Made by a program: the position numbers and the translations under genes
Source of the DNA: Bacilli bacterium
Lineage (GTDB): Bacteria > Bacillota_I > Bacilli_A > RFN20 > CAG-826
DNA: 64,000 nucleotides
Assembly: GCA_045597865.1 (NCBI GenBank)
Contig: JAZLKX010000025.1
Span: 274,573 to 338,572, forward strand
Direction of reading: 5' to 3'
Notes under the pieces: generated by a model
Database searches by the model: none
What the model was told of the DNA's origin: nothing
The model's input: only the letters and a program-made list of their open reading frames with translations
Part shown: positions 1 to 64,000 of the stretch, piece after piece
How positions within the stretch are numbered: position 1 is the stretch's first letter
Layout of the letters: the number at the start of each line of letters is the position of its first letter

Positions 1-327
1 GGTGTTTACAAAGGCGATTCAAGCTACAGTAACTTTGTTTTCTCATATTATTGTGCTGATGAAGCTGGCGATGACGTTATGGAAGGCCGTGGTTATGAAG
101 AAAAAGATGTTGGAAAAACATGTATTTATAACTTCTCATGGTGTGAATCATACGAAGGCTATGCAATTAAAACCGCAGTTTTGATGATTGCTGATGAACG
201 TAAAGAGGAAGAAGAACCACTTCCAAAATTCATGGGAACTGACAATCAATATATTTCATTGGATTGCTGCCAAACTGAAAAAATGTTCGGAGAAACATAT
301 AACCTCGGTTATTTCTACGAGATTTAG
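1..327 (+). CDS. 3' end of an unidentified protein (5'-truncated by window edge), Cys-rich with an acidic EEEE stretch
   Basis: Frame 1 is open from base 1 to TAG at 325-327 (GVYKGDSSYSNF...NLGYFYEI*). A hairpin terminator follows. No family recognised. Confidence 0.4.
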   Translation, partial: GVYKGDSSYSNFVFSYYCADEAGDDVMEGRGYEEKDVGKTCIYNFSWCESYEGYAIKTAVLMIADERKEEEEPLPKFMGTDNQYISLDCCQTEKMFGETYNLGYFYEI

Positions 328-348
328 TAAAAAATCTTCAAAAATCAT

Positions 349-377
349 AAAGGGTAACTTAATTGTTATCCTTTTTT
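349..377 (+). terminator. Rho-independent terminator of the upstream partial gene
   Basis: AAAGGGTAAC / loop TTAATT / GTTATCCTTT (one G-U pair) followed by a T-run. Confidence 0.5.
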
Positions 378-378
378 C

Positions 379-406
379 TTTAAAAGAAAGTAAAAGAGTG
401 TATAAT
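379..406 (+). promoter_or_regulatory. Putative relA promoter (TTTAAA-16 nt-TATAAT)
   Basis: TATAAT at 401-406 lies only 12 nt before the relA ATG. No SD between them, implying a very short leader. Confidence 0.4.
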
Positions 407-418
407 TAGTAAGCGCAT

Positions 419-2620
419 ATGGAAGAAAATAAGTCAACTTCACAAAATAAACTTCATACCTTTGATGAACTCAAAGAGCTTTTTTATGTATACATAACTG
501 ATAAAAATGCTAGAGAAAAAATTGAAGAAGCTTATCATTTTGCAGAAGAAGCACACAAAGGACAATTTAGAAAATCTGGTGAACCTTACATTCATCATCT
601 TATTGAAGTTGCTTATATTCTTGCTGAAATTCAAACTGGGCCATCAACAATTATTTCAGGACTTCTTCATGATACAGTTGAAGATACAAATGTTTCCTTA
701 GACGTTATTAAAGATAAATTCGGCGAAGACGTTATGAATATTGTTGATTCTTTAACCAAAATCCAACGTTTAAAACTTTCTCATAGAAGTGAAGATGACT
801 TTGTCGCTGAAGATCATCGTAAGATTTTCCTCGGCATGGCAAAAGATGTCCGTGTTATTTTAATTAAACTCGCGGATAGACTCCATAACATGAGAACATT
901 AGATTCTTTATCTCCAGAAAGACAAAAAGTTCTTTCTAGAGAAACTCTAGAAGTCTTTGCACCAATCGCACATCGTCTTGGTATGAATACAGTTAAATCT
1001 GAACTTGAAGACTTGTGTCTTAAGTACCTAGAACCTGAAAAATACGAAGAAATTATTAAACTTGTTGAAGGCAAAATTAAAAATGGCCAAAAATCTCTTG
1101 ATCAAATGGCCAAAAAGATTGCAGATGACTTATTTGAAAAGAAGATTACCTTCCAAATGGAATCTAGAGTTAAATCAATTTATTCTATTTATAGAAAGAT
1201 TTACGAAAAAGGTCGTAAATTCGAAGAAATCTTTGATATTTTAGCTTTGCGTATTATTACTGAAACAGAACTTAACTGTTACGAAATTTTAGGTATTATT
1301 CACTCAACATATAAACCAGTTTTAGGTAGATTTAAAGATTACATTGCAATGCCAAAACCAAACATGTATCAGTCTTTACATACATGTATTCTTTCTGGCG
1401 ACGGTAACACATTTGAAGTTCAAATTAGAACTAAACAAATGGATGAAATCGCTGAAGCAGGTGTTGCAGCTCACTGGGCTTATAAAGAAGGAACAAACTA
1501 CAATCCTAAGAAAGAGCAACAAGAAATTGAGGAGCAATTGCATTGGCTTCGTGACTTTGTCAATATGTCAGAAGACAATCAAAATGCTAAAGAATACGTT
1601 GAGGCTCTTTCCCATGATATTTTCCAAGCAAACGTTTACGTTTTTACCCCAGCAGGTAAGGTTATCGAACTTCCAACTGGAGCAACCCCTATAGATTTTA
1701 TCTATAAGATTCATACAGGGCTTGCTGAAAAGGCTGTTGGAGCAATCGTTAACAATGTTATGGTTCCACTTAATACCGAGCTTAAAACAGGCGATATTTG
1801 TGAAATTAAAACAAACGATAAATCTTCAGGACCAAATGAAGGTTGGCTTAATATTGCAACAACTAGCTTTGCTAAATCACACATTCGTAAATTCTTAGCA
1901 AAGAAAAATGCTGAATTTTTAAAACAAGACAAAATTCAAAAAGGCAAAGAAACAATTATCGAAGCATTTAAACAAGTTGGAGTTGGAGAAAGTGATGCCC
2001 AAAAATATGTTGATAAAGCTGATGTTTGGGAACACTTTAATTGTTCAAGTTTAGATGATTTTTATATTGCAATTGTTGCAAAAAATCCTACAGCTGGAGC
2101 AGTCATTGATTACCTTAATTTAAAGAAACCAGAAGACGCTGTTAAGTTAGGTAAAGTTCGCAAAAATGATGATGATGGATCACCTGTTTATGTTGCAAAT
2201 GCAGGGGACATCGCAATTACTTTAGGAAACTGTTGTACCCCAATCCCAGGAGACCCAATTATCGGTTATATTACCAAAGGTAAAGGTATTACAGTTCATA
2301 GAAAAGATTGTCCAAATATTATTAACGAAAAACGCCGTTTAATCGAAGTTTTTTGGAAAGAAAATCTTAAAGCTTCAACCTATCCAGTTGATTTAAAAAT
2401 TGAATGTTATGAACGTGCAAATTTAGTCGTAGATATCATGGCAGTTTTATCACAAAAGAAGATTACAATTACTTCTCTTAATGCTGTCTTGCATGCACAA
2501 CAAAACACATCAACCATTTCTGTGACAATTTATGTTCAAAATGCTAACGTTTTACAAGACATTATTAATAACCTTTTAAACGTTAAAAATGTCTACGAAG
2601 TTACAAGAGCAACTCACTAA
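419..2620 (+). CDS. relA: Bifunctional (p)ppGpp synthetase/hydrolase, RelA/SpoT (Rel) family
   Basis: 733 aa. N-terminal HD hydrolase motif (HHLIEVAYILA...LLHDTVEDT), synthetase domain, TGS and ACT-like C-terminus. Followed by hisS-aspS as in Bacillus. Confidence 0.95.
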   Translation: MEENKSTSQNKLHTFDELKELFYVYITDKNAREKIEEAYHFAEEAHKGQFRKSGEPYIHHLIEVAYILAEIQTGPSTIISGLLHDTVEDTNVSLDVIKDKFGEDVMNIVDSLTKIQRLKLSHRSEDDFVAEDHRKIFLGMAKDVRVILIKLADRLHNMRTLDSLSPERQKVLSRETLEVFAPIAHRLGMNTVKSELEDLCLKYLEPEKYEEIIKLVEGKIKNGQKSLDQMAKKIADDLFEKKITFQMESRVKSIYSIYRKIYEKGRKFEEIFDILALRIITETELNCYEILGIIHSTYKPVLGRFKDYIAMPKPNMYQSLHTCILSGDGNTFEVQIRTKQMDEIAEAGVAAHWAYKEGTNYNPKKEQQEIEEQLHWLRDFVNMSEDNQNAKEYVEALSHDIFQANVYVFTPAGKVIELPTGATPIDFIYKIHTGLAEKAVGAIVNNVMVPLNTELKTGDICEIKTNDKSSGPNEGWLNIATTSFAKSHIRKFLAKKNAEFLKQDKIQKGKETIIEAFKQVGVGESDAQKYVDKADVWEHFNCSSLDDFYIAIVAKNPTAGAVIDYLNLKKPEDAVKLGKVRKNDDDGSPVYVANAGDIAITLGNCCTPIPGDPIIGYITKGKGITVHRKDCPNIINEKRRLIEVFWKENLKASTYPVDLKIECYERANLVVDIMAVLSQKKITITSLNAVLHAQQNTSTISVTIYVQNANVLQDIINNLLNVKNVYEVTRATH

Positions 2621-2655
2621 TTTTATATAACTTTATAACTCCTTCTAATAATGTG

Positions 2656-2684
2656 TTGAACTTATAGTTAATATAAACTATAAT
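2656..2684 (+). promoter_or_regulatory. Putative sigma-A promoter of hisS-aspS (TTGAAC-17 nt-TATAAT)
   Basis: TTGAAC at 2656-2661, 17-nt spacer, TATAAT at 2679-2684, about 30 nt upstream of the hisS ATG with SD AGAGGAG. Confidence 0.55.
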
Positions 2685-2714
2685 ATTCTCGATTAATAGA
2701 GGAGTTTTTTATTT

Positions 2715-4028
2715 ATGGAAATTAACCCAGTTAAAGGAACACACGATATAATCGGAGACGAAGCAGAGCTCTATAGGGAAATCGAACAAAGATGCGTTTA
2801 CATCGCTGATCTTTTTGCCTATAAAGAAATTCGTACTCCTATTATCGAACACACACCTCTCTTCTTAAGAAGTGTTGGTGAATCCAGCGACATTGTCACT
2901 AAAGAAATGTATACATTTGATGACAAAGGCGGAAGAAGTTTAACCCTTCGTCCAGAAATGACAGCAGGAGCTATGCGAAGCATTGTTTCAAATAAACTTT
3001 ACGCAAATGCTGACTTACCACTTAAGTATTTCTATCTCGGCCCATGCTTTAGATACGAAAGACCACAAGCTGGTAGATATCGTCAATTCCATCAATTTGG
3101 TATTGAAGCAGTTGGCGCTCCAAGTTTCTATCAAGATGCTGAAGTTATTTCCATTGGTCATAGAATTTTATTAACCCTTGGATTAAAAAATGTAAAAGTA
3201 TTAATTAACTCCCTTGGAGATGAAGAATCTAGAGCCGCCTACAAAGTAGCTCTTAAAGAATATTTCTCAAAACACATCGACAAAATGTGTCCAGACTGCA
3301 AACGCAGACTAGAAATTAATCCACTTAGAATTCTTGATTGCAAAGTTCCAGAAGACATCGAAATTGTTAAAGGCGCTCCAAGAATGACTGATTATCTTAC
3401 AGATTCAGCAAAAGATTACTTAAATAGAGTTATCCACGCTCTTGAATCCGTTGGAATCGAAGTTGAAATTGACACAAATCTTGTTAGAGGTCTCGACTAT
3501 TATACGGGCGTTGTATTTGAATACCATGCAGTCCCTACCGAAGGTATGGCTGATGTTGGAGCCTTAGGTGGTGGCGGCCACTATGCAAATTTACTTGCAG
3601 AAGTTGGCGGTCCACAAATGGAAGGAATTGGTCTTGCAATGGGAATTGAAAGACTTGCTTATGTTGTTTCACAAACTATCAAAGAAAATCCATTAAGCGG
3701 CCCAGATTTCTACCTTATGGGAATGAGTGATGAAATCATCGAAAAGAACTTTGCTTTAGCAGAATTACTTAGATCAACTGGTTTAGTCATTGATACAAAT
3801 TATCAAGTTAAATCAATTTCATCCCTTATTAAAGTCGCACTTCGCAAAAAAGCAAAATTTGCCATTATCATCGGTGAAGATGAAATGACCAAAAAAGAAG
3901 TCACAGTCAAAAATTTAATGTCCCAAGAACAAACATTAGTTAAATTTGATGACTTAGAAACTGTCTTACATTCATTGTTAAATGAATACATATCAAAACT
4001 CGCCAAACTTGACGAAGAGGAGGAATAA
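2715..4028 (+). CDS. hisS: Histidine--tRNA ligase
   Basis: 437 aa with class II HisRS motifs (LRPEMTAG, FRYERPQAGRYRQFHQ, GGGRY-like GGGGHY). Confidence 0.95.
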   Translation: MEINPVKGTHDIIGDEAELYREIEQRCVYIADLFAYKEIRTPIIEHTPLFLRSVGESSDIVTKEMYTFDDKGGRSLTLRPEMTAGAMRSIVSNKLYANADLPLKYFYLGPCFRYERPQAGRYRQFHQFGIEAVGAPSFYQDAEVISIGHRILLTLGLKNVKVLINSLGDEESRAAYKVALKEYFSKHIDKMCPDCKRRLEINPLRILDCKVPEDIEIVKGAPRMTDYLTDSAKDYLNRVIHALESVGIEVEIDTNLVRGLDYYTGVVFEYHAVPTEGMADVGALGGGGHYANLLAEVGGPQMEGIGLAMGIERLAYVVSQTIKENPLSGPDFYLMGMSDEIIEKNFALAELLRSTGLVIDTNYQVKSISSLIKVALRKKAKFAIIIGEDEMTKKEVTVKNLMSQEQTLVKFDDLETVLHSLLNEYISKLAKLDEEEE

Positions 4029-4030
4029 AT

Positions 4031-5755
4031 ATGTTAAGAAGTTCATATAACACAGATTTAGGCCTTAAAGACGTCGGCAAAGAAGTCTTACTTGTAGGCT
4101 GGGTAGCCAAGAAAAGAAACCTTGGTTCCTTAGTTTTCATTGATCTTCGTGACAGAAGCGGAATTATCCAACTTACTGTAAACGAAGGCGTTGAAATTCC
4201 TGATATTCGTAATGAATACGTTATCCAAGCAAAAGGAAAAGTTAGCAAGAAAGAAGTTGCCAACAAAAATTTAAAAACTGGCGAAATTGAAGTTATTGTT
4301 AGCGAAATCAAAGTTCTTAGCAAAGCTAAAACTACCCCAATGATTATTGCTGATGAAACAGATGCTCTTGAAGATTTGCGTTTAAAATATCGTTATCTTG
4401 ATTTACGTAGACCTTGCTTACAAGAAAATCTTAAGAAGAGAGCAAAAATTGTCCATTGTGCTTATGAATACTTTGACGAAAATGGATTTATTGAAGTCGA
4501 AACCCCATGTTTAACTTTATCAACTCCAGAAGGTGCTCGTGACTACATTGTCCCATCAAGAATTACACATGGAGCATTTTATGCTCTTCCTCAATCTCCA
4601 CAATTATTTAAACAACTTTTAATGATTGGTGGAATGGAAAGATATTATCAAATTGCTCGTTGTTTTAGAGATGAAGACTTAAGACAAGATAGACAACCTG
4701 AGTTTACTCAGATTGATATGGAAATGTCATTCCTTGATCAAGATGAAATTCTTACAATAATGGAAGGTTTCTTAAAGAAAACATTTAAAGAAACAATTGG
4801 AGTGGACATTAAAACTCCACTTAGAAGAATGGATTATGCTGAAGCTGTTGATGTTTACGGCTCAGATAAACCAGATACAAGATTTGGATTACATCTTATT
4901 GATGTAACTAATGTACTTAAAGCTACTGAATTTAACGGCTATAAAGATGCAGCATGTATCAAAGCTATGGTTTGCCCAGGTTGTGCCGCTGAAACAAGTA
5001 GAAAAGTTATTGACTCATTAACTCTCGAAGCCAAAAAATTTGGATTTGGAGGTATTGGTGTTTATAAAGTTATGGAAAGTGGTGTTGAATCATCTCTCCT
5101 TAAGTTTATGAATGAAGCCCAAGTCAAAGACTTAGTTAGCAAGACCGAAGCCAAAGTTGGTGATTTAATCTTAGTCTTAGCTGGTAAGCATGACTCAGTT
5201 TGCTTTGCAATGGGTGCTTTACGTAGCCAATACGCTCGTAAACTCGGTTACATTAAGCCAAATACTTATGACTTACTTTGGGTCGTTAATTTCCCATTAT
5301 TTGAATATAGTGAAACTGAGGGACGTTACAAAGCCTTACATCACCCATTCACAAGACCAACTCCAGAAACTGAAAAATACTTAGACACTGATCCAAGTAA
5401 AGTTCTTTCTGCAGCTTATGACATTGTCATTAATGGTTACGAAGCTGGTGGTGGTTCACTTAGAATTTATGACCAAGATATGCAAAAGAAGATATTTAAT
5501 ATCTTAGGTTTCTCTGACGAAGACATTGTCCGTAAATTCGGTTACTTTGTTAAAGCCTTTGAATACGGCACACCTCCACATGGCGGAATTGCTTTCGGAC
5601 TTGAAAGATTATCTATGATAATTTGTGGTACAGACAACATTCGTGATGTTATTGCATTCCCAAAAAATCTTAGAGCAGCATGTCCAATGAGCAATGCTCC
5701 TCAAGGAGTTGACCAAGATCAATTAAAAGATCTCGGCATCAAAATTGAAGAATAA
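4031..5755 (+). CDS. aspS: Aspartate--tRNA ligase
   Basis: 574 aa with OB anticodon domain, QSPQLFKQ, FRDEDLRQDRQPEFTQID and GGGSLRI motifs. 2-nt gap after hisS. Confidence 0.95.
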   Translation: MLRSSYNTDLGLKDVGKEVLLVGWVAKKRNLGSLVFIDLRDRSGIIQLTVNEGVEIPDIRNEYVIQAKGKVSKKEVANKNLKTGEIEVIVSEIKVLSKAKTTPMIIADETDALEDLRLKYRYLDLRRPCLQENLKKRAKIVHCAYEYFDENGFIEVETPCLTLSTPEGARDYIVPSRITHGAFYALPQSPQLFKQLLMIGGMERYYQIARCFRDEDLRQDRQPEFTQIDMEMSFLDQDEILTIMEGFLKKTFKETIGVDIKTPLRRMDYAEAVDVYGSDKPDTRFGLHLIDVTNVLKATEFNGYKDAACIKAMVCPGCAAETSRKVIDSLTLEAKKFGFGGIGVYKVMESGVESSLLKFMNEAQVKDLVSKTEAKVGDLILVLAGKHDSVCFAMGALRSQYARKLGYIKPNTYDLLWVVNFPLFEYSETEGRYKALHHPFTRPTPETEKYLDTDPSKVLSAAYDIVINGYEAGGGSLRIYDQDMQKKIFNILGFSDEDIVRKFGYFVKAFEYGTPPHGGIAFGLERLSMIICGTDNIRDVIAFPKNLRAACPMSNAPQGVDQDQLKDLGIKIEE

Positions 5756-5782
5756 TTAATTTATTAATTAAGGAGAAAATAT

Positions 5783-7753
5783 ATGAATCAAAAAGAATTA
5801 GATAAACTTTCTGTTAGCGCAATCAGATCGATGTGTATCGATGTTGTTAACAAAGCAAAAAGCGGACACCCAGGAATGGCTCTTGGCAGTGCACCAATTC
5901 TTTATACTTTGTTTACAAAACATTTAGTCGCTAACCCAAAAGATCCAATGTGGTTTAATAGAGACCGTTTTGTTCTCTCAGCAGGCCACGCAAGTTCTTT
6001 ACTTTACACAATGCTCCACGTTTCAGGATACAATGTATCCTTAGATGACCTCAAGAATTTCCGTCAACTCGGAAGTTTAACTCCAGGACATCCAGAATGG
6101 AAACATACTCAAGGCGTTGACGCAACAAGCGGACCTTTAGGTCAAGGCATTGCTCAAGCTGTCGGTATGGCCATGGCTGAACGTGCAGTTAAAGCACAAT
6201 ACCCACAAGGAAAAGCTGTTTGTGACCATTATACTTATGTATTATGTGGTGATGGATGCCTTCACGAAGGTATTTCTCAAGAAGCAATCTCGCTCGCTGG
6301 ACACCATAAGTTAAATAAACTTATTCTTTTCTATGATTCAAACGAAATTACACTCGATGGTGGTTTAGGTCTTAGCTTCTCTGAAAATGTTAAGATGAGA
6401 TTTAAAGCCTCAGAATGGAATGTTTTAGAAGTAGCTGATGGAAATGACGTTGATGCAATCGATGCAGCTATTAGCAAAGCTAAAACAAGCAAATCTAAGC
6501 CAACATTAATCATTGTCCACACCATTATTGGTTATGGCAGTGAAAAACAAGGCACTTGCAAAGTCCACGGAAGCCCACTCGGTGAAGAAGATGGTGCAAA
6601 GGCAAAAGCCTTCTATGGATACGATTATCCAGCATTCACAATTCCTGATGAAGTTTATAAACACTTCCAAGACACATTTGCAAAACGTGGTGAAGAAGCT
6701 TATAAAGCTTACCAAGCAAACTTCAAAGCTTGGGAAGAGGGCCACGCTGGTGCTGCAAAGAAACTTCACAATGCTTTAAATGAAGATTTATCTTCATATT
6801 TCAAGAAAGAACCAGCATTTGCTGCTGATAATAACGACTCATCAAGAGTTGCATCAGGCAAAGCTTTAAACGAAAACTACAACAAGATTCCATTTTTAAT
6901 GGGTGGATCTGCTGACGTTGCTGGTTCAGTTATGACCAAGATTACTGATGGCGTCAATTTTGAGCCAAAATCACCAAAAGGTCGCAACGTTAACTGGGGC
7001 ATTAGAGAATTTGCAATGGCAGCCGCTCAAAACGGTATGTTATTACATGGAGGTCTAAAGACCTACGTTGGTTGTTTCTGTGTCTTCGCAGACTACATGA
7101 AGCCAGCTATTAGAATGGCTGCACTTTCTAAACTTTCAGCAATTTATCTTTTCTCACATGACTCAATCGCAGTTGGTGAAGATGGTCCAACCCATCAACC
7201 AATTGAACAATTAGCTATGCTAAGAAGTATTCCAAATTGCGATGTTATTCGTCCATGTGATGCACGTGAAACCTACGCTGCATGGGAAATTGCTTTAAGA
7301 AGCGTTGATCACCCAACAGCTTTAGTTTTATCAAGACAAAATCTTCCTTTACTTACTAGTAAGTATAAAGAAGTTTCAAAAGGTGCTTATGTCATTTCAA
7401 AAGAACATAAACACTTAGATGCAACTGTTGTTGCAACCGGCTCAGAAGTCTCTTTAGCAGTTGCTGCTCAAAAAGTTCTTCTCGAAGAAGGTATTGATGT
7501 TCGTGTTGTTTCAATGCCATCATGGTTTGCATTTGAAAAACAAGATGAACAATATAAATCTGATGTATTTGGCGTAAGTAAGGACAAAGTCTTTGCTGTT
7601 GAAATGCTTTCCAGCTTTGGATGGCATAAATACGCTGATCATATTATGAGCGTTGATTCATTTGGTACAAGCGCTCCAGCAAAAGAAGCAATCAAAGCTT
7701 TCCATTTCCTCCCAGAGGATGTGGTGGCATTTGTTAAGAAAGGACTTGCCTAA
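5783..7753 (+). CDS. tkt: Transketolase
   Basis: 656 aa with SGHPG, GDGCLHEG (ThDP-binding) and GEDGPTHQPIE motifs. SD AAGGAG upstream. Confidence 0.95.
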   Translation: MNQKELDKLSVSAIRSMCIDVVNKAKSGHPGMALGSAPILYTLFTKHLVANPKDPMWFNRDRFVLSAGHASSLLYTMLHVSGYNVSLDDLKNFRQLGSLTPGHPEWKHTQGVDATSGPLGQGIAQAVGMAMAERAVKAQYPQGKAVCDHYTYVLCGDGCLHEGISQEAISLAGHHKLNKLILFYDSNEITLDGGLGLSFSENVKMRFKASEWNVLEVADGNDVDAIDAAISKAKTSKSKPTLIIVHTIIGYGSEKQGTCKVHGSPLGEEDGAKAKAFYGYDYPAFTIPDEVYKHFQDTFAKRGEEAYKAYQANFKAWEEGHAGAAKKLHNALNEDLSSYFKKEPAFAADNNDSSRVASGKALNENYNKIPFLMGGSADVAGSVMTKITDGVNFEPKSPKGRNVNWGIREFAMAAAQNGMLLHGGLKTYVGCFCVFADYMKPAIRMAALSKLSAIYLFSHDSIAVGEDGPTHQPIEQLAMLRSIPNCDVIRPCDARETYAAWEIALRSVDHPTALVLSRQNLPLLTSKYKEVSKGAYVISKEHKHLDATVVATGSEVSLAVAAQKVLLEEGIDVRVVSMPSWFAFEKQDEQYKSDVFGVSKDKVFAVEMLSSFGWHKYADHIMSVDSFGTSAPAKEAIKAFHFLPEDVVAFVKKGLA

Positions 7754-7755
7754 TA

Positions 7756-8082
7756 ATGGCAAACTACTTAAAAATTAACGAGCATACCACTAAAAGTGGT
7801 GAACTTGCCATTTCTGACAAGGTGTTTGAACGTATTGCAACTAATGCCGCAAATAAGGTGATGAAAAAGCATCCTGACGATGTCAGAATGCCTTCACCAG
7901 TCAAAGTCTCCTTCAAAGGAGAAAACCAAGTCACAATTAAAGTGAGCATTTCTATCAGAAAGGGCGTTAAACTCTCAAGTATTTCTTATGAAATACAAAC
8001 AGAAATCGCTCGTGCCTTGGAAGTTTATGTTGAATCAGTACCATTCGACATTGACGTGTCAATTGTAGAGTTTAAAAAATAA
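7756..8082 (+). CDS. Asp23/Gls24-family (alkaline shock-like) protein
   Basis: 108 aa. Its position directly upstream of nusB matches the Firmicute yqhY-nusB arrangement. Sequence pattern is weakly Asp23-like. Confidence 0.6.
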   Translation: MANYLKINEHTTKSGELAISDKVFERIATNAANKVMKKHPDDVRMPSPVKVSFKGENQVTIKVSISIRKGVKLSSISYEIQTEIARALEVYVESVPFDIDVSIVEFKK

Positions 8083-8084
8083 TT

Positions 8085-8495
8085 ATGGAAGCCGTTTTTC
8101 TAAGTCGTAACAAAGAACATGAACTTGCTATGATAAGCATCTATGATGCTTTGACTTATTCAGCAATGAATGAAGAATTTTCTCTTGAGGATATCATGGC
8201 AAATGTTTTTGATATGCCTTACGAAGAAATTCCTTTATTCTCAAAAACCTTAATTATTAAAACTCTCGCTCACATTAATGAAATTAAACCTATTTTCCAA
8301 GAGAAGATGCCAAAATGGAATTTTGATAGATTAAATCTATTAGAACAAGCAATCTTACTCATGAGTTACACTCATGCTAAAGAGGAAAAAGGCGATAAGC
8401 ATGTCATTATTGATGTAGCAATTCGTTTAGCGAAAAAGTATCTAGACAAAGACGATTACAAGTTCGTAAACGCAGTATTGGATAACATTCTATGA
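8085..8495 (+). CDS. nusB: Transcription antitermination factor NusB
   Basis: 136 aa with NusB-like helical pattern. Context is asp23-nusB-xseA-xseB. TGA stop overlaps the xseA ATG. Confidence 0.85.
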   Translation: MEAVFLSRNKEHELAMISIYDALTYSAMNEEFSLEDIMANVFDMPYEEIPLFSKTLIIKTLAHINEIKPIFQEKMPKWNFDRLNLLEQAILLMSYTHAKEEKGDKHVIIDVAIRLAKKYLDKDDYKFVNAVLDNIL

Positions 8496-9697
8496 TGGAG
8501 AAAGATCTATTTTCTGTAAGTTCATTAAATAGGTACATCAAACAATTGTTTGATAGAGATTTTACTTTAAAAGGTCTACGCCTTAAAGGCGAAATCTCAA
8601 ACTTCAAACGTTATCCAAGCGGACACATTTATTTCACACTTAAGGATGAAGAATCATCCATTAAGGCTGTAATGTTCTATGAATATACAAAATTCATACC
8701 AAACACCATCAAAGATGGTGATGAAGTAATCATTACAGGATACGTATCTGTTTACCCAGCTAGAGGCGAGTATCAGGTATACGCGCAAGCAATGGAACTC
8801 TTTGGAGAAGGGGCTCAGCTCTTAGAGTTAGAACTTCTTAAGAAGAAACTTGCTGCAGAAGGATTATTTGATGCCTCTAGGAAAAGAAAGATAAATATCT
8901 TTCCAAAAGCAATAGGGGTCATAAGCGCACCTGGAAGCGCGGCTCTTGCGGATATTAAAACTAACCTTCTTAGAAGAAATCCGCTAATAGAGGTCAAAAT
9001 ATTCCCGTCCCTTGTCCAAGGTGCTGACGCCCCAAAAGAGCTCTTAAAAGCGCTAAAAAAGGCCAAAGAAGAGCAAATTGACACTCTCATCATCGGTCGA
9101 GGTGGCGGTGCAAGTGAAGATCTCTCTGCATTTAACGATGAAACTCTAGTAAGAGAAGCTGCCAACTTCCCAGTGCCGATTATATCGGCAGTAGGACACG
9201 AGATAGATTTCACACTTATCGATTACGTTGCGGATGCGCGTGCGTCAACACCAACAGGTGCAGCCGAGCTTGCAACAATAGACAAACGTGAGATCTATGA
9301 ACTACTTGCTAACAAACAAGTGGAACTAGATGAGATAATTACTGATAAAATCAGTAACTATAGACATAAACTTGATTTATTGAAGATTAATTCATTCTTC
9401 GAAAATCCAAAAGTTATGTACGAGAACACCTTGGTAGAAGTTGAAAACACCAAGAAGAGATTAGATGCCTACATGGCCCATCTCCTAGAGATGAAGGAAG
9501 AAAAAGTTCATTCATTATCCAAACAACTTCATTCAATTTCTGTAGATGCAACCCTACAAAGAGGATTCGCTATCATGGAAAATGAACAAGGAAAGATCGT
9601 AAAAGACATTAAAGACGTTGAAATTAACCAAATGGTTAAAACAAGATTAAAAGGCGGTACAGTGTCCGCTAAAGTAGTAAGCAAGGAGGCTAACTAA
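8492..9697 (+). CDS. xseA: Exodeoxyribonuclease VII large subunit
   Basis: 401 aa with N-terminal OB fold (GEISNFKRYPSGHIYFTLKD) and catalytic region IIGRGGGASEDL. Confidence 0.9.
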   Translation: MMEKDLFSVSSLNRYIKQLFDRDFTLKGLRLKGEISNFKRYPSGHIYFTLKDEESSIKAVMFYEYTKFIPNTIKDGDEVIITGYVSVYPARGEYQVYAQAMELFGEGAQLLELELLKKKLAAEGLFDASRKRKINIFPKAIGVISAPGSAALADIKTNLLRRNPLIEVKIFPSLVQGADAPKELLKALKKAKEEQIDTLIIGRGGGASEDLSAFNDETLVREAANFPVPIISAVGHEIDFTLIDYVADARASTPTGAAELATIDKREIYELLANKQVELDEIITDKISNYRHKLDLLKINSFFENPKVMYENTLVEVENTKKRLDAYMAHLLEMKEEKVHSLSKQLHSISVDATLQRGFAIMENEQGKIVKDIKDVEINQMVKTRLKGGTVSAKVVSKEAN

Positions 9698-9698
9698 A

Positions 9699-9887
9699 AT
9701 GGCAGAAGAAAAAATTGACTTTGAAAAGTCTCTAAAGAGACTTGAAGAAATCGTTTCTAAAGTTGAATCAGAAACACTCGCTTTAGAAGAATCTTTAAAG
9801 CTTTATGAAGAAGGTAAGAAGCTTATTGCTTCTTTAGAAAAAACTCTCAAAGAAGCTGAAAGAAAAGTAGAGGAATTACAAAAGTAA
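9699..9887 (+). CDS. xseB: Exodeoxyribonuclease VII small subunit
   Basis: 62 aa with FEKSLKRLEEIV...LEESLKLYEEG pattern, immediately after xseA. Confidence 0.85.
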   Translation: MAEEKIDFEKSLKRLEEIVSKVESETLALEESLKLYEEGKKLIASLEKTLKEAERKVEELQK

Positions 9888-9904
9888 CAAAGTTAATAAT
9901 TCTA

Positions 9905-9928
9905 TTTTAGTATTAAATTAGTAGTTTT
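9905..9928 (+). repeat. Phased direct-repeat motif, copy A (TTAGTAT-TAAA-TTAGTAG-TTTT)
   Basis: Half-sites at 9907-9913 and 9918-9924 (11-bp phase). Starts 19 nt after the xseB stop and ends 8 nt before the dxs ATG. Confidence 0.6.
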
Positions 9929-9935
9929 ATAGTAT

Positions 9936-11807
9936 ATGAGCAAGAAAGATATTAACAAAGTTAATCACATTGATTTAGATTCTATTAAGGATCCAAAGTT
10001 TTTAGCTACCTTAAATTACGAGGAACTTGATGTTTTAGCTTCTGACATAAGAGATGAAATACTAAAAGTTACTAGTAACTTAGGCGGCCATCTTTCAAGC
10101 AACCTCGGTGTTGTAGAACTTACTATAGCCTTACATCGAGTCTTTGATTTATCAAAGGATAAATTAATATTCGATGTTGGACATCAATGCTATACACATA
10201 AAATTTTAACAGGTCGTAAGTTAAATAACTTAAGACAAGAAAATGGAGTCTCAGGATTCCAAAAAATGGAAGAATCGCCATACGATGTTTATGAAGCAGG
10301 GCACTCATCAACAAGTATAAGTGCCGCAAATGGCTTTGCCATTGCTCGTGATTTAAATAAAGAAAAATTTAACGTAATCGCATTTATTGGCGATGGCGCA
10401 ATAAATTCTGGCCTTGCTCTAGAAGGATTGAATAACATTGGCCACTCAGATCATAAAGTAATTATTGTCTTAAATGACAATGGTATGTCAATTTCTAAAC
10501 CTGTCGGGGGACTTTCTAAGTTCTTTGCAAACATCTCGACATCCAGAAGTTATAACCGTATGAAACACGGCTATCAAAAAGTTTTTAGTAGAACTAAATT
10601 TGGCAGATGGATTCTTCATATTTCATCAAAATTCAAAAACTGGATTAAACGTGTATTAACAAGCGGAAACATTTTTACTGCTTTAGGCTTTGCCTATATT
10701 GGTCCAGTTGATGGAAACAACATTAAAAAAATTGAAAAAGCATTACTTAGAGCTAAAAACACAAAGAAATCAGTTATTATTCATGCAAATACCTTAAAAG
10801 GTAAAGGCTACAAATATTCTGAAGAAGATGAAACAGGATACTGGCATGGTGTTTCTCCATTTGATTTAGAAAGTGGACAACCAAAAAATAAACATGAAGG
10901 CATGGTTTCTTGGTCACATGTCTATTCAGACATTACAGCTTTAGAACTCGAAGAACACAAAGATGCAGTTTTAATTTCACCAGCCACAATTAAAGGTGCT
11001 GGTCTTGATTGCTTAGACAAGAAATTTGCTAACAGAATTATCGATGTCGGCATAGCCGAAGAACACGCAGCCACGCTTGCTAGCGGCTTATCTTTAGGCG
11101 GACATCATCCAATTATATCTGTGTATTCGACATTCCTACAACGTGCCTATGACGAAGTTAGCCACGATCTCGCACGTATGAAGTGTGATGCAACTTTCTT
11201 GGTTGATAGAGCTGGTTTAGTTGGTGCAGATGGCGAAACACACCAAGGCATCTATGATGAGGCTTATTTATCAAGCATTCCTGGAACAGTAATTACTATG
11301 GCTTCAAATATCGATGAAGCTAAGCTTTTATACGATGAATCATTTAAAAACCACGGTCCATTCTTTATTAGACTTCCAAGAACATTAACTTGTAAACAAG
11401 ATAGTTTCAATAAAATTGAACATTCGTTTGGCAAGTGGATGAAAGTCATGGAAACTTCAAAGAATACTGTCGTAATTTCATGCGGCCCATTATTACGTGT
11501 ACTCGAACGTGCATTAATAGACAACAACGTCGAATGCACTCTTATAAACGCACTTTACATCAAACCAATCGACAAATCGATGTTTGACGAGATTCTTGAA
11601 GCTAAGAAAATCGTCATTTATGACCCTTATTCAACCCGTGGAGGCCTTGTAGACTCTACGATGGCATATTTACTTGAGAAAAAGTTTAAGGGGTCTATTT
11701 CAGCCTATTTCGTACCTGATGAGTTTGTAAAGCAGGGAACAATAGAACAACAACTCGCTAGATATAAGATCCGCGTCGAAGACGTTATCGAAGAACTTAA
11801 AAATTAA
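9936..11807 (+). CDS. dxs: 1-deoxy-D-xylulose-5-phosphate synthase (MEP pathway)
   Basis: 623 aa with GGHLSSNLGVVELTIALH and GDGAINSG (ThDP) motifs and a transketolase-like C-terminus. Confidence 0.95.
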   Translation: MSKKDINKVNHIDLDSIKDPKFLATLNYEELDVLASDIRDEILKVTSNLGGHLSSNLGVVELTIALHRVFDLSKDKLIFDVGHQCYTHKILTGRKLNNLRQENGVSGFQKMEESPYDVYEAGHSSTSISAANGFAIARDLNKEKFNVIAFIGDGAINSGLALEGLNNIGHSDHKVIIVLNDNGMSISKPVGGLSKFFANISTSRSYNRMKHGYQKVFSRTKFGRWILHISSKFKNWIKRVLTSGNIFTALGFAYIGPVDGNNIKKIEKALLRAKNTKKSVIIHANTLKGKGYKYSEEDETGYWHGVSPFDLESGQPKNKHEGMVSWSHVYSDITALELEEHKDAVLISPATIKGAGLDCLDKKFANRIIDVGIAEEHAATLASGLSLGGHHPIISVYSTFLQRAYDEVSHDLARMKCDATFLVDRAGLVGADGETHQGIYDEAYLSSIPGTVITMASNIDEAKLLYDESFKNHGPFFIRLPRTLTCKQDSFNKIEHSFGKWMKVMETSKNTVVISCGPLLRVLERALIDNNVECTLINALYIKPIDKSMFDEILEAKKIVIYDPYSTRGGLVDSTMAYLLEKKFKGSISAYFVPDEFVKQGTIEQQLARYKIRVEDVIEELKN

Positions 11808-11812
11808 GGAAT

Positions 11813-11836
11813 GAGGCGATTGCCTCTTTTCTTTTT
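11813..11836 (+). terminator. Rho-independent terminator after dxs
   Basis: GAGGC-GATT-GCCTC hairpin followed by TTTTCTTTTT. Confidence 0.6.
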
Positions 11837-11894
11837 ACTAACTTTGGTTAACATAATATTGCTATTCCCACTCGATTTCTATAAAATAGAAGTG

Positions 11895-13094
11895 ATGAGC
11901 AAGATTATCCTTCACATAGATTTGAACGCCTTCTTCGTTAGATGCGAAGAGCTTTTAGATCAATCACTTGAAGGTAAGCCAGTTATCATTGGTCATAGTG
12001 GACGTGGTGGCATTGTTTCAACATGCAGCTATGCTGCGAGAAAATACGGAGTCAAATCTGGAATGCCAACTTATAAGGCATTGCAACTTTGTAAGAATGC
12101 CATCATGATCTACGGGCACTTTGATCTTTACCAAAAGAAGTCAAAAGAGTTTATTAACTTTGTTAAAAGGTATTCAAACATTATCGAACAAGCTTCAATT
12201 GATGAATGCTATGTCGACATGACAAAGGTTCTTCAAAATGAGAAGAATCCATTGAACTTTGTTAAAGAAATGCAAGCAAATCTCCTTAAGGAGTCTGGTT
12301 TAAAATGTTCAATCGGAATCGCACCAACTAAGTTTTTAGCAAAGATGGGTTCTGACATGAAAAAGCCAATGGGAATAACAGTCATTCGTCGTAAGGATGT
12401 TAGAAAAATGTTAGACCCTCTTCCAATTGAAGATTTCTTTGGAATCGGTAAGAAAACATCACCAAAACTTAGAGAAATGGGCATAAACACCATAGGTGAT
12501 TTAGCAAAACTAATTAATTCAGATGACCAAGACATCAAAAGATTCTTGGGTAAATTTTACTTTGGCATTAAAGAATGGATTAATGGCTATGGTTCAGATA
12601 CAGTTGATACTGAACCTTGGGATCCAAAGCAAATTGGACACTCAACAACTTTGCCAAGAGATGCGGAAGATGCTGACGAAATTAAGATTTATCTTAAACA
12701 AATGGCAGAAGAAGTTTCGAAGGATGCAAAAGCCGAAAATAAAGTTGGAAGTTCAGTTCAATTAATTCTAAAAGATAACGAGTTTAAAGTTATCAATAGG
12801 TCAAAACGTATTAAAGATAAAACCAATGAATTCAATGTAATTTATGAGGAAGGTCTTAAACTTTTAGCAGCCAATTATGATGGTAGACCAATTCGTTTAG
12901 TGGGAATAACTTTGCAAAATCTTGTAAATAAAGATGAAATTGTTGAACAGTTATCAATATTTGATAATTATGAAGAAGTTAAAGAAGCAAATGCTGTTAG
13001 ACTTTTAATTGCAGAACTAAATCGTCAAATCAAAGGTGCAGATTTTAAAACTGCTAGTGACTACTTAAGGGAGAAGAAAAATGGAACTCGTTGA
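11895..13094 (+). CDS. dinB: DNA polymerase IV (Y-family)
   Basis: Conserved N-terminus begins at the internal ATG 11895 (MSKIILHIDLNAFFVRCEE). SIDECYVDMT motif present. The track start at 11811 would run through the dxs terminator. Confidence 0.9.
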   Translation: MSKIILHIDLNAFFVRCEELLDQSLEGKPVIIGHSGRGGIVSTCSYAARKYGVKSGMPTYKALQLCKNAIMIYGHFDLYQKKSKEFINFVKRYSNIIEQASIDECYVDMTKVLQNEKNPLNFVKEMQANLLKESGLKCSIGIAPTKFLAKMGSDMKKPMGITVIRRKDVRKMLDPLPIEDFFGIGKKTSPKLREMGINTIGDLAKLINSDDQDIKRFLGKFYFGIKEWINGYGSDTVDTEPWDPKQIGHSTTLPRDAEDADEIKIYLKQMAEEVSKDAKAENKVGSSVQLILKDNEFKVINRSKRIKDKTNEFNVIYEEGLKLLAANYDGRPIRLVGITLQNLVNKDEIVEQLSIFDNYEEVKEANAVRLLIAELNRQIKGADFKTASDYLREKKNGTR

Positions 13095-13959
13095 TGCTGT
13101 TGATTTATATTTCCAATACCTCAGAGTAGAAAAAGGTGTTTCAAATGAAACAATCAAAAATTATTACTACGATTTGAAGTTCTTTTTCGAGACTTTAGAC
13201 AAACACACAACAGATGACTTTATGCCAACAGACATCCAAGACTTTGTAAGAATCCAGTCTAAAGAAATGCTTTCGGTTCCAACGATTCTCAGAAGAATTT
13301 CTTCAACCAAAAACTTTTATCTTTTCTTGGAAAAAGAACACATAATTGACACTCAACTAAAGAAATTTGATAAACCAAAAGGCGCTAAAAAACTTCCTGT
13401 TTGTATTTCGATTGAAGAAGTCGAAGCTTTGCTTGATGCTCCAAATATCGAAAAACCAGAGGGCTTAAGAGACCGCGCAATGCTTGAAGTTATGTACTCG
13501 TCTGGCCTTCGCGTTTCAGAACTCCTTGGTTTAAAAATAAATCAAATCAATTTTGAAAAAGGAATTATCAAAATTATTGGTAAAGGGTCAAAAGAAAGAC
13601 ACGTTCCAATCGGAGATTATGCCTTGGAATACTTAAATAAGTATATCGAAGGTCCTAGACGTAAAAATCCGGGAAGAAATACTGGATTCGCATTCCTAAA
13701 TCGATACGGAATGCCACTTAGTAGACAGTATTTCTTCTTGCAGATAAAAAAGTATGCTGAGCAAGCTGGCATTAAGGAGGAAATTTCTCCTCATACTTTG
13801 CGCCATTGCTTTGCAACACACATGCTTGAGAATGGCGCAGAACTACGTGCAGTGCAAGAAATGCTTGGCCACACAAACATTGCAACCACACAAATCTACA
13901 CGAACATCTCAAGCAAGCGCATTTTGAGCGCATATGATTTGTATAGCAAACGAAAATAG
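13081..13959 (+). CDS. xerD: Tyrosine site-specific recombinase, XerD/XerC family
   Basis: 292 aa with C-terminal HTLRHCFATHMLENGAELRAVQEMLGHTNIATTQIYT (R-H-R-Y catalytic pattern). The xerD-deoB neighbourhood resembles B. subtilis ripX-drm. Confidence 0.8.
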   Translation: MELVDAVDLYFQYLRVEKGVSNETIKNYYYDLKFFFETLDKHTTDDFMPTDIQDFVRIQSKEMLSVPTILRRISSTKNFYLFLEKEHIIDTQLKKFDKPKGAKKLPVCISIEEVEALLDAPNIEKPEGLRDRAMLEVMYSSGLRVSELLGLKINQINFEKGIIKIIGKGSKERHVPIGDYALEYLNKYIEGPRRKNPGRNTGFAFLNRYGMPLSRQYFFLQIKKYAEQAGIKEEISPHTLRHCFATHMLENGAELRAVQEMLGHTNIATTQIYTNISSKRILSAYDLYSKRK

Positions 13960-13991
13960 AGTAAAATACAACTCGGAATTGGAGATAAACC

Positions 13992-15188
13992 ATGAAAAAA
14001 TTTAAAAGAATATTCGTAATTGTTGCTGACTCAGTTGGTATTGGTGAAGAACCAGATGCAGCTAAGTTTGGTGATGTTGGAACAAATACATTTGTTCACA
14101 CAGCAGAAAAATGCGGTGGACTTAATGTTCCAGTCATGAACTCACTTGGCCTTGGAGATCTCGCTGACATCAAAGGAACAAGCAAAGTTAGCCACCCACA
14201 CGCTTATTGTGCAAGACTTCGCGAAGCCTCAAACGGTAAAGACACAATGACAGGTCACTGGGAAATGATGGGTATTTATACAACAAAACCATTTGTTACA
14301 TTTACAGACACTGGTTTCCCAGATGTTCTCATTAAAGAACTCGAAGAAAAAACTGGTCACAAAGTTATTGGAAACTATGCAGCAAGTGGAACTGAGATTC
14401 TTAAAGAATTAGGTGAAGAACAAATGAGAGATAATTCCCTCATTGTCTACACATCCGCAGACAGCGTACTTCAAATCGCTGCACACGAAGAAGTTACAGG
14501 TGTACAAGAATTATACAGATGCTGTGAAATCGCTCGTGAAATCTGTTTGAGACCAGAATATTACGTTGGTAGAGTTATCGCTCGTCCATACGTTGGAAAA
14601 GACAAAGACAGCTTCAAGAGAACTCCAAATAGACATGACTTAGCAGTCTCTCCAAGCGGAATTACAACTATGGACATTCTCAAAGAGAATGGTTATATGG
14701 TTTCATGCGTTGGTAAGATCGGAGACATTTTCAACCAAGTTGGTGTTGTAAAAACTCAAAAGACAGTTTCTAACATGGATGGAATGGATAAGACAATTGA
14801 AGAAGCTAAGAATCATGACTTTGAAGGTTTATGCTTTGTCAACTTAGTTGAATTCGATTCAGAATTCGGCCACAGACGTAACGCACTCGGCTATGGCAAA
14901 GCTCTTGAAGAATTCGACGTCCGTTTAGGTGAATTACTTGATGTTGTAAAAGATAATGACTTAGTCATCGTTACAGCAGACCACGGTAATGATCCAACCC
15001 ACACAGGCACAGACCACACAAGAGAAAAAGTACCATTCCTTGCTTATAGCAAATCATTCAAAAACGGTAAATACCTTGAAGAAAGAGAATGCTTTGCAGA
15101 CATTGGTGCAACAGTCTTAGAAAACTTTGGATTAAAAAAGAGTCCAAATCAAATTGGGAAACCAATTGATGAACTCTTAAACGATTAA
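13992..15188 (+). CDS. deoB: Phosphopentomutase
   Basis: 398 aa with [17 protein letters not shown] and TADHGNDPT metal-site motifs. Confidence 0.95.
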
Positions 15189-15775
15189 TCTATTAAATCA
15201 ATTTGATGAAGGGAACGTTTAATAACGTTCTCTTTTTCTAACTTAGTTAGAAGTCTTGATAATGTTTCTCTTTGAAGATGCAAAATACCTGCAAGTTCAG
15301 AGACTGATTTAAATTCAATTTTTCCATCGTGGTTAAATAAATAGAAGCGTAATCTTTCTTCAGCGGATGAATAAGATAAAAGTTTAATGGTGGAGTTAAG
15401 CTTTTTGCTGAAGTTTGATTGAGCATTCAAATAAGAAATCATAAACTCTTTATTACTTTGTAATAGTGAGATTAAATTATTACGCTTTATTACAACAATT
15501 GTTGAATCTTTTGTCGCAATAACATCGCCTTTATAGAACGGATCATCAGAGAAAATTAAGTTATTTCCAAAAACATCATTTTTGTGAAGAACATTATAAA
15601 TTAGTTCTTGGCCTTCAAATGAAGTGGTTGAGATTTTAACTTCTCCTGAAACAACAATAGAAACTGATTCACATTTTTCATCTTCTCTATAGAGAATTTC
15701 ATTTTTCTTAAGTGTTTTAACTTCTAGAAGTTTTTTCTCATCTCTAGATAAATTTAGTAAAATATTATTTTCCAT
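15185..15775 (-). CDS. Crp/Fnr-family transcriptional regulator
   Basis: 196 aa with an N-terminal cNMP-binding-like beta-roll and C-terminal [23 protein letters not shown]. Its stop overlaps the deoB stop (TTAA). Confidence 0.8.
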
Positions 15776-15783
15776 ACAAATCC

Positions 15784-15797
15784 GTGATTTAAATCAC
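15784..15797. promoter_or_regulatory. CRP-type palindrome GTGATTTAAATCAC (GTGA-N6-TCAC)
   Basis: Perfect 14-bp palindrome in the divergent gap between the crp-like gene and the ABC lipoprotein gene, 8 nt upstream of the crp-like ATG. Confidence 0.5.
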
Positions 15798-15850
15798 ATA
15801 CTTATTATCGAATATTTTATATTATATGTCCACCAGAATTGGTAAAGATT

Positions 15851-16774
15851 ATGAAAAAGACATGGTTATTATTACTTGCATCAATAACACTTACAGGATG
15901 TTCTTCAATTGAAGAAAGTTCAAATTTAAGAATTGTTTCTCCAACTGGAGCACCTGCAGTAGCTTTTTACAATTACTCAACAAGTGATAATTTTCAAACC
16001 AATTCCGATCCATCAAATATTATTCCAATGATGCTTAACGAAACTGTTGATGTTGCAGTTTTACCAACAAATGCAGGAATCCAAGCAATTGTTGGAAAGA
16101 ACGTAAATTATAAGATTGCTGCAACAATTACCTTTGGTAATATATTTATTGGAGCAACAGGAAATGATGAAGATGGCGTTATGGACGCAGATGATTACAT
16201 CGTTTCGTTCCAACAAGGCGCTGTTCCAGATAAAATCTTCCATTACGTTTACGGAAACACTTATGACAATGCTTTGCATTACGTTTCTAACGGCCAAGAA
16301 GCCGCGAAATGTTTGAAGACGGGTAAAAACCTTGCCGAAGATGGAAAAGCGGTGGATTACGTTGTTTTAGCTGAGCCAGCTCTAACTACAGTAATTTCAT
16401 CAACTCCAGGAAGAACTGTTTATGCAAATCTTCAAGAGCTTTACAAAGTAAAAAGTGGAAATTTGCAAATTTTCCAAGCCTCATTATTTGTAAACAATAA
16501 GTTAGAAAGAAATGTAGTTGATAAATTTTTAGAAGACCTTGAAAAAGATATAAATGCTGGAATAACAAATCCAGAAATCATTCAACAAGGATTAGCAGCA
16601 AACTCTGCAGCCGAAGCTTTATACGGAATTAAACCTGAGCAAGCAAAGGCTGTAACAGCAAATAATAATGGAATGGGTTTAGGTTTTGCTAAAGCAAAGG
16701 AAAATAAAGAAGCAATAGATTTATTCTTATCATTGTTCGGAATAGGAGCAACAAATGAAGAAATTTATTACTAA
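15851..16774 (+). CDS. ABC-transporter substrate-binding lipoprotein (NitT/TauT or NMT1-like type, substrate unknown)
   Basis: Signal peptide plus lipobox (LLLASITLTG-C) from ATG 15851. Overlaps a NitT/TauT-like permease gene by 20 nt. Confidence 0.6.
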   Translation: MKKTWLLLLASITLTGCSSIEESSNLRIVSPTGAPAVAFYNYSTSDNFQTNSDPSNIIPMMLNETVDVAVLPTNAGIQAIVGKNVNYKIAATITFGNIFIGATGNDEDGVMDADDYIVSFQQGAVPDKIFHYVYGNTYDNALHYVSNGQEAAKCLKTGKNLAEDGKAVDYVVLAEPALTTVISSTPGRTVYANLQELYKVKSGNLQIFQASLFVNNKLERNVVDKFLEDLEKDINAGITNPEIIQQGLAANSAAEALYGIKPEQAKAVTANNNGMGLGFAKAKENKEAIDLFLSLFGIGATNEEIYY

Positions 16775-17543
16775 CAAAGCAGTTTTATACATTCTTGGAT
16801 TCTTATTCCTTGTAGGACTTTGGTTCATTGTTTCAGCATGTATCGATAAGAACTCAATGATTTTTCCTGACCCAATTACAACATTTGGAAGGATGTTTCA
16901 ACTCCTTGGAGTAGGCGACACTTATCGTTATTTAGGGTTCTCAATCTTAAGACTTTTGATTGGTTTCGTTATTTCATTTGTTGTTGCATTCCTTTTAGGA
17001 ATGTTAGTTAACAATAATGAACATTTATATAATTTCTTTACGCCTTTAATGACATTCTTTAAGGCTGCGCCAACGGCAACATTTGTCTTTTTGTTTATCA
17101 TTCTTATAGGCGCAAAGAACGCTCCAATATTTGTTGTCTTTACTGTAACAATGCCAATCCTTTATGAATCGATTGTTGGAGCATTTAGAAACACTGATAA
17201 AGCTGTTTTAGCTGCAGCCCAAATTGATGGAGCAAACAAATTTAAAACAATGATTAAAGTTCAAATACCTTTAGGTATTCCTCTAATTTCTGTTGGTGTT
17301 GCATCAACATTTGCAATGGCATTTAAGATTGAAATCATGGCAGAAATTATTACAGGATTTACAAATGGTGGTCTTGGATCAATGATCCATAACTCACAAG
17401 TTGTAAACCCAACAGACCTTACAGACATGTTTGCATACAGCTTGATGGCCATTATTTTGGTTCTATTAATCACGATTTTAGCTTCATTTTTAAAGAAGAA
17501 AAACATGCCAAGAAAGCTTCACAGACGTGAGTATAGTGCATAA
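16755..17543 (+). CDS. ABC transporter permease (binding-protein-dependent, NitT/TauT-like)
   Basis: 262 aa with about 6 hydrophobic helices and an EAA-like loop (AAAQIDGANKFKTMIKVQIPL). Confidence 0.8.
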   Translation: MKKFITNKAVLYILGFLFLVGLWFIVSACIDKNSMIFPDPITTFGRMFQLLGVGDTYRYLGFSILRLLIGFVISFVVAFLLGMLVNNNEHLYNFFTPLMTFFKAAPTATFVFLFIILIGAKNAPIFVVFTVTMPILYESIVGAFRNTDKAVLAAAQIDGANKFKTMIKVQIPLGIPLISVGVASTFAMAFKIEIMAEIITGFTNGGLGSMIHNSQVVNPTDLTDMFAYSLMAIILVLLITILASFLKKKNMPRKLHRREYSA

Positions 17544-17544
17544 T

Positions 17545-17568
17545 ATTTAGTAGATATTTAGTAGTTTT
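17545..17568 (+). repeat. Phased direct-repeat motif, copy B (TTAGTAG-ATAT-TTAGTAG-TTTT)
   Basis: Half-sites at 17547-17553 and 17558-17564. Starts 3 nt after the permease stop. 23-nt identity with copy C. Confidence 0.7.
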
Positions 17569-17577
17569 GATTTGTGG

Positions 17578-17607
17578 GAAACTCACGATTTTGTGGGTTT
17601 TCTTTTT
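17578..17607 (+). terminator. Rho-independent terminator of the ABC operon
   Basis: GAAACTCAC / GATTTT / GTGGGTTTTC (bulge plus one G-U pair) followed by TTTTT. Confidence 0.5.
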
Positions 17608-17635
17608 ATTTAAATTGAGAAGTTTATAGATTTTG

Positions 17636-17665
17636 AGAAAATAAAAAGTCCGAATTAATCGAACT
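17636..17665 (-). terminator. Rho-independent terminator of the yqeG-yqeH-nadD operon
   Basis: The minus-strand RNA forms AGTTCGA-TTAAT-TCGGACT (one G-U pair) followed by UUUUUAUUUU. Confidence 0.5.
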
Positions 17666-17678
17666 TTTCTATATATTT

Positions 17679-17706
17679 GGTTAACATAATAGCCATTATG
17701 CGAAGT
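17679..17706 (-). other. dif: Candidate dif site (Xer recombination site), 11+6+11 bp
   Basis: Minus strand reads ACTTCGCATAA-TGGCTA-TTATGTTAACC. Matches E. coli dif GGTGCGCATAA-TGTATA-TTATGTTAAAT at 21/28 and B. subtilis dif ACTTCCTAGAA-TATATA-TTATGTAAACT at 20/28. Lies exactly in the convergent strand-switch gap. Confidence 0.6.
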
Positions 17707-17734
17707 TATCTATATTTTCGGCTTTCCACAAAAC

Positions 17735-18829
17735 TTACTTAAGATACTGAGCAAAACATTCATCAGTTAATTTATTTGTAATATCTTTGTTATGTGAGAG
17801 TAAATATTTTTTGTTATCTTCTAAGGTTGTTAAGAATCCAATTTTCCAGTTTTTCATACAGGCATCAATAAGCCAAGTTGAATCAAATTCTCTGGTTGGC
17901 TCAATTTTATCGCATGCGTATACGACCATTCCAAGCGCGGACATGTTCGCTTTGCCTGTGCAATGGAACTTAATTGCGTCCAAGATTTCTGGATCATTAA
18001 TTCCAAAATCTCTATGAGCAAGGAATTCACCAATAAATTGGTGATACGCAAAAGGTGGCAAATCCAAATAATCTGGATAATGTTCCTTCATTAATGAAAT
18101 CATGTCTTCACCATCGTTTTTGTATGTTTTTCCAAGGTCATGGAACAAAGCTGCATAAAAATATTTTTCAATTGGTTCAAGATTATTAACTTTTGCAACC
18201 TTATAGGTTAAGTTAGCAACCTCAATTGAATGATTTAATCTCTTCTCAGGAAGATATTTAGCAAGTTTCTTTACGTAGTAAAGACGATTGCGCTCAATGT
18301 AATCTAAAACGTCAAATGGAAGATCAATCGATTTCATCTCGCGGATTGAAGATGAACTAACTTCACCGCTTTCATAAAATTCCAAGTCCACCATTTCATA
18401 TTCTTCAATAACTTTGTTATTGAGTTCAATGCCTGGACGGTTTACAAAGCAAATCTTGGCGAGTTTGCTTAATTCTTTAGCGTCTTTCCAATCACCAAAT
18501 TTATTAACTTGATCAGCACCAATTAAGAAATAAAGGGTGTCATTCGGGTGAATACTGATTAAATATTTGACTGTGTCAATTGAGTAATTGACTTCGTCTT
18601 TGGAATTTAATTCATATTCACAGATTTCATAGTTAAAACTTGCATCTTTTAATGCAATTTTTAACATTTCTAATCTTTGATTAGAGGTTTCTTCTGGTGA
18701 TTTCCATCTTGGGGATTTTGCTGGAACAAAAATAAGAGAAGCATTTAGCTTCTTTGAAGCTGCTTCACTTATTCTTAAATGACCGTTATGGATTGGATCA
18801 AAAGTTCCACCAAAAATTACAAGATTCAT
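17735..18829 (-). CDS. nadD: Fusion protein: nicotinate-nucleotide adenylyltransferase (NadD) plus YqeK HD-domain hydrolase
   Basis: 364 aa. N-terminus has GGTFDPIHNGH (NadD). C-terminal half has HSIEVANL...FHDLGK...CDK (YqeK-type HD). Confidence 0.9.
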   Translation of the reverse strand: MNLVIFGGTFDPIHNGHLRISEAASKKLNASLIFVPAKSPRWKSPEETSNQRLEMLKIALKDASFNYEICEYELNSKDEVNYSIDTVKYLISIHPNDTLYFLIGADQVNKFGDWKDAKELSKLAKICFVNRPGIELNNKVIEEYEMVDLEFYESGEVSSSSIREMKSIDLPFDVLDYIERNRLYYVKKLAKYLPEKRLNHSIEVANLTYKVAKVNNLEPIEKYFYAALFHDLGKTYKNDGEDMISLMKEHYPDYLDLPPFAYHQFIGEFLAHRDFGINDPEILDAIKFHCTGKANMSALGMVVYACDKIEPTREFDSTWLIDACMKNWKIGFLTTLEDNKKYLLSHNKDITNKLTDECFAQYLK

Positions 18830-18831
18830 AA

Positions 18832-19980
18832 TTAATCGTTTTTGACTTTTGGTCTAGATGTATAAATTGCGACACCTTTTGGAACGTAGATACGTAATTT
18901 TTGGTTTGTTGAGTTAATTGTAACCCATCCTAAACCTGCAAATCCGATATCTCTTGGGATTGGTTTCTTATTTTGGAATGTAATATCAAAGATTTCCATA
19001 TCTTTAGTAGACTTAATTCTATTAAGAGATGGATTTAATTGACCTCTTGAGTTCAAAGAGATGAATTTCTTCTCTACATCAGTGATGTGAGACTTACGTA
19101 ATTGTACATTATCGTGGAAATAGCATGTAAATGTGGCTCTATCGCCTTCTAATACTTCGATGATGCCTAATCCACCAATGAATAAAGATTGATGCTCAGA
19201 AATGGACATTTCACGAGCTTCAACTGGTTTAGTAAGATAAATTGATTTCAAAGTCTTTGCGTCAAGACCAAATAAAATTGAGTTGGTAATTGAAATACCT
19301 GGAGTTTCATACATTGATGAACGATTGTTTAAAGGAATTTCCATTACTTTAAGATTTGTATTTTTATATTCATGAGTCATGATATTTCCGTTTGAAAGAT
19401 TTGAATAAATCTTTAAGAATGCGGAAATAAGAGCAGTTTTACCTGAATCGGATTGACCAATAATGAAGACATCTTTGCCATTCTTTAATTCGAAAATACG
19501 AGTTAAAGTTTCTTGGATTGAATCATCATCTTGTTTAGTTGTGATCATTACGTCTTCAGCTTTAATCTTTAAGCCTGCGACTCTAAATCTATGTGCAACG
19601 TATTCGGAAGTGTCATAAAGACTTGTTCCTTCTGGAAGAAGGTCAAACTTAGTACCAACAACTAAAATATTAGCATCACTTATAAGTTCAGTAAGTTCTT
19701 TGGAGAATGAGGTTTCGAATGAGAACAAGTTTACTACGTAAACAATTAAACAACCTTTTTCTTTAGCTTGTTTAATTACTTCGATGAATTCTTCATCGAT
19801 GTATGGTTCATTAGAAACTGATGAAAAACGTTCTGCTTCAAAACATCTATTGCAGAACAAAAAGTTCTGAGTAGGATTTTCTAAAACTTCTTTGTTAACG
19901 TAGCCTTCTTTAGAAGGATCATCACATTGAAGTGTTGCACCACAGCTGTAGCACTTTCTAATTTTCTTAATTTGTTCCAT
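18832..19980 (-). CDS. yqeH: Ribosome biogenesis GTPase YqeH (circularly permuted)
   Basis: 382 aa with N-terminal Zn-ribbon CYSCG...CNRCF and permuted G motifs (VGTKFDLL before GQSDSGKT). Confidence 0.9.
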   Translation of the reverse strand: MEQIKKIRKCYSCGATLQCDDPSKEGYVNKEVLENPTQNFLFCNRCFEAERFSSVSNEPYIDEEFIEVIKQAKEKGCLIVYVVNLFSFETSFSKELTELISDANILVVGTKFDLLPEGTSLYDTSEYVAHRFRVAGLKIKAEDVMITTKQDDDSIQETLTRIFELKNGKDVFIIGQSDSGKTALISAFLKIYSNLSNGNIMTHEYKNTNLKVMEIPLNNRSSMYETPGISITNSILFGLDAKTLKSIYLTKPVEAREMSISEHQSLFIGGLGIIEVLEGDRATFTCYFHDNVQLRKSHITDVEKKFISLNSRGQLNPSLNRIKSTKDMEIFDITFQNKKPIPRDIGFAGLGWVTINSTNQKLRIYVPKGVAIYTSRPKVKND

Positions 19981-20500
19981 TGATTTCTCTCCAATCTTTA
20001 AGCAAATGCTTTTTATTTAGTTTTCTTCTTAACGGATTATCGAATAAACGATTGAATCTTGTTGTTGGCTGATCTTCTTCCACTAATTTCTCAGTCAACA
20101 CACTTCTAATTCCTGCTCCATTAGCACAGCTAATGTCAGTGACAATTTGATCACCAATTAAGATAACCTCATGTCTGTAGATTTTTAATCCTTTAAGCTT
20201 TCTAAGTAATTTCTTAGAAAAAGGTTTTGCAAGCTTTGACATAAATCTAACGCCAAGAGCTCTAGCATATTTTGTGACCCTTTTTCCGGTGTTGTTTGAT
20301 GTGATAATTAACTCGATTCCTTCCATTAATAAATCCTCTTTGAGATCTATTACTCTTTTTGAAGGTGTTGCAGTCTTGTAAGAATCAAGCGTATTATCAA
20401 GGTCAACCAAGATGAATTTTACGCCTAAATTTTTATAAAACGAAACATCGATTTCAAAAATCGATTGAGCATGTGCGAAAGGAATCAAGCGTTTCCACAT
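19967..20500 (-). CDS. yqeG: YqeG-family HAD phosphatase
   Basis: VDLDNTL (DxDxT) and GDQIVTD motifs. ATG at 20498-20500 preferred over the track's TTG at 20506. Confidence 0.8.
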   Translation of the reverse strand: MWKRLIPFAHAQSIFEIDVSFYKNLGVKFILVDLDNTLDSYKTATPSKRVIDLKEDLLMEGIELIITSNNTGKRVTKYARALGVRFMSKLAKPFSKKLLRKLKGLKIYRHEVILIGDQIVTDISCANGAGIRSVLTEKLVEEDQPTTRFNRLFDNPLRRKLNKKHLLKDWREINGTN

Positions 20501-20507
20501 AGTCAAA

Positions 20508-20513
20508 ATTATA
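20508..20513 (-). promoter_or_regulatory. Putative -10 box (TATAAT) 7 nt upstream of the yqeG ATG
   Basis: Minus strand reads TATAAT-tttgact-ATG with no SD. Confidence 0.4.
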
Positions 20514-20568
20514 CACTATTTTTAGAAAAATAATAGTTTTCTAACAAGTAATATAAATCGCGTATATG

Positions 20569-20592
20569 AAAAAAGCGCCCGATTTGAGCGCT
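20569..20592 (-). terminator. Rho-independent terminator after parC
   Basis: Minus-strand AGCGCTC-AAATC-GGGCGCT followed by UUUUUU. The plus strand would have a C-A mismatch. Confidence 0.65.
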
Positions 20593-20610
20593 TTTTTGAT
20601 GAAATTTTAA

Positions 20611-23238
20611 CTAAGCTTCATCATCGTCATCGAAGATGGAGATTTGGGTGTAACCATTTACTGGTTCATCCTCTTCTTCCTTCGCAGAAGGAACTTGTCC
20701 GACAACTTCCTCTTCTTTTACCTTCTCTTCTTCTGGAATAATTCTAGCGTGAGATTCGGTATTTGCGAGGATTCTATCATGGCCTTCAATAAAGGCAATT
20801 TCGAGTCTATTTTTCTTACCAATATTTACGGATTCATGGCAATAGTAATCCATTGGAGTTAAATGATAATCATTAACTTCAATGTCTTGGATTGCTTTCA
20901 TATTTGTTAAGAAATGGAGCAAATTCTTTTCAATTGAAGTATCAAGTTTGAATGCATAGACAAGTTTATGCTCATCAGATTTGAATGTTTTGAAGACCTG
21001 ACTTGGCTTGCCTAAACGGTTCACAAAATTGGTCTTATTTGGATCATAAATTCTGATACAAGCTTTATCGGTAATTAAACAAATTTTTCCTTCAACCTTA
21101 TCCTTAGGATAAGCAACGATATTAACAATCTCTGCTGAACCAAGTTTTGAAATGCCTTTTACACCACCGCTTCTCATGCCTGCTGCAGGAAGTTCATTTT
21201 CATTGTAGAATGTTGCATTTCCGTCACTTGTGAAAATCATTAAATTGCTGTCTCCATCAGTGAAAGCTACATCTGCAAGTTCATCATCAGAAAGTAATTT
21301 CATACAAATGAGTGGTTTTGAATAACGAACGACAGAGAAATCCTGTAACGATAAACGTTTAATTTGACCACGTTTTGAAATCAATACGAAGAATAAATCT
21401 TCTCTAAATTTTTCAATTACGTATGCACGCACAATTTTTTCATTAGGATTTAAGTTAATTAAGTAGTTAATGTGACTACCTTCTTCTTTCCATTTGCATG
21501 ATTTAACTTCATAAACTGGAATATAGAGGAAGTTTCCTAAATTTGTAAAACAAATTAGGAAGTCAGTAGTCATTGCGTTACCACTATAAACACAAACATC
21601 GCCATCTTTCATACCAGGAAGAGGATTATCACCACTTGATTTGTATGATTTGATTGATGATTGTTTGATGTATCCGTCACGAGTAACTGCGAGTACAACT
21701 TCTTCTTTTGCAATGAGGTCACGAACATCAATTTGTTGGTTGCCATCTTTCTCAATAATTTGAGTTTTTCTTTCGTGGCCATAAGCGTTAGAAATCTTTC
21801 TCAAATCAGAGACCAAAAGTCTATTAAGTTTGTTTCTATCTTCAAGGATTCCGTTTAAGAATTCGATGTTAGCTTCTAAGTCTCTCTTTTCGTTCTCTAA
21901 TATAGTAATATCAGTGTTAGACAACTTATAAAGTTGTAACATAACGATAGCTTCACTTTGAGCATCATTAAATCCGAACTTATTTTGGATGTTAATTTTA
22001 GCATCTTGTTTATCTTTTGAAGCACGAATTGTATCAACAACTTGATCCAAAATTGAGATAGCTTTTATTAAGCCGTTTACGATGTCCAAACGTGATTTTG
22101 ATTTGTTCAAATCGTGGGTTGAACGACGTGTAATAACATCGACTTGGTGATCAATGTAGCAATCAACAAAATCAAGTAAGTTCATTGTCTTTGGTGTGCC
22201 ATTTACAATGGCCACCATATTTGCAGAATATGATGCTTTAAGACCTGATTTTGTCATCAAATATTTGTAGATAACATCAATTTTTGCTTCTTTTTTAACT
22301 TCAATTACGATTCTAATGCCGTTTCTATCAGATTCATCACGAACTTCTGCAATACCTGGTAAGACATTATTATGTCTTAACATATCAATTTCGTGGACTA
22401 AGTCAATCTTAACTGCTTTAAATGGAATTTCTGTAACAATAATTGCTTTTTCTTTTGGTGTATCAACAATTTCAGCTTTAGCTGCAATCTCAATTCTTCC
22501 ACGTCCTTGAGTGTACATTTCAGTAAGTCCGTTTGAAGAATAGATAATTCCACCACCTGGGAAATCAGGACCTTTGATAAATTGCATCAAATCTAAAGGT
22601 TCAACTCTTTGGTGATTGATACGATAAATAATTGCATCAATAACCTCTTTGAGGTTATGTGTTGGAATATCAGTTGCCATACCAACAGCAATACCTTCGG
22701 TACCATTAACGAGTAAGTTAGGGAATCTTGATGGTAAAACTACTGGTTCAAAGTCCTTATCATCGAATGTTAAAGCCATATCAACTGTGTCTTTATCGAT
22801 GTCACGAACCATTTCTTCTGCAATTTGTGAAAGTCTTGATTCCGTATAACGATAAGCAGCTGGGCCATCACCATCTATAGAACCATTATTTCCCTGAAAG
22901 GAAATAAGAGGATTGTTATTTTTCCAATCTTGAGACATTCTAACGAGTGCTTCGTAGATTGAGGAGTCACCATGAGGGTGATAATCACCCATAACTTTAC
23001 CAACTGTATGTGCACATTTTACTGTTGGACGTGAGAAAATATTGCCAGCTTTATACATGGCAAAAATGATACGTCTTTGAACTGGTTTTAATCCGTCACG
23101 AGCATCTGGAATTGCACGATCTTGAATGACATATTTTGCGTAAGTTGCAAAGCGGTCACCCATGATTTCTTCAAGAGTTTCGCTATGAATATTTTCGACG
23201 ATTTCTTCTTCAACAATTTGATTAGATTTTCTTGCCAT
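20611..23238 (-). CDS. parC: DNA topoisomerase IV subunit A
   Basis: 875 aa with [14 protein letters not shown] (the Q is typical of Gram-positive ParC/GrlA). No GyrA-box seen. The plsY-parE-parC neighbourhood matches Bacillus and Streptococcus. Acidic C-terminal tail. Confidence 0.85.
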
Positions 23239-23239
23239 A

Positions 23240-25183
23240 TTACTTCACCTCGTCTATAAATGAATCGACCTCGTTGAAGTTGATATTTTCTTCAATCCAA
23301 CTACGTCTTTGTGATGGGTCATTACCCATAAGGGTAATAAGTCTTTGTTCAGCGAGTACTGAGTCTTCAATTGTAACCTTCAAAAGTTGTCTTGTTTTTG
23401 GGTCCATTGTGGACTCTTTTAATTGGTCATCATTCATCTCGCCGAGACCCTTATATCTATTAACTCTTGGGGTTCCGCCAAGCTCTTTTTTAGCTTCTGC
23501 AAGGCCTTCATCATCCCAAGCATATTTGTAAATTTCTTTGCCCTTAACTTCTCTACTTGCACGGTATAAAGGAGGAAGCGCAACAAACACTTTTCCTTTG
23601 AGAATTAATGGTCTCATAAAGTTGTAGAAAAATGTAATAAGTAAGGTTTGAATATGTGCTCCATCTGTATCAGCATCTGTCATAAAAATGATCTTTCCAT
23701 AATGTGAGTTATCTGGATTACAATTCTCCAAAACACCACATCCAATGGTGTTTATGAGTGTTGCACATTCTTCATTTTTAAGAACTTTATCTAAACCTAA
23801 GCCAAAAGTGTTAAGTGGTTTACCACGAAGTGGTAAGATTGCTTGATGCATTCTATCACGTGACTTTTTGGCTGTTCCACCAGCAGAATCGCCTTCAACA
23901 ATGAAAAGTTCGTTTTTATCATAATCTTTGCTTGCTGCTGGGGTTAATTTATCAGACAAAACAATGTCTTGTTTTACTGTTTTTTTACTACGTGCTTCAT
24001 CTCTAGCTTTTCTAGCTGCAACACGAGCAGTCATGGAATCTTGACATTTCTTGATCAAATTGACTGCAAACTCTTTATGTTCAGCAAGATAATAACTAAA
24101 GTTATTATAAATAAAGTTAGAAATGATTGGTAAAGCTTCTGGAGTACCTAATTTTTGCTTAGTTTGTCCTTCATATTCGAGCTTTTCTTCAGGTATTTTT
24201 AATGAAATAATTGCAGTTAAACCTTCACGAATGTCATTACCTTCAAGTTTTTGCTTATTTCTAAGCAATCCATTTTCTTCAGCATAATCATTAACTGCTT
24301 TTGTTAAACCTTGACGGAATCCTTGTTCATGGGTTCCACCATCTCTGGTTCTAACATTGTTTGCATATGAGTAAATATTTTCGGAATAATCTTCATAAGC
24401 ATATTGCATTGCTATATCTATAGATATAGAATCGTCGATTCCTTCGAATGCAACGATCTCACCGAGAACCTTTTTGTTTGTCTCAAGTGAACCTATATAC
24501 TCCTTAATACCTTCGTTATAGCAAAACTCAACTTTTTCTCCTGTTCTTTCGTCAGAGAGTACGAATTTTACACCTTTTAAAAGGAAGGCGCTTTCTTGAA
24601 TATGGTTTGCAATAATGTCGTATTTGAAATCAACAGTTGAGAAGATTCTTGGATCAGGTTTGAAACGGACAAGTGTGCCCTTTTTCTTGGTATTACCAAG
24701 AACCTCGATTGGGGTAACAAGTTTTCCACCATCTTCAAAACGGATGTGATGAATTTTTCCACCTTTGAAAACAGTGACATCGCAATATTCAGACAAGGCA
24801 TTGGTGACCGCAGAACCAACCCCGTGTAAGCCAGCACTTGATGTGTAAGCCTTATTTGAAAACTTACCACCTGAGTGTAATGTTGTGAAGATTAATTGGA
24901 CTGCTGGCATGCCAGTCTGTTGATGTATATCAACAGGAATTCCTCTTCCTTCGTCTTCAACACCTAAAGAACCATCTTTGAAAATGGTGATTTTTATTGT
25001 ATTTCCGTATCCACTTAAAGCCTCGTCAACAGCGTTATCAACGATTTCCCAAACAAGGTGATGGACACCTGTTAAGTTAGTAGAACCGATGTACATTGCA
25101 GGACGTTTTCTGACGCCAGCAAGGCCTTCTAAAAGGTCAATATCTTTTGCGGAATAGTCTGATTTTGCGATATTATTTGCCAT
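23240..25183 (-). CDS. parE: DNA topoisomerase IV subunit B
   Basis: GHKL ATPase (VDNAVDEA, GLHGVG) and Toprim (EGDSAGG, DADTDGAHI) motifs. ATG 25183 (MANNIAKSDY) preferred over the upstream TTG. Confidence 0.85.
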   Translation of the reverse strand: MANNIAKSDYSAKDIDLLEGLAGVRKRPAMYIGSTNLTGVHHLVWEIVDNAVDEALSGYGNTIKITIFKDGSLGVEDEGRGIPVDIHQQTGMPAVQLIFTTLHSGGKFSNKAYTSSAGLHGVGSAVTNALSEYCDVTVFKGGKIHHIRFEDGGKLVTPIEVLGNTKKKGTLVRFKPDPRIFSTVDFKYDIIANHIQESAFLLKGVKFVLSDERTGEKVEFCYNEGIKEYIGSLETNKKVLGEIVAFEGIDDSISIDIAMQYAYEDYSENIYSYANNVRTRDGGTHEQGFRQGLTKAVNDYAEENGLLRNKQKLEGNDIREGLTAIISLKIPEEKLEYEGQTKQKLGTPEALPIISNFIYNNFSYYLAEHKEFAVNLIKKCQDSMTARVAARKARDEARSKKTVKQDIVLSDKLTPAASKDYDKNELFIVEGDSAGGTAKKSRDRMHQAILPLRGKPLNTFGLGLDKVLKNEECATLINTIGCGVLENCNPDNSHYGKIIFMTDADTDGAHIQTLLITFFYNFMRPLILKGKVFVALPPLYRASREVKGKEIYKYAWDDEGLAEAKKELGGTPRVNRYKGLGEMNDDQLKESTMDPKTRQLLKVTIEDSVLAEQRLITLMGNDPSQRRSWIEENINFNEVDSFIDEVK

Positions 25184-25217
25184 TTTTCTTATTACCTTTC
25201 TCAATTTCTAAAAATTG

Positions 25218-25226
25218 ATTATAACA
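25218..25226 (-). promoter_or_regulatory. Putative extended -10 (TGTTATAAT) for parE-parC
   Basis: Minus strand reads ttTGtTATAATcaattttt, about 35 nt upstream of the parE ATG. Confidence 0.45.
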
Positions 25227-25235
25227 AAATAAAGG

Positions 25236-25264
25236 TTGAAAATATAAGCACTTTTTTCTATCAT
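25236..25264 (+). promoter_or_regulatory. Putative plsY promoter (TTGAAA-17 nt-TATCAT)
   Basis: TTGAAA at 25236-25241 and TATCAT at 25259-25264. SD GGAGG lies before ATG 25290. Confidence 0.5.
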
Positions 25265-25289
25265 AATTTAGGATTTTGGAGGATTTAAA

Positions 25290-26039
25290 ATGGATATTAT
25301 TTTATATAATATAATCGCAATTTTGTTGTCATTAATTTTTGGATATTTTTTCGGTTCAATACCTACTGGAGTCATACTTTGTAGACTCTTTTATGGTAAA
25401 GATCCACGCAATTTTGGGTCAAAAAACTCTGGTGGAACCAATGTTGGACGAGTTTTTGGCATGAAAATGGGTGCAGCAACCATAATTTTAGATGCTTTTA
25501 AGACCATTTTTCCGATGATTATTGTGTATATTATCCTTAAATTTGCTAATTTGAACGACATTTTCTTAAACAATTTTGGCGAAAATCTCTTCCATAATGG
25601 TTTAACAATGTTAATTGTTGCTCCTTTAGGAGCAACCTTTGGACACTGCTGGCCAATATTTGCTCAATTTAAAGGCGGAAAAGCTGTCGCAAGTTTTGCT
25701 GGTTTTGCCATTGCTACTTGCTGGTTAACATTTGGACTTAGCTTAATTGCCTTCCTAATTACCCTCAAAATTTCAAAACACGTTTCTCTTTCTTCAATAA
25801 TCGGATCGTTAGTTGCCATGCTTGGTGCCTGGATCTTGTTTATCCTTTCAAATTTTGTCCCAAGTTTTAACACCAATTTTGCTTTTTGGGGATTCGGACA
25901 AGAGCCATTTTGGGTTGTTGCAAGTCTAGAGTTTGCAATCGCCTCAACCTTAATTGCCGTCGTTCTTGTAATTAGACACATTTCGAATATAAAAAGACTC
26001 GCGTCGCACACCGAATCAAAAATTAAGTGGATGAAGTAA
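25290..26039 (+). CDS. plsY: Glycerol-3-phosphate acyltransferase PlsY (acyl-phosphate dependent)
   Basis: 249 aa polytopic membrane protein with GSKNSGGTNVGR and FKGGKAVA motifs. Somewhat longer than typical PlsY at the C-terminus. Confidence 0.9.
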   Translation: MDIILYNIIAILLSLIFGYFFGSIPTGVILCRLFYGKDPRNFGSKNSGGTNVGRVFGMKMGAATIILDAFKTIFPMIIVYIILKFANLNDIFLNNFGENLFHNGLTMLIVAPLGATFGHCWPIFAQFKGGKAVASFAGFAIATCWLTFGLSLIAFLITLKISKHVSLSSIIGSLVAMLGAWILFILSNFVPSFNTNFAFWGFGQEPFWVVASLEFAIASTLIAVVLVIRHISNIKRLASHTESKIKWMK

Positions 26040-26050
26040 TTTTCCATATT

Positions 26051-26074
26051 TTTTAGTAGATATTTAGTAGTTTT
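26051..26074 (+). repeat. Phased direct-repeat motif, copy C (TTAGTAG-ATAT-TTAGTAG-TTTT)
   Basis: Half-sites at 26053-26059 and 26064-26070. Starts 13 nt after the plsY stop. Identical 23-mer TTTAGTAGATATTTAGTAGTTTT as copy B. Confidence 0.7.
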
Positions 26075-26095
26075 TTAAACTGTGAATTAATAAAA

Positions 26096-26144
26096 GACTC
26101 CATTGTGGAAACACCAAAAAGTTTCGATGAAATGGAGTTTTTTA
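26096..26144 (+). terminator. Probable plsY terminator (long-loop hairpin)
   Basis: GACTCCATT ... AATGGAGTT with a 26-nt loop containing an internal GAAAC/GTTTC pairing, followed by TTTTT. Confidence 0.45.
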
Positions 26145-26233
26145 ATTGACGATTTTTTAATTTACACTTCTCCACTACTACTGCAACCCACTTCAATTTA
26201 TGCGCTATTAAAAAACAGGCGATTTTAGGCACG

Positions 26234-26257
26234 AAAAAAGCACCTCCGGAGAGATGC
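26234..26257 (-). terminator. Rho-independent terminator after yneF
   Basis: Minus-strand GCATCTC-TCCG-GAGGTGC followed by UUUUUU. Confidence 0.7.
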
Positions 26258-26279
26258 TTCATCAATAGTAATTTCGGGC

Positions 26280-26495
26280 TTATTTGCTGTTTCTCATTTG
26301 ATTCATAACAGCACGAATTTGAGCCTCACTTGGCTTACGTCCCATCTGCATGAACATAGCACGAATCATGTTTTCACTAATAGGTGGATTCTTTTGCAAT
26401 TCGCGTTTGAAGAACCAACGAGAAGCGACGAATCCGACGATTAAACCAACAAAGAATAATCCGATAATTAAGCCAATTGCTACACCTGTTTCCAT
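26280..26495 (-). CDS. yneF: UPF0154/YneF-family small membrane protein
   Basis: 71 aa with an N-terminal TM helix then NPPISENMIRAMFMQMGRKPSEAQIRAVM, characteristic of YneF. Confidence 0.8.
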   Translation of the reverse strand: METGVAIGLIIGLFFVGLIVGFVASRWFFKRELQKNPPISENMIRAMFMQMGRKPSEAQIRAVMNQMRNSK

Positions 26496-26506
26496 ATTTT
26501 TGCCTC

Positions 26507-27061
26507 CTATGCACGTCCAGCGTATTCGCCGGTATCTGTTTTAATCATAATTTTTTCGCCTTCGTTAATAAACATAGGAACTCTAAGTTTATAACCTGTT
26601 TCAAGAACACAGTTCTTTAAGGCTTTATTAATTGTATCACCACGAACTGACAATTCACATTCAGTGACTGTAAGTGCTACAGCTGGTGGTAATGCAATTC
26701 CGAGGATTTCCTCTTCATAGAAGAGGATATCAATCTCAACATTTGAAGTTAGGAAGTTTAATTCCCATTCCAATTTTGATTTTGGAAGTTCAATTTGATC
26801 AAATGTTTCATTGTTCATGAAGACTAATGTTTCTCCAGAATCATATAGATATGCCATTTTCTTCTTGTTTAATTGAACTCTTTCGACATCATAGCCAGAA
26901 TTACGTGCTAAATCTGTGATTGCGCCTGTACGCATGTTTTTGGCTTTAACTTTGGCAACCATCTTTCGCATGGCGGTCTTATTTAATAAGATGTCCACTG
27001 CTAAATAAAGATTTCCTTCATCTAAGAAGTAATAGCCTGGTCTTAATTCAGTAACGTTCAT
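26507..27061 (-). CDS. efp: Elongation factor P (divergent beta3-beta4 loop)
   Basis: 184 aa with full three-domain EF-P similarity (RPG..., NMRTGAI, VPMFINEGEKIMIKTDTGEYAGRA). The loop reads NKTAMRKM instead of VKPGKGQA. Confidence 0.85.
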   Translation of the reverse strand: MNVTELRPGYYFLDEGNLYLAVDILLNKTAMRKMVAKVKAKNMRTGAITDLARNSGYDVERVQLNKKKMAYLYDSGETLVFMNNETFDQIELPKSKLEWELNFLTSNVEIDILFYEEEILGIALPPAVALTVTECELSVRGDTINKALKNCVLETGYKLRVPMFINEGEKIMIKTDTGEYAGRA

Positions 27062-27098
27062 GCTAATCCTCCAAAATCATTTAGATTATATCTAAAAA

Positions 27099-27743
27099 CT
27101 AGATATTATTCAAATAAGTATTGTACTTCTTCTCTCTATCCAAATCTGTTAAAGCGCCGTGTCCTGGATAGACTTTAACTCCATCAGGAAGGTCTTTAAG
27201 TTTTTTAAGAGATGATTCAACAGTTCTTTGAGAACCTGTTGGTAAATCTGTACGACCTATGGTCGTAAAGAATAAAGTATCTCCAGTGAAAAGAATTTTT
27301 TCATTTTCGATATAGTAGCAGCAACTTCCTTTCGTATGAAATGGAGTTGCAATTACTTTAATATCAAATCCGGCGACATTTATAATGTCACCATCATCCA
27401 AAAGTTTTACCTTTTTAGGCATGAAAGATAGCGGAACTATATCATATTCACCCCAATTTACATCAGTTAAATTTAAACTTGGATCAGTTAAAAATTCAAT
27501 TTCATCCCTTAAAATGTAAACTTTTGCATGCTTATAGATGTCTAAAACATCTTTTAAAGCATAAATATGGTCATAATGACCATGAGTAATAAATATTGCT
27601 TTAATATCTTTATTTAATTTTTTGATATGGTCGATAAGTCCGTTATTCAAAGAATAACCTGGATCGACTAAAAAAGCTTCATCATTTTCGTTATACATGA
27701 TGTAGCAGTTACAAGCTACTCTACTATAATAAATATCGACCAT
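27099..27743 (-). CDS. MBL-fold metallo-hydrolase (YqgX/glyoxalase II-like)
   Basis: ITHGHYDH zinc motif and later H/D ligands. ATG 27743 preferred over the TTG at 27749. Confidence 0.75.
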   Translation of the reverse strand: MVDIYYSRVACNCYIMYNENDEAFLVDPGYSLNNGLIDHIKKLNKDIKAIFITHGHYDHIYALKDVLDIYKHAKVYILRDEIEFLTDPSLNLTDVNWGEYDIVPLSFMPKKVKLLDDGDIINVAGFDIKVIATPFHTKGSCCYYIENEKILFTGDTLFFTTIGRTDLPTGSQRTVESSLKKLKDLPDGVKVYPGHGALTDLDREKKYNTYLNNI

Positions 27744-27768
27744 AATCAAAAAAATAAGGATATAATCC

Positions 27769-27921
27769 TTACTTTTTCTCCTTGTGCACTGTGTGCTTTT
27801 TGCATTTCCAGCAGTATTTCTTGGTTTCTAATCTGTCCGGATGCTCTTTTTTATTTTTGTTTGTGATGTAGTTTTCTTCACCACAGACTGTGCACTTAAG
27901 TGTAATATTATCTCTTGGCAT
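27769..27921 (-). CDS. rpmG: 50S ribosomal protein L33 (zinc-ribbon type)
   Basis: Hand-translated 50 aa [50 protein letters not shown] with SD GGAG 8 nt upstream. Below the ORF-track size cutoff. Confidence 0.9.
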
Positions 27922-27996
27922 AGGTTTATCTCCTTTGCAATTTGCTCAAAAATAATAGCACAAAGAATAAAATATATCTACAAGATATTTAATCTT

Positions 27997-28005
27997 TGTT
28001 ATAAT
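27997..28005 (+). promoter_or_regulatory. Extended -10 box TGTTATAAT, 6 nt upstream of the ispG ATG
   Basis: TGtTATAAT-ctacat-ATG(28012) with no SD. Confidence 0.5.
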
Positions 28006-28011
28006 CTACAT

Positions 28012-29070
28012 ATGAAATCTATGCCAAGAGTTAATACTAAAAGCATTAAAATCAGTAATATTACCATTGGTGGATCAAATAAAGTTTTGATTCAATCCAT
28101 GTGTAATATTAAAACATCAAACGTTGATGCTGTTGTTAAACAAATAAACGAATGCGCCTTATTAGGCGCAGATTTAATGCGTGTCTCAGTTTTAGACATG
28201 GATGACGCTAAAGCAATCAAGGAAATTGTTAAACAAATTTCCGTTCCACTTATCGCCGATATTCACTTCGATTACAGGCTTGCAATCGAATCCATAAATT
28301 CAGGTGTAAACGCAATTAGACTGAATCCAGGAAATATCGGCAGCCCAGATAATGTCAAAAAAGTCGTTGATTTGTGTAAAGAAAAACACATTCCAATTAG
28401 AATTGGAGTTAACTCTGGTTCTATCGATAAAGAAGTCAATAATGACACTCAAATTGTCAAGGCTAAGGAATTAGTTGAATCTGCTGCAAAAACAGTTAAG
28501 ATGCTCGAAAAAATGGGATTTTATGACATAGTCATATCTCTCAAAGGTTCACATGTCTTAGAAACTGTTGAAGCTTATAGACTTGCATCCAAAAAATTCA
28601 AATATCCACTCCATTTAGGAATCACTGAAGCTGGTCCAAAAGATATCGGAATGATTAGATCCACCGCTGGACTTGCACCAATCTTACTTGAAGGTATTGG
28701 AGACACAATCAGAATTTCACTTTCTGATGAACCACAAGAAGAAGTTAGAGCTTGCAGAAGACTTCTTAAAGATTTAGAAATTAGAAATGATTACCCTACT
28801 TTAATTTCTTGTCCAACATGCGGAAGAACTCAAGTTAATTTAGTTCCACTTGCAAAGCAAGTGTTAAAGTTCCTAGAAGATAACAAGATCAACAAAACTG
28901 TTGCTGTTATGGGTTGTATTGTTAATGGACCAGGCGAAGCTAAACGTGCAGACATTGGATGCGCAGGCGGCAAAGGCCAATGGGTCATCTTCAAAAAAGA
29001 AGAAATTATAAAAACAGTCCCTGAAGATAAAATCTTCGAAGAACTGTGTAACGAAATCAAAAAGTTATAA
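28012..29070 (+). CDS. ispG: 4-hydroxy-3-methylbut-2-en-1-yl diphosphate synthase (IspG/GcpE)
   Basis: Conserved sequence starts at MKSMPRVNTKSIKI. ADIHFDYRLA motif and C-terminal CPTCGRT...GCIVNGPGE Fe-S cysteines. The track's 27841 start overlaps rpmG on the opposite strand. Confidence 0.9.
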   Translation: MKSMPRVNTKSIKISNITIGGSNKVLIQSMCNIKTSNVDAVVKQINECALLGADLMRVSVLDMDDAKAIKEIVKQISVPLIADIHFDYRLAIESINSGVNAIRLNPGNIGSPDNVKKVVDLCKEKHIPIRIGVNSGSIDKEVNNDTQIVKAKELVESAAKTVKMLEKMGFYDIVISLKGSHVLETVEAYRLASKKFKYPLHLGITEAGPKDIGMIRSTAGLAPILLEGIGDTIRISLSDEPQEEVRACRRLLKDLEIRNDYPTLISCPTCGRTQVNLVPLAKQVLKFLEDNKINKTVAVMGCIVNGPGEAKRADIGCAGGKGQWVIFKKEEIIKTVPEDKIFEELCNEIKKL

Positions 29071-29096
29071 AAAAAGAGAGATTAATCTCTCTTTTA
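29071..29096. terminator. Bidirectional terminator between ispG and nfo
   Basis: AGAGAGAT-TA-ATCTCTCT perfect hairpin flanked by an A-run and a T-run. Confidence 0.6.
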
Positions 29097-29969
29097 TTTT
29101 CTCCAATCATTGAACTTGCTTGCCTTGAACATGGCAATTTCTTCTTTATACGGAGCTTGGTCATTAACATAAGGAGTTTCAAGAATTTTTGGAACTCCAG
29201 GAATTCTTGGATTATGGACCACCGCATTTAATGCATCAAATCCAATAAAACCATAACCAATGTTTTCATGTCTGTCTTTGTGAGCTCCAACATCATTCTT
29301 AGAATCATTAACGTGAATGACATAAAGCTTGTCTAATCCCACAGTTTTTTCAACATTGTCTAAGATGCTATCAAAATTATGAATATCATAATTATTGTCA
29401 CTAACGTGACAAGTATCAAGACAAATTCCAACTCTTTCTGGATGTTTTACCTTTGAAATAATTTCAGCCATTTGCTCGAAACTTGTACCCATTTCAGAGC
29501 CTTTTCCAGCCATTGTTTCAAGTGCAATTCTAACGTCAGTTCCATCTTTATCAAGAACTTCATCCAGTGCTTTTACAATTGAGTCAATTCCGTTTTCTAC
29601 ACCTGTATTTACGTGGCTGCCTGGGTGCAAAACTAATGTCTTACAACCGAATGCTGCGGTTCTCTTAACTTCGTTAAGAAGAACTGATTTAGCCATTCCA
29701 TAATTAACTTCGTTTAATTGATTTGCGATGTTAATAATGTATGGAGCATGAACAATAATTTTATCTTCATTAAAGCCATTTGCTCTTAATAGAGCACGGC
29801 CTTCTTCAATCATAAGTTTTTCAAGTGGAAGTCTAAATGAATTTTGTGGAGCACCTGTATAAAACATTAAAGTGTTCGCTCCATAAGAGATAGCTTCTTC
29901 AACTGAACCTAAATAATATTTAGGTGAGGACATTGAAACATGTGATCCAATATAAAGTTCTTTATCCAT
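29094..29969 (-). CDS. nfo: Endonuclease IV (deoxyribonuclease IV)
   Basis: GSHVS, HAPY, HPGSH, LETMAGKG and HVNDS metal-site motifs. ATG 29969 (MDKELYIGSHV) has SD GGGAGAA and overlaps the cshB stop by 8 nt. Confidence 0.9.
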   Translation of the reverse strand: MDKELYIGSHVSMSSPKYYLGSVEEAISYGANTLMFYTGAPQNSFRLPLEKLMIEEGRALLRANGFNEDKIIVHAPYIINIANQLNEVNYGMAKSVLLNEVKRTAAFGCKTLVLHPGSHVNTGVENGIDSIVKALDEVLDKDGTDVRIALETMAGKGSEMGTSFEQMAEIISKVKHPERVGICLDTCHVSDNNYDIHNFDSILDNVEKTVGLDKLYVIHVNDSKNDVGAHKDRHENIGYGFIGFDALNAVVHNPRIPGVPKILETPYVNDQAPYKEEIAMFKASKFNDWRK

Positions 29970-31311
29970 TTTGGTTCTCCCTCTTATAACGTTCAACTCG
30001 TTGACGTCTTATGTCTTTACGAATGATTTCGCGTCTATGTTTTTGCTTTGCTTTTGCAATAGCTTCTTTTTGTTTTTTCTTGTAGCCAGGTTTAACCTTT
30101 TTGTTACGTCCACCTTGCGCTTTAATTTTGCTAATTTCCTTTTGAAGTTCCTCGTCAACTTTTCTCTTGTTTGGATGAGTTTTTTCAATTGGGTGTCCTG
30201 GTGCCAATTCACTATCTTTAAGTATTAAATACTTAAATTGAACGCCATTTTTAACTAATGCAAGTGGTTTTGCGGTCTTATCATTGTTGTAGAATGTGTA
30301 GCAATTTCCAGACTTGTTAAAACGTCCAGTTCTACCCGCTCTATGGTAATAAAATTCAAGGTTGTTTGGTAGATCAACATTAATGACATCTGTAACATCT
30401 GGAATATCTAAACCACGAGCAGCCATATCAGAGCAAACTAAAATATAAATCTCATCATTTTTAACTTGTCTCAAGACAGATTTTCTTTCTCTAGCATTTA
30501 AATCACCAGTTAATAAACCAGCTTTATATTTCTTTGCTCTAAGAGCAGCATAAATCTCGTTTGCAGTTTCTTTTTTAGATGCAAAAACAAGCAAAAGATA
30601 AGGTTTAATTATATCAATAATGTTTTCTAATGATGTTACAACATCATTGTGTCTAATATCAACCAAATAATGAGTTACTTTTGAAGCAGTCATTGTTTCT
30701 TCGTTAATAACTGGAACATTTGGTCCAATATACTTTTCAAGTTCGTGTGCTAAATTACTTTCGAGGGTTGCTGAATAAACTAAAAATCTTGGTTTATTTG
30801 TTTTATCAACAACTTTATCAATTTCTCCAAAGAAGCCTTCTCTTAAAAGCATATCAGCTTCATCTAATACAATAGTATTAACAAATCTTAATGATAAGTT
30901 TTTGCCTAAAATATCTGCAAGTCTTCCAGGAGTTCCAATAATAATGTGAGGAGGAACAGATAAACCTTTTTCGGTTTCTTCTCTTTCAACTCCAGACTTA
31001 AATAATTTAATTTTTAAACCTGGGAATTCTTGCATGAACGGAACTGCAAAGTCATAAATTTGTTTTGCGAGTTCTCTTGTAGGTGCAATGATAATTGATT
31101 GAACATTTTGATTTTTTAAATCAATTTGGTCAATAATTGGAATTAAAAAGCATAAAGTTTTACCAGTTCCTGTAGCACTTTGAACCATTAAAGTTTCACC
31201 TTTAAGTGCTTTAGGAATTGCTCTTAGTTGAATCTCTGAAGGCTCACTAAAACCTTGTCTATTTAGAGACTTGATCATTGATTCAGATAAATTAATTGCT
31301 TTAAACGACAT
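29962..31311 (-). CDS. cshB: DEAD-box ATP-dependent RNA helicase with a basic C-terminal tail
   Basis: SATGTGKT, PTRELA, DEAD (VLDEADML), SAT and HRAGRTGR motifs. The ispH/cshB/nfo neighbourhood matches B. subtilis yqfP-yqfR-yqfS. Confidence 0.85.
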   Translation of the reverse strand: MSFKAINLSESMIKSLNRQGFSEPSEIQLRAIPKALKGETLMVQSATGTGKTLCFLIPIIDQIDLKNQNVQSIIIAPTRELAKQIYDFAVPFMQEFPGLKIKLFKSGVEREETEKGLSVPPHIIIGTPGRLADILGKNLSLRFVNTIVLDEADMLLREGFFGEIDKVVDKTNKPRFLVYSATLESNLAHELEKYIGPNVPVINEETMTASKVTHYLVDIRHNDVVTSLENIIDIIKPYLLLVFASKKETANEIYAALRAKKYKAGLLTGDLNARERKSVLRQVKNDEIYILVCSDMAARGLDIPDVTDVINVDLPNNLEFYYHRAGRTGRFNKSGNCYTFYNNDKTAKPLALVKNGVQFKYLILKDSELAPGHPIEKTHPNKRKVDEELQKEISKIKAQGGRNKKVKPGYKKKQKEAIAKAKQKHRREIIRKDIRRQRVERYKRENQNG

Positions 31312-31352
31312 AATTTTTCCCGCGCTTTATTATACACGTAAAATTATAAATG

Positions 31353-31361
31353 TGCTATTAT
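31353..31361 (+). promoter_or_regulatory. Extended -10 box TGCTATTAT, 7 nt upstream of the ispH ATG
   Basis: TGcTATTAT-agaaacc-ATG(31369) with no SD. Confidence 0.5.
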
Positions 31362-31368
31362 AGAAACC

Positions 31369-32232
31369 ATGAGAGTTACTGTTTTAGAACCTTCAGGTTA
31401 CTGTGCAGGCGTTGATCTTGCTATAAACTTAGCAATCAAAACAAAAGAAGAAAACAAGTCAAAAAACGTTGTTGTTTTAGGTATGCTTGTCCATAACCAA
31501 GACTCCTTAAAAACTCTCGAAAAACACGGAATAAAGACCATTTATAAAGAAAATTCGTCTTTAGACGAACTGATTGATGAAATTAAAGAACCTTCAATAG
31601 TCATTTTGACTGCTCATGGTCACTCTAAAAGTATTGAAAATAAACTTCTAAAAAACGGCCACCAAATCGTAGATACAACCTGCCCATTTGTTAAAAAATC
31701 AATGGAAGAAATTTCTAATGAATTAGCTAACAACAACTCTGTTTTCTATATTGGTGTTAAAAACCATCCTGAAGCAAACGCGGCACTTTCATTAGGGGAA
31801 AAAGTTTATTTAATCGACTTTAAAAGTCCGATTATTCCTTTAGTAAATTCCGATTCACCTTTGGTGATTTGTCAAACAACACTCTCAGAATCTGAAATTA
31901 GCGGAGCAATTTCTCTCATAAAAAATAAATACAAAAATGCTAAATTTATTAAAGGAATTTGCAATGCCTCAACCCTTAGACAAACTGCTATCTTATCATT
32001 AGATAACACTGTTGATATGATTTATGTTGTTGGTGGAGCTAATTCAAACAACTCAAAAACATTATTTAATTTAGCAAAGTCCCACTACCCAAATATCAAA
32101 GTTCAATTAATTCAAAATGTTGATGATATAAAAGAAAAAGACCTTATAGGTCTTTCTCATATAGCAATTTCTTCAGGAGCATCAACTCCAAAGGAAATTA
32201 TTGAACAAATCAAAAATAAATTACTTAATTAA
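31369..32232 (+). CDS. ispH: 4-hydroxy-3-methylbut-2-enyl diphosphate reductase (IspH/LytB)
   Basis: 287 aa with three conserved Cys contexts (GYCAGV, TCPFV, CNAS) and TAHGHS. Confidence 0.9.
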   Translation: MRVTVLEPSGYCAGVDLAINLAIKTKEENKSKNVVVLGMLVHNQDSLKTLEKHGIKTIYKENSSLDELIDEIKEPSIVILTAHGHSKSIENKLLKNGHQIVDTTCPFVKKSMEEISNELANNNSVFYIGVKNHPEANAALSLGEKVYLIDFKSPIIPLVNSDSPLVICQTTLSESEISGAISLIKNKYKNAKFIKGICNASTLRQTAILSLDNTVDMIYVVGGANSNNSKTLFNLAKSHYPNIKVQLIQNVDDIKEKDLIGLSHIAISSGASTPKEIIEQIKNKLLN

Positions 32233-33003
32233 TTCTGGAAGTTCTTCATGATCGACAATTTCAACATTTAATGTTGGATCGATACGTTGAAGAATTTTTT
32301 TCATAGTTGGCATAAAGATTCTTTCAATTTCATGAGAACAATCCAAGAAATTATAATGATTAGAGATTACGTCCCTTCTTGCATGATGTGGAATGTCGCC
32401 CGAAATGTAAATATCATAGCCTTCTTTTTGAGCAAGTGGAAATTCTCTAGAACCACCGCCACCTATAATTGCAACACTCTTAATTGTCTTTGTGCCAGCA
32501 GAAATCAAGTGGGAATAGCTTAATCCTAAGCATTTATTTGCATACAATGCAAACTCATGGATTTCCATTGGCTCTCTCAACTCTCCACCGCGCGCCATTG
32601 CACATTTTTCAAGTGGACGAATATTTTTAAGTTTTAAGGCATTTGCCAATGCGTCATTCATACCACCTTTTCCTGTATCAAAGTTTGTGTGCATTGAATA
32701 AACAGGAACGCCTAATTTGTCAATTTCCTCACAAACAAAACGTTTTGCATCATTATGCATTAAAACTTTCTTTCTTGGACCATAAATAAATGGGTGATGA
32801 GTTAAAATAACATCAGGTTTTTTATCCATTTTCTTAACAAAGTTAAGAACTGTTTCGTCAAAATCTAAACAAAGTAAAATCGACTTAATGTCATCTGGGA
32901 GTCTTCCGGTCATTAAACCGACTCTATCTCCGCGGCTTTTAATTGTTTTAGGAAATTGTTTAGATAATTTTCTAAAAAGTTTAATTTTGTCCATAAGATT
33001 CAA
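32221..33003 (-). CDS. Nif3-family dinuclear metal-centre protein (YqfO / GTP cyclohydrolase I type 2 homologue)
   Basis: 260 aa with ILTHHPF and later H/E ligands, downstream of trmK as in Bacillus. Its 3' end overlaps the ispH 3' end by 12 nt (convergent). Confidence 0.85.
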   Translation of the reverse strand: MNLMDKIKLFRKLSKQFPKTIKSRGDRVGLMTGRLPDDIKSILLCLDFDETVLNFVKKMDKKPDVILTHHPFIYGPRKKVLMHNDAKRFVCEEIDKLGVPVYSMHTNFDTGKGGMNDALANALKLKNIRPLEKCAMARGGELREPMEIHEFALYANKCLGLSYSHLISAGTKTIKSVAIIGGGGSREFPLAQKEGYDIYISGDIPHHARRDVISNHYNFLDCSHEIERIFMPTMKKILQRIDPTLNVEIVDHEELPELIK

Positions 33004-33646
33004 ATCTCCTTATTTCTTCATCAATTAACTTAGAATCTTCAAAATGTTTTTTGCTTTTCATAAGATTTTTCTTAATTGTCAAAAGCTTAGAAATTGTTCG
33101 TTTTTTATAACCTTCAAATAAAGGATCTAAAAACAAATTATAGCCATATTCAATTTGTTCGGATGTATAATTTATCTTATTCTCATTTCTTATAAAAGAA
33201 ATGATATTATAATAATGATTTCTCTCAAACACTAATTTTTCGCATTCAATATTAAATCCGAAACCAATGATAGCTTCTCTTACTTTTGGAATAAATGAGT
33301 GAGCATCAACAATTATTTTTTTAACATTTTTTAATTTGTTTTTATTTCTTGAAATAATTTCAATAATTGTATCTCCGCCCATTCCAGCTAAAACGATTGT
33401 ATCGTATTCAGAAGTGACTTGATTTAAACCATCACTATGAGAAACATCAACATTTTTCAAACAACAAACTGCAGAACGTAAAGCAGACAATGGCCCCTCT
33501 TTATTTTCAACAGCTAAAATATGATAGTTCTCTAAATGAAGAACAAAGTATTGCTCTAAAAGACCATGATCGGCTCCAATATCTGCGATATATGAACCAT
33601 CAGGTATCAAATCTCCAATTACTTGTAATCGTTTTGGAATTTGCAT
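32981..33646 (-). CDS. trmK: tRNA (adenine22-N1)-methyltransferase TrmK (YqfN)
   Basis: 221 aa with SAM motif IADIGADHG and LAGMGG, immediately downstream of rpoD. Confidence 0.8.
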   Translation of the reverse strand: MQIPKRLQVIGDLIPDGSYIADIGADHGLLEQYFVLHLENYHILAVENKEGPLSALRSAVCCLKNVDVSHSDGLNQVTSEYDTIVLAGMGGDTIIEIISRNKNKLKNVKKIIVDAHSFIPKVREAIIGFGFNIECEKLVFERNHYYNIISFIRNENKINYTSEQIEYGYNLFLDPLFEGYKKRTISKLLTIKKNLMKSKKHFEDSKLIDEEIRRFESYGQN

Positions 33647-34989
33647 TAGTTTTTAACTTCTCTATAGTCACCTAAACGAGAAACACGTTTACGTGATCTT
33701 AATTTTTTAATAGCTTTTGCTTCAATTTGACGAATACGTTCACGAGTAACACCAAATTCTTTACCAACTTCTTCAAGTGTTCTTGGGTGATTATCAAGTA
33801 ATCCGTAACGGAGTTCAAGAACTCTAGCTTCACGATCTGTTAACTCTTTCATAACATCATAAAGTTCATCTTTAAGAAGTGATTTTGTAGTATATTCACT
33901 TGGTGATTCAACTTCCTTATCTTCAAGGAAATCGCCTAAGTGTGAATCATCCTCTTCACCAATAGGAGTCTCTAAAGAGACTGGTTCTTGGTTAATACGT
34001 TGAATTTCTCTAATACGAGCAGCACTTAAAGATCCTTCTAACTTATCGGAAATTTCTTCTGCAGTTGGATCTCTGCCTAACTCTTGGACAAGTTGACGTT
34101 GTGCTCTTGTAATTTTATTAATTGTTTCAACCATGTGAACTGGAATACGGATTGTACGAGCTTGGTCTGCGATTGCACGTGTGATTGCTTGTCTAATCCA
34201 CCATGTTGCATAAGTTGAAAACTTAAATCCTTTTGTATAATCGAATTTTTCAACAGCTTTAATTAAGCCCATGTTACCTTCTTGAATTAAATCAAGGAAT
34301 GGCATGCCGCGGCCTGCATAACGTTTTGCAATAGAAATAACTAAACGTAAGTTTGCATTAATTAAATCTTGTTTTGCATCGTCATCGCCAGCAACAATAC
34401 GCTTTGCTAGTTCAATTTCTTGTTGAGCATTTAAAAGAGGAACTTTTCCGATTTCTTTAAGATAAATCTTAACAGAGTCATTAACTTTGACATCACCAAC
34501 AACTAATTTGGAAATATCTTGAAGTTCTTTTTCATCAGGAACATCGCCCTCATCAAGATCCATAGCTGCTTCGTCTTCATCAAATTCTAGTTCTTCTAAA
34601 CCTTCCTCATCAGAATCGGAAATAACATTAATTTTATTGGATCTAAAAAATTCGATAAGACCAGCAACATCTTCATCAGATAAATCTAAAAATGAAACTG
34701 CTTCATCAATTTCGGCTTGTTCAATTTCGCCACCATCAGCTTTCGCTTTTTTAAGTAAGCGTTTCTTAATGGAGTCTAAAGACTCGACTGCTTCATCACC
34801 ATCAATTTCATCAATATCATCTTTTGCTTTTGAAACTTTCTTTGTTGGTTTCTTTGCAGCTGGTTTTTCTTTCTTAGCGGCTGGTTTAACTGCTTTTGCT
34901 GCAGGTTTAGCGGCCTTTGCAACTTTTTTAGCAGCTGGTTTTGCTGCTTTTGGAGCCTTCTTTTCCTTCTTTTCTACTTCCTTAGCCAT
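33646..34989 (-). CDS. rpoD: Primary RNA polymerase sigma factor (SigA/RpoD) with a Lys/Ala/Pro-rich N-terminal extension
   Basis: 447 aa with regions 1.2-4.2 ([51 protein letters not shown]). dnaG-rpoD operon. Confidence 0.95.
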
Positions 34990-35016
34990 TTAATCGTCCT
35001 CCTTCAATTTGACGTC

Positions 35017-36825
35017 TTAATTGTTCTTTTTCTTTGAAAGATAGTCCGCAATAATTTTTGCTCTTTCTTCAGGAGTTAATCCTTCAAGAGCATCGCTGAC
35101 TTTCTTTTTCTCGTATAAACGAGTTCTTTCTTCATTTATTACTTTAGAGATCTCCTCTAAAGAATTTTTCGATAATTTAACTTTGCTTTCATTGCTTGTA
35201 ATGGCACTAACAGTGGAAATAACCTTCTCTTTATTTTTAACTTCACTTAGTTCCATTTCAGTAATTAAAGAACTTGGATCAATTTCACCATTTGTTTTAA
35301 CTTGTTCAATCAAGAAATTTGCAATCGAACGATAAATTTCATCAGTGAAATATTTAATGTTTGTTTCATAAAAAGCAATTGCTTCTTTTGATTCAAACAT
35401 CATGTCGAGCATTGTTCTTTCAGCAAGAGTTAGTCTTCTAACATCTTTTGAAACTGACTTTAAGTCAGTTGTAGAACCAAAATCAGCATTAACATTTAAT
35501 ACTGAATCATTATTGCTACCACGTTTTGACATAAAGTCACGCAAATAATTGTTTATTGCGCCACTTGAGAATCCAGTTGCATCAGCGAGTTTGTAAATAT
35601 AATCATCGCGAACGAGTTTTTCTCTTATAGATGCAATCATTGGCATAAAGTGTTTAATTACTTTCTTCTTGTCATCAATTGTTCCTAATGGAGATGTGTT
35701 TTTGTAATAATTTAATGCGAATTGGAATGGATCCACTAAGGTGTTTACAAATTTTTGAAGCGTTTCTTCACCATCTTGTTTTAAGATTTCATCAGGATCA
35801 CGAATTTCTCCTGGAAGCGAAACTAAACGATATGGAAGATGAGCCTCATCAAGTTGAGACATAAGTTTCATCATTGCTGTTTGTCCTGGTTTATCACCAT
35901 CAAGACAAACTCTAACTTCAACTCCAAGTCTTCTAATTAATTCAATATGTTGTTTTGTAAGTTTTGTAGACATCAATGCTACACAAGATGTAATTCCAAT
36001 GGAATCAAGTGCAAAAACATCCATAAAACCTTCAACTACATAAATGTAGCCATCATGTTTTGCAGTTTGTTTTGCTTGCCAGTAATTATATAAAATATTA
36101 CCTTTGGTAAAAATTACAGTTTCTGGCGAATTTACATACTTTGGTGCGTCAGGATCTTCTACAATTTTACGGGCTGAGAAACCACATACTTGACCATTTG
36201 CATCTTTGATTGGGAAGATTAATCTTCCTTGGTTGTTATCACACATTCCTGAGGTTTGTGCTAGAGCAATACCTGTGTTCTCAATATTCTTTAAAGAGAA
36301 GCCTTTTGCTTTCAAATATTCAATGGTCATCTTTCCATCTTTTAAGGCATAGCCTAAACCAAATTTCTTTGCTTGTGCATCAGAAAGATGACGTTTTGCA
36401 AGATAATCTCTAGCGACTTGTCCTTCTTCTGTTGCTAAAGCATAGACGTAATATTTTTGAAGCTCATTAATGCAGTTATAAACTGGAATTAAATTTTCAT
36501 CAACCTTTGGTTGATATGTTTGCTTGTGAAGTCTTGGGTCATCGAACCCAATAATGTCACAAACTTTTAAAATTGCATCGTTAAAACTGCATTTTTCATA
36601 TTCTTTTACAAACTCAATTACATCACCGCCGGTTTGGCAAACGAAACAATGGAAAGTTTGTTTATCTTTGCTGATTTGCATTGATGGATCGTGGTCATCG
36701 TGAAAAGGACAAACAGCCACATAGCCTTTGCCTTTCTTTTGAACACTCGGAAGATAATATGAAATAACGTCGACTATGTCGGCACGTTGTTTTATTTCCT
36801 TAATTAAATCTGCATCAAATGCCAT
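35017..36825 (-). CDS. dnaG: DNA primase
   Basis: 602 aa with zinc finger CPFHDDHDPSMQIS...FHCFVCQTGGD and Toprim (EGFMD, DGDKPG). Confidence 0.95.
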   Translation of the reverse strand: MAFDADLIKEIKQRADIVDVISYYLPSVQKKGKGYVAVCPFHDDHDPSMQISKDKQTFHCFVCQTGGDVIEFVKEYEKCSFNDAILKVCDIIGFDDPRLHKQTYQPKVDENLIPVYNCINELQKYYVYALATEEGQVARDYLAKRHLSDAQAKKFGLGYALKDGKMTIEYLKAKGFSLKNIENTGIALAQTSGMCDNNQGRLIFPIKDANGQVCGFSARKIVEDPDAPKYVNSPETVIFTKGNILYNYWQAKQTAKHDGYIYVVEGFMDVFALDSIGITSCVALMSTKLTKQHIELIRRLGVEVRVCLDGDKPGQTAMMKLMSQLDEAHLPYRLVSLPGEIRDPDEILKQDGEETLQKFVNTLVDPFQFALNYYKNTSPLGTIDDKKKVIKHFMPMIASIREKLVRDDYIYKLADATGFSSGAINNYLRDFMSKRGSNNDSVLNVNADFGSTTDLKSVSKDVRRLTLAERTMLDMMFESKEAIAFYETNIKYFTDEIYRSIANFLIEQVKTNGEIDPSSLITEMELSEVKNKEKVISTVSAITSNESKVKLSKNSLEEISKVINEERTRLYEKKKVSDALEGLTPEERAKIIADYLSKKKNN

Positions 36826-36834
36826 ATAACAAAG

Positions 36835-38205
36835 TTATTCCTCTAATTGTTTTTCTAAGTAAGCACGAACTTCACTAATTGGAAGTCTGATTTGTTCCAT
36901 TGTGTCTCTATTACGAATTGTGACGCTCTTATCATTTGGAGTATCAAAGTCAACTGTAATACAAAATGGAGTTCCGATAGCGTCTTGTCTACGATATCTC
37001 TTACCAATTGAGGCAGTTTCATCATAGGAAACACTAAAGTGTTTTGCTAAATCGAGTTGTAATTCTCTTGCGAATTCTCTTTGCTCTTTAGAGAGTGGTA
37101 AAACTGTTGCTAAATATGGAGCAAGTTTTGGAGCAAAATGCATTACAATTCTGCTATCGTTTTCTAATTGTTCAACATCGTATGCTTCGCATGCAACCAT
37201 TAGGAAGATACGATCAACACCCATAGATGGTTCGATACAATATGGGATGTATTTTTCGTTTGTCTCTGGATCAAGGTATTCAAGTGATTGCTTTGAAGCA
37301 TCCATATGACGTTTAAGGTCATAGTCAGTTCTATCAGCAACACCTAAAATTTCACCCCATCCAATTCCTGGGAATAAGTACTCAACGTCACATGTTCCTT
37401 TGGAATAGAATGCTAATTCTTCTGGTTCGTGGTCTCTATAACGTAAATTCTTTTCACCAATTCCGAGTGATTCAAGGAATTTTAAGCTATAATCTTTCCA
37501 GTATTTGAACCATTCAAGGTCTGTTCCTGGTTTACAGAAGAATTCACATTCCATTTGTTCGAATTCACGAACACGGAAGATAAAGTTACCTGGTGTAATT
37601 TCATTACGGAAGGATTTTCCGATAGCGCAAATACCAAATGGTATTTTCTTTCTGCTTGAACGCTGAACGTTCTTAAAGTTAACGAACATACCTTGGGCTG
37701 TTTCTGGACGTAAGTAAACTAAAGATTCACTTGCTTCAGTAACACCAATGTGTGTTCTAAACATCATGTTAAATTGTCTAATGTCTGTGAAATCTGATTT
37801 ACCACAAACTGGACATTTAACTTTGTTATCTCTGATAAATTCCATCATTTGTTCTTGGGTCATACCATGAACATCAACATCTGGGAATTGTTCTTCAATT
37901 AAATTGTCAGCTCTATGTCTTGCGTGACATGACTTGCAGTCAATTAATGGATCTGAGAAAGTTGCAACGTGTCCTGTTGCTTTCCAAACTCCTGGATTCA
38001 TTAAAATAGCAGCATCAATACCAACATTTGTTGGAGATTCTTGAACGAATTTCTTCCAATAAGCTTTCTTAATGTTGTTTTTCAATTCAACACCTAATGG
38101 ACCGTAGTCCCATGAGTTAGATAGTCCACCATAGATTTCTGAATCTGGGTAAACAAATCCACTTGTGATTAAGTGATTCACTATTTCATCAAATTTCTTT
38201 TCCAT
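36835..38205 (-). CDS. glyQS: Glycine--tRNA ligase (homodimeric GlyQS type)
   Basis: 456 aa with class II motifs (FRNEITP, RVREFEQMECEFF) and GVDR. Confidence 0.95.
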   Translation of the reverse strand: MEKKFDEIVNHLITSGFVYPDSEIYGGLSNSWDYGPLGVELKNNIKKAYWKKFVQESPTNVGIDAAILMNPGVWKATGHVATFSDPLIDCKSCHARHRADNLIEEQFPDVDVHGMTQEQMMEFIRDNKVKCPVCGKSDFTDIRQFNMMFRTHIGVTEASESLVYLRPETAQGMFVNFKNVQRSSRKKIPFGICAIGKSFRNEITPGNFIFRVREFEQMECEFFCKPGTDLEWFKYWKDYSLKFLESLGIGEKNLRYRDHEPEELAFYSKGTCDVEYLFPGIGWGEILGVADRTDYDLKRHMDASKQSLEYLDPETNEKYIPYCIEPSMGVDRIFLMVACEAYDVEQLENDSRIVMHFAPKLAPYLATVLPLSKEQREFARELQLDLAKHFSVSYDETASIGKRYRRQDAIGTPFCITVDFDTPNDKSVTIRNRDTMEQIRLPISEVRAYLEKQLEE

Positions 38206-38239
38206 ATATTATGAACCTCATTTAAAAATGATAGCGATA

Positions 38240-38268
38240 AATATCTACCTTTTCAACTAAATTGTCAA
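38240..38268 (-). promoter_or_regulatory. Putative glyQS promoter (TTGACA-17 nt-GATATT)
   Basis: Minus-strand TTGACA at 38263-38268 and GATATT at 38240-38245. SD GAGG before the ATG. The 82-nt gap is too short for a T-box. Confidence 0.45.
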
Positions 38269-38287
38269 CCTATTTTAAGTGTACTTC

Positions 38288-39004
38288 TTAAATTTGGCTT
38301 AACAAAGTTAAAGATTTAAATCTAATTTGAGATGTCCAATCAAGGAAATCAGCTAATTCGAAAATTATATTTTTTATTTCTTCTTTACCAAAGGTAACTC
38401 TTGTAAAATTATCTAAATCTACTTTAAAGATATAACGCATTATTTTAAGCTTTCTGACATCAGTTTTTGTGTGTTTAGATTCATCAAAACAATTTTCACA
38501 AATAAATCCGCCGTCTTTATAAGAAAGCGATATTATTGATGAAGTTTTTCCACAAACGGCACATTTATCAACGTTTAAACCATAACCCGCAACAACCAAA
38601 ACATGAGCAAAATAGATTGCGAGAGCTGTCCAAGCATCAAAACCGCCATTCAAACTTTCAAGAGTTTTGCTTAAATAATCATAAATATTTTCAGCGTCAT
38701 TTGATTCAAGCAAAGTATTAGTTAATTCTGACACAAAATCTAGAATTGCAAGTTTTTCTAAATCGCCACTAATATTTGGAAATGAGTCAATAACTTCACC
38801 CACTCTAAGCCAGTCTCCTTCTTTGCCATGAAAGACCTGTAATCTAGACTTTGTGAATAAATTCACACTTGGAGCATTTTTGGAGGTCATTTTTAAAACA
38901 CCTTTTGCCAAAAACGAACGTATTCCGTCTTTAGTTAAAACAGTTATCATTGCTGCACCTTCTTTAAAAGTTGTGCGTTTAATAACTATGCCTTCAAATT
39001 CCAT
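38288..39004 (-). CDS. recO: DNA repair protein RecO
   Basis: 238 aa with an N-terminal OB region and zinc finger CAVCG...CENC. Follows era with a 1-nt overlap. Confidence 0.85.
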   Translation of the reverse strand: MEFEGIVIKRTTFKEGAAMITVLTKDGIRSFLAKGVLKMTSKNAPSVNLFTKSRLQVFHGKEGDWLRVGEVIDSFPNISGDLEKLAILDFVSELTNTLLESNDAENIYDYLSKTLESLNGGFDAWTALAIYFAHVLVVAGYGLNVDKCAVCGKTSSIISLSYKDGGFICENCFDESKHTKTDVRKLKIMRYIFKVDLDNFTRVTFGKEEIKNIIFELADFLDWTSQIRFKSLTLLSQI

Positions 39005-39876
39005 TATTTGTAGCCTAATTCTTTTAAAATTCTTGGATTATTCAACCAGTCTTCTTTAACTGAGACAAATAACTCAAGGAAAATTCTCTTATTATAGTAT
39101 TCTTCAAGATCGGTTCTAGCTTTCATGCCGATAGCTTTAATGCGTTTTCCGCCTTTGCCAATAACAATGCCTTTGTGTGATTCTTTATCTACGATAATAG
39201 TAGCGCGAATATAAACTGCTTCGCTCTTTGATTTTATTTCATCAACACGAACTGCTAAATCGTGAGGCACTTCGTCCTTTAGAAGCTTTAATAACTTCTC
39301 GCGAATTACTTCGCTAATCATAAAGTTAGAATCTTTATCTGTAACTTGGTCTTCGGCAAAGTATCTTGGGCCTTCTTGAATGACTTCCTTAACTTTGTTA
39401 AGAAGAGTATCAATACCAAAGTTTTCAATTGCTGATGCTTCAATAAGTTCAGCGTGAGGATAAGCTTCTTGATACTTAGCTTTAATTGCTTGCACTTCAT
39501 TAATTCTCTTCAAGTCAATTTTATTGATGACAATGAATAAAGGAATGTTTTTAGGAAGAGATTCATTAATGAATTCATCTCCAGCATCAAATTTTCTAGA
39601 GGCATCCACCACTAAAATATTTGCATCAACATCTTTTGCACTATCAAGAGCTTCTTTATTCATAAAGTTGCCAAGTTCATGGTTTGCTTTATGAATTCCT
39701 GGAGTATCAATAAAGATAATTTGATATTCTCCATCATCGTAAATTCCTTTAATGGAATTACGTGTTGTTTGAGCCTTTTCAGTGACAATTGAAAGCTTAC
39801 GCTCTAAAAGAGCGTTAATAATTGTAGACTTACCTGCATTTGGTCTACCAACAATTGACACGAATCCGCTTTTCAT
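39004..39876 (-). CDS. era: GTPase Era
   Basis: GRPNAGKST, DTPG and NKID G motifs plus a C-terminal KH domain (VIGKGGKRIK). Confidence 0.95.
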   Translation of the reverse strand: MKSGFVSIVGRPNAGKSTIINALLERKLSIVTEKAQTTRNSIKGIYDDGEYQIIFIDTPGIHKANHELGNFMNKEALDSAKDVDANILVVDASRKFDAGDEFINESLPKNIPLFIVINKIDLKRINEVQAIKAKYQEAYPHAELIEASAIENFGIDTLLNKVKEVIQEGPRYFAEDQVTDKDSNFMISEVIREKLLKLLKDEVPHDLAVRVDEIKSKSEAVYIRATIIVDKESHKGIVIGKGGKRIKAIGMKARTDLEEYYNKRIFLELFVSVKEDWLNNPRILKELGYK

Positions 39877-40277
39877 TATTTTAAATCGTCTGCTGAGAAT
39901 GCAAATGGAAGAAGCTCAACAATGTTGGTTTCTTGAACTGCACCCTTTAAGTTTGCCATGTAAATAGGAGCATCTTTTGGGAAAAGTTCACTAATGACTT
40001 GTCTGCAAGCTCCGCATGGTGAACACGGTTCATCTGTATCAGCAATTAATGCTAATGCCACCATATCTTCTTTCTTAACGCCATTCATTTTTGCATTATA
40101 AAGTGCATTTCTTTCAGCACACATGCAAAGTGGGTATGAAGAATTTTCGACATTTGCGCCAAGATAAACTTTTCCGTCTTTACATAGTAAAGCTGCACCA
40201 ACTGCAAAGTGTGAGTATGGTGAGTAAGAAAGTTTTCTAGCTTCTTTTGCTTTTTCAATAAGTTCTTCTGGTTTCAT
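39876..40277 (-). CDS. cdd: Cytidine deaminase
   Basis: 133 aa with CAERNA and CSPCGACRQ zinc motifs. Confidence 0.9.
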   Translation of the reverse strand: MKPEELIEKAKEARKLSYSPYSHFAVGAALLCKDGKVYLGANVENSSYPLCMCAERNALYNAKMNGVKKEDMVALALIADTDEPCSPCGACRQVISELFPKDAPIYMANLKGAVQETNIVELLPFAFSADDLK

Positions 40278-40723
40278 TATTTGAGTCCTCCCAAAATTTC
40301 ATCCTGTAATTTAAACATTACAATTTCATCTTCTTTTTTCATGTGATCATAACCGAGTAAATGAAGCATGCCGTGTGTAAATAAGAACGACATTTCTCTT
40401 AAAAGAGAATGCCCATATTCTTTTGCTTGCTCCTCGGCTTTTTCAAACGAAATGATGATTTCACCCAAAGAAATTGGTCCGCCTTTAAGCTTTTTCTCTG
40501 ATTCTTCATCTTGGAAAGCAAAGCTTATGACGTCAGTTGGTCGATCTACAAATCGATAATATTTGTTGATTACATGAATATCTGCATTGTTCATAATTGT
40601 AACATCAGTCATGTATTCGCCTTTTAGACCAAGATGCTTAAAGATTTTAACGTACAATTCGTTAAATACTTTCTCGTAAGAATCAAATTCTTTTGGTCCG
40701 TGATTTGTAAATTCCAATACCAT
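40277..40723 (-). CDS. ybeY: rRNA maturation endoribonuclease YbeY
   Basis: 148 aa with HGMLHLLGYDH metal motif. Confidence 0.9.
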   Translation of the reverse strand: MVLEFTNHGPKEFDSYEKVFNELYVKIFKHLGLKGEYMTDVTIMNNADIHVINKYYRFVDRPTDVISFAFQDEESEKKLKGGPISLGEIIISFEKAEEQAKEYGHSLLREMSFLFTHGMLHLLGYDHMKKEDEIVMFKLQDEILGGLK

Positions 40724-40766
40724 AATTCTTGGGAAAGTATTATAACATACTTTATTGTTAATTCAT

Positions 40767-41939
40767 CTATAAATTACATTTATCAAAGAAGACGCACTCG
40801 GATTTATACATTTCTTTCCTGTTGGAAAGACCCTCAATTAATTGTGAATAAGAACTGAAACCAACGTAATAGAGTCCGAAGTGGAATATTACGTAATTAC
40901 AGCCGCTTGCGCCAGTTAAAAACATCATCGTTAAAGCAAACGCAAATGCAAGTACAATATAAACAATTTGTTTTAACTTATTTGTAATTGCTGTTTCATT
41001 TGCAAGGCTATTTGCTTTATAAGCATAATCAGCGCACATCTCTTTAGTTTCAAAACATTTTTCTTCGTATCTACCAATTTTATAACGTTTATCCTCAAAC
41101 GATTTTGAAAATAAAGTCATTTCTAATATTTTGACAAGAACTAGAGCAATTAAAGCAAACACATTTCTAAAATCATTTAAGCAAAGCAAAAATGTAATCA
41201 TAAAAGCAACTAAAACTGAGCTTAATAAACTACGAGAAGTTGAGAAATAATTTTGCTTAAAACCGATGTATTCCAAATAGCTTAATTTTGTTTGATTTGA
41301 ACGCCTTGAAAAATATGGGTCAATATATTCATTATCAAAGAAATTTATTTCTTTGTTAATTATAATATTCTCTATAATTTGAGTGCCCATAAATAAGAAC
41401 AAAAATAGCAACGAAAAAATGGCATTTTCTTGATTGTTTAGTAAGTAAAAAGTTGCTATTAAAATTGCAGAAGAAAACACGGAAGTAATGGTTTCTAATA
41501 CTTTTAGTTTTGTAGGCAAAATTGAACGACGAATTTTGCTAATTTCACCCATGCAATCAGTTGAATCTACTTCTATTATGATTCTTGTCCAAATCGCGAA
41601 AAATTCATCTTTCTTTAATTTAGTTACTCCAAATTCTGGATCAAGAAAAACAATTCTTTTCTTAGTAACTTTCTTAATCATTACGACGTGATTCCCACGT
41701 ATTAGTGTTAAAGATGGTGTTTTTAGTTGATCATAATAATCATCTTCACAACTGTAGGACGATAGTTTCAATCCATGCAAAGCAGCTTCTTTACAAATAT
41801 CATCTACTGTAAAAGCTCCTTTTCTTTTAATCTTCTTTACATATAAATAGGATTTGTCCTTACTTAGATGCGCCATCAACATCTTTAAACTGGTAAAGCC
41901 ACAATCATGGTCATTACCTTGGAAAATAAAATATTTCAT
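40767..41939 (-). CDS. Peptidase C39-like domain fused to a roughly 6-helix membrane domain; no ABC ATPase domain
   Basis: 390 aa. N-terminal FQGNDHDCGFTSL (Q7, C13), GNHVVMI (H84) and FLDPEFG (D100) form a C39 catalytic set. Residues about 150-385 are hydrophobic helices. Strong SD AGGAGG. Confidence 0.7.
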   Translation of the reverse strand: MKYFIFQGNDHDCGFTSLKMLMAHLSKDKSYLYVKKIKRKGAFTVDDICKEAALHGLKLSSYSCEDDYYDQLKTPSLTLIRGNHVVMIKKVTKKRIVFLDPEFGVTKLKKDEFFAIWTRIIIEVDSTDCMGEISKIRRSILPTKLKVLETITSVFSSAILIATFYLLNNQENAIFSLLFLFLFMGTQIIENIIINKEINFFDNEYIDPYFSRRSNQTKLSYLEYIGFKQNYFSTSRSLLSSVLVAFMITFLLCLNDFRNVFALIALVLVKILEMTLFSKSFEDKRYKIGRYEEKCFETKEMCADYAYKANSLANETAITNKLKQIVYIVLAFAFALTMMFLTGASGCNYVIFHFGLYYVGFSSYSQLIEGLSNRKEMYKSECVFFDKCNL

Positions 41940-41997
41940 TAAAAAATCCTCCTAATTATAATTTCCGGAGAATTTTACAAAAGTGATAAAAAATTTA

Positions 41998-42029
41998 AAA
42001 AAGAACCCATAAGGGTTCTTTATTTTTTT
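41998..42029 (-). terminator. Bidirectional hairpin terminator after rpsU
   Basis: AAGAACCC-ATAA-GGGTTCTT perfect 8-bp stem flanked by A/T runs. Confidence 0.7.
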
Positions 42030-42034
42030 GCTAA

Positions 42035-42208
42035 TTAATAAGCTTTACGACGAGCCATCTCAGATTTGATTTTTCTCTTTAAACCTTTTTTGAGATAGAA
42101 TTCTCTTTTACGTGCTTCAAGAAGAACGCCTGATTTGTTGACTTGTCTTTTAAAGCGACGAAGAGCTTCGTCTAATTGTTCATTTTCGCGAACGACAATT
42201 TTTGGCAT
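42035..42208 (-). CDS. rpsU: 30S ribosomal protein S21
   Basis: Hand-translated 57 aa [57 protein letters not shown] with SD AAGGAAG. Below the ORF-track cutoff. Confidence 0.9.
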
Positions 42209-42248
42209 ATTTTTTCACTTCCTTTCGTACGTAACGGCAGTAAATATA

Positions 42249-42893
42249 TTACTCGCCTTTAACAATTGCAACCCCGCATGATGCGCCAATACGGCTAGCA
42301 CCTGCGTCAATCATGGCTTGAGCTTCTTCCTTGGAATGAATTCCACCTGAAGCTTTTACACCAATTTCTGGGCCAACAGCTTTTCTCATTAATTCAACTG
42401 CGTGTGTAGTTGCTCCACCTTTTGAGAATCCAGTGGATGTTTTAACATAGTCAGCACCACCACGAACGCATGCTTTTGAGCATTCGACGATTTCATCGTC
42501 AGTTAATAAACATGTTTCAAGAATTACTTTGAGTAAAACTTTCTTACAAGCTTTCTTAACAAGTCTAACTTCTTTTTCAATGTAATCATAGTTGTGCTCT
42601 TTAGCCATAGAGTCATTTAAGACCATATCAACTTCTGTTGCACCAGCTTTGATTGCAAGTTTTGCTTCGTAAGCTTTGCTTTCTGGTAATGTAGCACCTA
42701 ATGGGAAACCAACGACTGTACAGACTTTTACATCGCTGCCTTTAAGTTCTTTTGCAGCAACTGGAACAAAGCCTGGGTTAACGCATACGGATGCAAAATG
42801 AAATTCTTTTGCTTCTTCACATAATTTTACAATAGCTTCTGTTGAAGCGTCTTGTTTGAGAAGAGTGTGATCAATCATCTTTGCGATTTCCAT
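42249..42893 (-). CDS. deoC: Deoxyribose-phosphate aldolase
   Basis: 214 aa with [18 protein letters not shown] and the Schiff-base Lys context GVKASGGI. Confidence 0.9.
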
Positions 42894-42920
42894 AAGTTTC
42901 TCCTTTAATTAAATAGAAAA

Positions 42921-43115
42921 CTATTTATCTTCCTTATCTGCTTTTTTTGCAACGACATTTTTGCCATTGTAATAACCGCATTTTGGACAAACGTTGTGTG
43001 ATTTAATCATTGCACCACAGTTTGGGCATTTGACTAATCCTTTAACAGCTAATTTGAAGTGTGTTCTTCTTAATCTTTTTGCTGTTTTTGATGTTCTTCT
43101 TTGTGGGACTGCCAT
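42921..43115 (-). CDS. rpmF: 50S ribosomal protein L32 (zinc-ribbon type)
   Basis: [19 protein letters not shown]...CPNCG...CPKCG. ATG 43115 has SD AGGAGG. The track start at 43142 is upstream of the SD. Confidence 0.9.
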
Positions 43116-43144
43116 AGAGATTTCCTCCTTGTTTAACGACAAAG

Positions 43145-43172
43145 ATTATACGTTAATAAATATATTAATCAA
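43145..43172 (-). promoter_or_regulatory. Putative rpmF promoter (TTGATT-16 nt-TATAAT)
   Basis: Minus-strand TTGATT at 43167-43172 and TATAAT at 43145-43150. Confidence 0.5.
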
Positions 43173-43217
43173 TAAATTTTCATACTATGTACAAAAATTA
43201 ATTAAATTGTTTCGATT

Positions 43218-44465
43218 TTATCGCACTTTTATTTTGTGAATTTTTCCAATGTATTCGTCAGGCAAATCTGCCTCTAATTTAATATAATTAGATGTAAAGC
43301 CTGACAGCAAACCACTATTTTTGTTTCTCTCTTCGAGAATAACTTCAAGCTCTTGGTTTTTGAATTTTTCGATATATTCTTTTTGAAGTTTATTTGATAA
43401 CTCTATAAGAGAATTGACTCTTTCACTTTTAATTTCAGGTTTAACTTGGTCAGGCATCGAGAAAGCTTTTGTTCCTTCTCTTGCTGAAAATGGGAATACG
43501 TGTAATTCTGCAAAGTTAACTTCTTTAATAAAACTATATGTTTCTTCAAACTCTTCTTTTGTTTCACCTGGAAATCCCACAATTACGTCTGTTGTAATTG
43601 CAATATTTGGTCTAACTTCTCTAATCATATTAACTTTGTTAATAAAATCATTGACATTATATTTTCTGCACATACGTTTTAGCACTGATCGAGAGCCACT
43701 TTGTAAAGGCATGTGAAGATGATCTGCGATTTGGGGATACTTACTCAGTAAAGAAATAAACTTAGCATCAATTTCACTTTCTTCAATTGATGAAATACGA
43801 AGTCTATAAAGTCCAGGAATATTACAAATTTCTTCGACTAAATCGGAGAAAGAACACTCTTTGTTATCTAAACCATAATGTGCTGTATGAATTCCAGTCA
43901 AAACGATTTCTTTAAAACCATGGTTAACTAAAGTTGTGATTTCTTCAATAACTTCTGCTTTTGGCCTAGAACGAGCTACACCTCGAGTATATGGGATTGT
44001 GCAATAAGAACAGAAATTGTTACAACCATCCTCTACTTTTACATAGGCTCTAGTTGAGTTTGGAATAGCAATTGTTCCGAAAGATTCATATTTAAATTTA
44101 CGAGGGTTATTCCCAATTGAAATTATTGGTTTCTTTTCTTTTAAGAAAAGTTGCACCATTTCTACAAGTCTATTCCTATTCGACGTTCCAACAATAATAT
44201 CTGCACCGCATTCCTTTTTTGCGTATTCAGAATTCTTTTGGGTATAGCAACCCATAACTACGATAATTGCGTCTTTATTGTTACGTTTTTCTCTACGAAT
44301 AATTTGTCTAGATTTTTGATCTGCGACTGCAGTTACTGAGCAAGTGTTAATAACAACAATGTCTGGTTTACAGTTTTCATCAAATCCATTTTTTAAAAAT
44401 AGCTCTTTAAGAGCATTTGATTCATATGAATTAACCTTGCAACCAAGGGAAATAAATTTTAACAT
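43218..44465 (-). CDS. mtaB: tRNA threonylcarbamoyladenosine methylthiotransferase MtaB (YqeV, radical SAM)
   Basis: 415 aa with UPF0004 N-domain, CNNFCSYC radical-SAM motif and TRAM-like C-terminus. Follows rsmE as in the Bacillus dnaK operon. Confidence 0.85.
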   Translation of the reverse strand: MLKFISLGCKVNSYESNALKELFLKNGFDENCKPDIVVINTCSVTAVADQKSRQIIRREKRNNKDAIIVVMGCYTQKNSEYAKKECGADIIVGTSNRNRLVEMVQLFLKEKKPIISIGNNPRKFKYESFGTIAIPNSTRAYVKVEDGCNNFCSYCTIPYTRGVARSRPKAEVIEEITTLVNHGFKEIVLTGIHTAHYGLDNKECSFSDLVEEICNIPGLYRLRISSIEESEIDAKFISLLSKYPQIADHLHMPLQSGSRSVLKRMCRKYNVNDFINKVNMIREVRPNIAITTDVIVGFPGETKEEFEETYSFIKEVNFAELHVFPFSAREGTKAFSMPDQVKPEIKSERVNSLIELSNKLQKEYIEKFKNQELEVILEERNKNSGLLSGFTSNYIKLEADLPDEYIGKIHKIKVR

Positions 44466-45187
44466 TATTTTCTTTCCAAATGATTTGAGATTACGCTTAA
44501 AGCGTAAAATGATGCAGTTTCAGCACGTAAAATACGTTTTCCTAAACTGACACGTTTATAACCAGCAGCAACTGCCATATCAACTTCATGTTCGCTGAAA
44601 CCACCTTCTGGTCCAACAACAATTGCAACTTTTTGTTTATCTTTGATAGATCTAATAATTGAGTTAAATGATTCGGTTGCGCCGCTTTCTTCTTCGTATG
44701 CAATCATTTTTACTTGAGCATCAACATCGCCAAGTTGTTTCATATCAATAACTCGATAAAGCATAGGAATCTTAGTTCTCTTGCATTGTTCCGCAGCTTC
44801 TTTGAGAATTCGTCTGTATCGTTCTAATTTGAGGTCTTTTTCAGCAGGTTTAATCTTAACAATAGTTCTTTCTGTTTGAAGCAAAATGATTTCGCCAACT
44901 CCAAGTTCAGTTGCTTTTTGTAAAACAAAGTCCATTTTTTCGCCTTTAATCAAAGCTGCAATTAGGATGACATGATTCTTAAGTTCATGATTTTCTTTAA
45001 TTTGTCTAACAACATCGATTTCGATATGTGGTTTTAATTGAGAAACTTTGCACAAGAAAACTTTTTCGTTTGAGACTACTTCAATTTCATCTCCAACTCT
45101 AGCACGCATGACTTTAGTCAAATGAAAAATATCGTCATCTCCAAGTAAAACTTGGTCTGTGATAATTTGTCCAAAATATCTTTGCAT
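44465..45187 (-). CDS. rsmE: 16S rRNA (uracil1498-N3)-methyltransferase RsmE
   Basis: 240 aa with a PUA-like N-terminus and SPOUT C-terminus (VGPEGGFS..E, LGKRILRAETA). Confidence 0.85.
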   Translation of the reverse strand: MQRYFGQIITDQVLLGDDDIFHLTKVMRARVGDEIEVVSNEKVFLCKVSQLKPHIEIDVVRQIKENHELKNHVILIAALIKGEKMDFVLQKATELGVGEIILLQTERTIVKIKPAEKDLKLERYRRILKEAAEQCKRTKIPMLYRVIDMKQLGDVDAQVKMIAYEEESGATESFNSIIRSIKDKQKVAIVVGPEGGFSEHEVDMAVAAGYKRVSLGKRILRAETASFYALSVISNHLERK

Positions 45188-45624
45188 TATTTTAAAAATG
45201 CTCCAGAACTATCAGTAATACTGCGTGAAACTAAGTAATGGACGCCAACACCAATCATGATAGCTTCCAAAACGAAATAGAAAATTAAGTAAGCAAAAGG
45301 ACTATTCCATTTTGCAACAAAATAAATTAATGAACCTAATCCGGCAATTGAAAAAACAGAAATTGCCAAAGCAATAAAACCCTTTTTCTTAAATCCTAAG
45401 TAAAAAGAGTTTGCTCCAAAAATGCCTAAGAAAATTGCTAGAATTGCAGCAACAACTTTTGAATGATATTTAAGTTGATCTGCGTGTTCAACTTGTTCAA
45501 TAACTTTAGTTATATCTTGTGTTTGGCCGCTATCACCTTCGAGAGGTTTTGGGCAACCACAAAATGGGCAAACATCTTTGTCTAATCTAGTAATATCTGC
45601 GTGACAACTTCTACACTTAGCCAT
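45187..45624 (-). CDS. Zinc-ribbon / TM2-domain membrane protein
   Basis: 145 aa with N-terminal CRSC...CPFCGC and a C-terminal TM2-like segment (AAILAIFLGIFGANSFYLG). Confidence 0.6.
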   Translation of the reverse strand: MAKCRSCHADITRLDKDVCPFCGCPKPLEGDSGQTQDITKVIEQVEHADQLKYHSKVVAAILAIFLGIFGANSFYLGFKKKGFIALAISVFSIAGLGSLIYFVAKWNSPFAYLIFYFVLEAIMIGVGVHYLVSRSITDSSGAFLK

Positions 45625-45661
45625 AATCGTCAGTTATTATATAATAATTCAAGCATATACG

Positions 45662-45695
45662 CAAAAGAAAAAGGTTCCAATTTAATTTGAAACCT
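45662..45695 (-). terminator. Rho-independent terminator after the deaminase gene
   Basis: Minus-strand AGGTTTCAA...TTGGAACCT (one G-U pair) followed by UUUUCUUUU. Confidence 0.6.
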
Positions 45696-45708
45696 TTGTT
45701 CTGTTTAA

Positions 45709-46167
45709 TTAATAAGCTGTTTTGTCAGCAATATTTTTATATTCTTCGTAGAGTTTTAGGCAAGCTTTACGGTCGAGCTCAACAACCATCTTTTCGCGTC
45801 CACCATTTTCATTAAACTCATAGAAAACTTTATCACGGAAACCAATGTCTTCTGTGTCAACGATATTACATCCGTAATATACTTTTTCAATATTGGCCCA
45901 GAGAATTGCTGCCATACACATTGGGCAAGGCTCGCCAGTTGTGTATAATTCACATCCACTTAAATCGAATGTTCCAAGCTTTTTACAAGCTTTGTGAATT
46001 GCCATCATTTCACCATGGCAGGTTGGATCGTTGTTTTTAACAACTTCATTGTGGCCTTTTCCGATAACTTCACCATCTTTGACAATAACAGCACCAAATG
46101 GTCCGCCGTGTCCATGACGAATGCCCTTACGAGCTTCGAGAATTGCCATATGCATATATTTGTTCAT
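45709..46167 (-). CDS. CDA-fold nucleoside/nucleobase deaminase, guanine deaminase (GuaD)-like
   Basis: 152 aa with GGPFGAVIVKDGEVIG, DPTCHGEMMAI and PCPMCMAAI, closest in pattern to B. subtilis GuaD and not to TadA. Confidence 0.7.
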   Translation of the reverse strand: MNKYMHMAILEARKGIRHGHGGPFGAVIVKDGEVIGKGHNEVVKNNDPTCHGEMMAIHKACKKLGTFDLSGCELYTTGEPCPMCMAAILWANIEKVYYGCNIVDTEDIGFRDKVFYEFNENGGREKMVVELDRKACLKLYEEYKNIADKTAY

Positions 46168-46232
46168 AAACTTACCTCGTTTTCTATTTTATCATAGAAA
46201 GATTAAAATTAAATTTTTTATTTTAAAAAATG

Positions 46233-46256
46233 AAAAAAAGACCGATTTCTCGGTCT
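46233..46256 (-). terminator. Rho-independent terminator after dnaJ
   Basis: Minus-strand AGACCGA-GAAA-TCGGTCT followed by UUUUUUU. Confidence 0.75.
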
Positions 46257-46272
46257 TGTAAATACAAAGTAT

Positions 46273-47412
46273 TTAACGAGTGAAGGCTTTTTTAAATTTA
46301 TCAAATATAGATTCGTCTTTTCCTTCGCTCTTGCGGAACTCTTCAAGAAGTTTCTTTTGTTCTTTTGTGAGTTTGCTTGGTGTTTTAATTTGAACGTGAA
46401 TGTATTGATCGCCAGGAGTTCCTTTACGCATATCTTTAATTCCACGGCCTTTTAATCGAAGAATTTGATTTGGTTGAGTGCCTGCTGGAATTTCAACTTC
46501 GCATTCCCCATAAACTGTCGGAACATCAATTTTTCTACCTAAGGTAGCATCAATGAAACTGATTGGAATATCAATATGAATATCGTTTCCGTCACGTTTG
46601 AAGAATTCATGTGGAAGCATGACAATTTCTAGATACAAATCACCATTTTCACCACCGTTAATTCCGTGTTCGCCTTTACCGCGAATTCTAATTTGCTGTC
46701 CTTCATTAATACCTGCTGGAATATTAACTTCCATATCGCGTTTGATATGGTTATAACCTTTTCCGCCACATTTTGGACATTTATCTTTGATAATTTTTCC
46801 TGTTCCACCGCAATCTGGACATACTTGTTGAGACTCCATCATTCCAAAAATGGAACGTTGTTGAACTCTTACGAAGCCTGCGCCATGACAATGTGGACAT
46901 GTTTGAATATCATTAGCAGTTTTTGCACCAGTTCCATTACAATTTTCACATTTTTCATCATAACTGACTGGGACTAAAACTTTCTTGCCCATGATACAGT
47001 CCATAAATGGAACACGAATTCTTTGGAGGGTGTCTTCACCTCTTTGTGGTCCAAAACTGCGTTGCTGACGACGTGGACCTCCGCCAAAGAATGAGGAGAA
47101 AATATCACCTAAATCTACACCGCCAAAACCTTGTGAGCCAAATCCGGCACCACTAAATGGGTTGCCTTGGCCACCAGTTGATGCACCTTGTTCAAATGCA
47201 GCCATACCGAATTGATCGTACATTTGACGTTTTTTATCATCATAAAGTACATCGTAAGCTTCTTGGACTTCTTTAAATTTCTCTTCGGCACCTGGCTCTT
47301 TATTAATGTCAGGGTGATACTTTTTAGCGAGTTTACGATAGGCTGATTTAATCTCATCTTTTGTGGATGATTTACTACAACCTAAGACTTCATAGAAATC
47401 TCGTTTTGCCAT
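46273..47412 (-). CDS. dnaJ: Molecular chaperone DnaJ
   Basis: J domain (HPD), G/F region, four CxxCxGxG zinc repeats. Confidence 0.95.
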   Translation of the reverse strand: MAKRDFYEVLGCSKSSTKDEIKSAYRKLAKKYHPDINKEPGAEEKFKEVQEAYDVLYDDKKRQMYDQFGMAAFEQGASTGGQGNPFSGAGFGSQGFGGVDLGDIFSSFFGGGPRRQQRSFGPQRGEDTLQRIRVPFMDCIMGKKVLVPVSYDEKCENCNGTGAKTANDIQTCPHCHGAGFVRVQQRSIFGMMESQQVCPDCGGTGKIIKDKCPKCGGKGYNHIKRDMEVNIPAGINEGQQIRIRGKGEHGINGGENGDLYLEIVMLPHEFFKRDGNDIHIDIPISFIDATLGRKIDVPTVYGECEVEIPAGTQPNQILRLKGRGIKDMRKGTPGDQYIHVQIKTPSKLTKEQKKLLEEFRKSEGKDESIFDKFKKAFTR

Positions 47413-47430
47413 AATTTCTCCTTTCTTTCT

Positions 47431-47461
47431 AATAAAGCGAAGGGGCAGTTAGCCCCATCGC
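47431..47461 (-). terminator. Hairpin (partial terminator or processing site) between dnaK and dnaJ
   Basis: Minus-strand GCGATGGGGC-TAACT-GCCCCTTCGC (one mismatch) followed by UUUAUU. Confidence 0.5.
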
Positions 47462-47482
47462 TAATTTGTAACTTAAGAACTA

Positions 47483-49318
<1,836 letters not shown>

Positions 49319-49333
49319 TTATTAATCCTCCGA

Positions 49334-49888
49334 TTAGGCGTCTAATTTTAGACTTTCTTGTAAATTGTTTTGTTTTTCGTCTTTTTTATTTGTGGAGACT
49401 ACCACAATTGCTGGGCGAATGAGATGGTCATGAAGTTTGTAGCCACAGACATTTACTTTTAGTACTCTGTTTGGTTTTCCTTCATCTTCAACCGCTTCAA
49501 TCGCGGACATTGTATTTGGATCGAATTGATCATCAACTTTTGGAGATATTTCAGCAACGCCTTCATTTTCTAGAACGCTAACCATGTTTCTATAAATGAA
49601 TTCAAATCCTGTTAAGAAATTTTGCATTTCTTGTGAGGTTGCCTTACATTGTAAGGCCATATGGAAGCCATCTAGAATTGGAAGTAAGTTTTCAACGAAT
49701 CCTGCAGCACGATATTTGATTGCTTCGCGATGATCTTTTTCTACTGAATCACGGAGATTTTTCATATCAGCATATGCACGATAATACTCATTTTTCCAAT
49801 GCTCTACATCACTTGTGAGCTTTGCTATTTGTTCCTGAGCTTTGTTTTCCTTTTTGGTTTCCTTGATTTGCTCTTTGGTTTCCTTCAC
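49334..49888 (-). CDS. grpE: Nucleotide exchange factor GrpE (GTG start)
   Basis: 184 aa with GrpE dimerisation helix and beta domain. GTG start 7 nt after SD AAGGAG. Confidence 0.9.
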   Translation of the reverse strand: MKETKEQIKETKKENKAQEQIAKLTSDVEHWKNEYYRAYADMKNLRDSVEKDHREAIKYRAAGFVENLLPILDGFHMALQCKATSQEMQNFLTGFEFIYRNMVSVLENEGVAEISPKVDDQFDPNTMSAIEAVEDEGKPNRVLKVNVCGYKLHDHLIRPAIVVVSTNKKDEKQNNLQESLKLDA

Positions 49889-50906
49889 GTTTTATCTCCT
49901 TTCTTTCTCCGGAATATCTTCTCTCTAACTCGTTAATGAGGTATTCCATTGAAGTAACGACTTTGTCGTAATCCATTCTTTTTGGACCGACGATTGCGAT
50001 TGAGCCTTCCTTTTGTCCAGGTATTTTAACTTTTGCTGAGATGATAGAGACATCTTCATCACCGGATTGTTCACCACCGATGTGAATTGAGATTTCATTA
50101 TCTCCGTCTTCTTCTACTTCTCTAAATACTTCTGGAGATTCGAACATTTCAAGTAGTTTGCGAATCTTTGCGGCATCATCTTTAAATTCAGGTTGTTCGA
50201 ATAAGACATCTTTTCCATAAGCGCTTAAACGATCTTTTGCGAATCCCACGAATGCTTCAAGCATAGCTTGGTAAATGACATCATGATCAATTACATAGTC
50301 ATTTAAGAGTGGCTTGATAGCTTTCATCTTAGGAATTAATTCTGAGATTGATGTGCCTTTAAGTCTTTCATTAAGTAACTTGACACAACTCTCGACATCG
50401 GTAAGCGGAGTCTTTTCATTTATTACGAACGTTTTGTTTTCTACATAACCCTGATCTGTAATAAATACACAAGTCGCGGATGTATCGGAAATTGGAATAA
50501 TTTGAACCGAGACGAGTTTTTCTTGTGTGGCATTTGGCCCGAGTACAATGCTTGCTAATGAAGTCATTTGTGACAAGATCTCACAAGATTCTTTAATTAC
50601 ATCGTCGATTGATTGAATTTTTTCATCCAAGATGCTTTGCATCTGATATTTAAATTCATCTGAGACAGAACGCTCTCTAAGGTTTTCAATGTAGTATCTA
50701 TATCCTTTAGATGAAGGCACACGTCCACTTGATGTATGTGTTTTTTCTAAGAAGCCTTGTTGCTCTAAGGAATTCATCTCTGCACGAATTGTGGCACCTG
50801 AGTACTCTAGGCCATAATTTTCAATGAGAGTTTTACTACCAACTGGTTCTGCTGTTTTAATAAAGTGTTCAACAATCAACTTTAGAACTCGGTCTCTACG
50901 ATTCAT
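49809..50906 (-). CDS. hrcA: Heat-inducible transcription repressor HrcA
   Basis: 365 aa with N-terminal wHTH (RDRVLKLIVEHFIKTAEPVGS) and CIRCE operators upstream. The 3' end overlaps grpE by 80 nt. Confidence 0.9.
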   Translation of the reverse strand: MNRRDRVLKLIVEHFIKTAEPVGSKTLIENYGLEYSGATIRAEMNSLEQQGFLEKTHTSSGRVPSSKGYRYYIENLRERSVSDEFKYQMQSILDEKIQSIDDVIKESCEILSQMTSLASIVLGPNATQEKLVSVQIIPISDTSATCVFITDQGYVENKTFVINEKTPLTDVESCVKLLNERLKGTSISELIPKMKAIKPLLNDYVIDHDVIYQAMLEAFVGFAKDRLSAYGKDVLFEQPEFKDDAAKIRKLLEMFESPEVFREVEEDGDNEISIHIGGEQSGDEDVSIISAKVKIPGQKEGSIAIVGPKRMDYDKVVTSMEYLINELERRYSGERKEIKREGNQRANQGNQKGKQSSGTNSKAHK

Positions 50907-50919
50907 TTCCTTTCTCCTT

Positions 50920-50946
50920 TTGGCACTCTTTTTCCCTGAGTGCTAA
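50920..50946. promoter_or_regulatory. CIRCE operator 1 (TTGGCACTC-N9-GAGTGCTAA)
   Basis: 1 mismatch to TTAGCACTC-N9-GAGTGCTAA. Lies between the promoter -10 and the hrcA SD. Confidence 0.85.
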
Positions 50947-50954
50947 CACCGATA

Positions 50955-50982
50955 ATTATAAGAATGATTTTGGCACTGTCAA
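50955..50982 (-). promoter_or_regulatory. Consensus sigma-A promoter of the hrcA-grpE-dnaK-dnaJ operon (TTGACA-16 nt-TATAAT)
   Basis: Minus-strand TTGACA at 50977-50982 and TATAAT at 50955-50960. Confidence 0.75.
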
Positions 50983-50996
50983 GCGATAAGTGCTAA
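50970..50996. promoter_or_regulatory. CIRCE operator 2 (overlaps the -35)
   Basis: TTGGCACTG-N9-AAGTGCTAA, 3 mismatches to consensus. Confidence 0.65.
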
Positions 50997-51007
50997 TTTT
51001 ATAAATA

Positions 51008-51032
51008 ATAAAAAAATATCCACATAGTGGAT
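51008..51032 (-). terminator. Probable hemW terminator
   Basis: ATCCAC-TAT-GTGGAT hairpin followed on the minus strand by AUUUUUUUAUU. Confidence 0.5.
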
Positions 51033-51037
51033 AAAAT

Positions 51038-51064
51038 TTAGCAATCTTTTAGCACGAGTGCCAA
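51038..51064. promoter_or_regulatory. CIRCE-like inverted repeat 3 (abuts the hemW stop)
   Basis: TTAGCAATC-N9-GAGTGCCAA, 2 mismatches. Located upstream of the hemW terminator hairpin. Confidence 0.5.
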
Positions 51065-52159
51065 TTACATTAATTTTAGTATAACAAAATCCATCAAAAG
51101 CATACCTTCATCAGTAAGCTTTATCCTATCTGGAGTTACATCAATTAAGTTTGTTAAGAAAAATCCTTTTATTTTATCTCCAAATACATCTTCAAAATCT
51201 CTTCCAAATTTTTGCTTAAATTCTTGTCTGGAGAATCCTTGTTCCATCCTAAAATTAGTTATCAAAAAATATTCTAAATTTTCTTCTGGAGAGACAAGAG
51301 ACTTTTCTTTAACAAAGTTAAAATTATTATATTCCCTTAATGATTTTGTGTTTGTGTACCTATTCCCATTTACAAAACCAGATGCGCCAAGACCACATCC
51401 ATAATATTCTTGGTTTTTCCAATAAGTTATATTATGACGAGAATATTTCCCATTTCTTGCAAAATTAGAAACTTCATATCTTTCATAGCCGTTTGCACGT
51501 AAAGTTTTTAAGATTACCTCGTAGAATTTTCTTGATGGACCTTCTCTTTGTTCTTTTACACCTTTGGTGTACAAAATTGAACCAGGTTCAACAATTAATG
51601 AATAAATTGAAATATGATCGATATCTAATTCAATAAAATTAGCTAAATCTTTCTTCAATTGTCTAAGACTTTGATGTTTGAAGCCGTAAATAAGGTCAAT
51701 ATTTATATTATCGAATCCAAGTCCCTTAGCTAGTGAAACAACGCGTCTAGCGTCCTCAAAAGTATGATTTCTGCCAATTTCTTTTAAAAGTTTGTCGTTC
51801 GTTGATTGAACTCCAATAGAAATTCTATTAACTCCGCACTTTTTCATTATCAAAAGCTTAGATTTAGTTAAGTTTTCAACATTGGCTTCAACAGTAAATT
51901 CATAATCTTCTGCTAAAAATTGTTTGGCAAACGTAAGAATTCTTTCAAAACCTTCATCGCTTAAAGCTGTTGGGGTTCCGCCACCAAAGTATAATGTCTT
52001 AACTTTGTTAATGTGGTAAGATTCAATCTCTTTTATAAGCGAATCTAGATACTCTTTTTCATATTTTTCAAAATAAAAAAGTTTTGTGAAATCACAATAA
52101 GTACATATGTGGTCACAAAACGGAATGTGTATATAAAGGGATTGAGGTTTAATTGTCAT
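51065..52159 (-). CDS. hemW: Radical SAM heme chaperone HemW (HemN-like, YqeR)
   Basis: 364 aa with YIHIPFCDHICTYCDF (CxxxCxxC). The lepA...hemW-hrcA order matches Bacillus. Confidence 0.9.
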   Translation of the reverse strand: MTIKPQSLYIHIPFCDHICTYCDFTKLFYFEKYEKEYLDSLIKEIESYHINKVKTLYFGGGTPTALSDEGFERILTFAKQFLAEDYEFTVEANVENLTKSKLLIMKKCGVNRISIGVQSTNDKLLKEIGRNHTFEDARRVVSLAKGLGFDNINIDLIYGFKHQSLRQLKKDLANFIELDIDHISIYSLIVEPGSILYTKGVKEQREGPSRKFYEVILKTLRANGYERYEVSNFARNGKYSRHNITYWKNQEYYGCGLGASGFVNGNRYTNTKSLREYNNFNFVKEKSLVSPEENLEYFLITNFRMEQGFSRQEFKQKFGRDFEDVFGDKIKGFFLTNLIDVTPDRIKLTDEGMLLMDFVILKLM

Positions 52160-52406
52160 CGTCGGCTTGATGTTTCATTGCCTCGTCCATTTGTCTTTGA
52201 GTTTCATCATCAACTGGGACTAAAATACGATCAAGTTCTTCTTTAGCGGCTTCTTCTTCAGACATTTCGTCTTTTTTTATTTGCAAAGGTTTTACCTTTC
52301 TTTTAACAAGAATGACTGCTAAAACGATTAAGCCAAAGAAGGCTACTAAGATTAGGACGATTGCCCATGCTGGCATTTCTGCTGCTAATGTAATTGTTGG
52401 TTTCAT
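52149..52406 (-). CDS. Small single-pass membrane protein with an acidic C-terminal tail (hypothetical)
   Basis: 85 aa with one TM helix (WAIVLILVAFFGLIVLAVILV). Overlaps the hemW start by 11 nt and lies 14 nt after the Fic-like gene. Confidence 0.5.
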   Translation of the reverse strand: MKPTITLAAEMPAWAIVLILVAFFGLIVLAVILVKRKVKPLQIKKDEMSEEEAAKEELDRILVPVDDETQRQMDEAMKHQADDDN

Positions 52407-52420
52407 AATATGCTCCTATT

Positions 52421-53848
52421 TTACTCTTTATCGATTGGTGTGTAAACAAACTTGTTTTTGATTTGCTCGCGTCTATAGTATCCACGATAAGCGAGATTAT
52501 CCATGGATGTACGAGCTGTTTCATAAACACAACCTTCAAATCTCTTATATTCTTGGATTGTGTAGAATTTACCTTTTGTGCAATGTCTCACATAAAAGTG
52601 AGCTTGTCCTTTTTTGATATATGGATCAGACTCTAAAATATCAATTTCACGAGCTTTAAGTTCTTTTTCTGATAAATCAGAAGTCGGTCTATTATCAATT
52701 GGTTTTTGTGGAGCAGCATGCACAGCAGGCGCAACAACAGGTGCTGGTGCTGGTCTTGTTGCTACTTCAGGTGTTGGTATAGGTTGTGGGCGCGCTTCTT
52801 CGAAAATGTCTTTTGCTGGTTCGATTCCAAACTCTTCTTTAAACTTCTTTGCATCATCGCCCATCGTAATTGTAGCTTCCAATGCTTTAGCATTTACTTG
52901 AACGATCCTATCTATAATTGCATCAAAAGCTGCATTAATTGAATCGTTTCCTTTAAGAAGAGCGTAAGTAAAGTCATGAGATTTTAAAACTTCTCTTGAA
53001 ATTTCTCCAAATAAATCTTTATCGTTTAGAATTAACTCTAATGGAACATAAACTGAAGCAAGAGACAATCCAGATGAAGAAAGAATAGCTTTTGCGGCGA
53101 TAAGAGAAATTTCTAAATTAAAATCTTCAAATGGTTTAATATAATTAAACATAAAGATTGTCGCCACTAATCGTGTGAGTAATGAATGATTTCTGTCATT
53201 TGCAAATGCAATGACTGAATTCATCATATCTTCGATAAGATGTGCTGGAACACCATTGTTAAATTCTGCTCCAACAAGGAATCTTGAAGATGGAGAATTT
53301 GAATCATTTACTCTGTAAAAAGATGTTAATTCTTCTTGACCTTTTAAGATAGCATAGTAATTCGCTAAAAATTCTTCTCCAAATTGTTCATATGATGCTT
53401 TTGATAATCTTTCAAGAGCATTAAAGTAATTGATAATTACTTGATATCTTTCATCATTACATTGATGTTCGATAATGTTTTGAAGTGTAATTTCTGAAAC
53501 ATCAATGTTATTAAATTTAGCAACGCACTTAAGTGCGGTTTTTAACATATCGTGAGTTAAAGTATATTTGGCAATAGAACCATTCATGAGCTTATCAAAC
53601 AAAGCATCGCACTTACTGACGCGTCCAATAATCTCACCCATAATGTTAATCACCTTTGGTGTTTGTGTTAAATTAAAATGAAAATGAGCATTGTCAAAGA
53701 TTGGAAGTTCAACTGCCATTCCTCTTCTATAGACAATTATTTCTCTCCAAATTTGATCAATAAGGTTTGTGCCAAGAGATTTTGCGACTTCCATACGAGT
53801 CATATATTTCTCATTGGTGAATTTTACATTTAATTCTGATCCTGCCAT
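52421..53848 (-). CDS. Fic/DOC-fold protein with a degenerate active-site motif, Pro/Ala-rich linker and C-terminal wHTH-like domain
   Basis: 475 aa. VPAHLIEDMMNSVIAF...IKPFEDFNLEISLIAAKAIL aligns to the Fic core HPFxDGNGRxxR but reads KPFEDFNLE. C-terminus FYTIQEYKRFEGCVYETARTSMDNL resembles the Fic-associated wHTH. Confidence 0.5.
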   Translation of the reverse strand: MAGSELNVKFTNEKYMTRMEVAKSLGTNLIDQIWREIIVYRRGMAVELPIFDNAHFHFNLTQTPKVINIMGEIIGRVSKCDALFDKLMNGSIAKYTLTHDMLKTALKCVAKFNNIDVSEITLQNIIEHQCNDERYQVIINYFNALERLSKASYEQFGEEFLANYYAILKGQEELTSFYRVNDSNSPSSRFLVGAEFNNGVPAHLIEDMMNSVIAFANDRNHSLLTRLVATIFMFNYIKPFEDFNLEISLIAAKAILSSSGLSLASVYVPLELILNDKDLFGEISREVLKSHDFTYALLKGNDSINAAFDAIIDRIVQVNAKALEATITMGDDAKKFKEEFGIEPAKDIFEEARPQPIPTPEVATRPAPAPVVAPAVHAAPQKPIDNRPTSDLSEKELKAREIDILESDPYIKKGQAHFYVRHCTKGKFYTIQEYKRFEGCVYETARTSMDNLAYRGYYRREQIKNKFVYTPIDKE

Positions 53849-53900
53849 AGCTTTTACCTCGTTGAGAACATTTTATACTATTTAGAAACTTATGTAAATA

Positions 53901-53924
53901 AAAACTACTAATTTTTAACTAAAA
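53901..53924 (-). repeat. Phased direct-repeat motif, copy D (minus strand: TTAGTTA-AAAA-TTAGTAG-TTTT)
   Basis: Half-sites at 53916-53922 and 53905-53911 (11-bp phase). Starts 7 nt after the lepA TGA stop on the minus strand. Confidence 0.6.
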
Positions 53925-53929
53925 ATCTA

Positions 53930-55738
53930 TCAATCTTCATCAATTGAAAGGACAGTCATGAATGCTTCTTGTGGAACTTCTACAGAACCAATTGCTTTCA
54001 TTCTCTTCTTTCCCTCTTTTTGCTTTTCAAGAAGTTTCTTCTTGCGGCTAATATCACCACCATAACATTTAGCAAGAACGTCTTTACGCACAGCCTTAAT
54101 GTCCGCACGTGCGATAATCTTGCCATTTATGGCAGCCTGTACTGGAACTTCAAATTGTTGACGTGGAATTATTTCTTTAAGCTTACGTACAACTACAGAT
54201 CCACGCTCATAAGCGCTACCTTTGTAGACAATGATGCTTAAAGCATCAATTACATCTCCATTAAGAAGAATATCCATCTTTGAAAGGTTTCCTACTTTGT
54301 AGTCGCTATATTCATAATCGAATGATGCATAACCTTTTGTGAATGATTTTAACTTATCAAAGAAATTGTAAACAATTTCTGCTAATGGAAGTTCGTAAGT
54401 TGCAATCATTCTAGTGTCATCAAAATATTCAAGGTTAAGATAAATTCCTCTTCTATTTTGGCAAAGATCCATAACTGCACCAACATACTCCTTTGGAGTC
54501 ATGATTTGAGCTTTAACATATGGTTCTTGAATTTCTTTAATTGTTGTTAGATCTGGAAGTTTGCTTGGGTTATCGAGTTCAATCATTGTGCCATCGCTCT
54601 TGTACACGTGATAAATAACGCTAGGCGCGGTAAGAATTAAATCGAGTCCATATTCTCTTTCCAAACGTTCTTGGACTACGTCCATGTGAAGTAAGCCAAG
54701 GAAACCACATCTAAAACCAAAGCCCAAGGCTTGGGATGTTTCTGGCTCAAATACTAAGGAAGCATCATTTAGAGTTAATTTCTCTAAAGCATCCTTAAGA
54801 TCTAAATATTTCTTAGAATCTACTGGGTATAAACCACAGTAGACCATTGGATTCATTTTTCTATAACCTGGTAAAGCTTCTTTAGCAGGATTACTTAATA
54901 AAGTAACTGTTTCGCCAGGATGGACATCTTTGATGTCCTTAATTTGTGCAGCGACATAACCAACCTCGCCTGCACACAATTCGTCTGTTTTGATTTCTTT
55001 CGGATTTCTGATTCCGACTTCAGTAACAAGATAATCCTTGTTAGCTGCCATTAAATGAATTGTATCGCCAACTTTAACTTTACCTTCTTTAACACGAACC
55101 ATAATAATGACGCCTCTATAGGAATCATAGTATGAGTCGAAGATTAAAGCTTGAAGCGGATTATTATCATCACCTAAAGGTGCTGGAATATAATTCACTA
55201 CCGCTTCAAGGACATCACCAACGTTAAGTCCTGTCTTTGCGGATACAAGGCATGCGTTATCTGCAGGAATGCCTATGCGCTCCTCGATTTCGCGCTTAGC
55301 CATGTCTGGCATTGCGGAAGGTAAATCAATTTTATTGATTACCGGAACAATTTCAAGGTTGTTATCAACTGCTAAATAAACATTTGCAAGTGTTTGAGCT
55401 TCAACTCCTTGAGTTGCATCAACAACTAAAAGACAGCCTTCGCAAGCTGCTAAAGAACGTGATACTTCGTATGAGAAGTCGACATGCCCCGGTGTATCGA
55501 TAAGATTAAATAAATAATCTTCACCGTTTTTAGCATGGTACTTTAAAGTAACAGCATTAAGTTTAATGGTAATGCCTCTTTCTCTTTCAAGATCCATTGA
55601 ATCAAGAAATTGTTCTTTCATTTCCCTTTGGGAAACTGTTTCAGTCAATTCCAAAATTCTATCGGCTAAGGTAGATTTTCCGTGGTCGATATGAGCAATA
55701 ATTGAGAAGTTACGAATGTGTTTCTTGTCGTAATGCAT
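53930..55738 (-). CDS. lepA: Translation elongation factor 4 (LepA)
   Basis: 602 aa with [32 protein letters not shown] and the LepA-specific C-terminal domain. Confidence 0.97.
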
Positions 55739-55749
55739 ACTTTAAAATA

Positions 55750-58080
55750 TTATTTTACTTTCCAAAAGTTTTCAACCTGATTTTTTACATCTTCTTTAGA
55801 AGTAACAACTTCGTAGTCGCTGTAAATGTTCTTAAATAATTCGTGATAGGTATCTGTTAGATAACGATCATCAATAAGCAATGCTACACCTCTATCAGAT
55901 TCACTTCTTATGACACGCCCGACAGCCTGCATCACTTTGTTCATGCCAGGCGCTACATAGGCGTAGTCATAACCTTTATTTTCAACCTTGTTGAAATAAT
56001 CACGAATTAAATCTCTTTCATAGCAAAGCTGAGGAAGTCCAACGCCCACTACACAGACGCCGATAATACGCTCACCTACAAGGTCAATTCCCTCGCCAAA
56101 AGCTCCACCTACAACAGCTAAACCTATGGTTGTTTTCTCAGGTTTATCAACAAAACAAGTTAGGAATTGTTCCTTTTCAATTTCAGACATATCTCGTTCT
56201 TGAACGAGTAAATCGAATTCCTCATCTTCTAGATAAGGAACGAGATTTTCTAAATATTCATAACTTGGAACGTAAACAAAATAGTTTCCAAGTTTTCCGT
56301 GAACTAGTTCACGAATATATTCGCTGACTTCCTTTATGGTGTCAGCGCGATTTTTATATCTAATCGACACCTTAGGTGCCACCATTAATCTAAGATTATC
56401 CTTTTGAAATGGAGACGGAAGGAACAAAATCGGATCACTCTTTTCTCCACCAATCATATCTATGTAATAGTCAGATGGAGAAAGCGTTGCGGAAAAGATG
56501 ACTTTTCCTTTTACTTGTTCAAATGTTCTTTTTAAATGTTCTCTTGGGTCAATACAATAAAGATTGATTTTAATATCTTTGTCTCTTTTAGAGACATATA
56601 AAGAGAATGTTTCATCATAGAAGTCTAAAAGTTTTATAAACTTATTGAGATCAAAATAGAAATCAGTAAACTCATCTGTCACAACTGAGTGATGATTTTT
56701 GTTTACATCACTAGCGGCAAGCAAAAATGCTTGAATTGCGTTAAGTTGAGTTCTATTAAGCATATCGATTTTATGATCGCCATCTGGAAGGTCTTCAAAT
56801 TCACCGAATAACTTTGTTAATCTCTTCATTGCATTTTTAATCTTCTTGTGTTCAAAATGGCGAAGTGATTTTTTCACTTGTTTATACTTGAACGAATCAA
56901 ATGATGCGCTATACATGCTTCGTCCACGCTCAACTAAGTTGTGTGCTTCATCTACAAGCACGAGCATGTTTGATGCATCACTATCAAAATATCTCTTCAA
57001 ATAAACCATTGGATCGAAGAAATAATTGTAGTCACAAATAATCACATCAACATAAAGTGATAAATCTAGTGATAATTCGAATGGACAAATGGCATTAAAT
57101 TTAGCTATTTCCACTACGTCTTCTGTTGAGAATAATTTATAGCGAGAAATTGAATCTTTTATAACGTTTTTAATCTTTGAATAATAACCTTTTGCAAATG
57201 GACATTCGTCTGGGTTACAGGCTTTGCCTGGACAAAGACAAACCTTATCTTTTGCCATAATAGAAATTCCTGATGCTTCAAGACCTTTTTCTACCATTAA
57301 TTTTGTGGCATTATAAGCCATTTCTTTGCCTGAATTTTTAGCAGTCAAATAGAAGATTTTTTCATTGTCTCCTTTTGCAAAAGATTTAACAAACGGATAA
57401 AGAGTTGAAATTGTTTTTCCAATTCCGGTTGGAGCTTCAGCAAAAAGAATGCCTCCATTTTGCGCAACGCCATAAGCGTATTTCGCAAGTTTCTTCTGTC
57501 CGCTTCTGAAATTATCGTATGGAAAAGCGAGTGTTTCTGCAGATTTATTTCTAGCGAGTGTTCTTTTATAAATGATTTTGAAAAATTCAATGTATTCGGT
57601 AAGTAAATTGTTAATGCCTTTTTCTAGTTCGGAAGTTAAGTAAGAAAAGTTCTTGACCATCATTGATTTATCGAGCTGATTTATGTACGTTAATCTAACA
57701 CCAATGTGGTCTAGTTTTTTCTCTCTAGCGTACATTAATGCATAGCATTTAGCTTGTCCAAGGTGCCATTCGCATTGCTCATTATAAAAATTTTCAAGGT
57801 CTGAAATTGTTGATTTAATTTCATCAATAATTACGTCATCGTCATGAATAATAATTCCATCAGCCCTGCCCTCTAAAATAACTTCAAAATCATCAACTTT
57901 AAAACTATCTTTAAGCTGATATTCTGAAATATAGTTCTTTCCTTGGCGAGATTGATACATCGCATGAATGAGTGTTCCTTCATTCATTGTAGTCGCATTA
58001 TAAATACGATTGTCGATATCTCCGGTGCGAAGTAAAAAGTCGACAAGTTGGTGTACTGAAAGAGTCAAAACCTTCTTCAT
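55750..58080 (-). CDS. XPD/DinG-family Fe-S DNA helicase with an N-terminal PD-(D/E)XK (RecB/Cas4-like) nuclease domain
   Basis: N-terminus has GRADGIII...IIDEIKS...QAKCYALMY. Helicase has AEAPTGIGKT, Cys cluster CLCPGKACNPDECPF...AICPFE, VDEAHNL and C-terminal QAVGRVIR. ATG 58080 preferred because the track start at 58110 lies inside the fmt terminator hairpin. Confidence 0.8.
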   Translation of the reverse strand: MKKVLTLSVHQLVDFLLRTGDIDNRIYNATTMNEGTLIHAMYQSRQGKNYISEYQLKDSFKVDDFEVILEGRADGIIIHDDDVIIDEIKSTISDLENFYNEQCEWHLGQAKCYALMYAREKKLDHIGVRLTYINQLDKSMMVKNFSYLTSELEKGINNLLTEYIEFFKIIYKRTLARNKSAETLAFPYDNFRSGQKKLAKYAYGVAQNGGILFAEAPTGIGKTISTLYPFVKSFAKGDNEKIFYLTAKNSGKEMAYNATKLMVEKGLEASGISIMAKDKVCLCPGKACNPDECPFAKGYYSKIKNVIKDSISRYKLFSTEDVVEIAKFNAICPFELSLDLSLYVDVIICDYNYFFDPMVYLKRYFDSDASNMLVLVDEAHNLVERGRSMYSASFDSFKYKQVKKSLRHFEHKKIKNAMKRLTKLFGEFEDLPDGDHKIDMLNRTQLNAIQAFLLAASDVNKNHHSVVTDEFTDFYFDLNKFIKLLDFYDETFSLYVSKRDKDIKINLYCIDPREHLKRTFEQVKGKVIFSATLSPSDYYIDMIGGEKSDPILFLPSPFQKDNLRLMVAPKVSIRYKNRADTIKEVSEYIRELVHGKLGNYFVYVPSYEYLENLVPYLEDEEFDLLVQERDMSEIEKEQFLTCFVDKPEKTTIGLAVVGGAFGEGIDLVGERIIGVCVVGVGLPQLCYERDLIRDYFNKVENKGYDYAYVAPGMNKVMQAVGRVIRSESDRGVALLIDDRYLTDTYHELFKNIYSDYEVVTSKEDVKNQVENFWKVK

Positions 58081-58087
58081 AATTTTT

Positions 58088-58096
58088 ATTATATCA
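58088..58096 (-). promoter_or_regulatory. Extended -10 box TGATATAAT, 7 nt upstream of the helicase ATG
   Basis: Minus-strand TGaTATAAT-aaaaatt-ATG(58080) with no SD. Overlaps the U-tract of the fmt terminator. Confidence 0.5.
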
Positions 58097-58120
58097 AAAA
58101 AGACTATCATTTGATAGTCT
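58095..58120 (-). terminator. Rho-independent terminator after fmt
   Basis: AGACTATCA-AA-TGATAGTCT perfect 9-bp stem followed by UUUUUU on the minus strand. Confidence 0.75.
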
Positions 58121-59056
58121 TTATTTGAAAATTATTCCATTTAGATGTTTGGAACCGTTTGCGAAGCTTCTTCCATCCATCTTTTTCTTACCTGCTAATT
58201 GAACTTCTAAAAGCTCAACCACAGCATCTTTTAATTTAAGATAAACGCTCTTATTTATTAGTAATGAACCAACTGGCCCATCAACTTTTTGATCAACAAC
58301 TTTTGCTTTGAGAATTTTGAATTTTAATTCATTAAGCATTAAGTATCCGCCAGGCTCTTCTGACATGCCTCTAACATAATTAACAAATGTTTTTGCGTCG
58401 TAATCTAAGCTAAGTTTTTCAGTCTCTGGAAGAATCTTATCTGCAAATGTGACTTTGCTTTCATCTTGTTCTTCTCCAAGAAGCTTACCTTCTAGATAAA
58501 CTGGAAGGAACTTTTTGGTGACTTCAATAGCGCATTTTACAATCTTTTCACAAAGTGATGTGTAATTATCTTCTGGAGCAATTTCACATGAAACGACGCC
58601 ATACATTTTGCCTGCATCCATCTTATCAACCATTTCCATAAGCGTAACGCCTGTGCATGTTTCGCCATTCATGATTGCGCGTTGAATTGGTGCTGCGCCT
58701 CTGTATTTTGGAAGAATGGATCCATGAAGATTTAATGCGCCCATTTCTGGGATATCAAGTAAGCCTTGTGGAACAATTTGGCCATAGGCCATTGTGAGAA
58801 TTAAGTCTGGTTTTAATTCCTTCAAAAATTCATAATCTAATCTGATTTTATGAGGTTGATAAACCGGGATATTATGTTGCTTTGCAACAACTTTGGTTGG
58901 AACCTCAGTTAAAATAGCTTTTCTTCCAACAGGTCTATCCTCTTGTGCAATAACTGCGACAATGTTAAAACCTTCTTGAATTAATGCTTCAAGAACTTGG
59001 GCAGACATTTCTGGTGTACCCATATAAACAATTCTAGTCTCACTTATGCTTTTCAT
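58121..59056 (-). CDS. fmt: Methionyl-tRNA formyltransferase
   Basis: 311 aa with IVYMGTPE, NLHGSILPKYRGAAPIQ and the SLLP-type motif. Confidence 0.9.
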   Translation of the reverse strand: MKSISETRIVYMGTPEMSAQVLEALIQEGFNIVAVIAQEDRPVGRKAILTEVPTKVVAKQHNIPVYQPHKIRLDYEFLKELKPDLILTMAYGQIVPQGLLDIPEMGALNLHGSILPKYRGAAPIQRAIMNGETCTGVTLMEMVDKMDAGKMYGVVSCEIAPEDNYTSLCEKIVKCAIEVTKKFLPVYLEGKLLGEEQDESKVTFADKILPETEKLSLDYDAKTFVNYVRGMSEEPGGYLMLNELKFKILKAKVVDQKVDGPVGSLLINKSVYLKLKDAVVELLEVQLAGKKKMDGRSFANGSKHLNGIIFK

Positions 59057-59177
59057 GGCTACTATTATAAAAGTAACGTCAATGATTTACAATCATAATG
59101 ATATTTTGCAAAAAATGTTTGTTAATATCGAGTAAGTTTGATAAACTTATGAACGTAATTGAGAGGAAAAAGTTAAA

Positions 59178-59444
59178 ATGGCTCAAATTAAATCACAAAT
59201 TAAGAGAATCGGTACAAACGAAAAAGCAAGACAACGTAACGTTAGTTACAGATCAAGAATTGCAACTGAATCAAAGAAGGTTCGTGTTGCTGTTGAAAAC
59301 AAAGATGCAAAGGCAGCTGCTGAAGCATTAAAGGTTGCTTTAAAGTTAATCGATAAATCAGTTACAGCTGGTGTTTATACACGTAATACTGCTGCACGTA
59401 AAAAATCATCTCTTACTAAATTAGTCAACGGATTAGCAAAATAA
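59178..59444 (+). CDS. rpsT: 30S ribosomal protein S20
   Basis: 88 aa MAQIKSQIKRIGTNEKARQRN..., SD GAGAGGAAA. Confidence 0.9.
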   Translation: MAQIKSQIKRIGTNEKARQRNVSYRSRIATESKKVRVAVENKDAKAAAEALKVALKLIDKSVTAGVYTRNTAARKKSSLTKLVNGLAK

Positions 59445-59445
59445 T

Positions 59446-60396
59446 CTAGTTTGGAAAATTTATTAGAAATAATTCTAAACCATAAGAGCGGTCAATTTGA
59501 CCGCTTTTAATTTGCGCATCTAAATTATATAAATCATCCAATGCGTGGGCGATTTGTCTCCTAGATAAAAATCTAGAATTCTTTAAAGCCATGTAAACAC
59601 GGCCCTCACTAACATTTAATTCTTTAGCAATTTGTCCTTTATCAAGTCCGCGCACATCTAAGTAGCAAACTTGGGCAATAAATCTAAATTGGGTTGCAAG
59701 CATAGGAATTAAAGCATCTGTCGCTTTGGCGCCAAGTAATTTTAAATCTCTATAAATAGAAATGGCTAATGCATTATCTCCTTTAAACAAGGCATTAGAC
59801 ATTTGAAAAGCATCATCTTCTAGAGGTTTTGCAACCATAAGCAAAACATCAGAAAGTGTAATTTTGTCTTTATATAAACAAAGTTTATCAGCTTCATTAA
59901 CAAATCTTGTTAAGTCGCCATCAACTCTTGCGACTAATTCATTCACCGCATCTGAATCAATTTCAACTTCTCTATTTTTGAAATACTTTTTCGCATAAAC
60001 TGGCCATTGTTCTTTTGTAAGATCCAAAAATTCAAAAACACCATGAATTGAATCAATATATTTGGCGATTCCACCATTTTTATCTAATTTGTCTGAACGT
60101 AAAATGAAAATACAGTTAATTTCATCTGGATTGTTTTTTATGCAGTCTAGAAGCTTTTCTTTTTCTTCGTCTTTTCCTTCTTTTGTTAAAAAGGTTGCGT
60201 TATCAACAACAACAGCTTTTCTATCATAACCTAAAGGCATCATTGATGCTTCAGAAACAATTTCATCTATAGATGATTCTGCATAATCAATCTTTATTGT
60301 ATTAAAATCATCTGGTTCCTTAACGCACTCTTTTAAAACTTTCGCAAGGTGTTTGCGGATCATGTGATATTGAGAGCCATACAATATGTAATTCAT
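59446..60396 (-). CDS. holA: DNA polymerase III delta subunit
   Basis: 316 aa with delta-subunit pattern. The comEC-holA-rpsT neighbourhood matches Bacillus. Confidence 0.85.
   Translation of the reverse strand: MNYILYGSQYHMIRKHLAKVLKECVKEPDDFNTIKIDYAESSIDEIVSEASMMPLGYDRKAVVVDNATFLTKEGKDEEKEKLLDCIKNNPDEINCIFILRSDKLDKNGGIAKYIDSIHGVFEFLDLTKEQWPVYAKKYFKNREVEIDSDAVNELVARVDGDLTRFVNEADKLCLYKDKITLSDVLLMVAKPLEDDAFQMSNALFKGDNALAISIYRDLKLLGAKATDALIPMLATQFRFIAQVCYLDVRGLDKGQIAKELNVSEGRVYMALKNSRFLSRRQIAHALDDLYNLDAQIKSGQIDRSYGLELFLINFPN
59487..59510 (+). terminator. rpsT terminator embedded in the 3' coding region of convergent holA
   Basis: AGCGGTCA-ATT-TGACCGCT followed by TTTTAATTT. On the other strand it encodes KSGQIDRS of HolA. 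Confidence 0.6.
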
Positions 60397-60414
60397 AATG
60401 TCGATTATACAACA

Positions 60415-62421
60415 TTATGCGAATAATGAAAAATACGAAATTGTTCCTTCTTCATCTGTTCGCCTAATTTTAATATTATTTTGAGTTAAAATTTCTAAAA
60501 TCTCTTTGCTTGGATGACCATAAAAATTCTTTGCTCCAACTGAGATAATTGCCTCGCTTGGACTAACTGCTTTTATAAACTCTTCACAAGTCGATGTATT
60601 AGATCCATGATGGCCTATTTTTAAAACATCACAATCCAAATTTGAAAACTTTGAAATTATCTCTTTTTCTACTTTAGTAGAAGCGTCACCCATAAATAAC
60701 CAATTTTTATTCATAAAATTCATTGTCAAAACAAGCGATTTGTCATTATCATCTCCACCACTAAAAACATTCAAATTTTCTAGAGTAATATCTCCAATTT
60801 TGTATGGAAATTGTTGAGGTTTATTTATGTAATTGTAAACTTTAAAATTCTGCATTAATGAATCTTTTGCTCCGCTGTGGTCAAAATCATCATGTGTTGT
60901 TATTAATGCATCAATATGAGTTATTTTATTTTTATTTAAAAATGGAATTAAAGTTTCTGTTGCCATATCGAAACTTTTATAGCCACCAGTATCAATCATA
61001 ACAGTATGTGATCTATTTTTTATCAAAATGGAATCTCCTTGTCCAACATTAATAAATGAAACAGAATTCATAAACGGTTCTTGGAGTGGAGCTATTGAAA
61101 CAATTAAGACAAAAATAAGAATTAAAGAAAGGTGTTTGAAGGACTTAAATCTCCCCTTTTCTAAAAGAAATATTCCTAAAAAGAATACCAAATAAAAAAT
61201 AAATTCAAAGCATCCACCCCAATTACCAAATGGAATTTTGATATTTATCAAATCCATTTTTTCTAATACCCATGTTAGCCCACTTCCAACACTATTCACA
61301 AACCCATAAATTGGAAAAGCGATGGAGAACATTGAAATAATTAGAAAGAAAAGATTAATTGGAAATAGAATAAAATATATGATAGATGTAAGAAGGTTTA
61401 GATATCCGCTACTTACTTGAATAGGAACCATAAATAAACGGATCGTTGCAAAATATGCCACTTTTCTTTTCTTTTTATCAAATATTTTCAATGCATTATT
61501 AAATAATGGCGATAACAAGGATAATAAGAAACCAATATAAAATGCCTGTTGATAAACAAGGTGATAATCAATAATGATAAAGATCAGCGCTAGAAATGAA
61601 ACTAGCTCAATATGAGAACGCTTCTTTTTAAAATGAAATTCGTTCAGATATTTTAATAAGTACATTGCATAAACTCGCAAAGTACCAATCTTGGTAAAGG
61701 AGAAAAATGCAAATGGTAATAAAACAAGGAAAGGCAGTATTTGGGAACCTTTCTTAGATAACTTCAAAGAAAACAAATAAATGAGAATCGAAAACAAAAT
61801 GTGCAGGTAGATCCCACTCATCGACAGCAAATAAATCACTCCTATGCTATTAGCATAATTTATTGCTGAACTTGAGTAATCTTTTTCATTAAACAGAAAG
61901 GAACTAATTAAAGAGGCCGTATTTTCGTCAAAATGTGACAAGAAATTTCTTTGGAATTGTTGGATTCGGATAAATGAGTGAAACTTTCGGTCGATCTCGA
62001 AAGTTTTTAATTCTTTATCTACTCCTTTATTTGCAAGATATTCTTTAAAATCAAATCGGGATTCATAAGTCGTAATTTTTAAATCTTGGACTGAACCCTC
62101 GCAAACAAGGTAGTCTCCTATTTCAAAGTCATTATCTTCAGAGTAAACATAGTATCTTTCAAATCCAGCTTGATAAATCACATAATTTTCTCTAGCTTCA
62201 ATAACGAAACCAGAATATGGACCTTTTTGAGCTGGAAACGGAATCCGTGGAAAAAGAGCTCCGATAACAAATATAGCTGTAAATATAAAGAATTTCTTTT
62301 TACCAAAACGATATAAAATAAATCCCAAATAAGCTATGCTTATTATAATTGAAAGAACTATGTTACCTCGTAAAAAATATAGGCCGAGTACTAATGAGAA
62401 TGTTGTGAAAAGAAAACTCAT
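60415..62421 (-). CDS. comEC: DNA internalisation-related competence protein ComEC/Rec2
   Basis: 668 aa polytopic competence domain plus C-terminal MBL domain (THDDFDHSGA, GHHGS). Confidence 0.9.
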   Translation of the reverse strand: MSFLFTTFSLVLGLYFLRGNIVLSIIISIAYLGFILYRFGKKKFFIFTAIFVIGALFPRIPFPAQKGPYSGFVIEARENYVIYQAGFERYYVYSEDNDFEIGDYLVCEGSVQDLKITTYESRFDFKEYLANKGVDKELKTFEIDRKFHSFIRIQQFQRNFLSHFDENTASLISSFLFNEKDYSSSAINYANSIGVIYLLSMSGIYLHILFSILIYLFSLKLSKKGSQILPFLVLLPFAFFSFTKIGTLRVYAMYLLKYLNEFHFKKKRSHIELVSFLALIFIIIDYHLVYQQAFYIGFLLSLLSPLFNNALKIFDKKKRKVAYFATIRLFMVPIQVSSGYLNLLTSIIYFILFPINLFFLIISMFSIAFPIYGFVNSVGSGLTWVLEKMDLINIKIPFGNWGGCFEFIFYLVFFLGIFLLEKGRFKSFKHLSLILIFVLIVSIAPLQEPFMNSVSFINVGQGDSILIKNRSHTVMIDTGGYKSFDMATETLIPFLNKNKITHIDALITTHDDFDHSGAKDSLMQNFKVYNYINKPQQFPYKIGDITLENLNVFSGGDDNDKSLVLTMNFMNKNWLFMGDASTKVEKEIISKFSNLDCDVLKIGHHGSNTSTCEEFIKAVSPSEAIISVGAKNFYGHPSKEILEILTQNNIKIRRTDEEGTISYFSLFA

Positions 62422-62972
62422 TAATCTCTTAGACGGACATAATCTTTAATTTTTTCGAAAGTAGCATTACCGATGCCATTAACTTTTTTAAGATCCTCGA
62501 TACGGCCGAAAGTTCCGTTTGTAGAACGATAAGAAACTATTGCTTTAGCAATCGTTGAACCGATGCCCTTTATCAACTGTAGGCCTTCTTCGTCGTCCTT
62601 GTTGATATTGGTTTTAACAATTGGCTCCATCGAACAAACATCGCTATGGTCATATTTTGGAGCAATATAAAAACTTGCTGCATCTTCTAATAAATAAGAA
62701 GTGTTGTATGCAAGCTCATCTGCGTTAGTGGTTGTTCCGCTGGCAACGCTAATAAGATCTTCTAATGTTGTATTTTTCTCAAGTACATAAGTGCCTGGAC
62801 GTGTGACTTCCCCTGCAATGGTAACACTTATCGAGTCACTAGTACTGTTAGAATCTGAGACTAATTGAGTGTTTGCGTTTCCGCCTGCTGTTTCAACTGA
62901 CGGATCAATAAATTGGAAAACAACAATTAGTACAACACAAGTGATCAGTACTGCTGCAAAAATTTTAACCAT
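62421..62972 (-). CDS. comEA: Competence protein ComEA (DNA receptor)
   Basis: 183 aa with N-terminal TM, SLBB-like region (GEVTRPGTYVL) and C-terminal helix-hairpin-helix (IKGIGSTIAKAIV...VNGIGNATFEKI). Confidence 0.85.
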   Translation of the reverse strand: MVKIFAAVLITCVVLIVVFQFIDPSVETAGGNANTQLVSDSNSTSDSISVTIAGEVTRPGTYVLEKNTTLEDLISVASGTTTNADELAYNTSYLLEDAASFYIAPKYDHSDVCSMEPIVKTNINKDDEEGLQLIKGIGSTIAKAIVSYRSTNGTFGRIEDLKKVNGIGNATFEKIKDYVRLRD

Positions 62973-63034
62973 TCGTAATTTCCTCCTTCACTTTATATTT
63001 ACAGTGAATTTTGGAAATCCGATAAAATATTTTT

Positions 63035-63066
63035 AGACCTATAATTTATAAGTAAATTATAGGTCT
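63035..63066. terminator. Perfect 14-bp hairpin between valS and comEA (probable valS terminator)
   Basis: AGACCTATAATTTA-TAAG-TAAATTATAGGTCT. The clean T-run is on the plus side only, so strand assignment is uncertain. Confidence 0.55.
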
Positions 63067-63072
63067 GTTTTT

Positions 63073-64000
63073 TTATAGATTTTTCAATTTTTCCTCAAAC
63101 TGAGCTAATTTTTGTTTTTCTAATTCCACTTTTTCTTTCGGAGCTTTATTAACAAAGTTTGGATTATTTAGCATGCCTTTACATCTTGCAATTTCAGCTT
63201 CAAGGAATGCTTTGTCTTTTTCTTTCTTTAGTTTCAAGTCTTCCTCAGAAATTGAATCTTCTATGTATAATGTAAGCGCGCTATATACGAACTTCATGCC
63301 TTTGGAATTAGATTCTTTTGCAATTTCAATCTTGTCTGCAAAGGTGAATCTTCTTAAATAAGTATCAATTCCATCAAATGGTTTTTTATCTTTATAGACC
63401 ACCACTAAATTTAACTTATAGTTTGGAGCTAATTTATTGTTAACTTTGTAGTTACGAACATCAGTAATCATCTTGTAGAAATCTTCAACTTCTTCAAGAC
63501 CCTTTTCGTCGTAATTTTTAGCTACTGGATAGCTCTCTAACATGATTGATTTTAAGTGAGTTGGAAGAGCTAAATAAAGTTCCTCTCCAATGAATGGAGC
63601 GAATGGATAAATCATAATAATAATATTCTTAAGAATATTAACTAAAATAGATTTAACAACATTTTTGTAGTTTTCGTCGTTTCCGTTTAAGGCAACTTTA
63701 CTCATTTCTAAGTAGTTTGAACAGAAGTCATCGTAGACGAAATTATAAAGATAAGTTGAAGCCATTGAATACTCGTATTTATCCATATAATTTTCGACTG
63801 ATTTGATGGTCTTATTCATCTTCACTAAAATGTCTTTTTCAAGTGGCTTTAATTCATCAAATTTGATATCAGATTCTTTGAAATTTTCGCCAACAATATC
63901 CAAGACATAACGAGCAGAGTTCCAAATCTTATTTAAATAATTAGAACTTGCTTGAACTTTTTCTTCAATATAACGAATGTCTTGACCTGGTGCTGAACCG
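63073..64000 (-). CDS. valS: Valine--tRNA ligase, C-terminal part (5' end beyond window)
   Basis: Frame is open to the window edge. Anticodon-binding region and terminal coiled coil (LEAEIARCKGMLNNPNFVNKAPKEKVELEKQKL) are typical of ValRS. Confidence 0.9.
   Translation of the reverse strand, partial: GSAPGQDIRYIEEKVQASSNYLNKIWNSARYVLDIVGENFKESDIKFDELKPLEKDILVKMNKTIKSVENYMDKYEYSMASTYLYNFVYDDFCSNYLEMSKVALNGNDENYKNVVKSILVNILKNIIIMIYPFAPFIGEELYLALPTHLKSIMLESYPVAKNYDEKGLEEVEDFYKMITDVRNYKVNNKLAPNYKLNLVVVYKDKKPFDGIDTYLRRFTFADKIEIAKESNSKGMKFVYSALTLYIEDSISEEDLKLKKEKDKAFLEAEIARCKGMLNNPNFVNKAPKEKVELEKQKLAQFEEKLKNL

What the first reader, a model, noticed from the sequence alone, without database searches (positions are those of the whole stretch)
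17544..17734. Gene-strand switch plus a dif-like 28-mer: probable replication terminus
Left of this gap, 15 of 16 CDS are on the + strand. Right of it, 42 of 46 are on the - strand (exceptions plsY, ispG, ispH, rpsT). Transcription therefore converges on this 191-bp gap, as expected where two replichores meet in a low-GC Gram-positive genome. Inside the gap, the minus strand at 17679-17706 reads ACTTCGCATAA-TGGCTA-TTATGTTAACC. This has the 11-6-11 architecture of dif. It matches E. coli dif (GGTGCGCATAATGTATATTATGTTAAAT) at 21/28 positions and B. subtilis dif (ACTTCCTAGAATATATATTATGTAAACT) at 20/28, with the XerD arm TTATGTTAA almost intact. An XerC/D-family recombinase gene lies 3.7 kb away (13081-13959). 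Both flanking gene blocks are syntenic to B. subtilis regions that are not at its terminus, so the junction may also mark a rearrangement symmetric about ter.
Basis: partly seen in the sequence, partly recalled or inferred. Interest (0 to 1): 0.6.

Follow-up and report, generated by a model that had tools for sequence, protein, structure and literature searches.

The report
Terminus dif site with DnaA-box module
The 28-base sequence is very probably a real chromosome-dimer-resolution (dif) site at the replication terminus of an uncultured gut bacterium, which is ordinary; what is not ordinary is that across this group of bacteria dif has, at a fixed distance, an origin-like DnaA-box/TAG-repeat module that I could not find described.

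Summary
ACTTCGCATAA-TGGCTA-TTATGTTAACC lies at 17706..17679 (- strand) in the 191-bp gap between convergent gene blocks. It matches E. coli dif at 21/28 and B. subtilis dif at 20/28.

The dif/terminus reading is well supported:
- Relatives down to about 35% NadD identity keep both arms invariant, while the central 6 bp and the rest of the spacer diverge.
- GC skew flips from + to - here. It also flips at the same motif in 51 of 60 other species' loci.
- A XerD orthologue with all catalytic residues lies 3.7 kb away.
- A second, conserved XerD-arm half-site sits before the xerD operon.

About half of the low-GC relatives carry a DnaA box (TTATCCACA/TTTTCCACA) starting 114 nt (±11n) from the first base of dif. 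It is followed by two to four TTAGTAG heptamers with an 11-bp period, always in one orientation. A blind metagenome search for that module alone returned dif at the fixed distance in 47 of 54 hits. In the window itself the box is degenerate (TTTCCCACA) but the heptamers are exact. A second module lies at 26053-26112.

The module has the orientation of origin unwinding elements, yet it sits at the terminus. Its function is unresolved.

The parts
17679..17706 (-). dif 28-mer ACTTCGCATAA-TGGCTA-TTATGTTAACC. XerC-type arm 17706-17696, central 6 bp 17695-17690, XerD-type arm 17689-17679.
   Evidence: Arms are invariant and the centre varies in L001-L008 and in 120 species.
17643..17669 (-). Terminator-like hairpin of the yqeG-yqeH-nadD operon. 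dif lies between the nadD stop codon and this hairpin.
   Evidence: In relatives a short CG-containing hairpin recurs at about +40..+60 from dif. A metatranscriptome contig of the operon ends at 17679.
17573..17581 (-). DnaA-box-like 9-mer TTTCCCACA (2 mismatches to TTATCCACA), 125 nt from the first base of dif. Relatives carry TTATCCACA/TTTTCCACA, mostly at 113-115.
17547..17568 (+). TTAGTAG-ATAT-TTAGTAG-TTTT: two TAG-TAG heptamers with an 11-bp period, 4 nt after the permease stop codon. In dif orientation they lie at offsets 142 and 153.
17576..17603 (+). Terminator-like hairpin for the permease operon. It overlaps the DnaA-box-like 9-mer.
13081..13959 (+). xerD (ripX-type) tyrosine recombinase, 292 aa. 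It follows dinB and precedes deoB.
   Evidence: The catalytic R, K, H-x-x-R, H and Y residues all align with E. coli XerD.
11843..11858 (-). Second XerD-arm half-site TATTATGTTAACCAAA, a 16-mer identical to the one in dif, with no XerC-type arm. It lies between the dxs terminator and the probable dinB-xerD promoter.
   Evidence: It is conserved at +5.84..+5.88 kb from dif in L001, L002, L004, L005 and L007, and at about +4.2 kb in L080, L083, L085 and L092.
26053..26112 (+). Second module (B), in the same orientation as the first: TTAGTAG-N4-TTAGTAG, then TGTGAATTA (26081-26089) and TGTGGAAAC (26104-26112). It lies between plsY and the UPF0154 gene, with no dif beside it.
   Evidence: The same module has intact boxes in another species, L147/L157.
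1..64000 (.). Replichore junction. GC skew is positive up to about 18 kb and negative beyond. Gene orientation converges on 17544-17734.

Best explanation
SHOWN. The 28-mer at 17679-17706 has the 11-6-11 dif architecture. It lies at the point where GC skew and gene orientation of the two replichores converge. It is conserved as dif sites are: both arms fixed, central 6 bp free. A XerD orthologue is encoded 3.7 kb away. Its presumed binding arm (TTATGTTAACC) recurs as a conserved isolated half-site in front of the xerD operon.

INFERRED. XerD binds the right arm, and a XerC-type partner (not in the window) binds the different left arm. After replication the pair resolves chromosome dimers here, presumably activated by an FtsK/SpoIIIE-type translocase as in E. 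coli and B. subtilis. The isolated half-site would act like a B. subtilis XDS site, as an operator of xerD, or both.

SHOWN. In this clade dif is one end of a larger conserved element:
- dif;
- an 86-bp (±11n) spacer of free sequence but fixed length;
- one to three DnaA boxes in one orientation;
- two to four TTAGTAG heptamers on an 11-bp lattice.

INFERRED (my preferred reading, about 0.35). DnaA, possibly with a heptamer-binding factor, assembles about eight helical turns from the XerD arm. Together with Xer-dif it forms one higher-order complex that modulates recombination or fork fusion at dif. The window's own species keeps exact heptamers but only a degenerate box.
For: dif:
- Sequence and scores.
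- Alignment of the gap with relatives at 91, 75 and 69% NadD identity shows two conserved islands, dif and the heptamers, in otherwise diverged DNA.
- The arms are identical, and the centres are TGGCTA, TGTCTA, TCACTA, TCTCTA or CCGATA.
- 120 species each carry one copy per stretch.
- Left and right 4-kb GC skew average +0.083 and -0.072. Left exceeds right in 51 of 60 loci, p = 3e-8.

Terminus:
- Skew profile.
- Wrong-strand genes keep the replichore sign or are shifted toward it. Coding-strand GC3 skew is -0.41 for head-on genes and -0.25 for co-oriented genes on the right side. Intergenic skew is +0.20 on the left and -0.07 on the right.

Xer:
-.
- Half-sites. About 25 exact 11-mers occur against about 3 expected, by my rough composition estimate, mostly in dif orientation.

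Composite element:
- Exact CTACTAA occurs 74 times at +130..+169 in 88 loci, against about 0.5 expected and almost none elsewhere within ±300 nt.
- DnaA boxes occur 26 times at +100..+119, against 0.3 expected.
- Everything sits on an 11-bp lattice.
- The module-only metagenome scan gave 54 hits. In 47, dif starts 103-117 nt before the box, mostly 113-116.
- Module orientation is 5'-(TAG)n..TGTGGATAA-3', as in the T. maritima DUE (oligonucleotide sequences in PMC10316083). That paper places the B. subtilis TAG trios beside its DnaA boxes; their relative orientation is my inference.
- Metatranscriptome contigs stop on both sides of 17530-17678.
Against: - No whole genome was available, so uniqueness of the site and the global skew extremum are untested.
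- There is no second Xer gene and no ftsK/spoIIIE in the 64 kb.
- The GAAGAAG polarity toward the site (38:5) is confounded by coding strand.

Against the higher-order-complex reading:
- Module B has no dif next to it, so the module can work on its own.
- Heptamer pairs without boxes also occur after the stop codons of xseB, lepA and (in relatives) parC.
- The window's own box has two mismatches, and L002, L004 and L120 have none.
- Each heptamer holds only two TAG trios, and an 11-nt period is out of register with a 3-nt DnaA filament. T. maritima DnaA needs three contiguous TAGs.
Confidence: 0.85

Rival explanations
1. The module is a polar replication-fork barrier (a DnaA-based Ter). The fork from the left replichore unwinds the TAG heptamers first. 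They lie on its lagging-strand template. DnaA held on the still-duplex box captures them and forms a locked, open-complex-like structure that stops the helicase. The opposite fork removes the box first and passes. This would fix termination right beside dif.
For: The module sits at the skew switch. Modules A and B share one orientation, as a primary and a backup barrier for one fork direction would. The box/TAG orientation is the one DnaA uses to hold single-stranded DNA at origins.
Against: No oppositely oriented module was seen in the 17 kb to the left, so there is no two-sided trap. A barrier does not need base-pair-exact, helically phased spacing to dif. DnaA has no known fork-arrest role. 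No RTP or Tus homologue turned up among the window ORFs scanned.
Confidence: 0.25
2. The module is a DnaA homeostasis site (like datA, DARS or the B. subtilis DnaA-box clusters). Placed at the terminus, it would tie DnaA titration or reactivation to the completion of replication.
For: DnaA boxes cluster around dif. There are one to three downstream. In L018, L035, L043, L080, L083, L085, L121 and L125 there are further boxes at -54 (inverted), -39 and -30. There are two modules within 8.4 kb.
Against: This does not explain the fixed distance to dif, nor why the heptamers survive where the box has decayed.
Confidence: 0.15
3. The heptamers are operon-end or insulator signals bound by an unknown factor. 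Their nearness to dif reflects only that two operons end there.
For: Outside dif, heptamer pairs always lie on the sense strand just after a stop codon: xseB, plsY, lepA, and parC in relatives. No RNA contig covers the module.
Against: The distance to dif is fixed to ±2 nt modulo 11 whichever gene flanks the module. In L005/L007 a 171-aa ORF on the other strand intervenes. The blind module search recovers dif at 113-116 nt.
Confidence: 0.15
4. The system uses a single recombinase (XerD alone, as XerS or XerH do) rather than a XerC/XerD pair.
For: Only one Xer gene is present in the 64 kb. It stays linked to dif within a few kb in 47 of 120 species' 8-kb stretches. This recalls the xerS-difSL and xerH-difH linkage (PMC1914069, PMC3325230; abstracts only).
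Against: The two arms differ in their outer 6 nt (ACTTCG against the complement GGTTAA). The isolated half-sites contain only the right arm. The protein is an ordinary 292-aa XerD. Most Firmicutes keep codV elsewhere (my own knowledge).
Confidence: 0.2
5. The locus is an origin (oriC-like), not the terminus, because it carries DnaA boxes and TAG trios.
For: DnaA box plus TAG-repeat architecture, in the orientation found at origins.
Against: Genes and skew converge on the site rather than diverge from it. An origin here would put about 90% of genes head-on, including dnaK, sigA-dnaG and ribosomal protein genes. There is no dnaA or dnaN in 64 kb. The TAGs are not contiguous.
Confidence: 0.03
6. 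The match is a chance AT-rich palindrome, or a remnant attachment site of an Xer-exploiting mobile element.
For: Identity counts alone are not extreme. dif-like sites do occur on 17 viral contigs.
Against: The site is conserved across very distant relatives at a syntenic position. There is one copy per stretch and no flanking duplicate or cargo genes. The viral hits are mostly high-GC and unrelated.
Confidence: 0.02

Closest known systems
Chromosomal dif / XerC-XerD (E. coli) and dif / CodV-RipX (B. subtilis), activated by FtsK/SpoIIIE
   Same: 28 bp in an 11-6-11 layout with inner palindrome CATAA..TTATG. XerD arm TTATGTTAA. Position at the GC-skew switch. One copy per stretch. A XerD orthologue followed by deoB, which as I recall is the B. 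subtilis ripX-drm order.
   Different: The left arm, ACTTCGCATAA, mixes the Firmicute outer part (ACTTC) with the proteobacterial inner part (GCATAA). The partner recombinase and the translocase were not observed. dif is transcribed as the 3' UTR of the nadD operon. It is tied to a fixed-distance DnaA-box/heptamer module.
XerD-binding sites (XDS) of the B. subtilis terminus, where XerD unloads SMC (Karaboja et al. 2021, as cited in PMC11894783 and PMC12322038)
   Same: Isolated, conserved XerD-arm half-sites without a XerC arm lie near dif, mostly in dif orientation (window 11843-11858).
   Different: Here the best-conserved one abuts the promoter-like region of the dinB-xerD operon, so autoregulation is an equally good reading. 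SMC unloading was not tested. I could not read the primary paper.
Plasmid Xer sites cer and psi with accessory sequences (ArgR/PepA, ArcA/PepA)
   Same: A Xer core site plus protein-binding sequences roughly 100 bp away whose geometry matters. The ArcA box is also a direct repeat with an 11-bp period. This rests on my own knowledge and was not tested here.
   Different: Those sites are plasmid-borne, lie on the XerC side and bind other proteins. Here the element is chromosomal, lies on the XerD side, and has DnaA-box and TAG-heptamer motifs. The module also exists without dif (module B).
Origin unwinding modules: DnaA box plus DnaA-trio / TAG repeats (B. subtilis BUS, T. maritima eTrio; PMC8287927, PMC6669920, PMC10316083)
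   Same: A DnaA box with TAG-TAG units on the strand 5' of TGTGGATAA. The same relative orientation and comparable spacing (8-19 nt).
   Different: It lies at the terminus, not the origin. Each unit has only two TAGs, repeated every 11 nt rather than contiguous. No dnaA or dnaN is nearby. No AT-rich DUE was evident beyond the heptamers.
Replication fork traps (Tus-Ter, RTP-Ter)
   Same: Asymmetric protein-binding repeats next to the terminus. The half-site TACTAA resembles part of the B. subtilis Ter core as I recall it; this is a lead only.
   Different: No Tus or RTP homologue was seen. Modules A and B point the same way instead of facing each other.

Membership tests
dif (Xer chromosome dimer resolution site) | 28 bp: two 11-bp arms around a 6-bp centre, with partial inverted symmetry | tested here: met
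   ACTTCGCATAA-TGGCTA-TTATGTTAACC, with inner CATAA/TTATG.
dif (Xer chromosome dimer resolution site) | Similarity to experimentally defined dif sites beyond chance | tested here: met
   21/28 to E. coli dif and 20/28 to B. subtilis dif. Both on one 28-mer occurred in 0 of 300 random windows. Each score alone is weaker, 3/300 and 56/300 (reference sequences from PMC3025954).
dif (Xer chromosome dimer resolution site) | Arms conserved and central region free among related genomes | tested here: met
dif (Xer chromosome dimer resolution site) | [quoted passage not shown] | tested here: met
   Met within the window and in aggregate in 60 other species. The whole-genome extremum was not available.
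dif (Xer chromosome dimer resolution site) | Single occurrence per chromosome | tested here: inconclusive
   Unique in the 64 kb. One match per stretch in 120 species. No complete genome of the lineage could be scanned.
dif (Xer chromosome dimer resolution site) | Cognate XerC and XerD recombinases encoded | tested here: inconclusive
   A XerD orthologue is present with all catalytic residues. No second Xer gene lies in the window. The rest of the genome was not seen.
dif (Xer chromosome dimer resolution site) | Recombination at the site, dependent on FtsK/SpoIIIE and polar guide motifs | not testable with these tools
   No ftsK in the window. The GAAGAAG bias of 38:5 toward the site is confounded by coding strand.
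oriC basal unwinding system (DnaA box + DnaA-trios) | DnaA box within about 16 bp of at least three contiguous NAN/TAG trios | tested here: not met
   Boxes are present in relatives, and the window's box has 2 mismatches. The TAGs come in pairs every 11 nt, not three or more in a row.
oriC basal unwinding system (DnaA box + DnaA-trios) | Location at the origin: divergent genes, - to + skew, usually next to dnaA/dnaN | tested here: not met
   Genes converge, skew goes from + to -, and there is no dnaA or dnaN.
cer/psi-type Xer site with accessory sequences | Accessory protein-binding DNA at a fixed distance from the core, required for recombination | tested here: inconclusive
   The fixed, phased distance is met. 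The requirement, the proteins and the topology were not tested. The side (XerD arm) and the motifs differ.
RTP/Tus fork trap | Terminator protein gene, and oppositely oriented Ter sites bracketing the terminus | tested here: not met
   No such protein family appears among the window ORFs scanned. The two modules have the same orientation. The 171-aa ORF next to the module in L005/L007 is a membrane protein.
XDS (XerD-only binding sites near ter) | Conserved XerD arm with a degenerate XerC arm, clustered around dif | tested here: met
   Window 11843-11858 and its syntenic copies. Exact half-sites are about 8-fold enriched by a rough composition estimate. Binding and SMC unloading were not tested.

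The most novel reading that the evidence does not exclude
In this clade of uncultured gut Bacilli, dif is one half of a conserved terminus element of about 180 bp. The other half is an origin-type DnaA-box/TAG-repeat module, set at a helically phased, fixed distance from the XerD arm. The replication initiator DnaA would then have a dedicated job at the terminus. It could act as an accessory factor of Xer recombination. Or it could be the core of a new kind of polar fork barrier, with an open-complex-like lock formed when the fork exposes the TAG strand.
Probability: 0.35. Interest if true: 0.85.

Novelty: new variant of a known kind. Interest (0 to 1): 0.6.

Why it matters
A dif site at a terminus is expected and adds only one more lineage to a long list. 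The linked module is different. Apart from the rare Tus and RTP systems, no cis element is known to organise termination, and DnaA is not known to act there. A module built like an origin unwinding element sits a fixed 86 bp from dif in dozens of species whose proteins are only 35-50% identical. That suggests a physical link between the initiator, or a DnaA-box-binding factor, and dimer resolution or fork fusion. The idea can be tested directly with purified proteins and spacer mutants, even though the organisms are uncultured. The conserved XerD half-site before the xerD operon also extends the XerD-only-site idea beyond Bacillus.

Tried and rejected
- Exact-protein look-up of NadD-YqeK found nothing. 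Relatives were reached through homologues instead.
- Rfam found nothing at gathering score in the window. The gap gave only sub-threshold noise.
- KOPS/SRS tests: GGGNAGGG and GAGAAGGG are too rare. The GAAGAAG bias and all top-skewed k-mers are explained by coding strand.
- Heptamers as FtsK guide motifs: rejected. There are only 12 in 64 kb against 6.6 expected, with no polarity.
- Heptamers as low-affinity DnaA boxes on the 11-bp lattice: rejected. The conserved bases fall in the wrong register (worked through by eye).
- The 171-aa ORF beside the module in L005/L007 as an RTP-like protein: rejected. It is a hydrophobic membrane protein.
- Origin reading: rejected (see rivals).
- Viral-contig scan for the dif pattern: 17 hits, mostly high-GC, none with the module or window genes.
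- Marker-frequency analysis: not feasible. Only Logan contig depths were available, and the expected gradient over 64 kb is about 2%.
- A literature search for dif-adjacent DnaA boxes found nothing relevant.
- The Ter consensus was not printed in the review I read, and PMC7897262 is not held. The Ter and XDS comparisons therefore rest partly on memory.
Full report
**1. Observation**

The - strand at 17706..17679 reads ACTTCGCATAA-TGGCTA-TTATGTTAACC. It matches E. coli dif at 21/28 and B. subtilis dif at 20/28. The reference sequences are as printed in PMC3025954. It is the best match in the window to four dif references.

Identity counts alone are only moderately unusual. In 300 composition-matched random windows, 3 reached 21/28 to E. 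coli dif and 56 reached 20/28 to B. subtilis dif. None did both on one 28-mer.

The 191-bp gap lies between an ABC permease ORF (+, ends 17543) and a nadD-yqeK fusion ORF (-, ends 17735). The four exceptions on the right are plsY, ispG, ispH and rpsT.

**2. Organism and gene map**

GC content is about 34%. The closest public sequences are uncultured gut 'Bacilli/Firmicutes bacterium' MAGs. The species representative JAKSVH010000001.1 (horse faeces, locus L010) has XerD 100% and NadD 97% identical to the window's.

- Left block: relA, hisS, aspS, tkt, nusB, xseA/B, dxs, dinB, xerD, deoB, a Crp-family gene (-), a 311-aa ORF, and the permease.
- Right block: nadD-yqeK, yqeH, yqeG, parC, parE, plsY (+), efp, ispG (+), nfo, a DEAD helicase, ispH (+), trmK, sigA, dnaG, glyS, recO, era, ybeY, dnaJ/K, grpE, hrcA, lepA and others.

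**3. Is it dif?**

The strongest evidence is comparative.
- In contigs whose NadD is 91, 75, 69, 63 and 61% identical, the same junction is present.
- The gap aligns only in two islands.
- The 28-mer keeps both arms exactly: ACTTCG[C/T]ATAA and TTATGTTAACC.
- The central hexamer varies: TGGCTA, TGTCTA, TCACTA, TCTCTA or CCGATA.

Each stretch has one copy. Most come from uncultured Bacilli, and some from distant phyla.

XerD. The 292-aa protein at 13081-13959 scores best as XerD in NCBIfam (316.8 bits, just under the 329.6 cutoff). Its best PDB match is E. coli XerD (1a0p, E 5e-54). The R, K, H-x-x-R, H and Y catalytic residues are all aligned. It is followed by deoB, which I recall is the B. 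subtilis ripX-drm order. No other Xer gene and no ftsK are in the window.

A second copy of the XerD arm is present. TATTATGTTAACCAAA at 11843-11858 (- strand) has no XerC-type arm. It lies between the dxs terminator and a promoter-like TTGCTA-N17-TATAAAAT in front of dinB-xerD (the promoter was read by eye). It is conserved at the same place in L001, L002, L004, L005 and L007, with unrelated flanks. A similar site lies about 4.2 kb from dif in L080, L083, L085 and L092.

Exact half-sites total about 25 in 1.05 Mb of dif-neighbourhood DNA. My rough composition estimate expects about 3. They are mostly in dif orientation. This resembles the XerD-only XDS sites of the B. subtilis terminus (cited in PMC11894783 and PMC12322038). 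Here the site could equally be an operator of xerD.

**4. Is it the terminus?**

GC skew on the + strand is positive from 1 to about 18 kb and negative from about 20 to 64 kb. Gene orientation flips at the same place, so I separated the two effects.
- Third-position skew is dominated by codon usage (C-ending over G-ending) on whichever strand codes.
- Head-on genes on the right have a more negative coding-strand GC3 skew (-0.41) than co-oriented ones (-0.25).
- The one head-on gene on the left keeps a positive whole-gene skew.
- Intergenic DNA has skew +0.20 on the left and -0.07 on the right.

A replication-linked component therefore changes sign here.

Across 60 other species' loci with at least 1.5 kb on both sides of the motif, mean skew is +0.083 before it and -0.072 after it. 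The left flank exceeds the right in 51 of 60 (binomial p = 3e-8).

The whole-genome skew extremum, uniqueness of the site and marker frequency could not be tested.

**5. What else is in the gap**

The second conserved island is TTAGTAGATATTTAGTAGTTTT (17547-17568, + strand). It consists of two TTAGTAG heptamers 11 bp apart.

Read in dif orientation:
- Exact CTACTAA heptamers occur 74 times at +130..+169 in 88 low-GC loci. About 0.5 are expected, and almost none occur elsewhere within ±300 nt.
- 57 of 125 loci carry at least one.
- Between dif and the heptamers, most of these loci have one to three DnaA boxes (TTATCCACA or TTTTCCACA) in one orientation. With at most 1 mismatch, 26 fall at +100..+119, against 0.3 expected.
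- Box starts cluster at 113-115, with minor classes at about 92, 102 and 125.
- Heptamer starts cluster at about 132, 143 and 154.
- The box-to-heptamer spacer is 8, 19 or 30 nt.

The whole array therefore sits on an 11-bp lattice anchored to dif. The 86-bp spacer has no conserved sequence apart from a short terminator-like hairpin.

The species carrying this array have NadD only 33-54% identical to the window's. Inertia cannot explain the fixed length.

Eight species also have boxes upstream of dif at -54 (inverted), -39 and -30.

Reciprocal test. I scanned the metagenome collection for the module alone (TTAGTAG-N4-TTAGTAG-N6..33-TGTGGAWAA). This gave 54 hits and 45 distinct module sequences.
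- In 47, a dif-like 28-mer (at most 5 substitutions) starts 103-117 nt before the box, mostly 113-116. These include diverged dif types ending ..TTATGTAAACT or ..AAGT that my first pattern could not have found.
- One more has a more diverged dif at the right place.
- One is cut by the contig end.
- Two are the plsY-side module of another species.
- Three look unrelated.

In the window's own subclade the box is decayed. The window and L001 have TTTCCCACA at offset 125 (17573-17581). L002, L004 and L120 have none. The heptamers are exact in all of them.

**6. Other copies**

A second full module (B) lies at 26053-26112, between plsY and the UPF0154 gene. It has the same orientation, box-like TGTGAATTA and TGTGGAAAC, and no dif. 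In another species this module has intact boxes (L147/L157).

Heptamer pairs without boxes lie at three kinds of place:
- between xseB and dxs, which has no Shine-Dalgarno sequence (9907-9928);
- after lepA, just upstream of a good promoter (53901-53922);
- in relatives, after parC.

They are always on the sense strand just after a stop codon. The heptamer itself is not frequent (12 in 64 kb against 6.6 expected) and shows no polarity.

In a horse-gut metatranscriptome, assembled contigs cover 15857-17529 and 17679-20490. None covers 17530-17678. So dif appears to be transcribed as the 3' end of the nadD operon, while the module is not detectably transcribed. This is weak evidence, because it rests on contigs rather than reads.

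**7. Interpretation**

The dif/Xer reading needs no special pleading, and I hold it at about 0.85-0.9.

The module has the make-up and relative orientation of origin unwinding elements. [quoted passage not shown]

It is not an origin. Genes and skew converge on it, no dnaA or dnaN is near, and the TAGs come in pairs every 11 nt rather than as a run.

The feature that most needs explaining is the fixed, helically phased distance to dif. That points to one higher-order complex. My ranking:
- accessory or regulatory complex for Xer-dif, about 0.35;
- polar fork barrier using a DnaA open-complex-like lock, about 0.25;
- DnaA titration or reactivation site timed by termination, about 0.15;
- operon-end or insulator element that merely abuts dif, about 0.15.

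Each has evidence against it (see the rival explanations). The existence of module B without dif shows that the module can act alone.

**8.

The synteny of both blocks with non-terminal B. subtilis regions is plausible from the gene lists. However, the junction itself is conserved throughout a deep clade. Nothing suggests a recent or symmetric rearrangement.

**9. Limits**

- No complete genome, no binding data and no read-level coverage were available.
- DnaA binding is inferred from sequence only.
- The comparisons with cer/psi, the Ter core sequence and the B. subtilis gene order rest on my own knowledge.

Noticed in passing
window 26053-26112: Second heptamer/DnaA-box-like module between plsY and the UPF0154 gene, in the same orientation as the dif-linked one. 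It is conserved in L001-L007 and, with intact boxes, in L147/L157. About 89 nt from its box lies ATAGCGCATAA (reverse complement of 26198-26208). This looks like a lone XerC-type arm and is identical to the left arm of the diverged dif in L173. It may be a relic or a coincidence.
   Followed up: partly
window 11843-11858: Isolated XerD-arm half-site TATTATGTTAACCAAA, conserved in relatives. It abuts the -35 of a promoter-like sequence before dinB-xerD. It could be an XDS-like site, an autoregulatory operator, or both.
   Followed up: partly
window 9907-9937: Three heptamer-like units (TTAGTAT, TTAGTAG, ATAGTAT) run straight into the dxs start codon. dxs has no Shine-Dalgarno sequence, whereas the neighbouring xseB has GGAGG. 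The arrangement is conserved in L001-L007.
   Followed up: no
window 53901-53922: A heptamer pair directly after the lepA stop codon and 2 nt upstream of a good promoter (TTTACA-N17-TAAAAT). The promoter serves a 475-aa ORF with no Pfam match (52421-53848).
   Followed up: no
window 17735-18829: nadD and yqeK are fused into one 364-aa ORF (NCBIfam PRK07152-type). The relatives L005/L007 additionally keep rsfS and a 166-171-aa membrane-protein ORF between this gene and dif.
   Followed up: partly
whole window: Third codon positions strongly prefer C over G on the coding strand (GC3 skew about -0.25 to -0.4), whatever the replichore. Whole-sequence GC skew is therefore a small difference between opposing coding and replication effects.
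   Followed up: yes
window 50907-51064: Upstream of hrcA lie two CIRCE-like inverted repeats (TTAGCACT..AGTGCCAA). There is also a hairpin, TTATCCACTATGTGGATAT, whose arms are DnaA-box-like. It is probably just the hemW terminator.
   Followed up: no
window 11811-11895: The longest dinB ORF (427 aa) probably starts too early. The family match begins at residue 29, and relatives have 399-402 aa. That places the real start near 11895 and makes the half-site intergenic.
   Followed up: partly
L183-L199 (viral contigs): 17 viral contigs, mostly high-GC, carry the same dif-type core CTTCGYATAA-N6-TTATGTTAAC. They are presumably Xer-exploiting elements or proviruses with host flank from other phyla.
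   Followed up: partly
L018, L035, L043, L080, L083, L085, L121, L125 (-54 to -30 from dif): Additional DnaA boxes at fixed positions on the XerC-arm side of dif: one inverted at -54 and two tandem at -39 and -30. In these species dif sits inside a DnaA-box cluster.
   Followed up: partly

Follow-up and report, generated by a model that had tools for sequence, protein, structure and literature searches.

The window, by which the whole 64-kb stretch analysed here is meant, spans a replication terminus. The dif site, which the initial annotation had proposed as a candidate, is a clear site of XerCD type and coincides with a switch of GC skew and gene orientation at ~18 kb. Its arms are assigned to XerC and XerD by comparison with E. 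coli dif. Four copies (A to D) of a direct-repeat motif are arranged around this site in the order A(+) B(+) dif C(+) D(-), and Pfam assigns the genes flanking them as xseB, dxs, an ABC permease gene, plsY and lepA. The features are as follows.

9907..9935, + strand: copy A, which takes up the xseB-dxs junction with three units in phase (TTAGTAT-TAAA-TTAGTAG-TTTT-ATAGTAT).
13081..13959, + strand: gene of an Xer-type tyrosine recombinase (PF00589, PF02899), 3.7 kb from dif, synteny conserved.
17547..17568, + strand: copy B, two-unit array, distal arm of the dif region, starting 134 bp before the dif core.
17573..17581, + strand: DnaA-box-like 9-mer TGTGGGAAA, one mismatch to TGTGNAWAA, at -108 from dif.
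17576..17610, + strand: intrinsic terminator of the ABC permease gene, called by the terminator scan at 17576-17603, following copy B.
17643..17669, - strand: terminator hairpin with A and T runs on either side, at -38..-12, a conserved position just before dif.
17679..17706, - strand: dif, with XerC arm ACTTCGCATAA, spacer TGGCTA and XerD arm TTATGTTAACC; the XerD arm faces copy B.
26053..26074, + strand: copy C, array of two units, 13 nt downstream of the stop codon of plsY.
26081..26150, + strand: conserved blocks that accompany copy C, namely TGTGAATTA at +6 counted from the end of the array and a long hairpin at 26097-26138.
52421..53848, - strand: pseudo-Fic protein gene, C-terminal winged helix near-invariant, candidate for the array binder.
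53870..53898, - strand: promoter-like site of the pseudo-Fic gene (TTTACA-17 nt-TAAAAT), read from the sequence.
53901..53922, - strand: copy D, array of two units; the stop codon of lepA precedes it by 7 nt, and the promoter -35 follows at a distance of 2 bp.

The identical 23-mer TTTAGTAGATATTTAGTAGTTTT was read at 17546-17568 and 26052-26074 and the degenerate repeat copies at 9907-9928 (+) and 53901-53922 (-), which confirms the four copies and the shared 23-mer given in the initial annotation. The repeat unit is 11 bp long and consists of YTAGTAG plus four A/T bases (WTWW). Arrays are built from neighbouring, degenerate units, of which the listed loci hold two to five, and in the position matrix of these loci the spacer left free in the search pattern is almost purely A/T. 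The 'T4 tail' described earlier is present simply as the A/T spacer that closes the final unit. The motif lacks palindromic symmetry, its units being direct repeats with a period of 11 bp. Thus, the arrays show at least two direct repeats, each with a core plus A/T-rich spacer, and their period agrees with the 10-11 bp of OmpR/PhoB boxes. The 7+4 bp unit, present at least twice, supports the previous suggestion of a same-face direct-repeat site of the tandem-winged-helix type. Judged by its layout, the motif is very likely a DNA iteron array bound by a protein, i.e., a candidate binding site.

For TTAGTAGWTWWTTAGTAGTTTT with ≤ 3 mismatches, four sites were found in the 64-kb window compared to 0.02 expected, and 0/100 shuffles of the window reached four matches. 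The copies are, therefore, not explained by chance, the objection that the initial annotation had itself raised. A looser two-heptamer pattern gave five matches (0.56 expected), the fifth of which is the third phased unit of copy A. The nearest co-oriented upstream stop codon lies at 19 nt (xseB), 3 nt (ABC permease), 13 nt (plsY) and 7 nt (lepA), respectively. These distances give no frame rule; the motif is independent of the reading frame, as had been noted, and a role as backup stop codons in three frames was rejected on the same ground. Motifs that orient a translocase (KOPS/SRS) are short, skewed and abundant genome-wide, also within genes. This candidate was rejected, since the motif has only four copies per 64 kb, all of them intergenic. 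Concerning the terminator hairpins reported after copies B and C, the former was called, whereas the latter was seen by eye and received no call in the scan. The Rfam gathering scan of the window returned no family.

To cover other genomes, one genome per GTDB species was scanned with TTAGTAGNNNNTTAGTAGTTTT, which gave at least 118 loci. The listed loci are mostly from MAGs of uncultured gut 'Bacilli', 'Mollicutes' and 'Erysipelotrichaceae' of horse, ruminants and chicken; among the matches listed, the motif occurs widely in MAGs of uncultured gut Bacilli that are relatives of Ca. Fiminaster. The window itself has ~95% identity to the MAG Horse_feces354 and 86% to Ca. Fiminaster equi. Hence, the motif is real and conserved in a lineage of uncultured gut Bacilli. 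Arrays recur at orthologous loci (copies A, C and D) and beside dif across species, which is the conservation in relatives that the initial annotation had proposed to look for. Searching the literature in full text for the motif gave nothing but unrelated primers. Tandem repeats that contain TTAGTAG but differ in period, similar to GTTAGTAGTTTTAAAG, were seen in six Bacteroidales MAGs; they look like a separate repeat family with a common heptamer.

Among the matches listed, 118/123 perfect copies are intergenic. Such a location is to be expected of phased units, which introduce stop codons into every reading frame of both strands. Non-dif arrays adjoin the stop codon of a co-oriented ORF in 38 cases and that of an anti-oriented ORF in 10 cases among the matches listed. 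As many of the 38 are orthologous sites (plsY 17 times and xseB 6 times among the matches listed), the stop-codon bias is real but modest, and part of the tendency arises because units with stop codons are excluded from genes. The proximity to stop codons emphasized in the initial annotation is true in the window, but as a defining property it is not borne out lineage-wide. Among the matches listed, arrays also recur ahead of ftsA (4-6 MAGs), in the interval from glyS to dnaG, ahead of yqeG and in front of a divergently oriented radical-SAM activase gene. Convergent gaps are enriched for arrays about fourfold (48/111 among the matches listed). Apart from the pseudo-Fic gene, no recurrent DNA-binding gene was found beside the arrays among the matches listed.

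Another regularity concerns the distance to dif, which was searched using the pattern TTCGCATAA-N6-TTATGTTAA with ≤ 3 mismatches. In 31 loci among the matches listed, the opposite strand has a dif 122-147 bp downstream of where the array starts, with a mode of 134 bp. Side classes occur at ~123 and ~145 bp, each one 11-bp unit away from 134, and three further loci have a variant dif at ~123 bp from the array. In total, at least 34 species have an array at 134 bp (or 123/145 bp) from an XerCD-type dif, and the XerD arm faces the array in every dif-linked case among the matches listed. When XerD-arm 9-mers were counted in the 838 kb of the listed loci, 34 of the 91 were located at +117..+178 from an array, all in one orientation. 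No enrichment of XerD half-sites (XDS-like) was seen beside those arrays in the listed loci that are not linked to dif. A tie to the terminus and dif had been suggested before; it is supported and tighter than guessed, the 134-bp spacing being kept in dozens of species.

The dif region including the array is ~165 bp long and conserved, with copy B as its distal end. Among the matches listed, the sequence from array to dif cannot be aligned between genera, and its length is kept. The 9-mer TGTGNAWAA is exact in 17/32 dif modules and has one mismatch in 8/32 among the matches listed, compared to 0/216 exact matches in control windows. Its position is fixed with respect to dif, either at -97 ± 1 or at about -108. 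A T run at about -80 is conserved in the dif modules and so is the hairpin with flanking A and T runs at -38..-12. In the window, this hairpin, called as a terminator on the minus strand, ends the convergent nadD/yqeK transcript after it has crossed dif, and the stem of the ABC permease terminator shows a compensatory change in Ca. Fiminaster equi. Reading the 9-mer as an extended -10, or as a site for the CRP/FNR regulator encoded nearby, was rejected on grounds of geometry, and a second inverted box beyond dif (KOPS-like) was rejected since its orientation is inconsistent.

Because the genome scan had picked loci by the motif, three dif loci were also fetched via NadD/YqeK homologues of 59-74% identity. 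All three have an array, at -134 or -122, and two of the three have the box at -97. One of these arrays falls outside the original search pattern. A metagenome scan with the dif pattern returned 18 unrelated contigs and none from the lineage.

Several side observations concern the surroundings of dif. The site is part of the 3' end of the convergent nadD/yqeK transcript, where it is bracketed by the stop codon of that gene and its terminator. The gene that ends directly upstream of the dif-linked array encodes, in seven MAGs, a protein of ~187 AA, which may be MazF/PemK-like by the look of its sequence. A gene for a CRP/FNR-family regulator (15185-15775, - strand) is located 2 kb from dif and is syntenic in related contigs. 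A near-perfect TGTGA-N6-TCAC palindrome (TGTGATTTAAATCACG, ~15783-15798) just upstream of its start is probably an autoregulatory site. Dif-like sites of other, unrelated organisms, some of ~60% G+C, were seen on seven metagenome contigs, with between one and three TTATCCACA-type boxes no more than ~60 bp away and, in some cases, another dif-like site in inverted orientation; they may be plasmid or phage origin-plus-resolution modules. In a rumen metagenome contig, CTAGTAA/TTAGTAG-type units in both orientations occur ~100 bp before a dif-like site, and a second dif-like site with a long spacer adjoins the first.

Arrays are enriched near the terminus, yet they are not confined to it. The following figures were obtained with perfect matches only and are lower bounds. 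Among the matches listed, ten contigs have perfect copies that occupy adjacent 8-kb blocks. The 648-kb contig CAMJPB010000001.1 has five perfect copies among the matches listed; three of them share a 24-kb stretch around dif (order: xseB-dxs, dif, plsY), and two arrays are 270-310 kb away from dif. Among the matches listed, the only perfect copies on a 182-kb contig homologous to the window are the two of the window. As arrays exist far from dif, the element is not exclusive to the terminus, and gene regulation could be its primary role. The matS site of MatP is a 13-bp palindrome confined to the terminus domain. A site of this type was rejected, since the motif is non-palindromic and its copies are enriched near the terminus yet not confined to it.

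Copies A and C occupy conserved positions as well. The third unit of copy A (ATAGTAT) abuts the dxs ATG at 9936, and orthologous arrays between xseB and dxs or dinB were found in six MAGs. For copy C, 16 other MAGs among the matches listed have an orthologous array after plsY. Counted from the array start, its partners are TTCGAT at +70 and TTGAC at +93, and the TTGAC offset of 92/93 is kept in 13/17 plsY array loci. In the window (26146-26260) and in five other loci, one to three direct ATTGACA(C) repeats with a spacing of 11-15 bp lie at the conserved +93 and a CCACTACTAC-like stretch comes next. No promoter -10 was seen after the ATTGACA(C) repeats downstream of the plsY array at those loci.

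A leaderless-start or promoter model, with TAGTTT or TAGTAT of the array as -10, was rejected because the array-to-ATG distances vary from 0 to ≥ 24 nt. As a separate observation, TATAAT-like hexamers exactly 7 nt before an ATG lacking a Shine-Dalgarno sequence were read at four genes of the window (58121-59056, 59446-60396, 31369-32232 and 19967-20506), which suggests that leaderless mRNAs are common in the source organism.

Copy D is placed at a promoter-like site. Six orthologous loci were fetched by protein homology and in 6/6 the array lies 2-3 bp from the -35, down to a protein identity of 40%. The promoters read TTTACA or TTGAAA, a spacing of 16-17 nt and TAAAAT or TATAAT. The transcription-factor site considered in the initial annotation fits this copy. 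The downstream gene encodes a protein family of 457-485 AA with a Fic fold (best PDB matches SoFic and Coxiella Fic2), whose catalytic motif is degenerate across the family (KPFE..N.E), and in which a disordered linker is followed by a near-invariant C-terminal winged helix. The genes of Tus and RTP carry a Ter site in their own promoter (PMC10331603), and by analogy the pseudo-Fic protein is a candidate for the array binder; the link is positional and should be read as a lead. In the window (53891-53899, - strand) and in three of the orthologous loci, the -35 region after copy D reads TTTACATAA, i.e., the reverse complement of the XerD-arm 9-mer TTATGTAAA. The sequence is absent in two others and the identity may be coincidence.

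The best mechanism for copy B, although unproven and somewhat short of probable, is that of an accessory or architectural arm for XerCD-dif recombination or terminus handling. A lineage-specific protein would read at least two units head-to-tail on one helix face. The array at -134 would form the outer arm of an extended dif, followed by the DnaA-box-like 9-mer at about -97 or -108, the hairpin at -38..-12 and the XerD arm. The array-bound protein and a box-binding protein might then shape the ~110 bp of DNA beside XerD and serve as accessory or architectural factors for XerCD-dif or the terminus, in the way of ArcA or ArgR-PepA at psi and cer. The array protein would be used elsewhere, too: copy D may be an operator abutting the -35 of the pseudo-Fic winged-helix gene, which in turn may encode the array binder itself and be autoregulated, and copies A and C would be additional conserved sites near the terminus. 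A more specific version, in which the dead-Fic winged-helix protein is autoregulated from array D, binds the dif-flanking iterons together with DnaA or another box-binding protein and so controls XerCD or the terminus, we consider improbable. Several observations count against an accessory role. The arrays are on the XerD side, whereas the accessory sequences of cer and psi are on the XerC side, and ordinary terminators occupy part of the conserved spacing. Also, we know of no chromosomal dif site that needs accessory DNA.

The chief rival to an accessory role at dif is a mainly regulatory one, which is possible, though clearly less probable. Here, the arrays would chiefly be operators of a global transcription factor, either an OmpR/PhoB-type regulator or the pseudo-Fic winged-helix protein, with pseudo-Fic, ftsA, dnaG, dinB, yqeG, an nrdG-like gene and dxs as targets and the dif copy as an extra regulatory or co-opted site. 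The 7+4 bp units at a period of 11 bp have the classic Pho-box layout, and the invariable placement of copy D next to a -35, together with the recurrence of arrays near ftsA, glyS/dnaG, yqeG and the divergent radical-SAM activase gene, is what operators would show. However, most arrays are located between a stop codon and a terminator, often in convergent gaps without a promoter. The next start codon is 0 to > 200 nt away, so that the promoter geometry is not fixed, and regulation offers no rationale for a dif spacing conserved to the single base pair.

Polar protein-DNA barriers to RNA polymerase, replication forks or a translocase, which would shield dif or gene ends, are a less likely explanation still. 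The enrichment in convergent gaps agrees with barriers, as do the co-orientation of 4/4 window copies with the upstream gene, the direction of 3/4 toward dif and an oppositely oriented array 2.6-3.4 kb beyond dif in six MAGs. The array in the promoter of the pseudo-Fic gene also resembles the Ter sites of the Tus and RTP genes (PMC10331603). However, the arrays and dif of contig CALVRY010000001.1 follow one another as A'(+, -6.0 kb), B(+, -134 bp), dif, X(-, +2.67 kb) and C(+, +8.5 kb). X and C are directed away from each other, so that strictly polar barriers, whichever their polarity, would put part of the DNA beyond the reach of any fork and leave it unreplicated. Copy C of the window is directed away from dif as well. 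Copy A lies inside the xseAB-dxs operon, where a block to transcription would silence dxs, and the orientation bias of non-dif arrays is modest once orthologous sites are allowed for. The architecture, too, differs from Ter, consisting of direct repeats with an 11-bp period and no overlapping inverted sites. The fork-terminus site of RTP/Ter kind to which the initial annotation had loosely compared the motif is, hence, contradicted both by architecture and by these orientations; a Ter-like trap is unlikely, although weak pausing may occur. None of the 38 window proteins scanned had a Pfam match to the RTP or Tus family.

Very improbable is an RNA-level element of the 3'-UTR or intercistronic region (UAG-rich and C-free), acting through an RNA-binding protein or an effect on ribosomes after termination: although many copies lie 0-25 nt after a co-oriented stop codon and ahead of the terminator, and are therefore transcribed, and although the genes with a start right behind an array lack a Shine-Dalgarno sequence, the reading frame is unrelated to the stop codon, the motif has no predicted structure and action at the RNA level cannot explain why the distance to a DNA recombination site is kept constant. 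In at least seven species, moreover, the dif-linked array is found upstream of a divergent gene start, namely that of a conserved membrane-protein gene 0-56 nt from the array, so that no co-oriented gene lies upstream, and orientation and distance to dif are unchanged. The dif-linked class is, thus, a DNA element, and for it the 3'-UTR RNA element listed as an option in the initial annotation is largely refuted.

Chromosomal dif is treated as a self-contained 28-bp site under the control of FtsK, and to our knowledge accessory DNA is known only for plasmid Xer sites. In the literature searched, we came across neither the motif nor a chromosomal dif that has an accessory arm at fixed distance; the array-dif arrangement appears undescribed for any chromosome. 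If true, a conserved accessory arm of ~135 bp at fixed spacing beside chromosomal dif in many species would be new. Comprising iterons and a DnaA-box-like site in uncultured Bacilli with small genomes, it would point to a different control of dimer resolution or the terminus and perhaps to a link between dif control and DnaA. The dead-Fic reading, if true, would place a third protein-DNA system that organises the terminus alongside Tus/RTP and MatP, and no chromosomal dif before it would have had obligatory accessory DNA. The 165-bp module, the nearby Xer gene and the candidate binder are available as reagents, and the motif can be used to locate dif and the terminus in MAGs of the lineage.

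Among known systems, RTP-Ter, Tus-Ter, matS/MatP and XerD-binding XDS are short protein-binding sites, as the arrays are predicted to be, and like the arrays they are concentrated around the terminus or dif. A fork trap consists of two groups of polar sites with opposed orientation, past which forks can move into the terminus but not out of it; the Ter site of RTP has 30 bp with overlapping A/B dimer sites and that of Tus has 23 bp with a GTTGTAAC core. The reverse complement CTACTAA resembles the ACTAA cores of Ter. In contrast to Ter and matS, the arrays are direct 11-bp repeats, neither overlapping inverted A/B sites nor a palindrome, and in contrast to XDS, non-dif arrays have no adjoining XerD half-site.

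Origin modules are similar in other respects. Iteron and DnaA-box modules of theta plasmids and Vibrio chromosome 2 have the same short direct repeats beside a 9-mer fitting TTWTNCACA, the reverse complement of the word found here. Both forms are under-represented in the window (4 matches compared to 12.6 expected), which is consistent with a functional word. The DnaA-trio module of origins resembles the element by TAG triplets 5' of TGTGGATAA on the same strand; it is defined by at least three contiguous NAN trinucleotides beside the box at oriC (PMC8287927). The element examined here differs from origin modules in its location at the terminus instead of oriC, the single box, the absence of a Rep gene and TAG triplets which are spaced with a period of 11 bp and are not contiguous 3-nt repeats. 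A tblastn search with an approximate B. subtilis DnaA query found no dnaA in the listed loci.

OmpR/PhoB boxes (Pho box, WalR, CiaR, ArcA) have the same direct repeats of ~7 bp + 4 A/T with an 11-bp period in at least two units, and their placement at the -35 is matched by copy D in all six loci. Copies B, C and most arrays differ, lying off promoters, and the candidate binder may be no response regulator. The half-site TTAGTAG matches no box of the OmpR/PhoB family known to us, and the window contained no candidate for a cognate response regulator of this type.

Closest in layout are the Xer sites of plasmids. At psi, the direct-repeat-binding winged-helix regulator ArcA has its site ~100 bp from the core. 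The dif region described here likewise has 100-180 bp of flanking DNA at fixed spacing to an XerC/XerD core, and as with ArcA and ArgR, whose sites are also found elsewhere in the genome, arrays lie at other loci as well. At psi and cer, ArcA or ArgR plus PepA organise ~180 bp next to the Xer core (PMC5357621). The present element differs in being chromosomal, in its motif and in its side, the array lying beyond the XerD arm TTATGTTAACC whereas psi and cer are plasmid-borne with their accessory DNA on the XerC side. PepA, ArgR and ArcA are not known to be involved in it, and a topological filter would be hypothetical here; at sites of the cer/psi type, recombination requires the accessory proteins, which make it selective for resolution. 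A new terminus system would be an unlikely classification; in relation to what is known, the element is best regarded as a variant of Xer accessory DNA and of direct-repeat operators.
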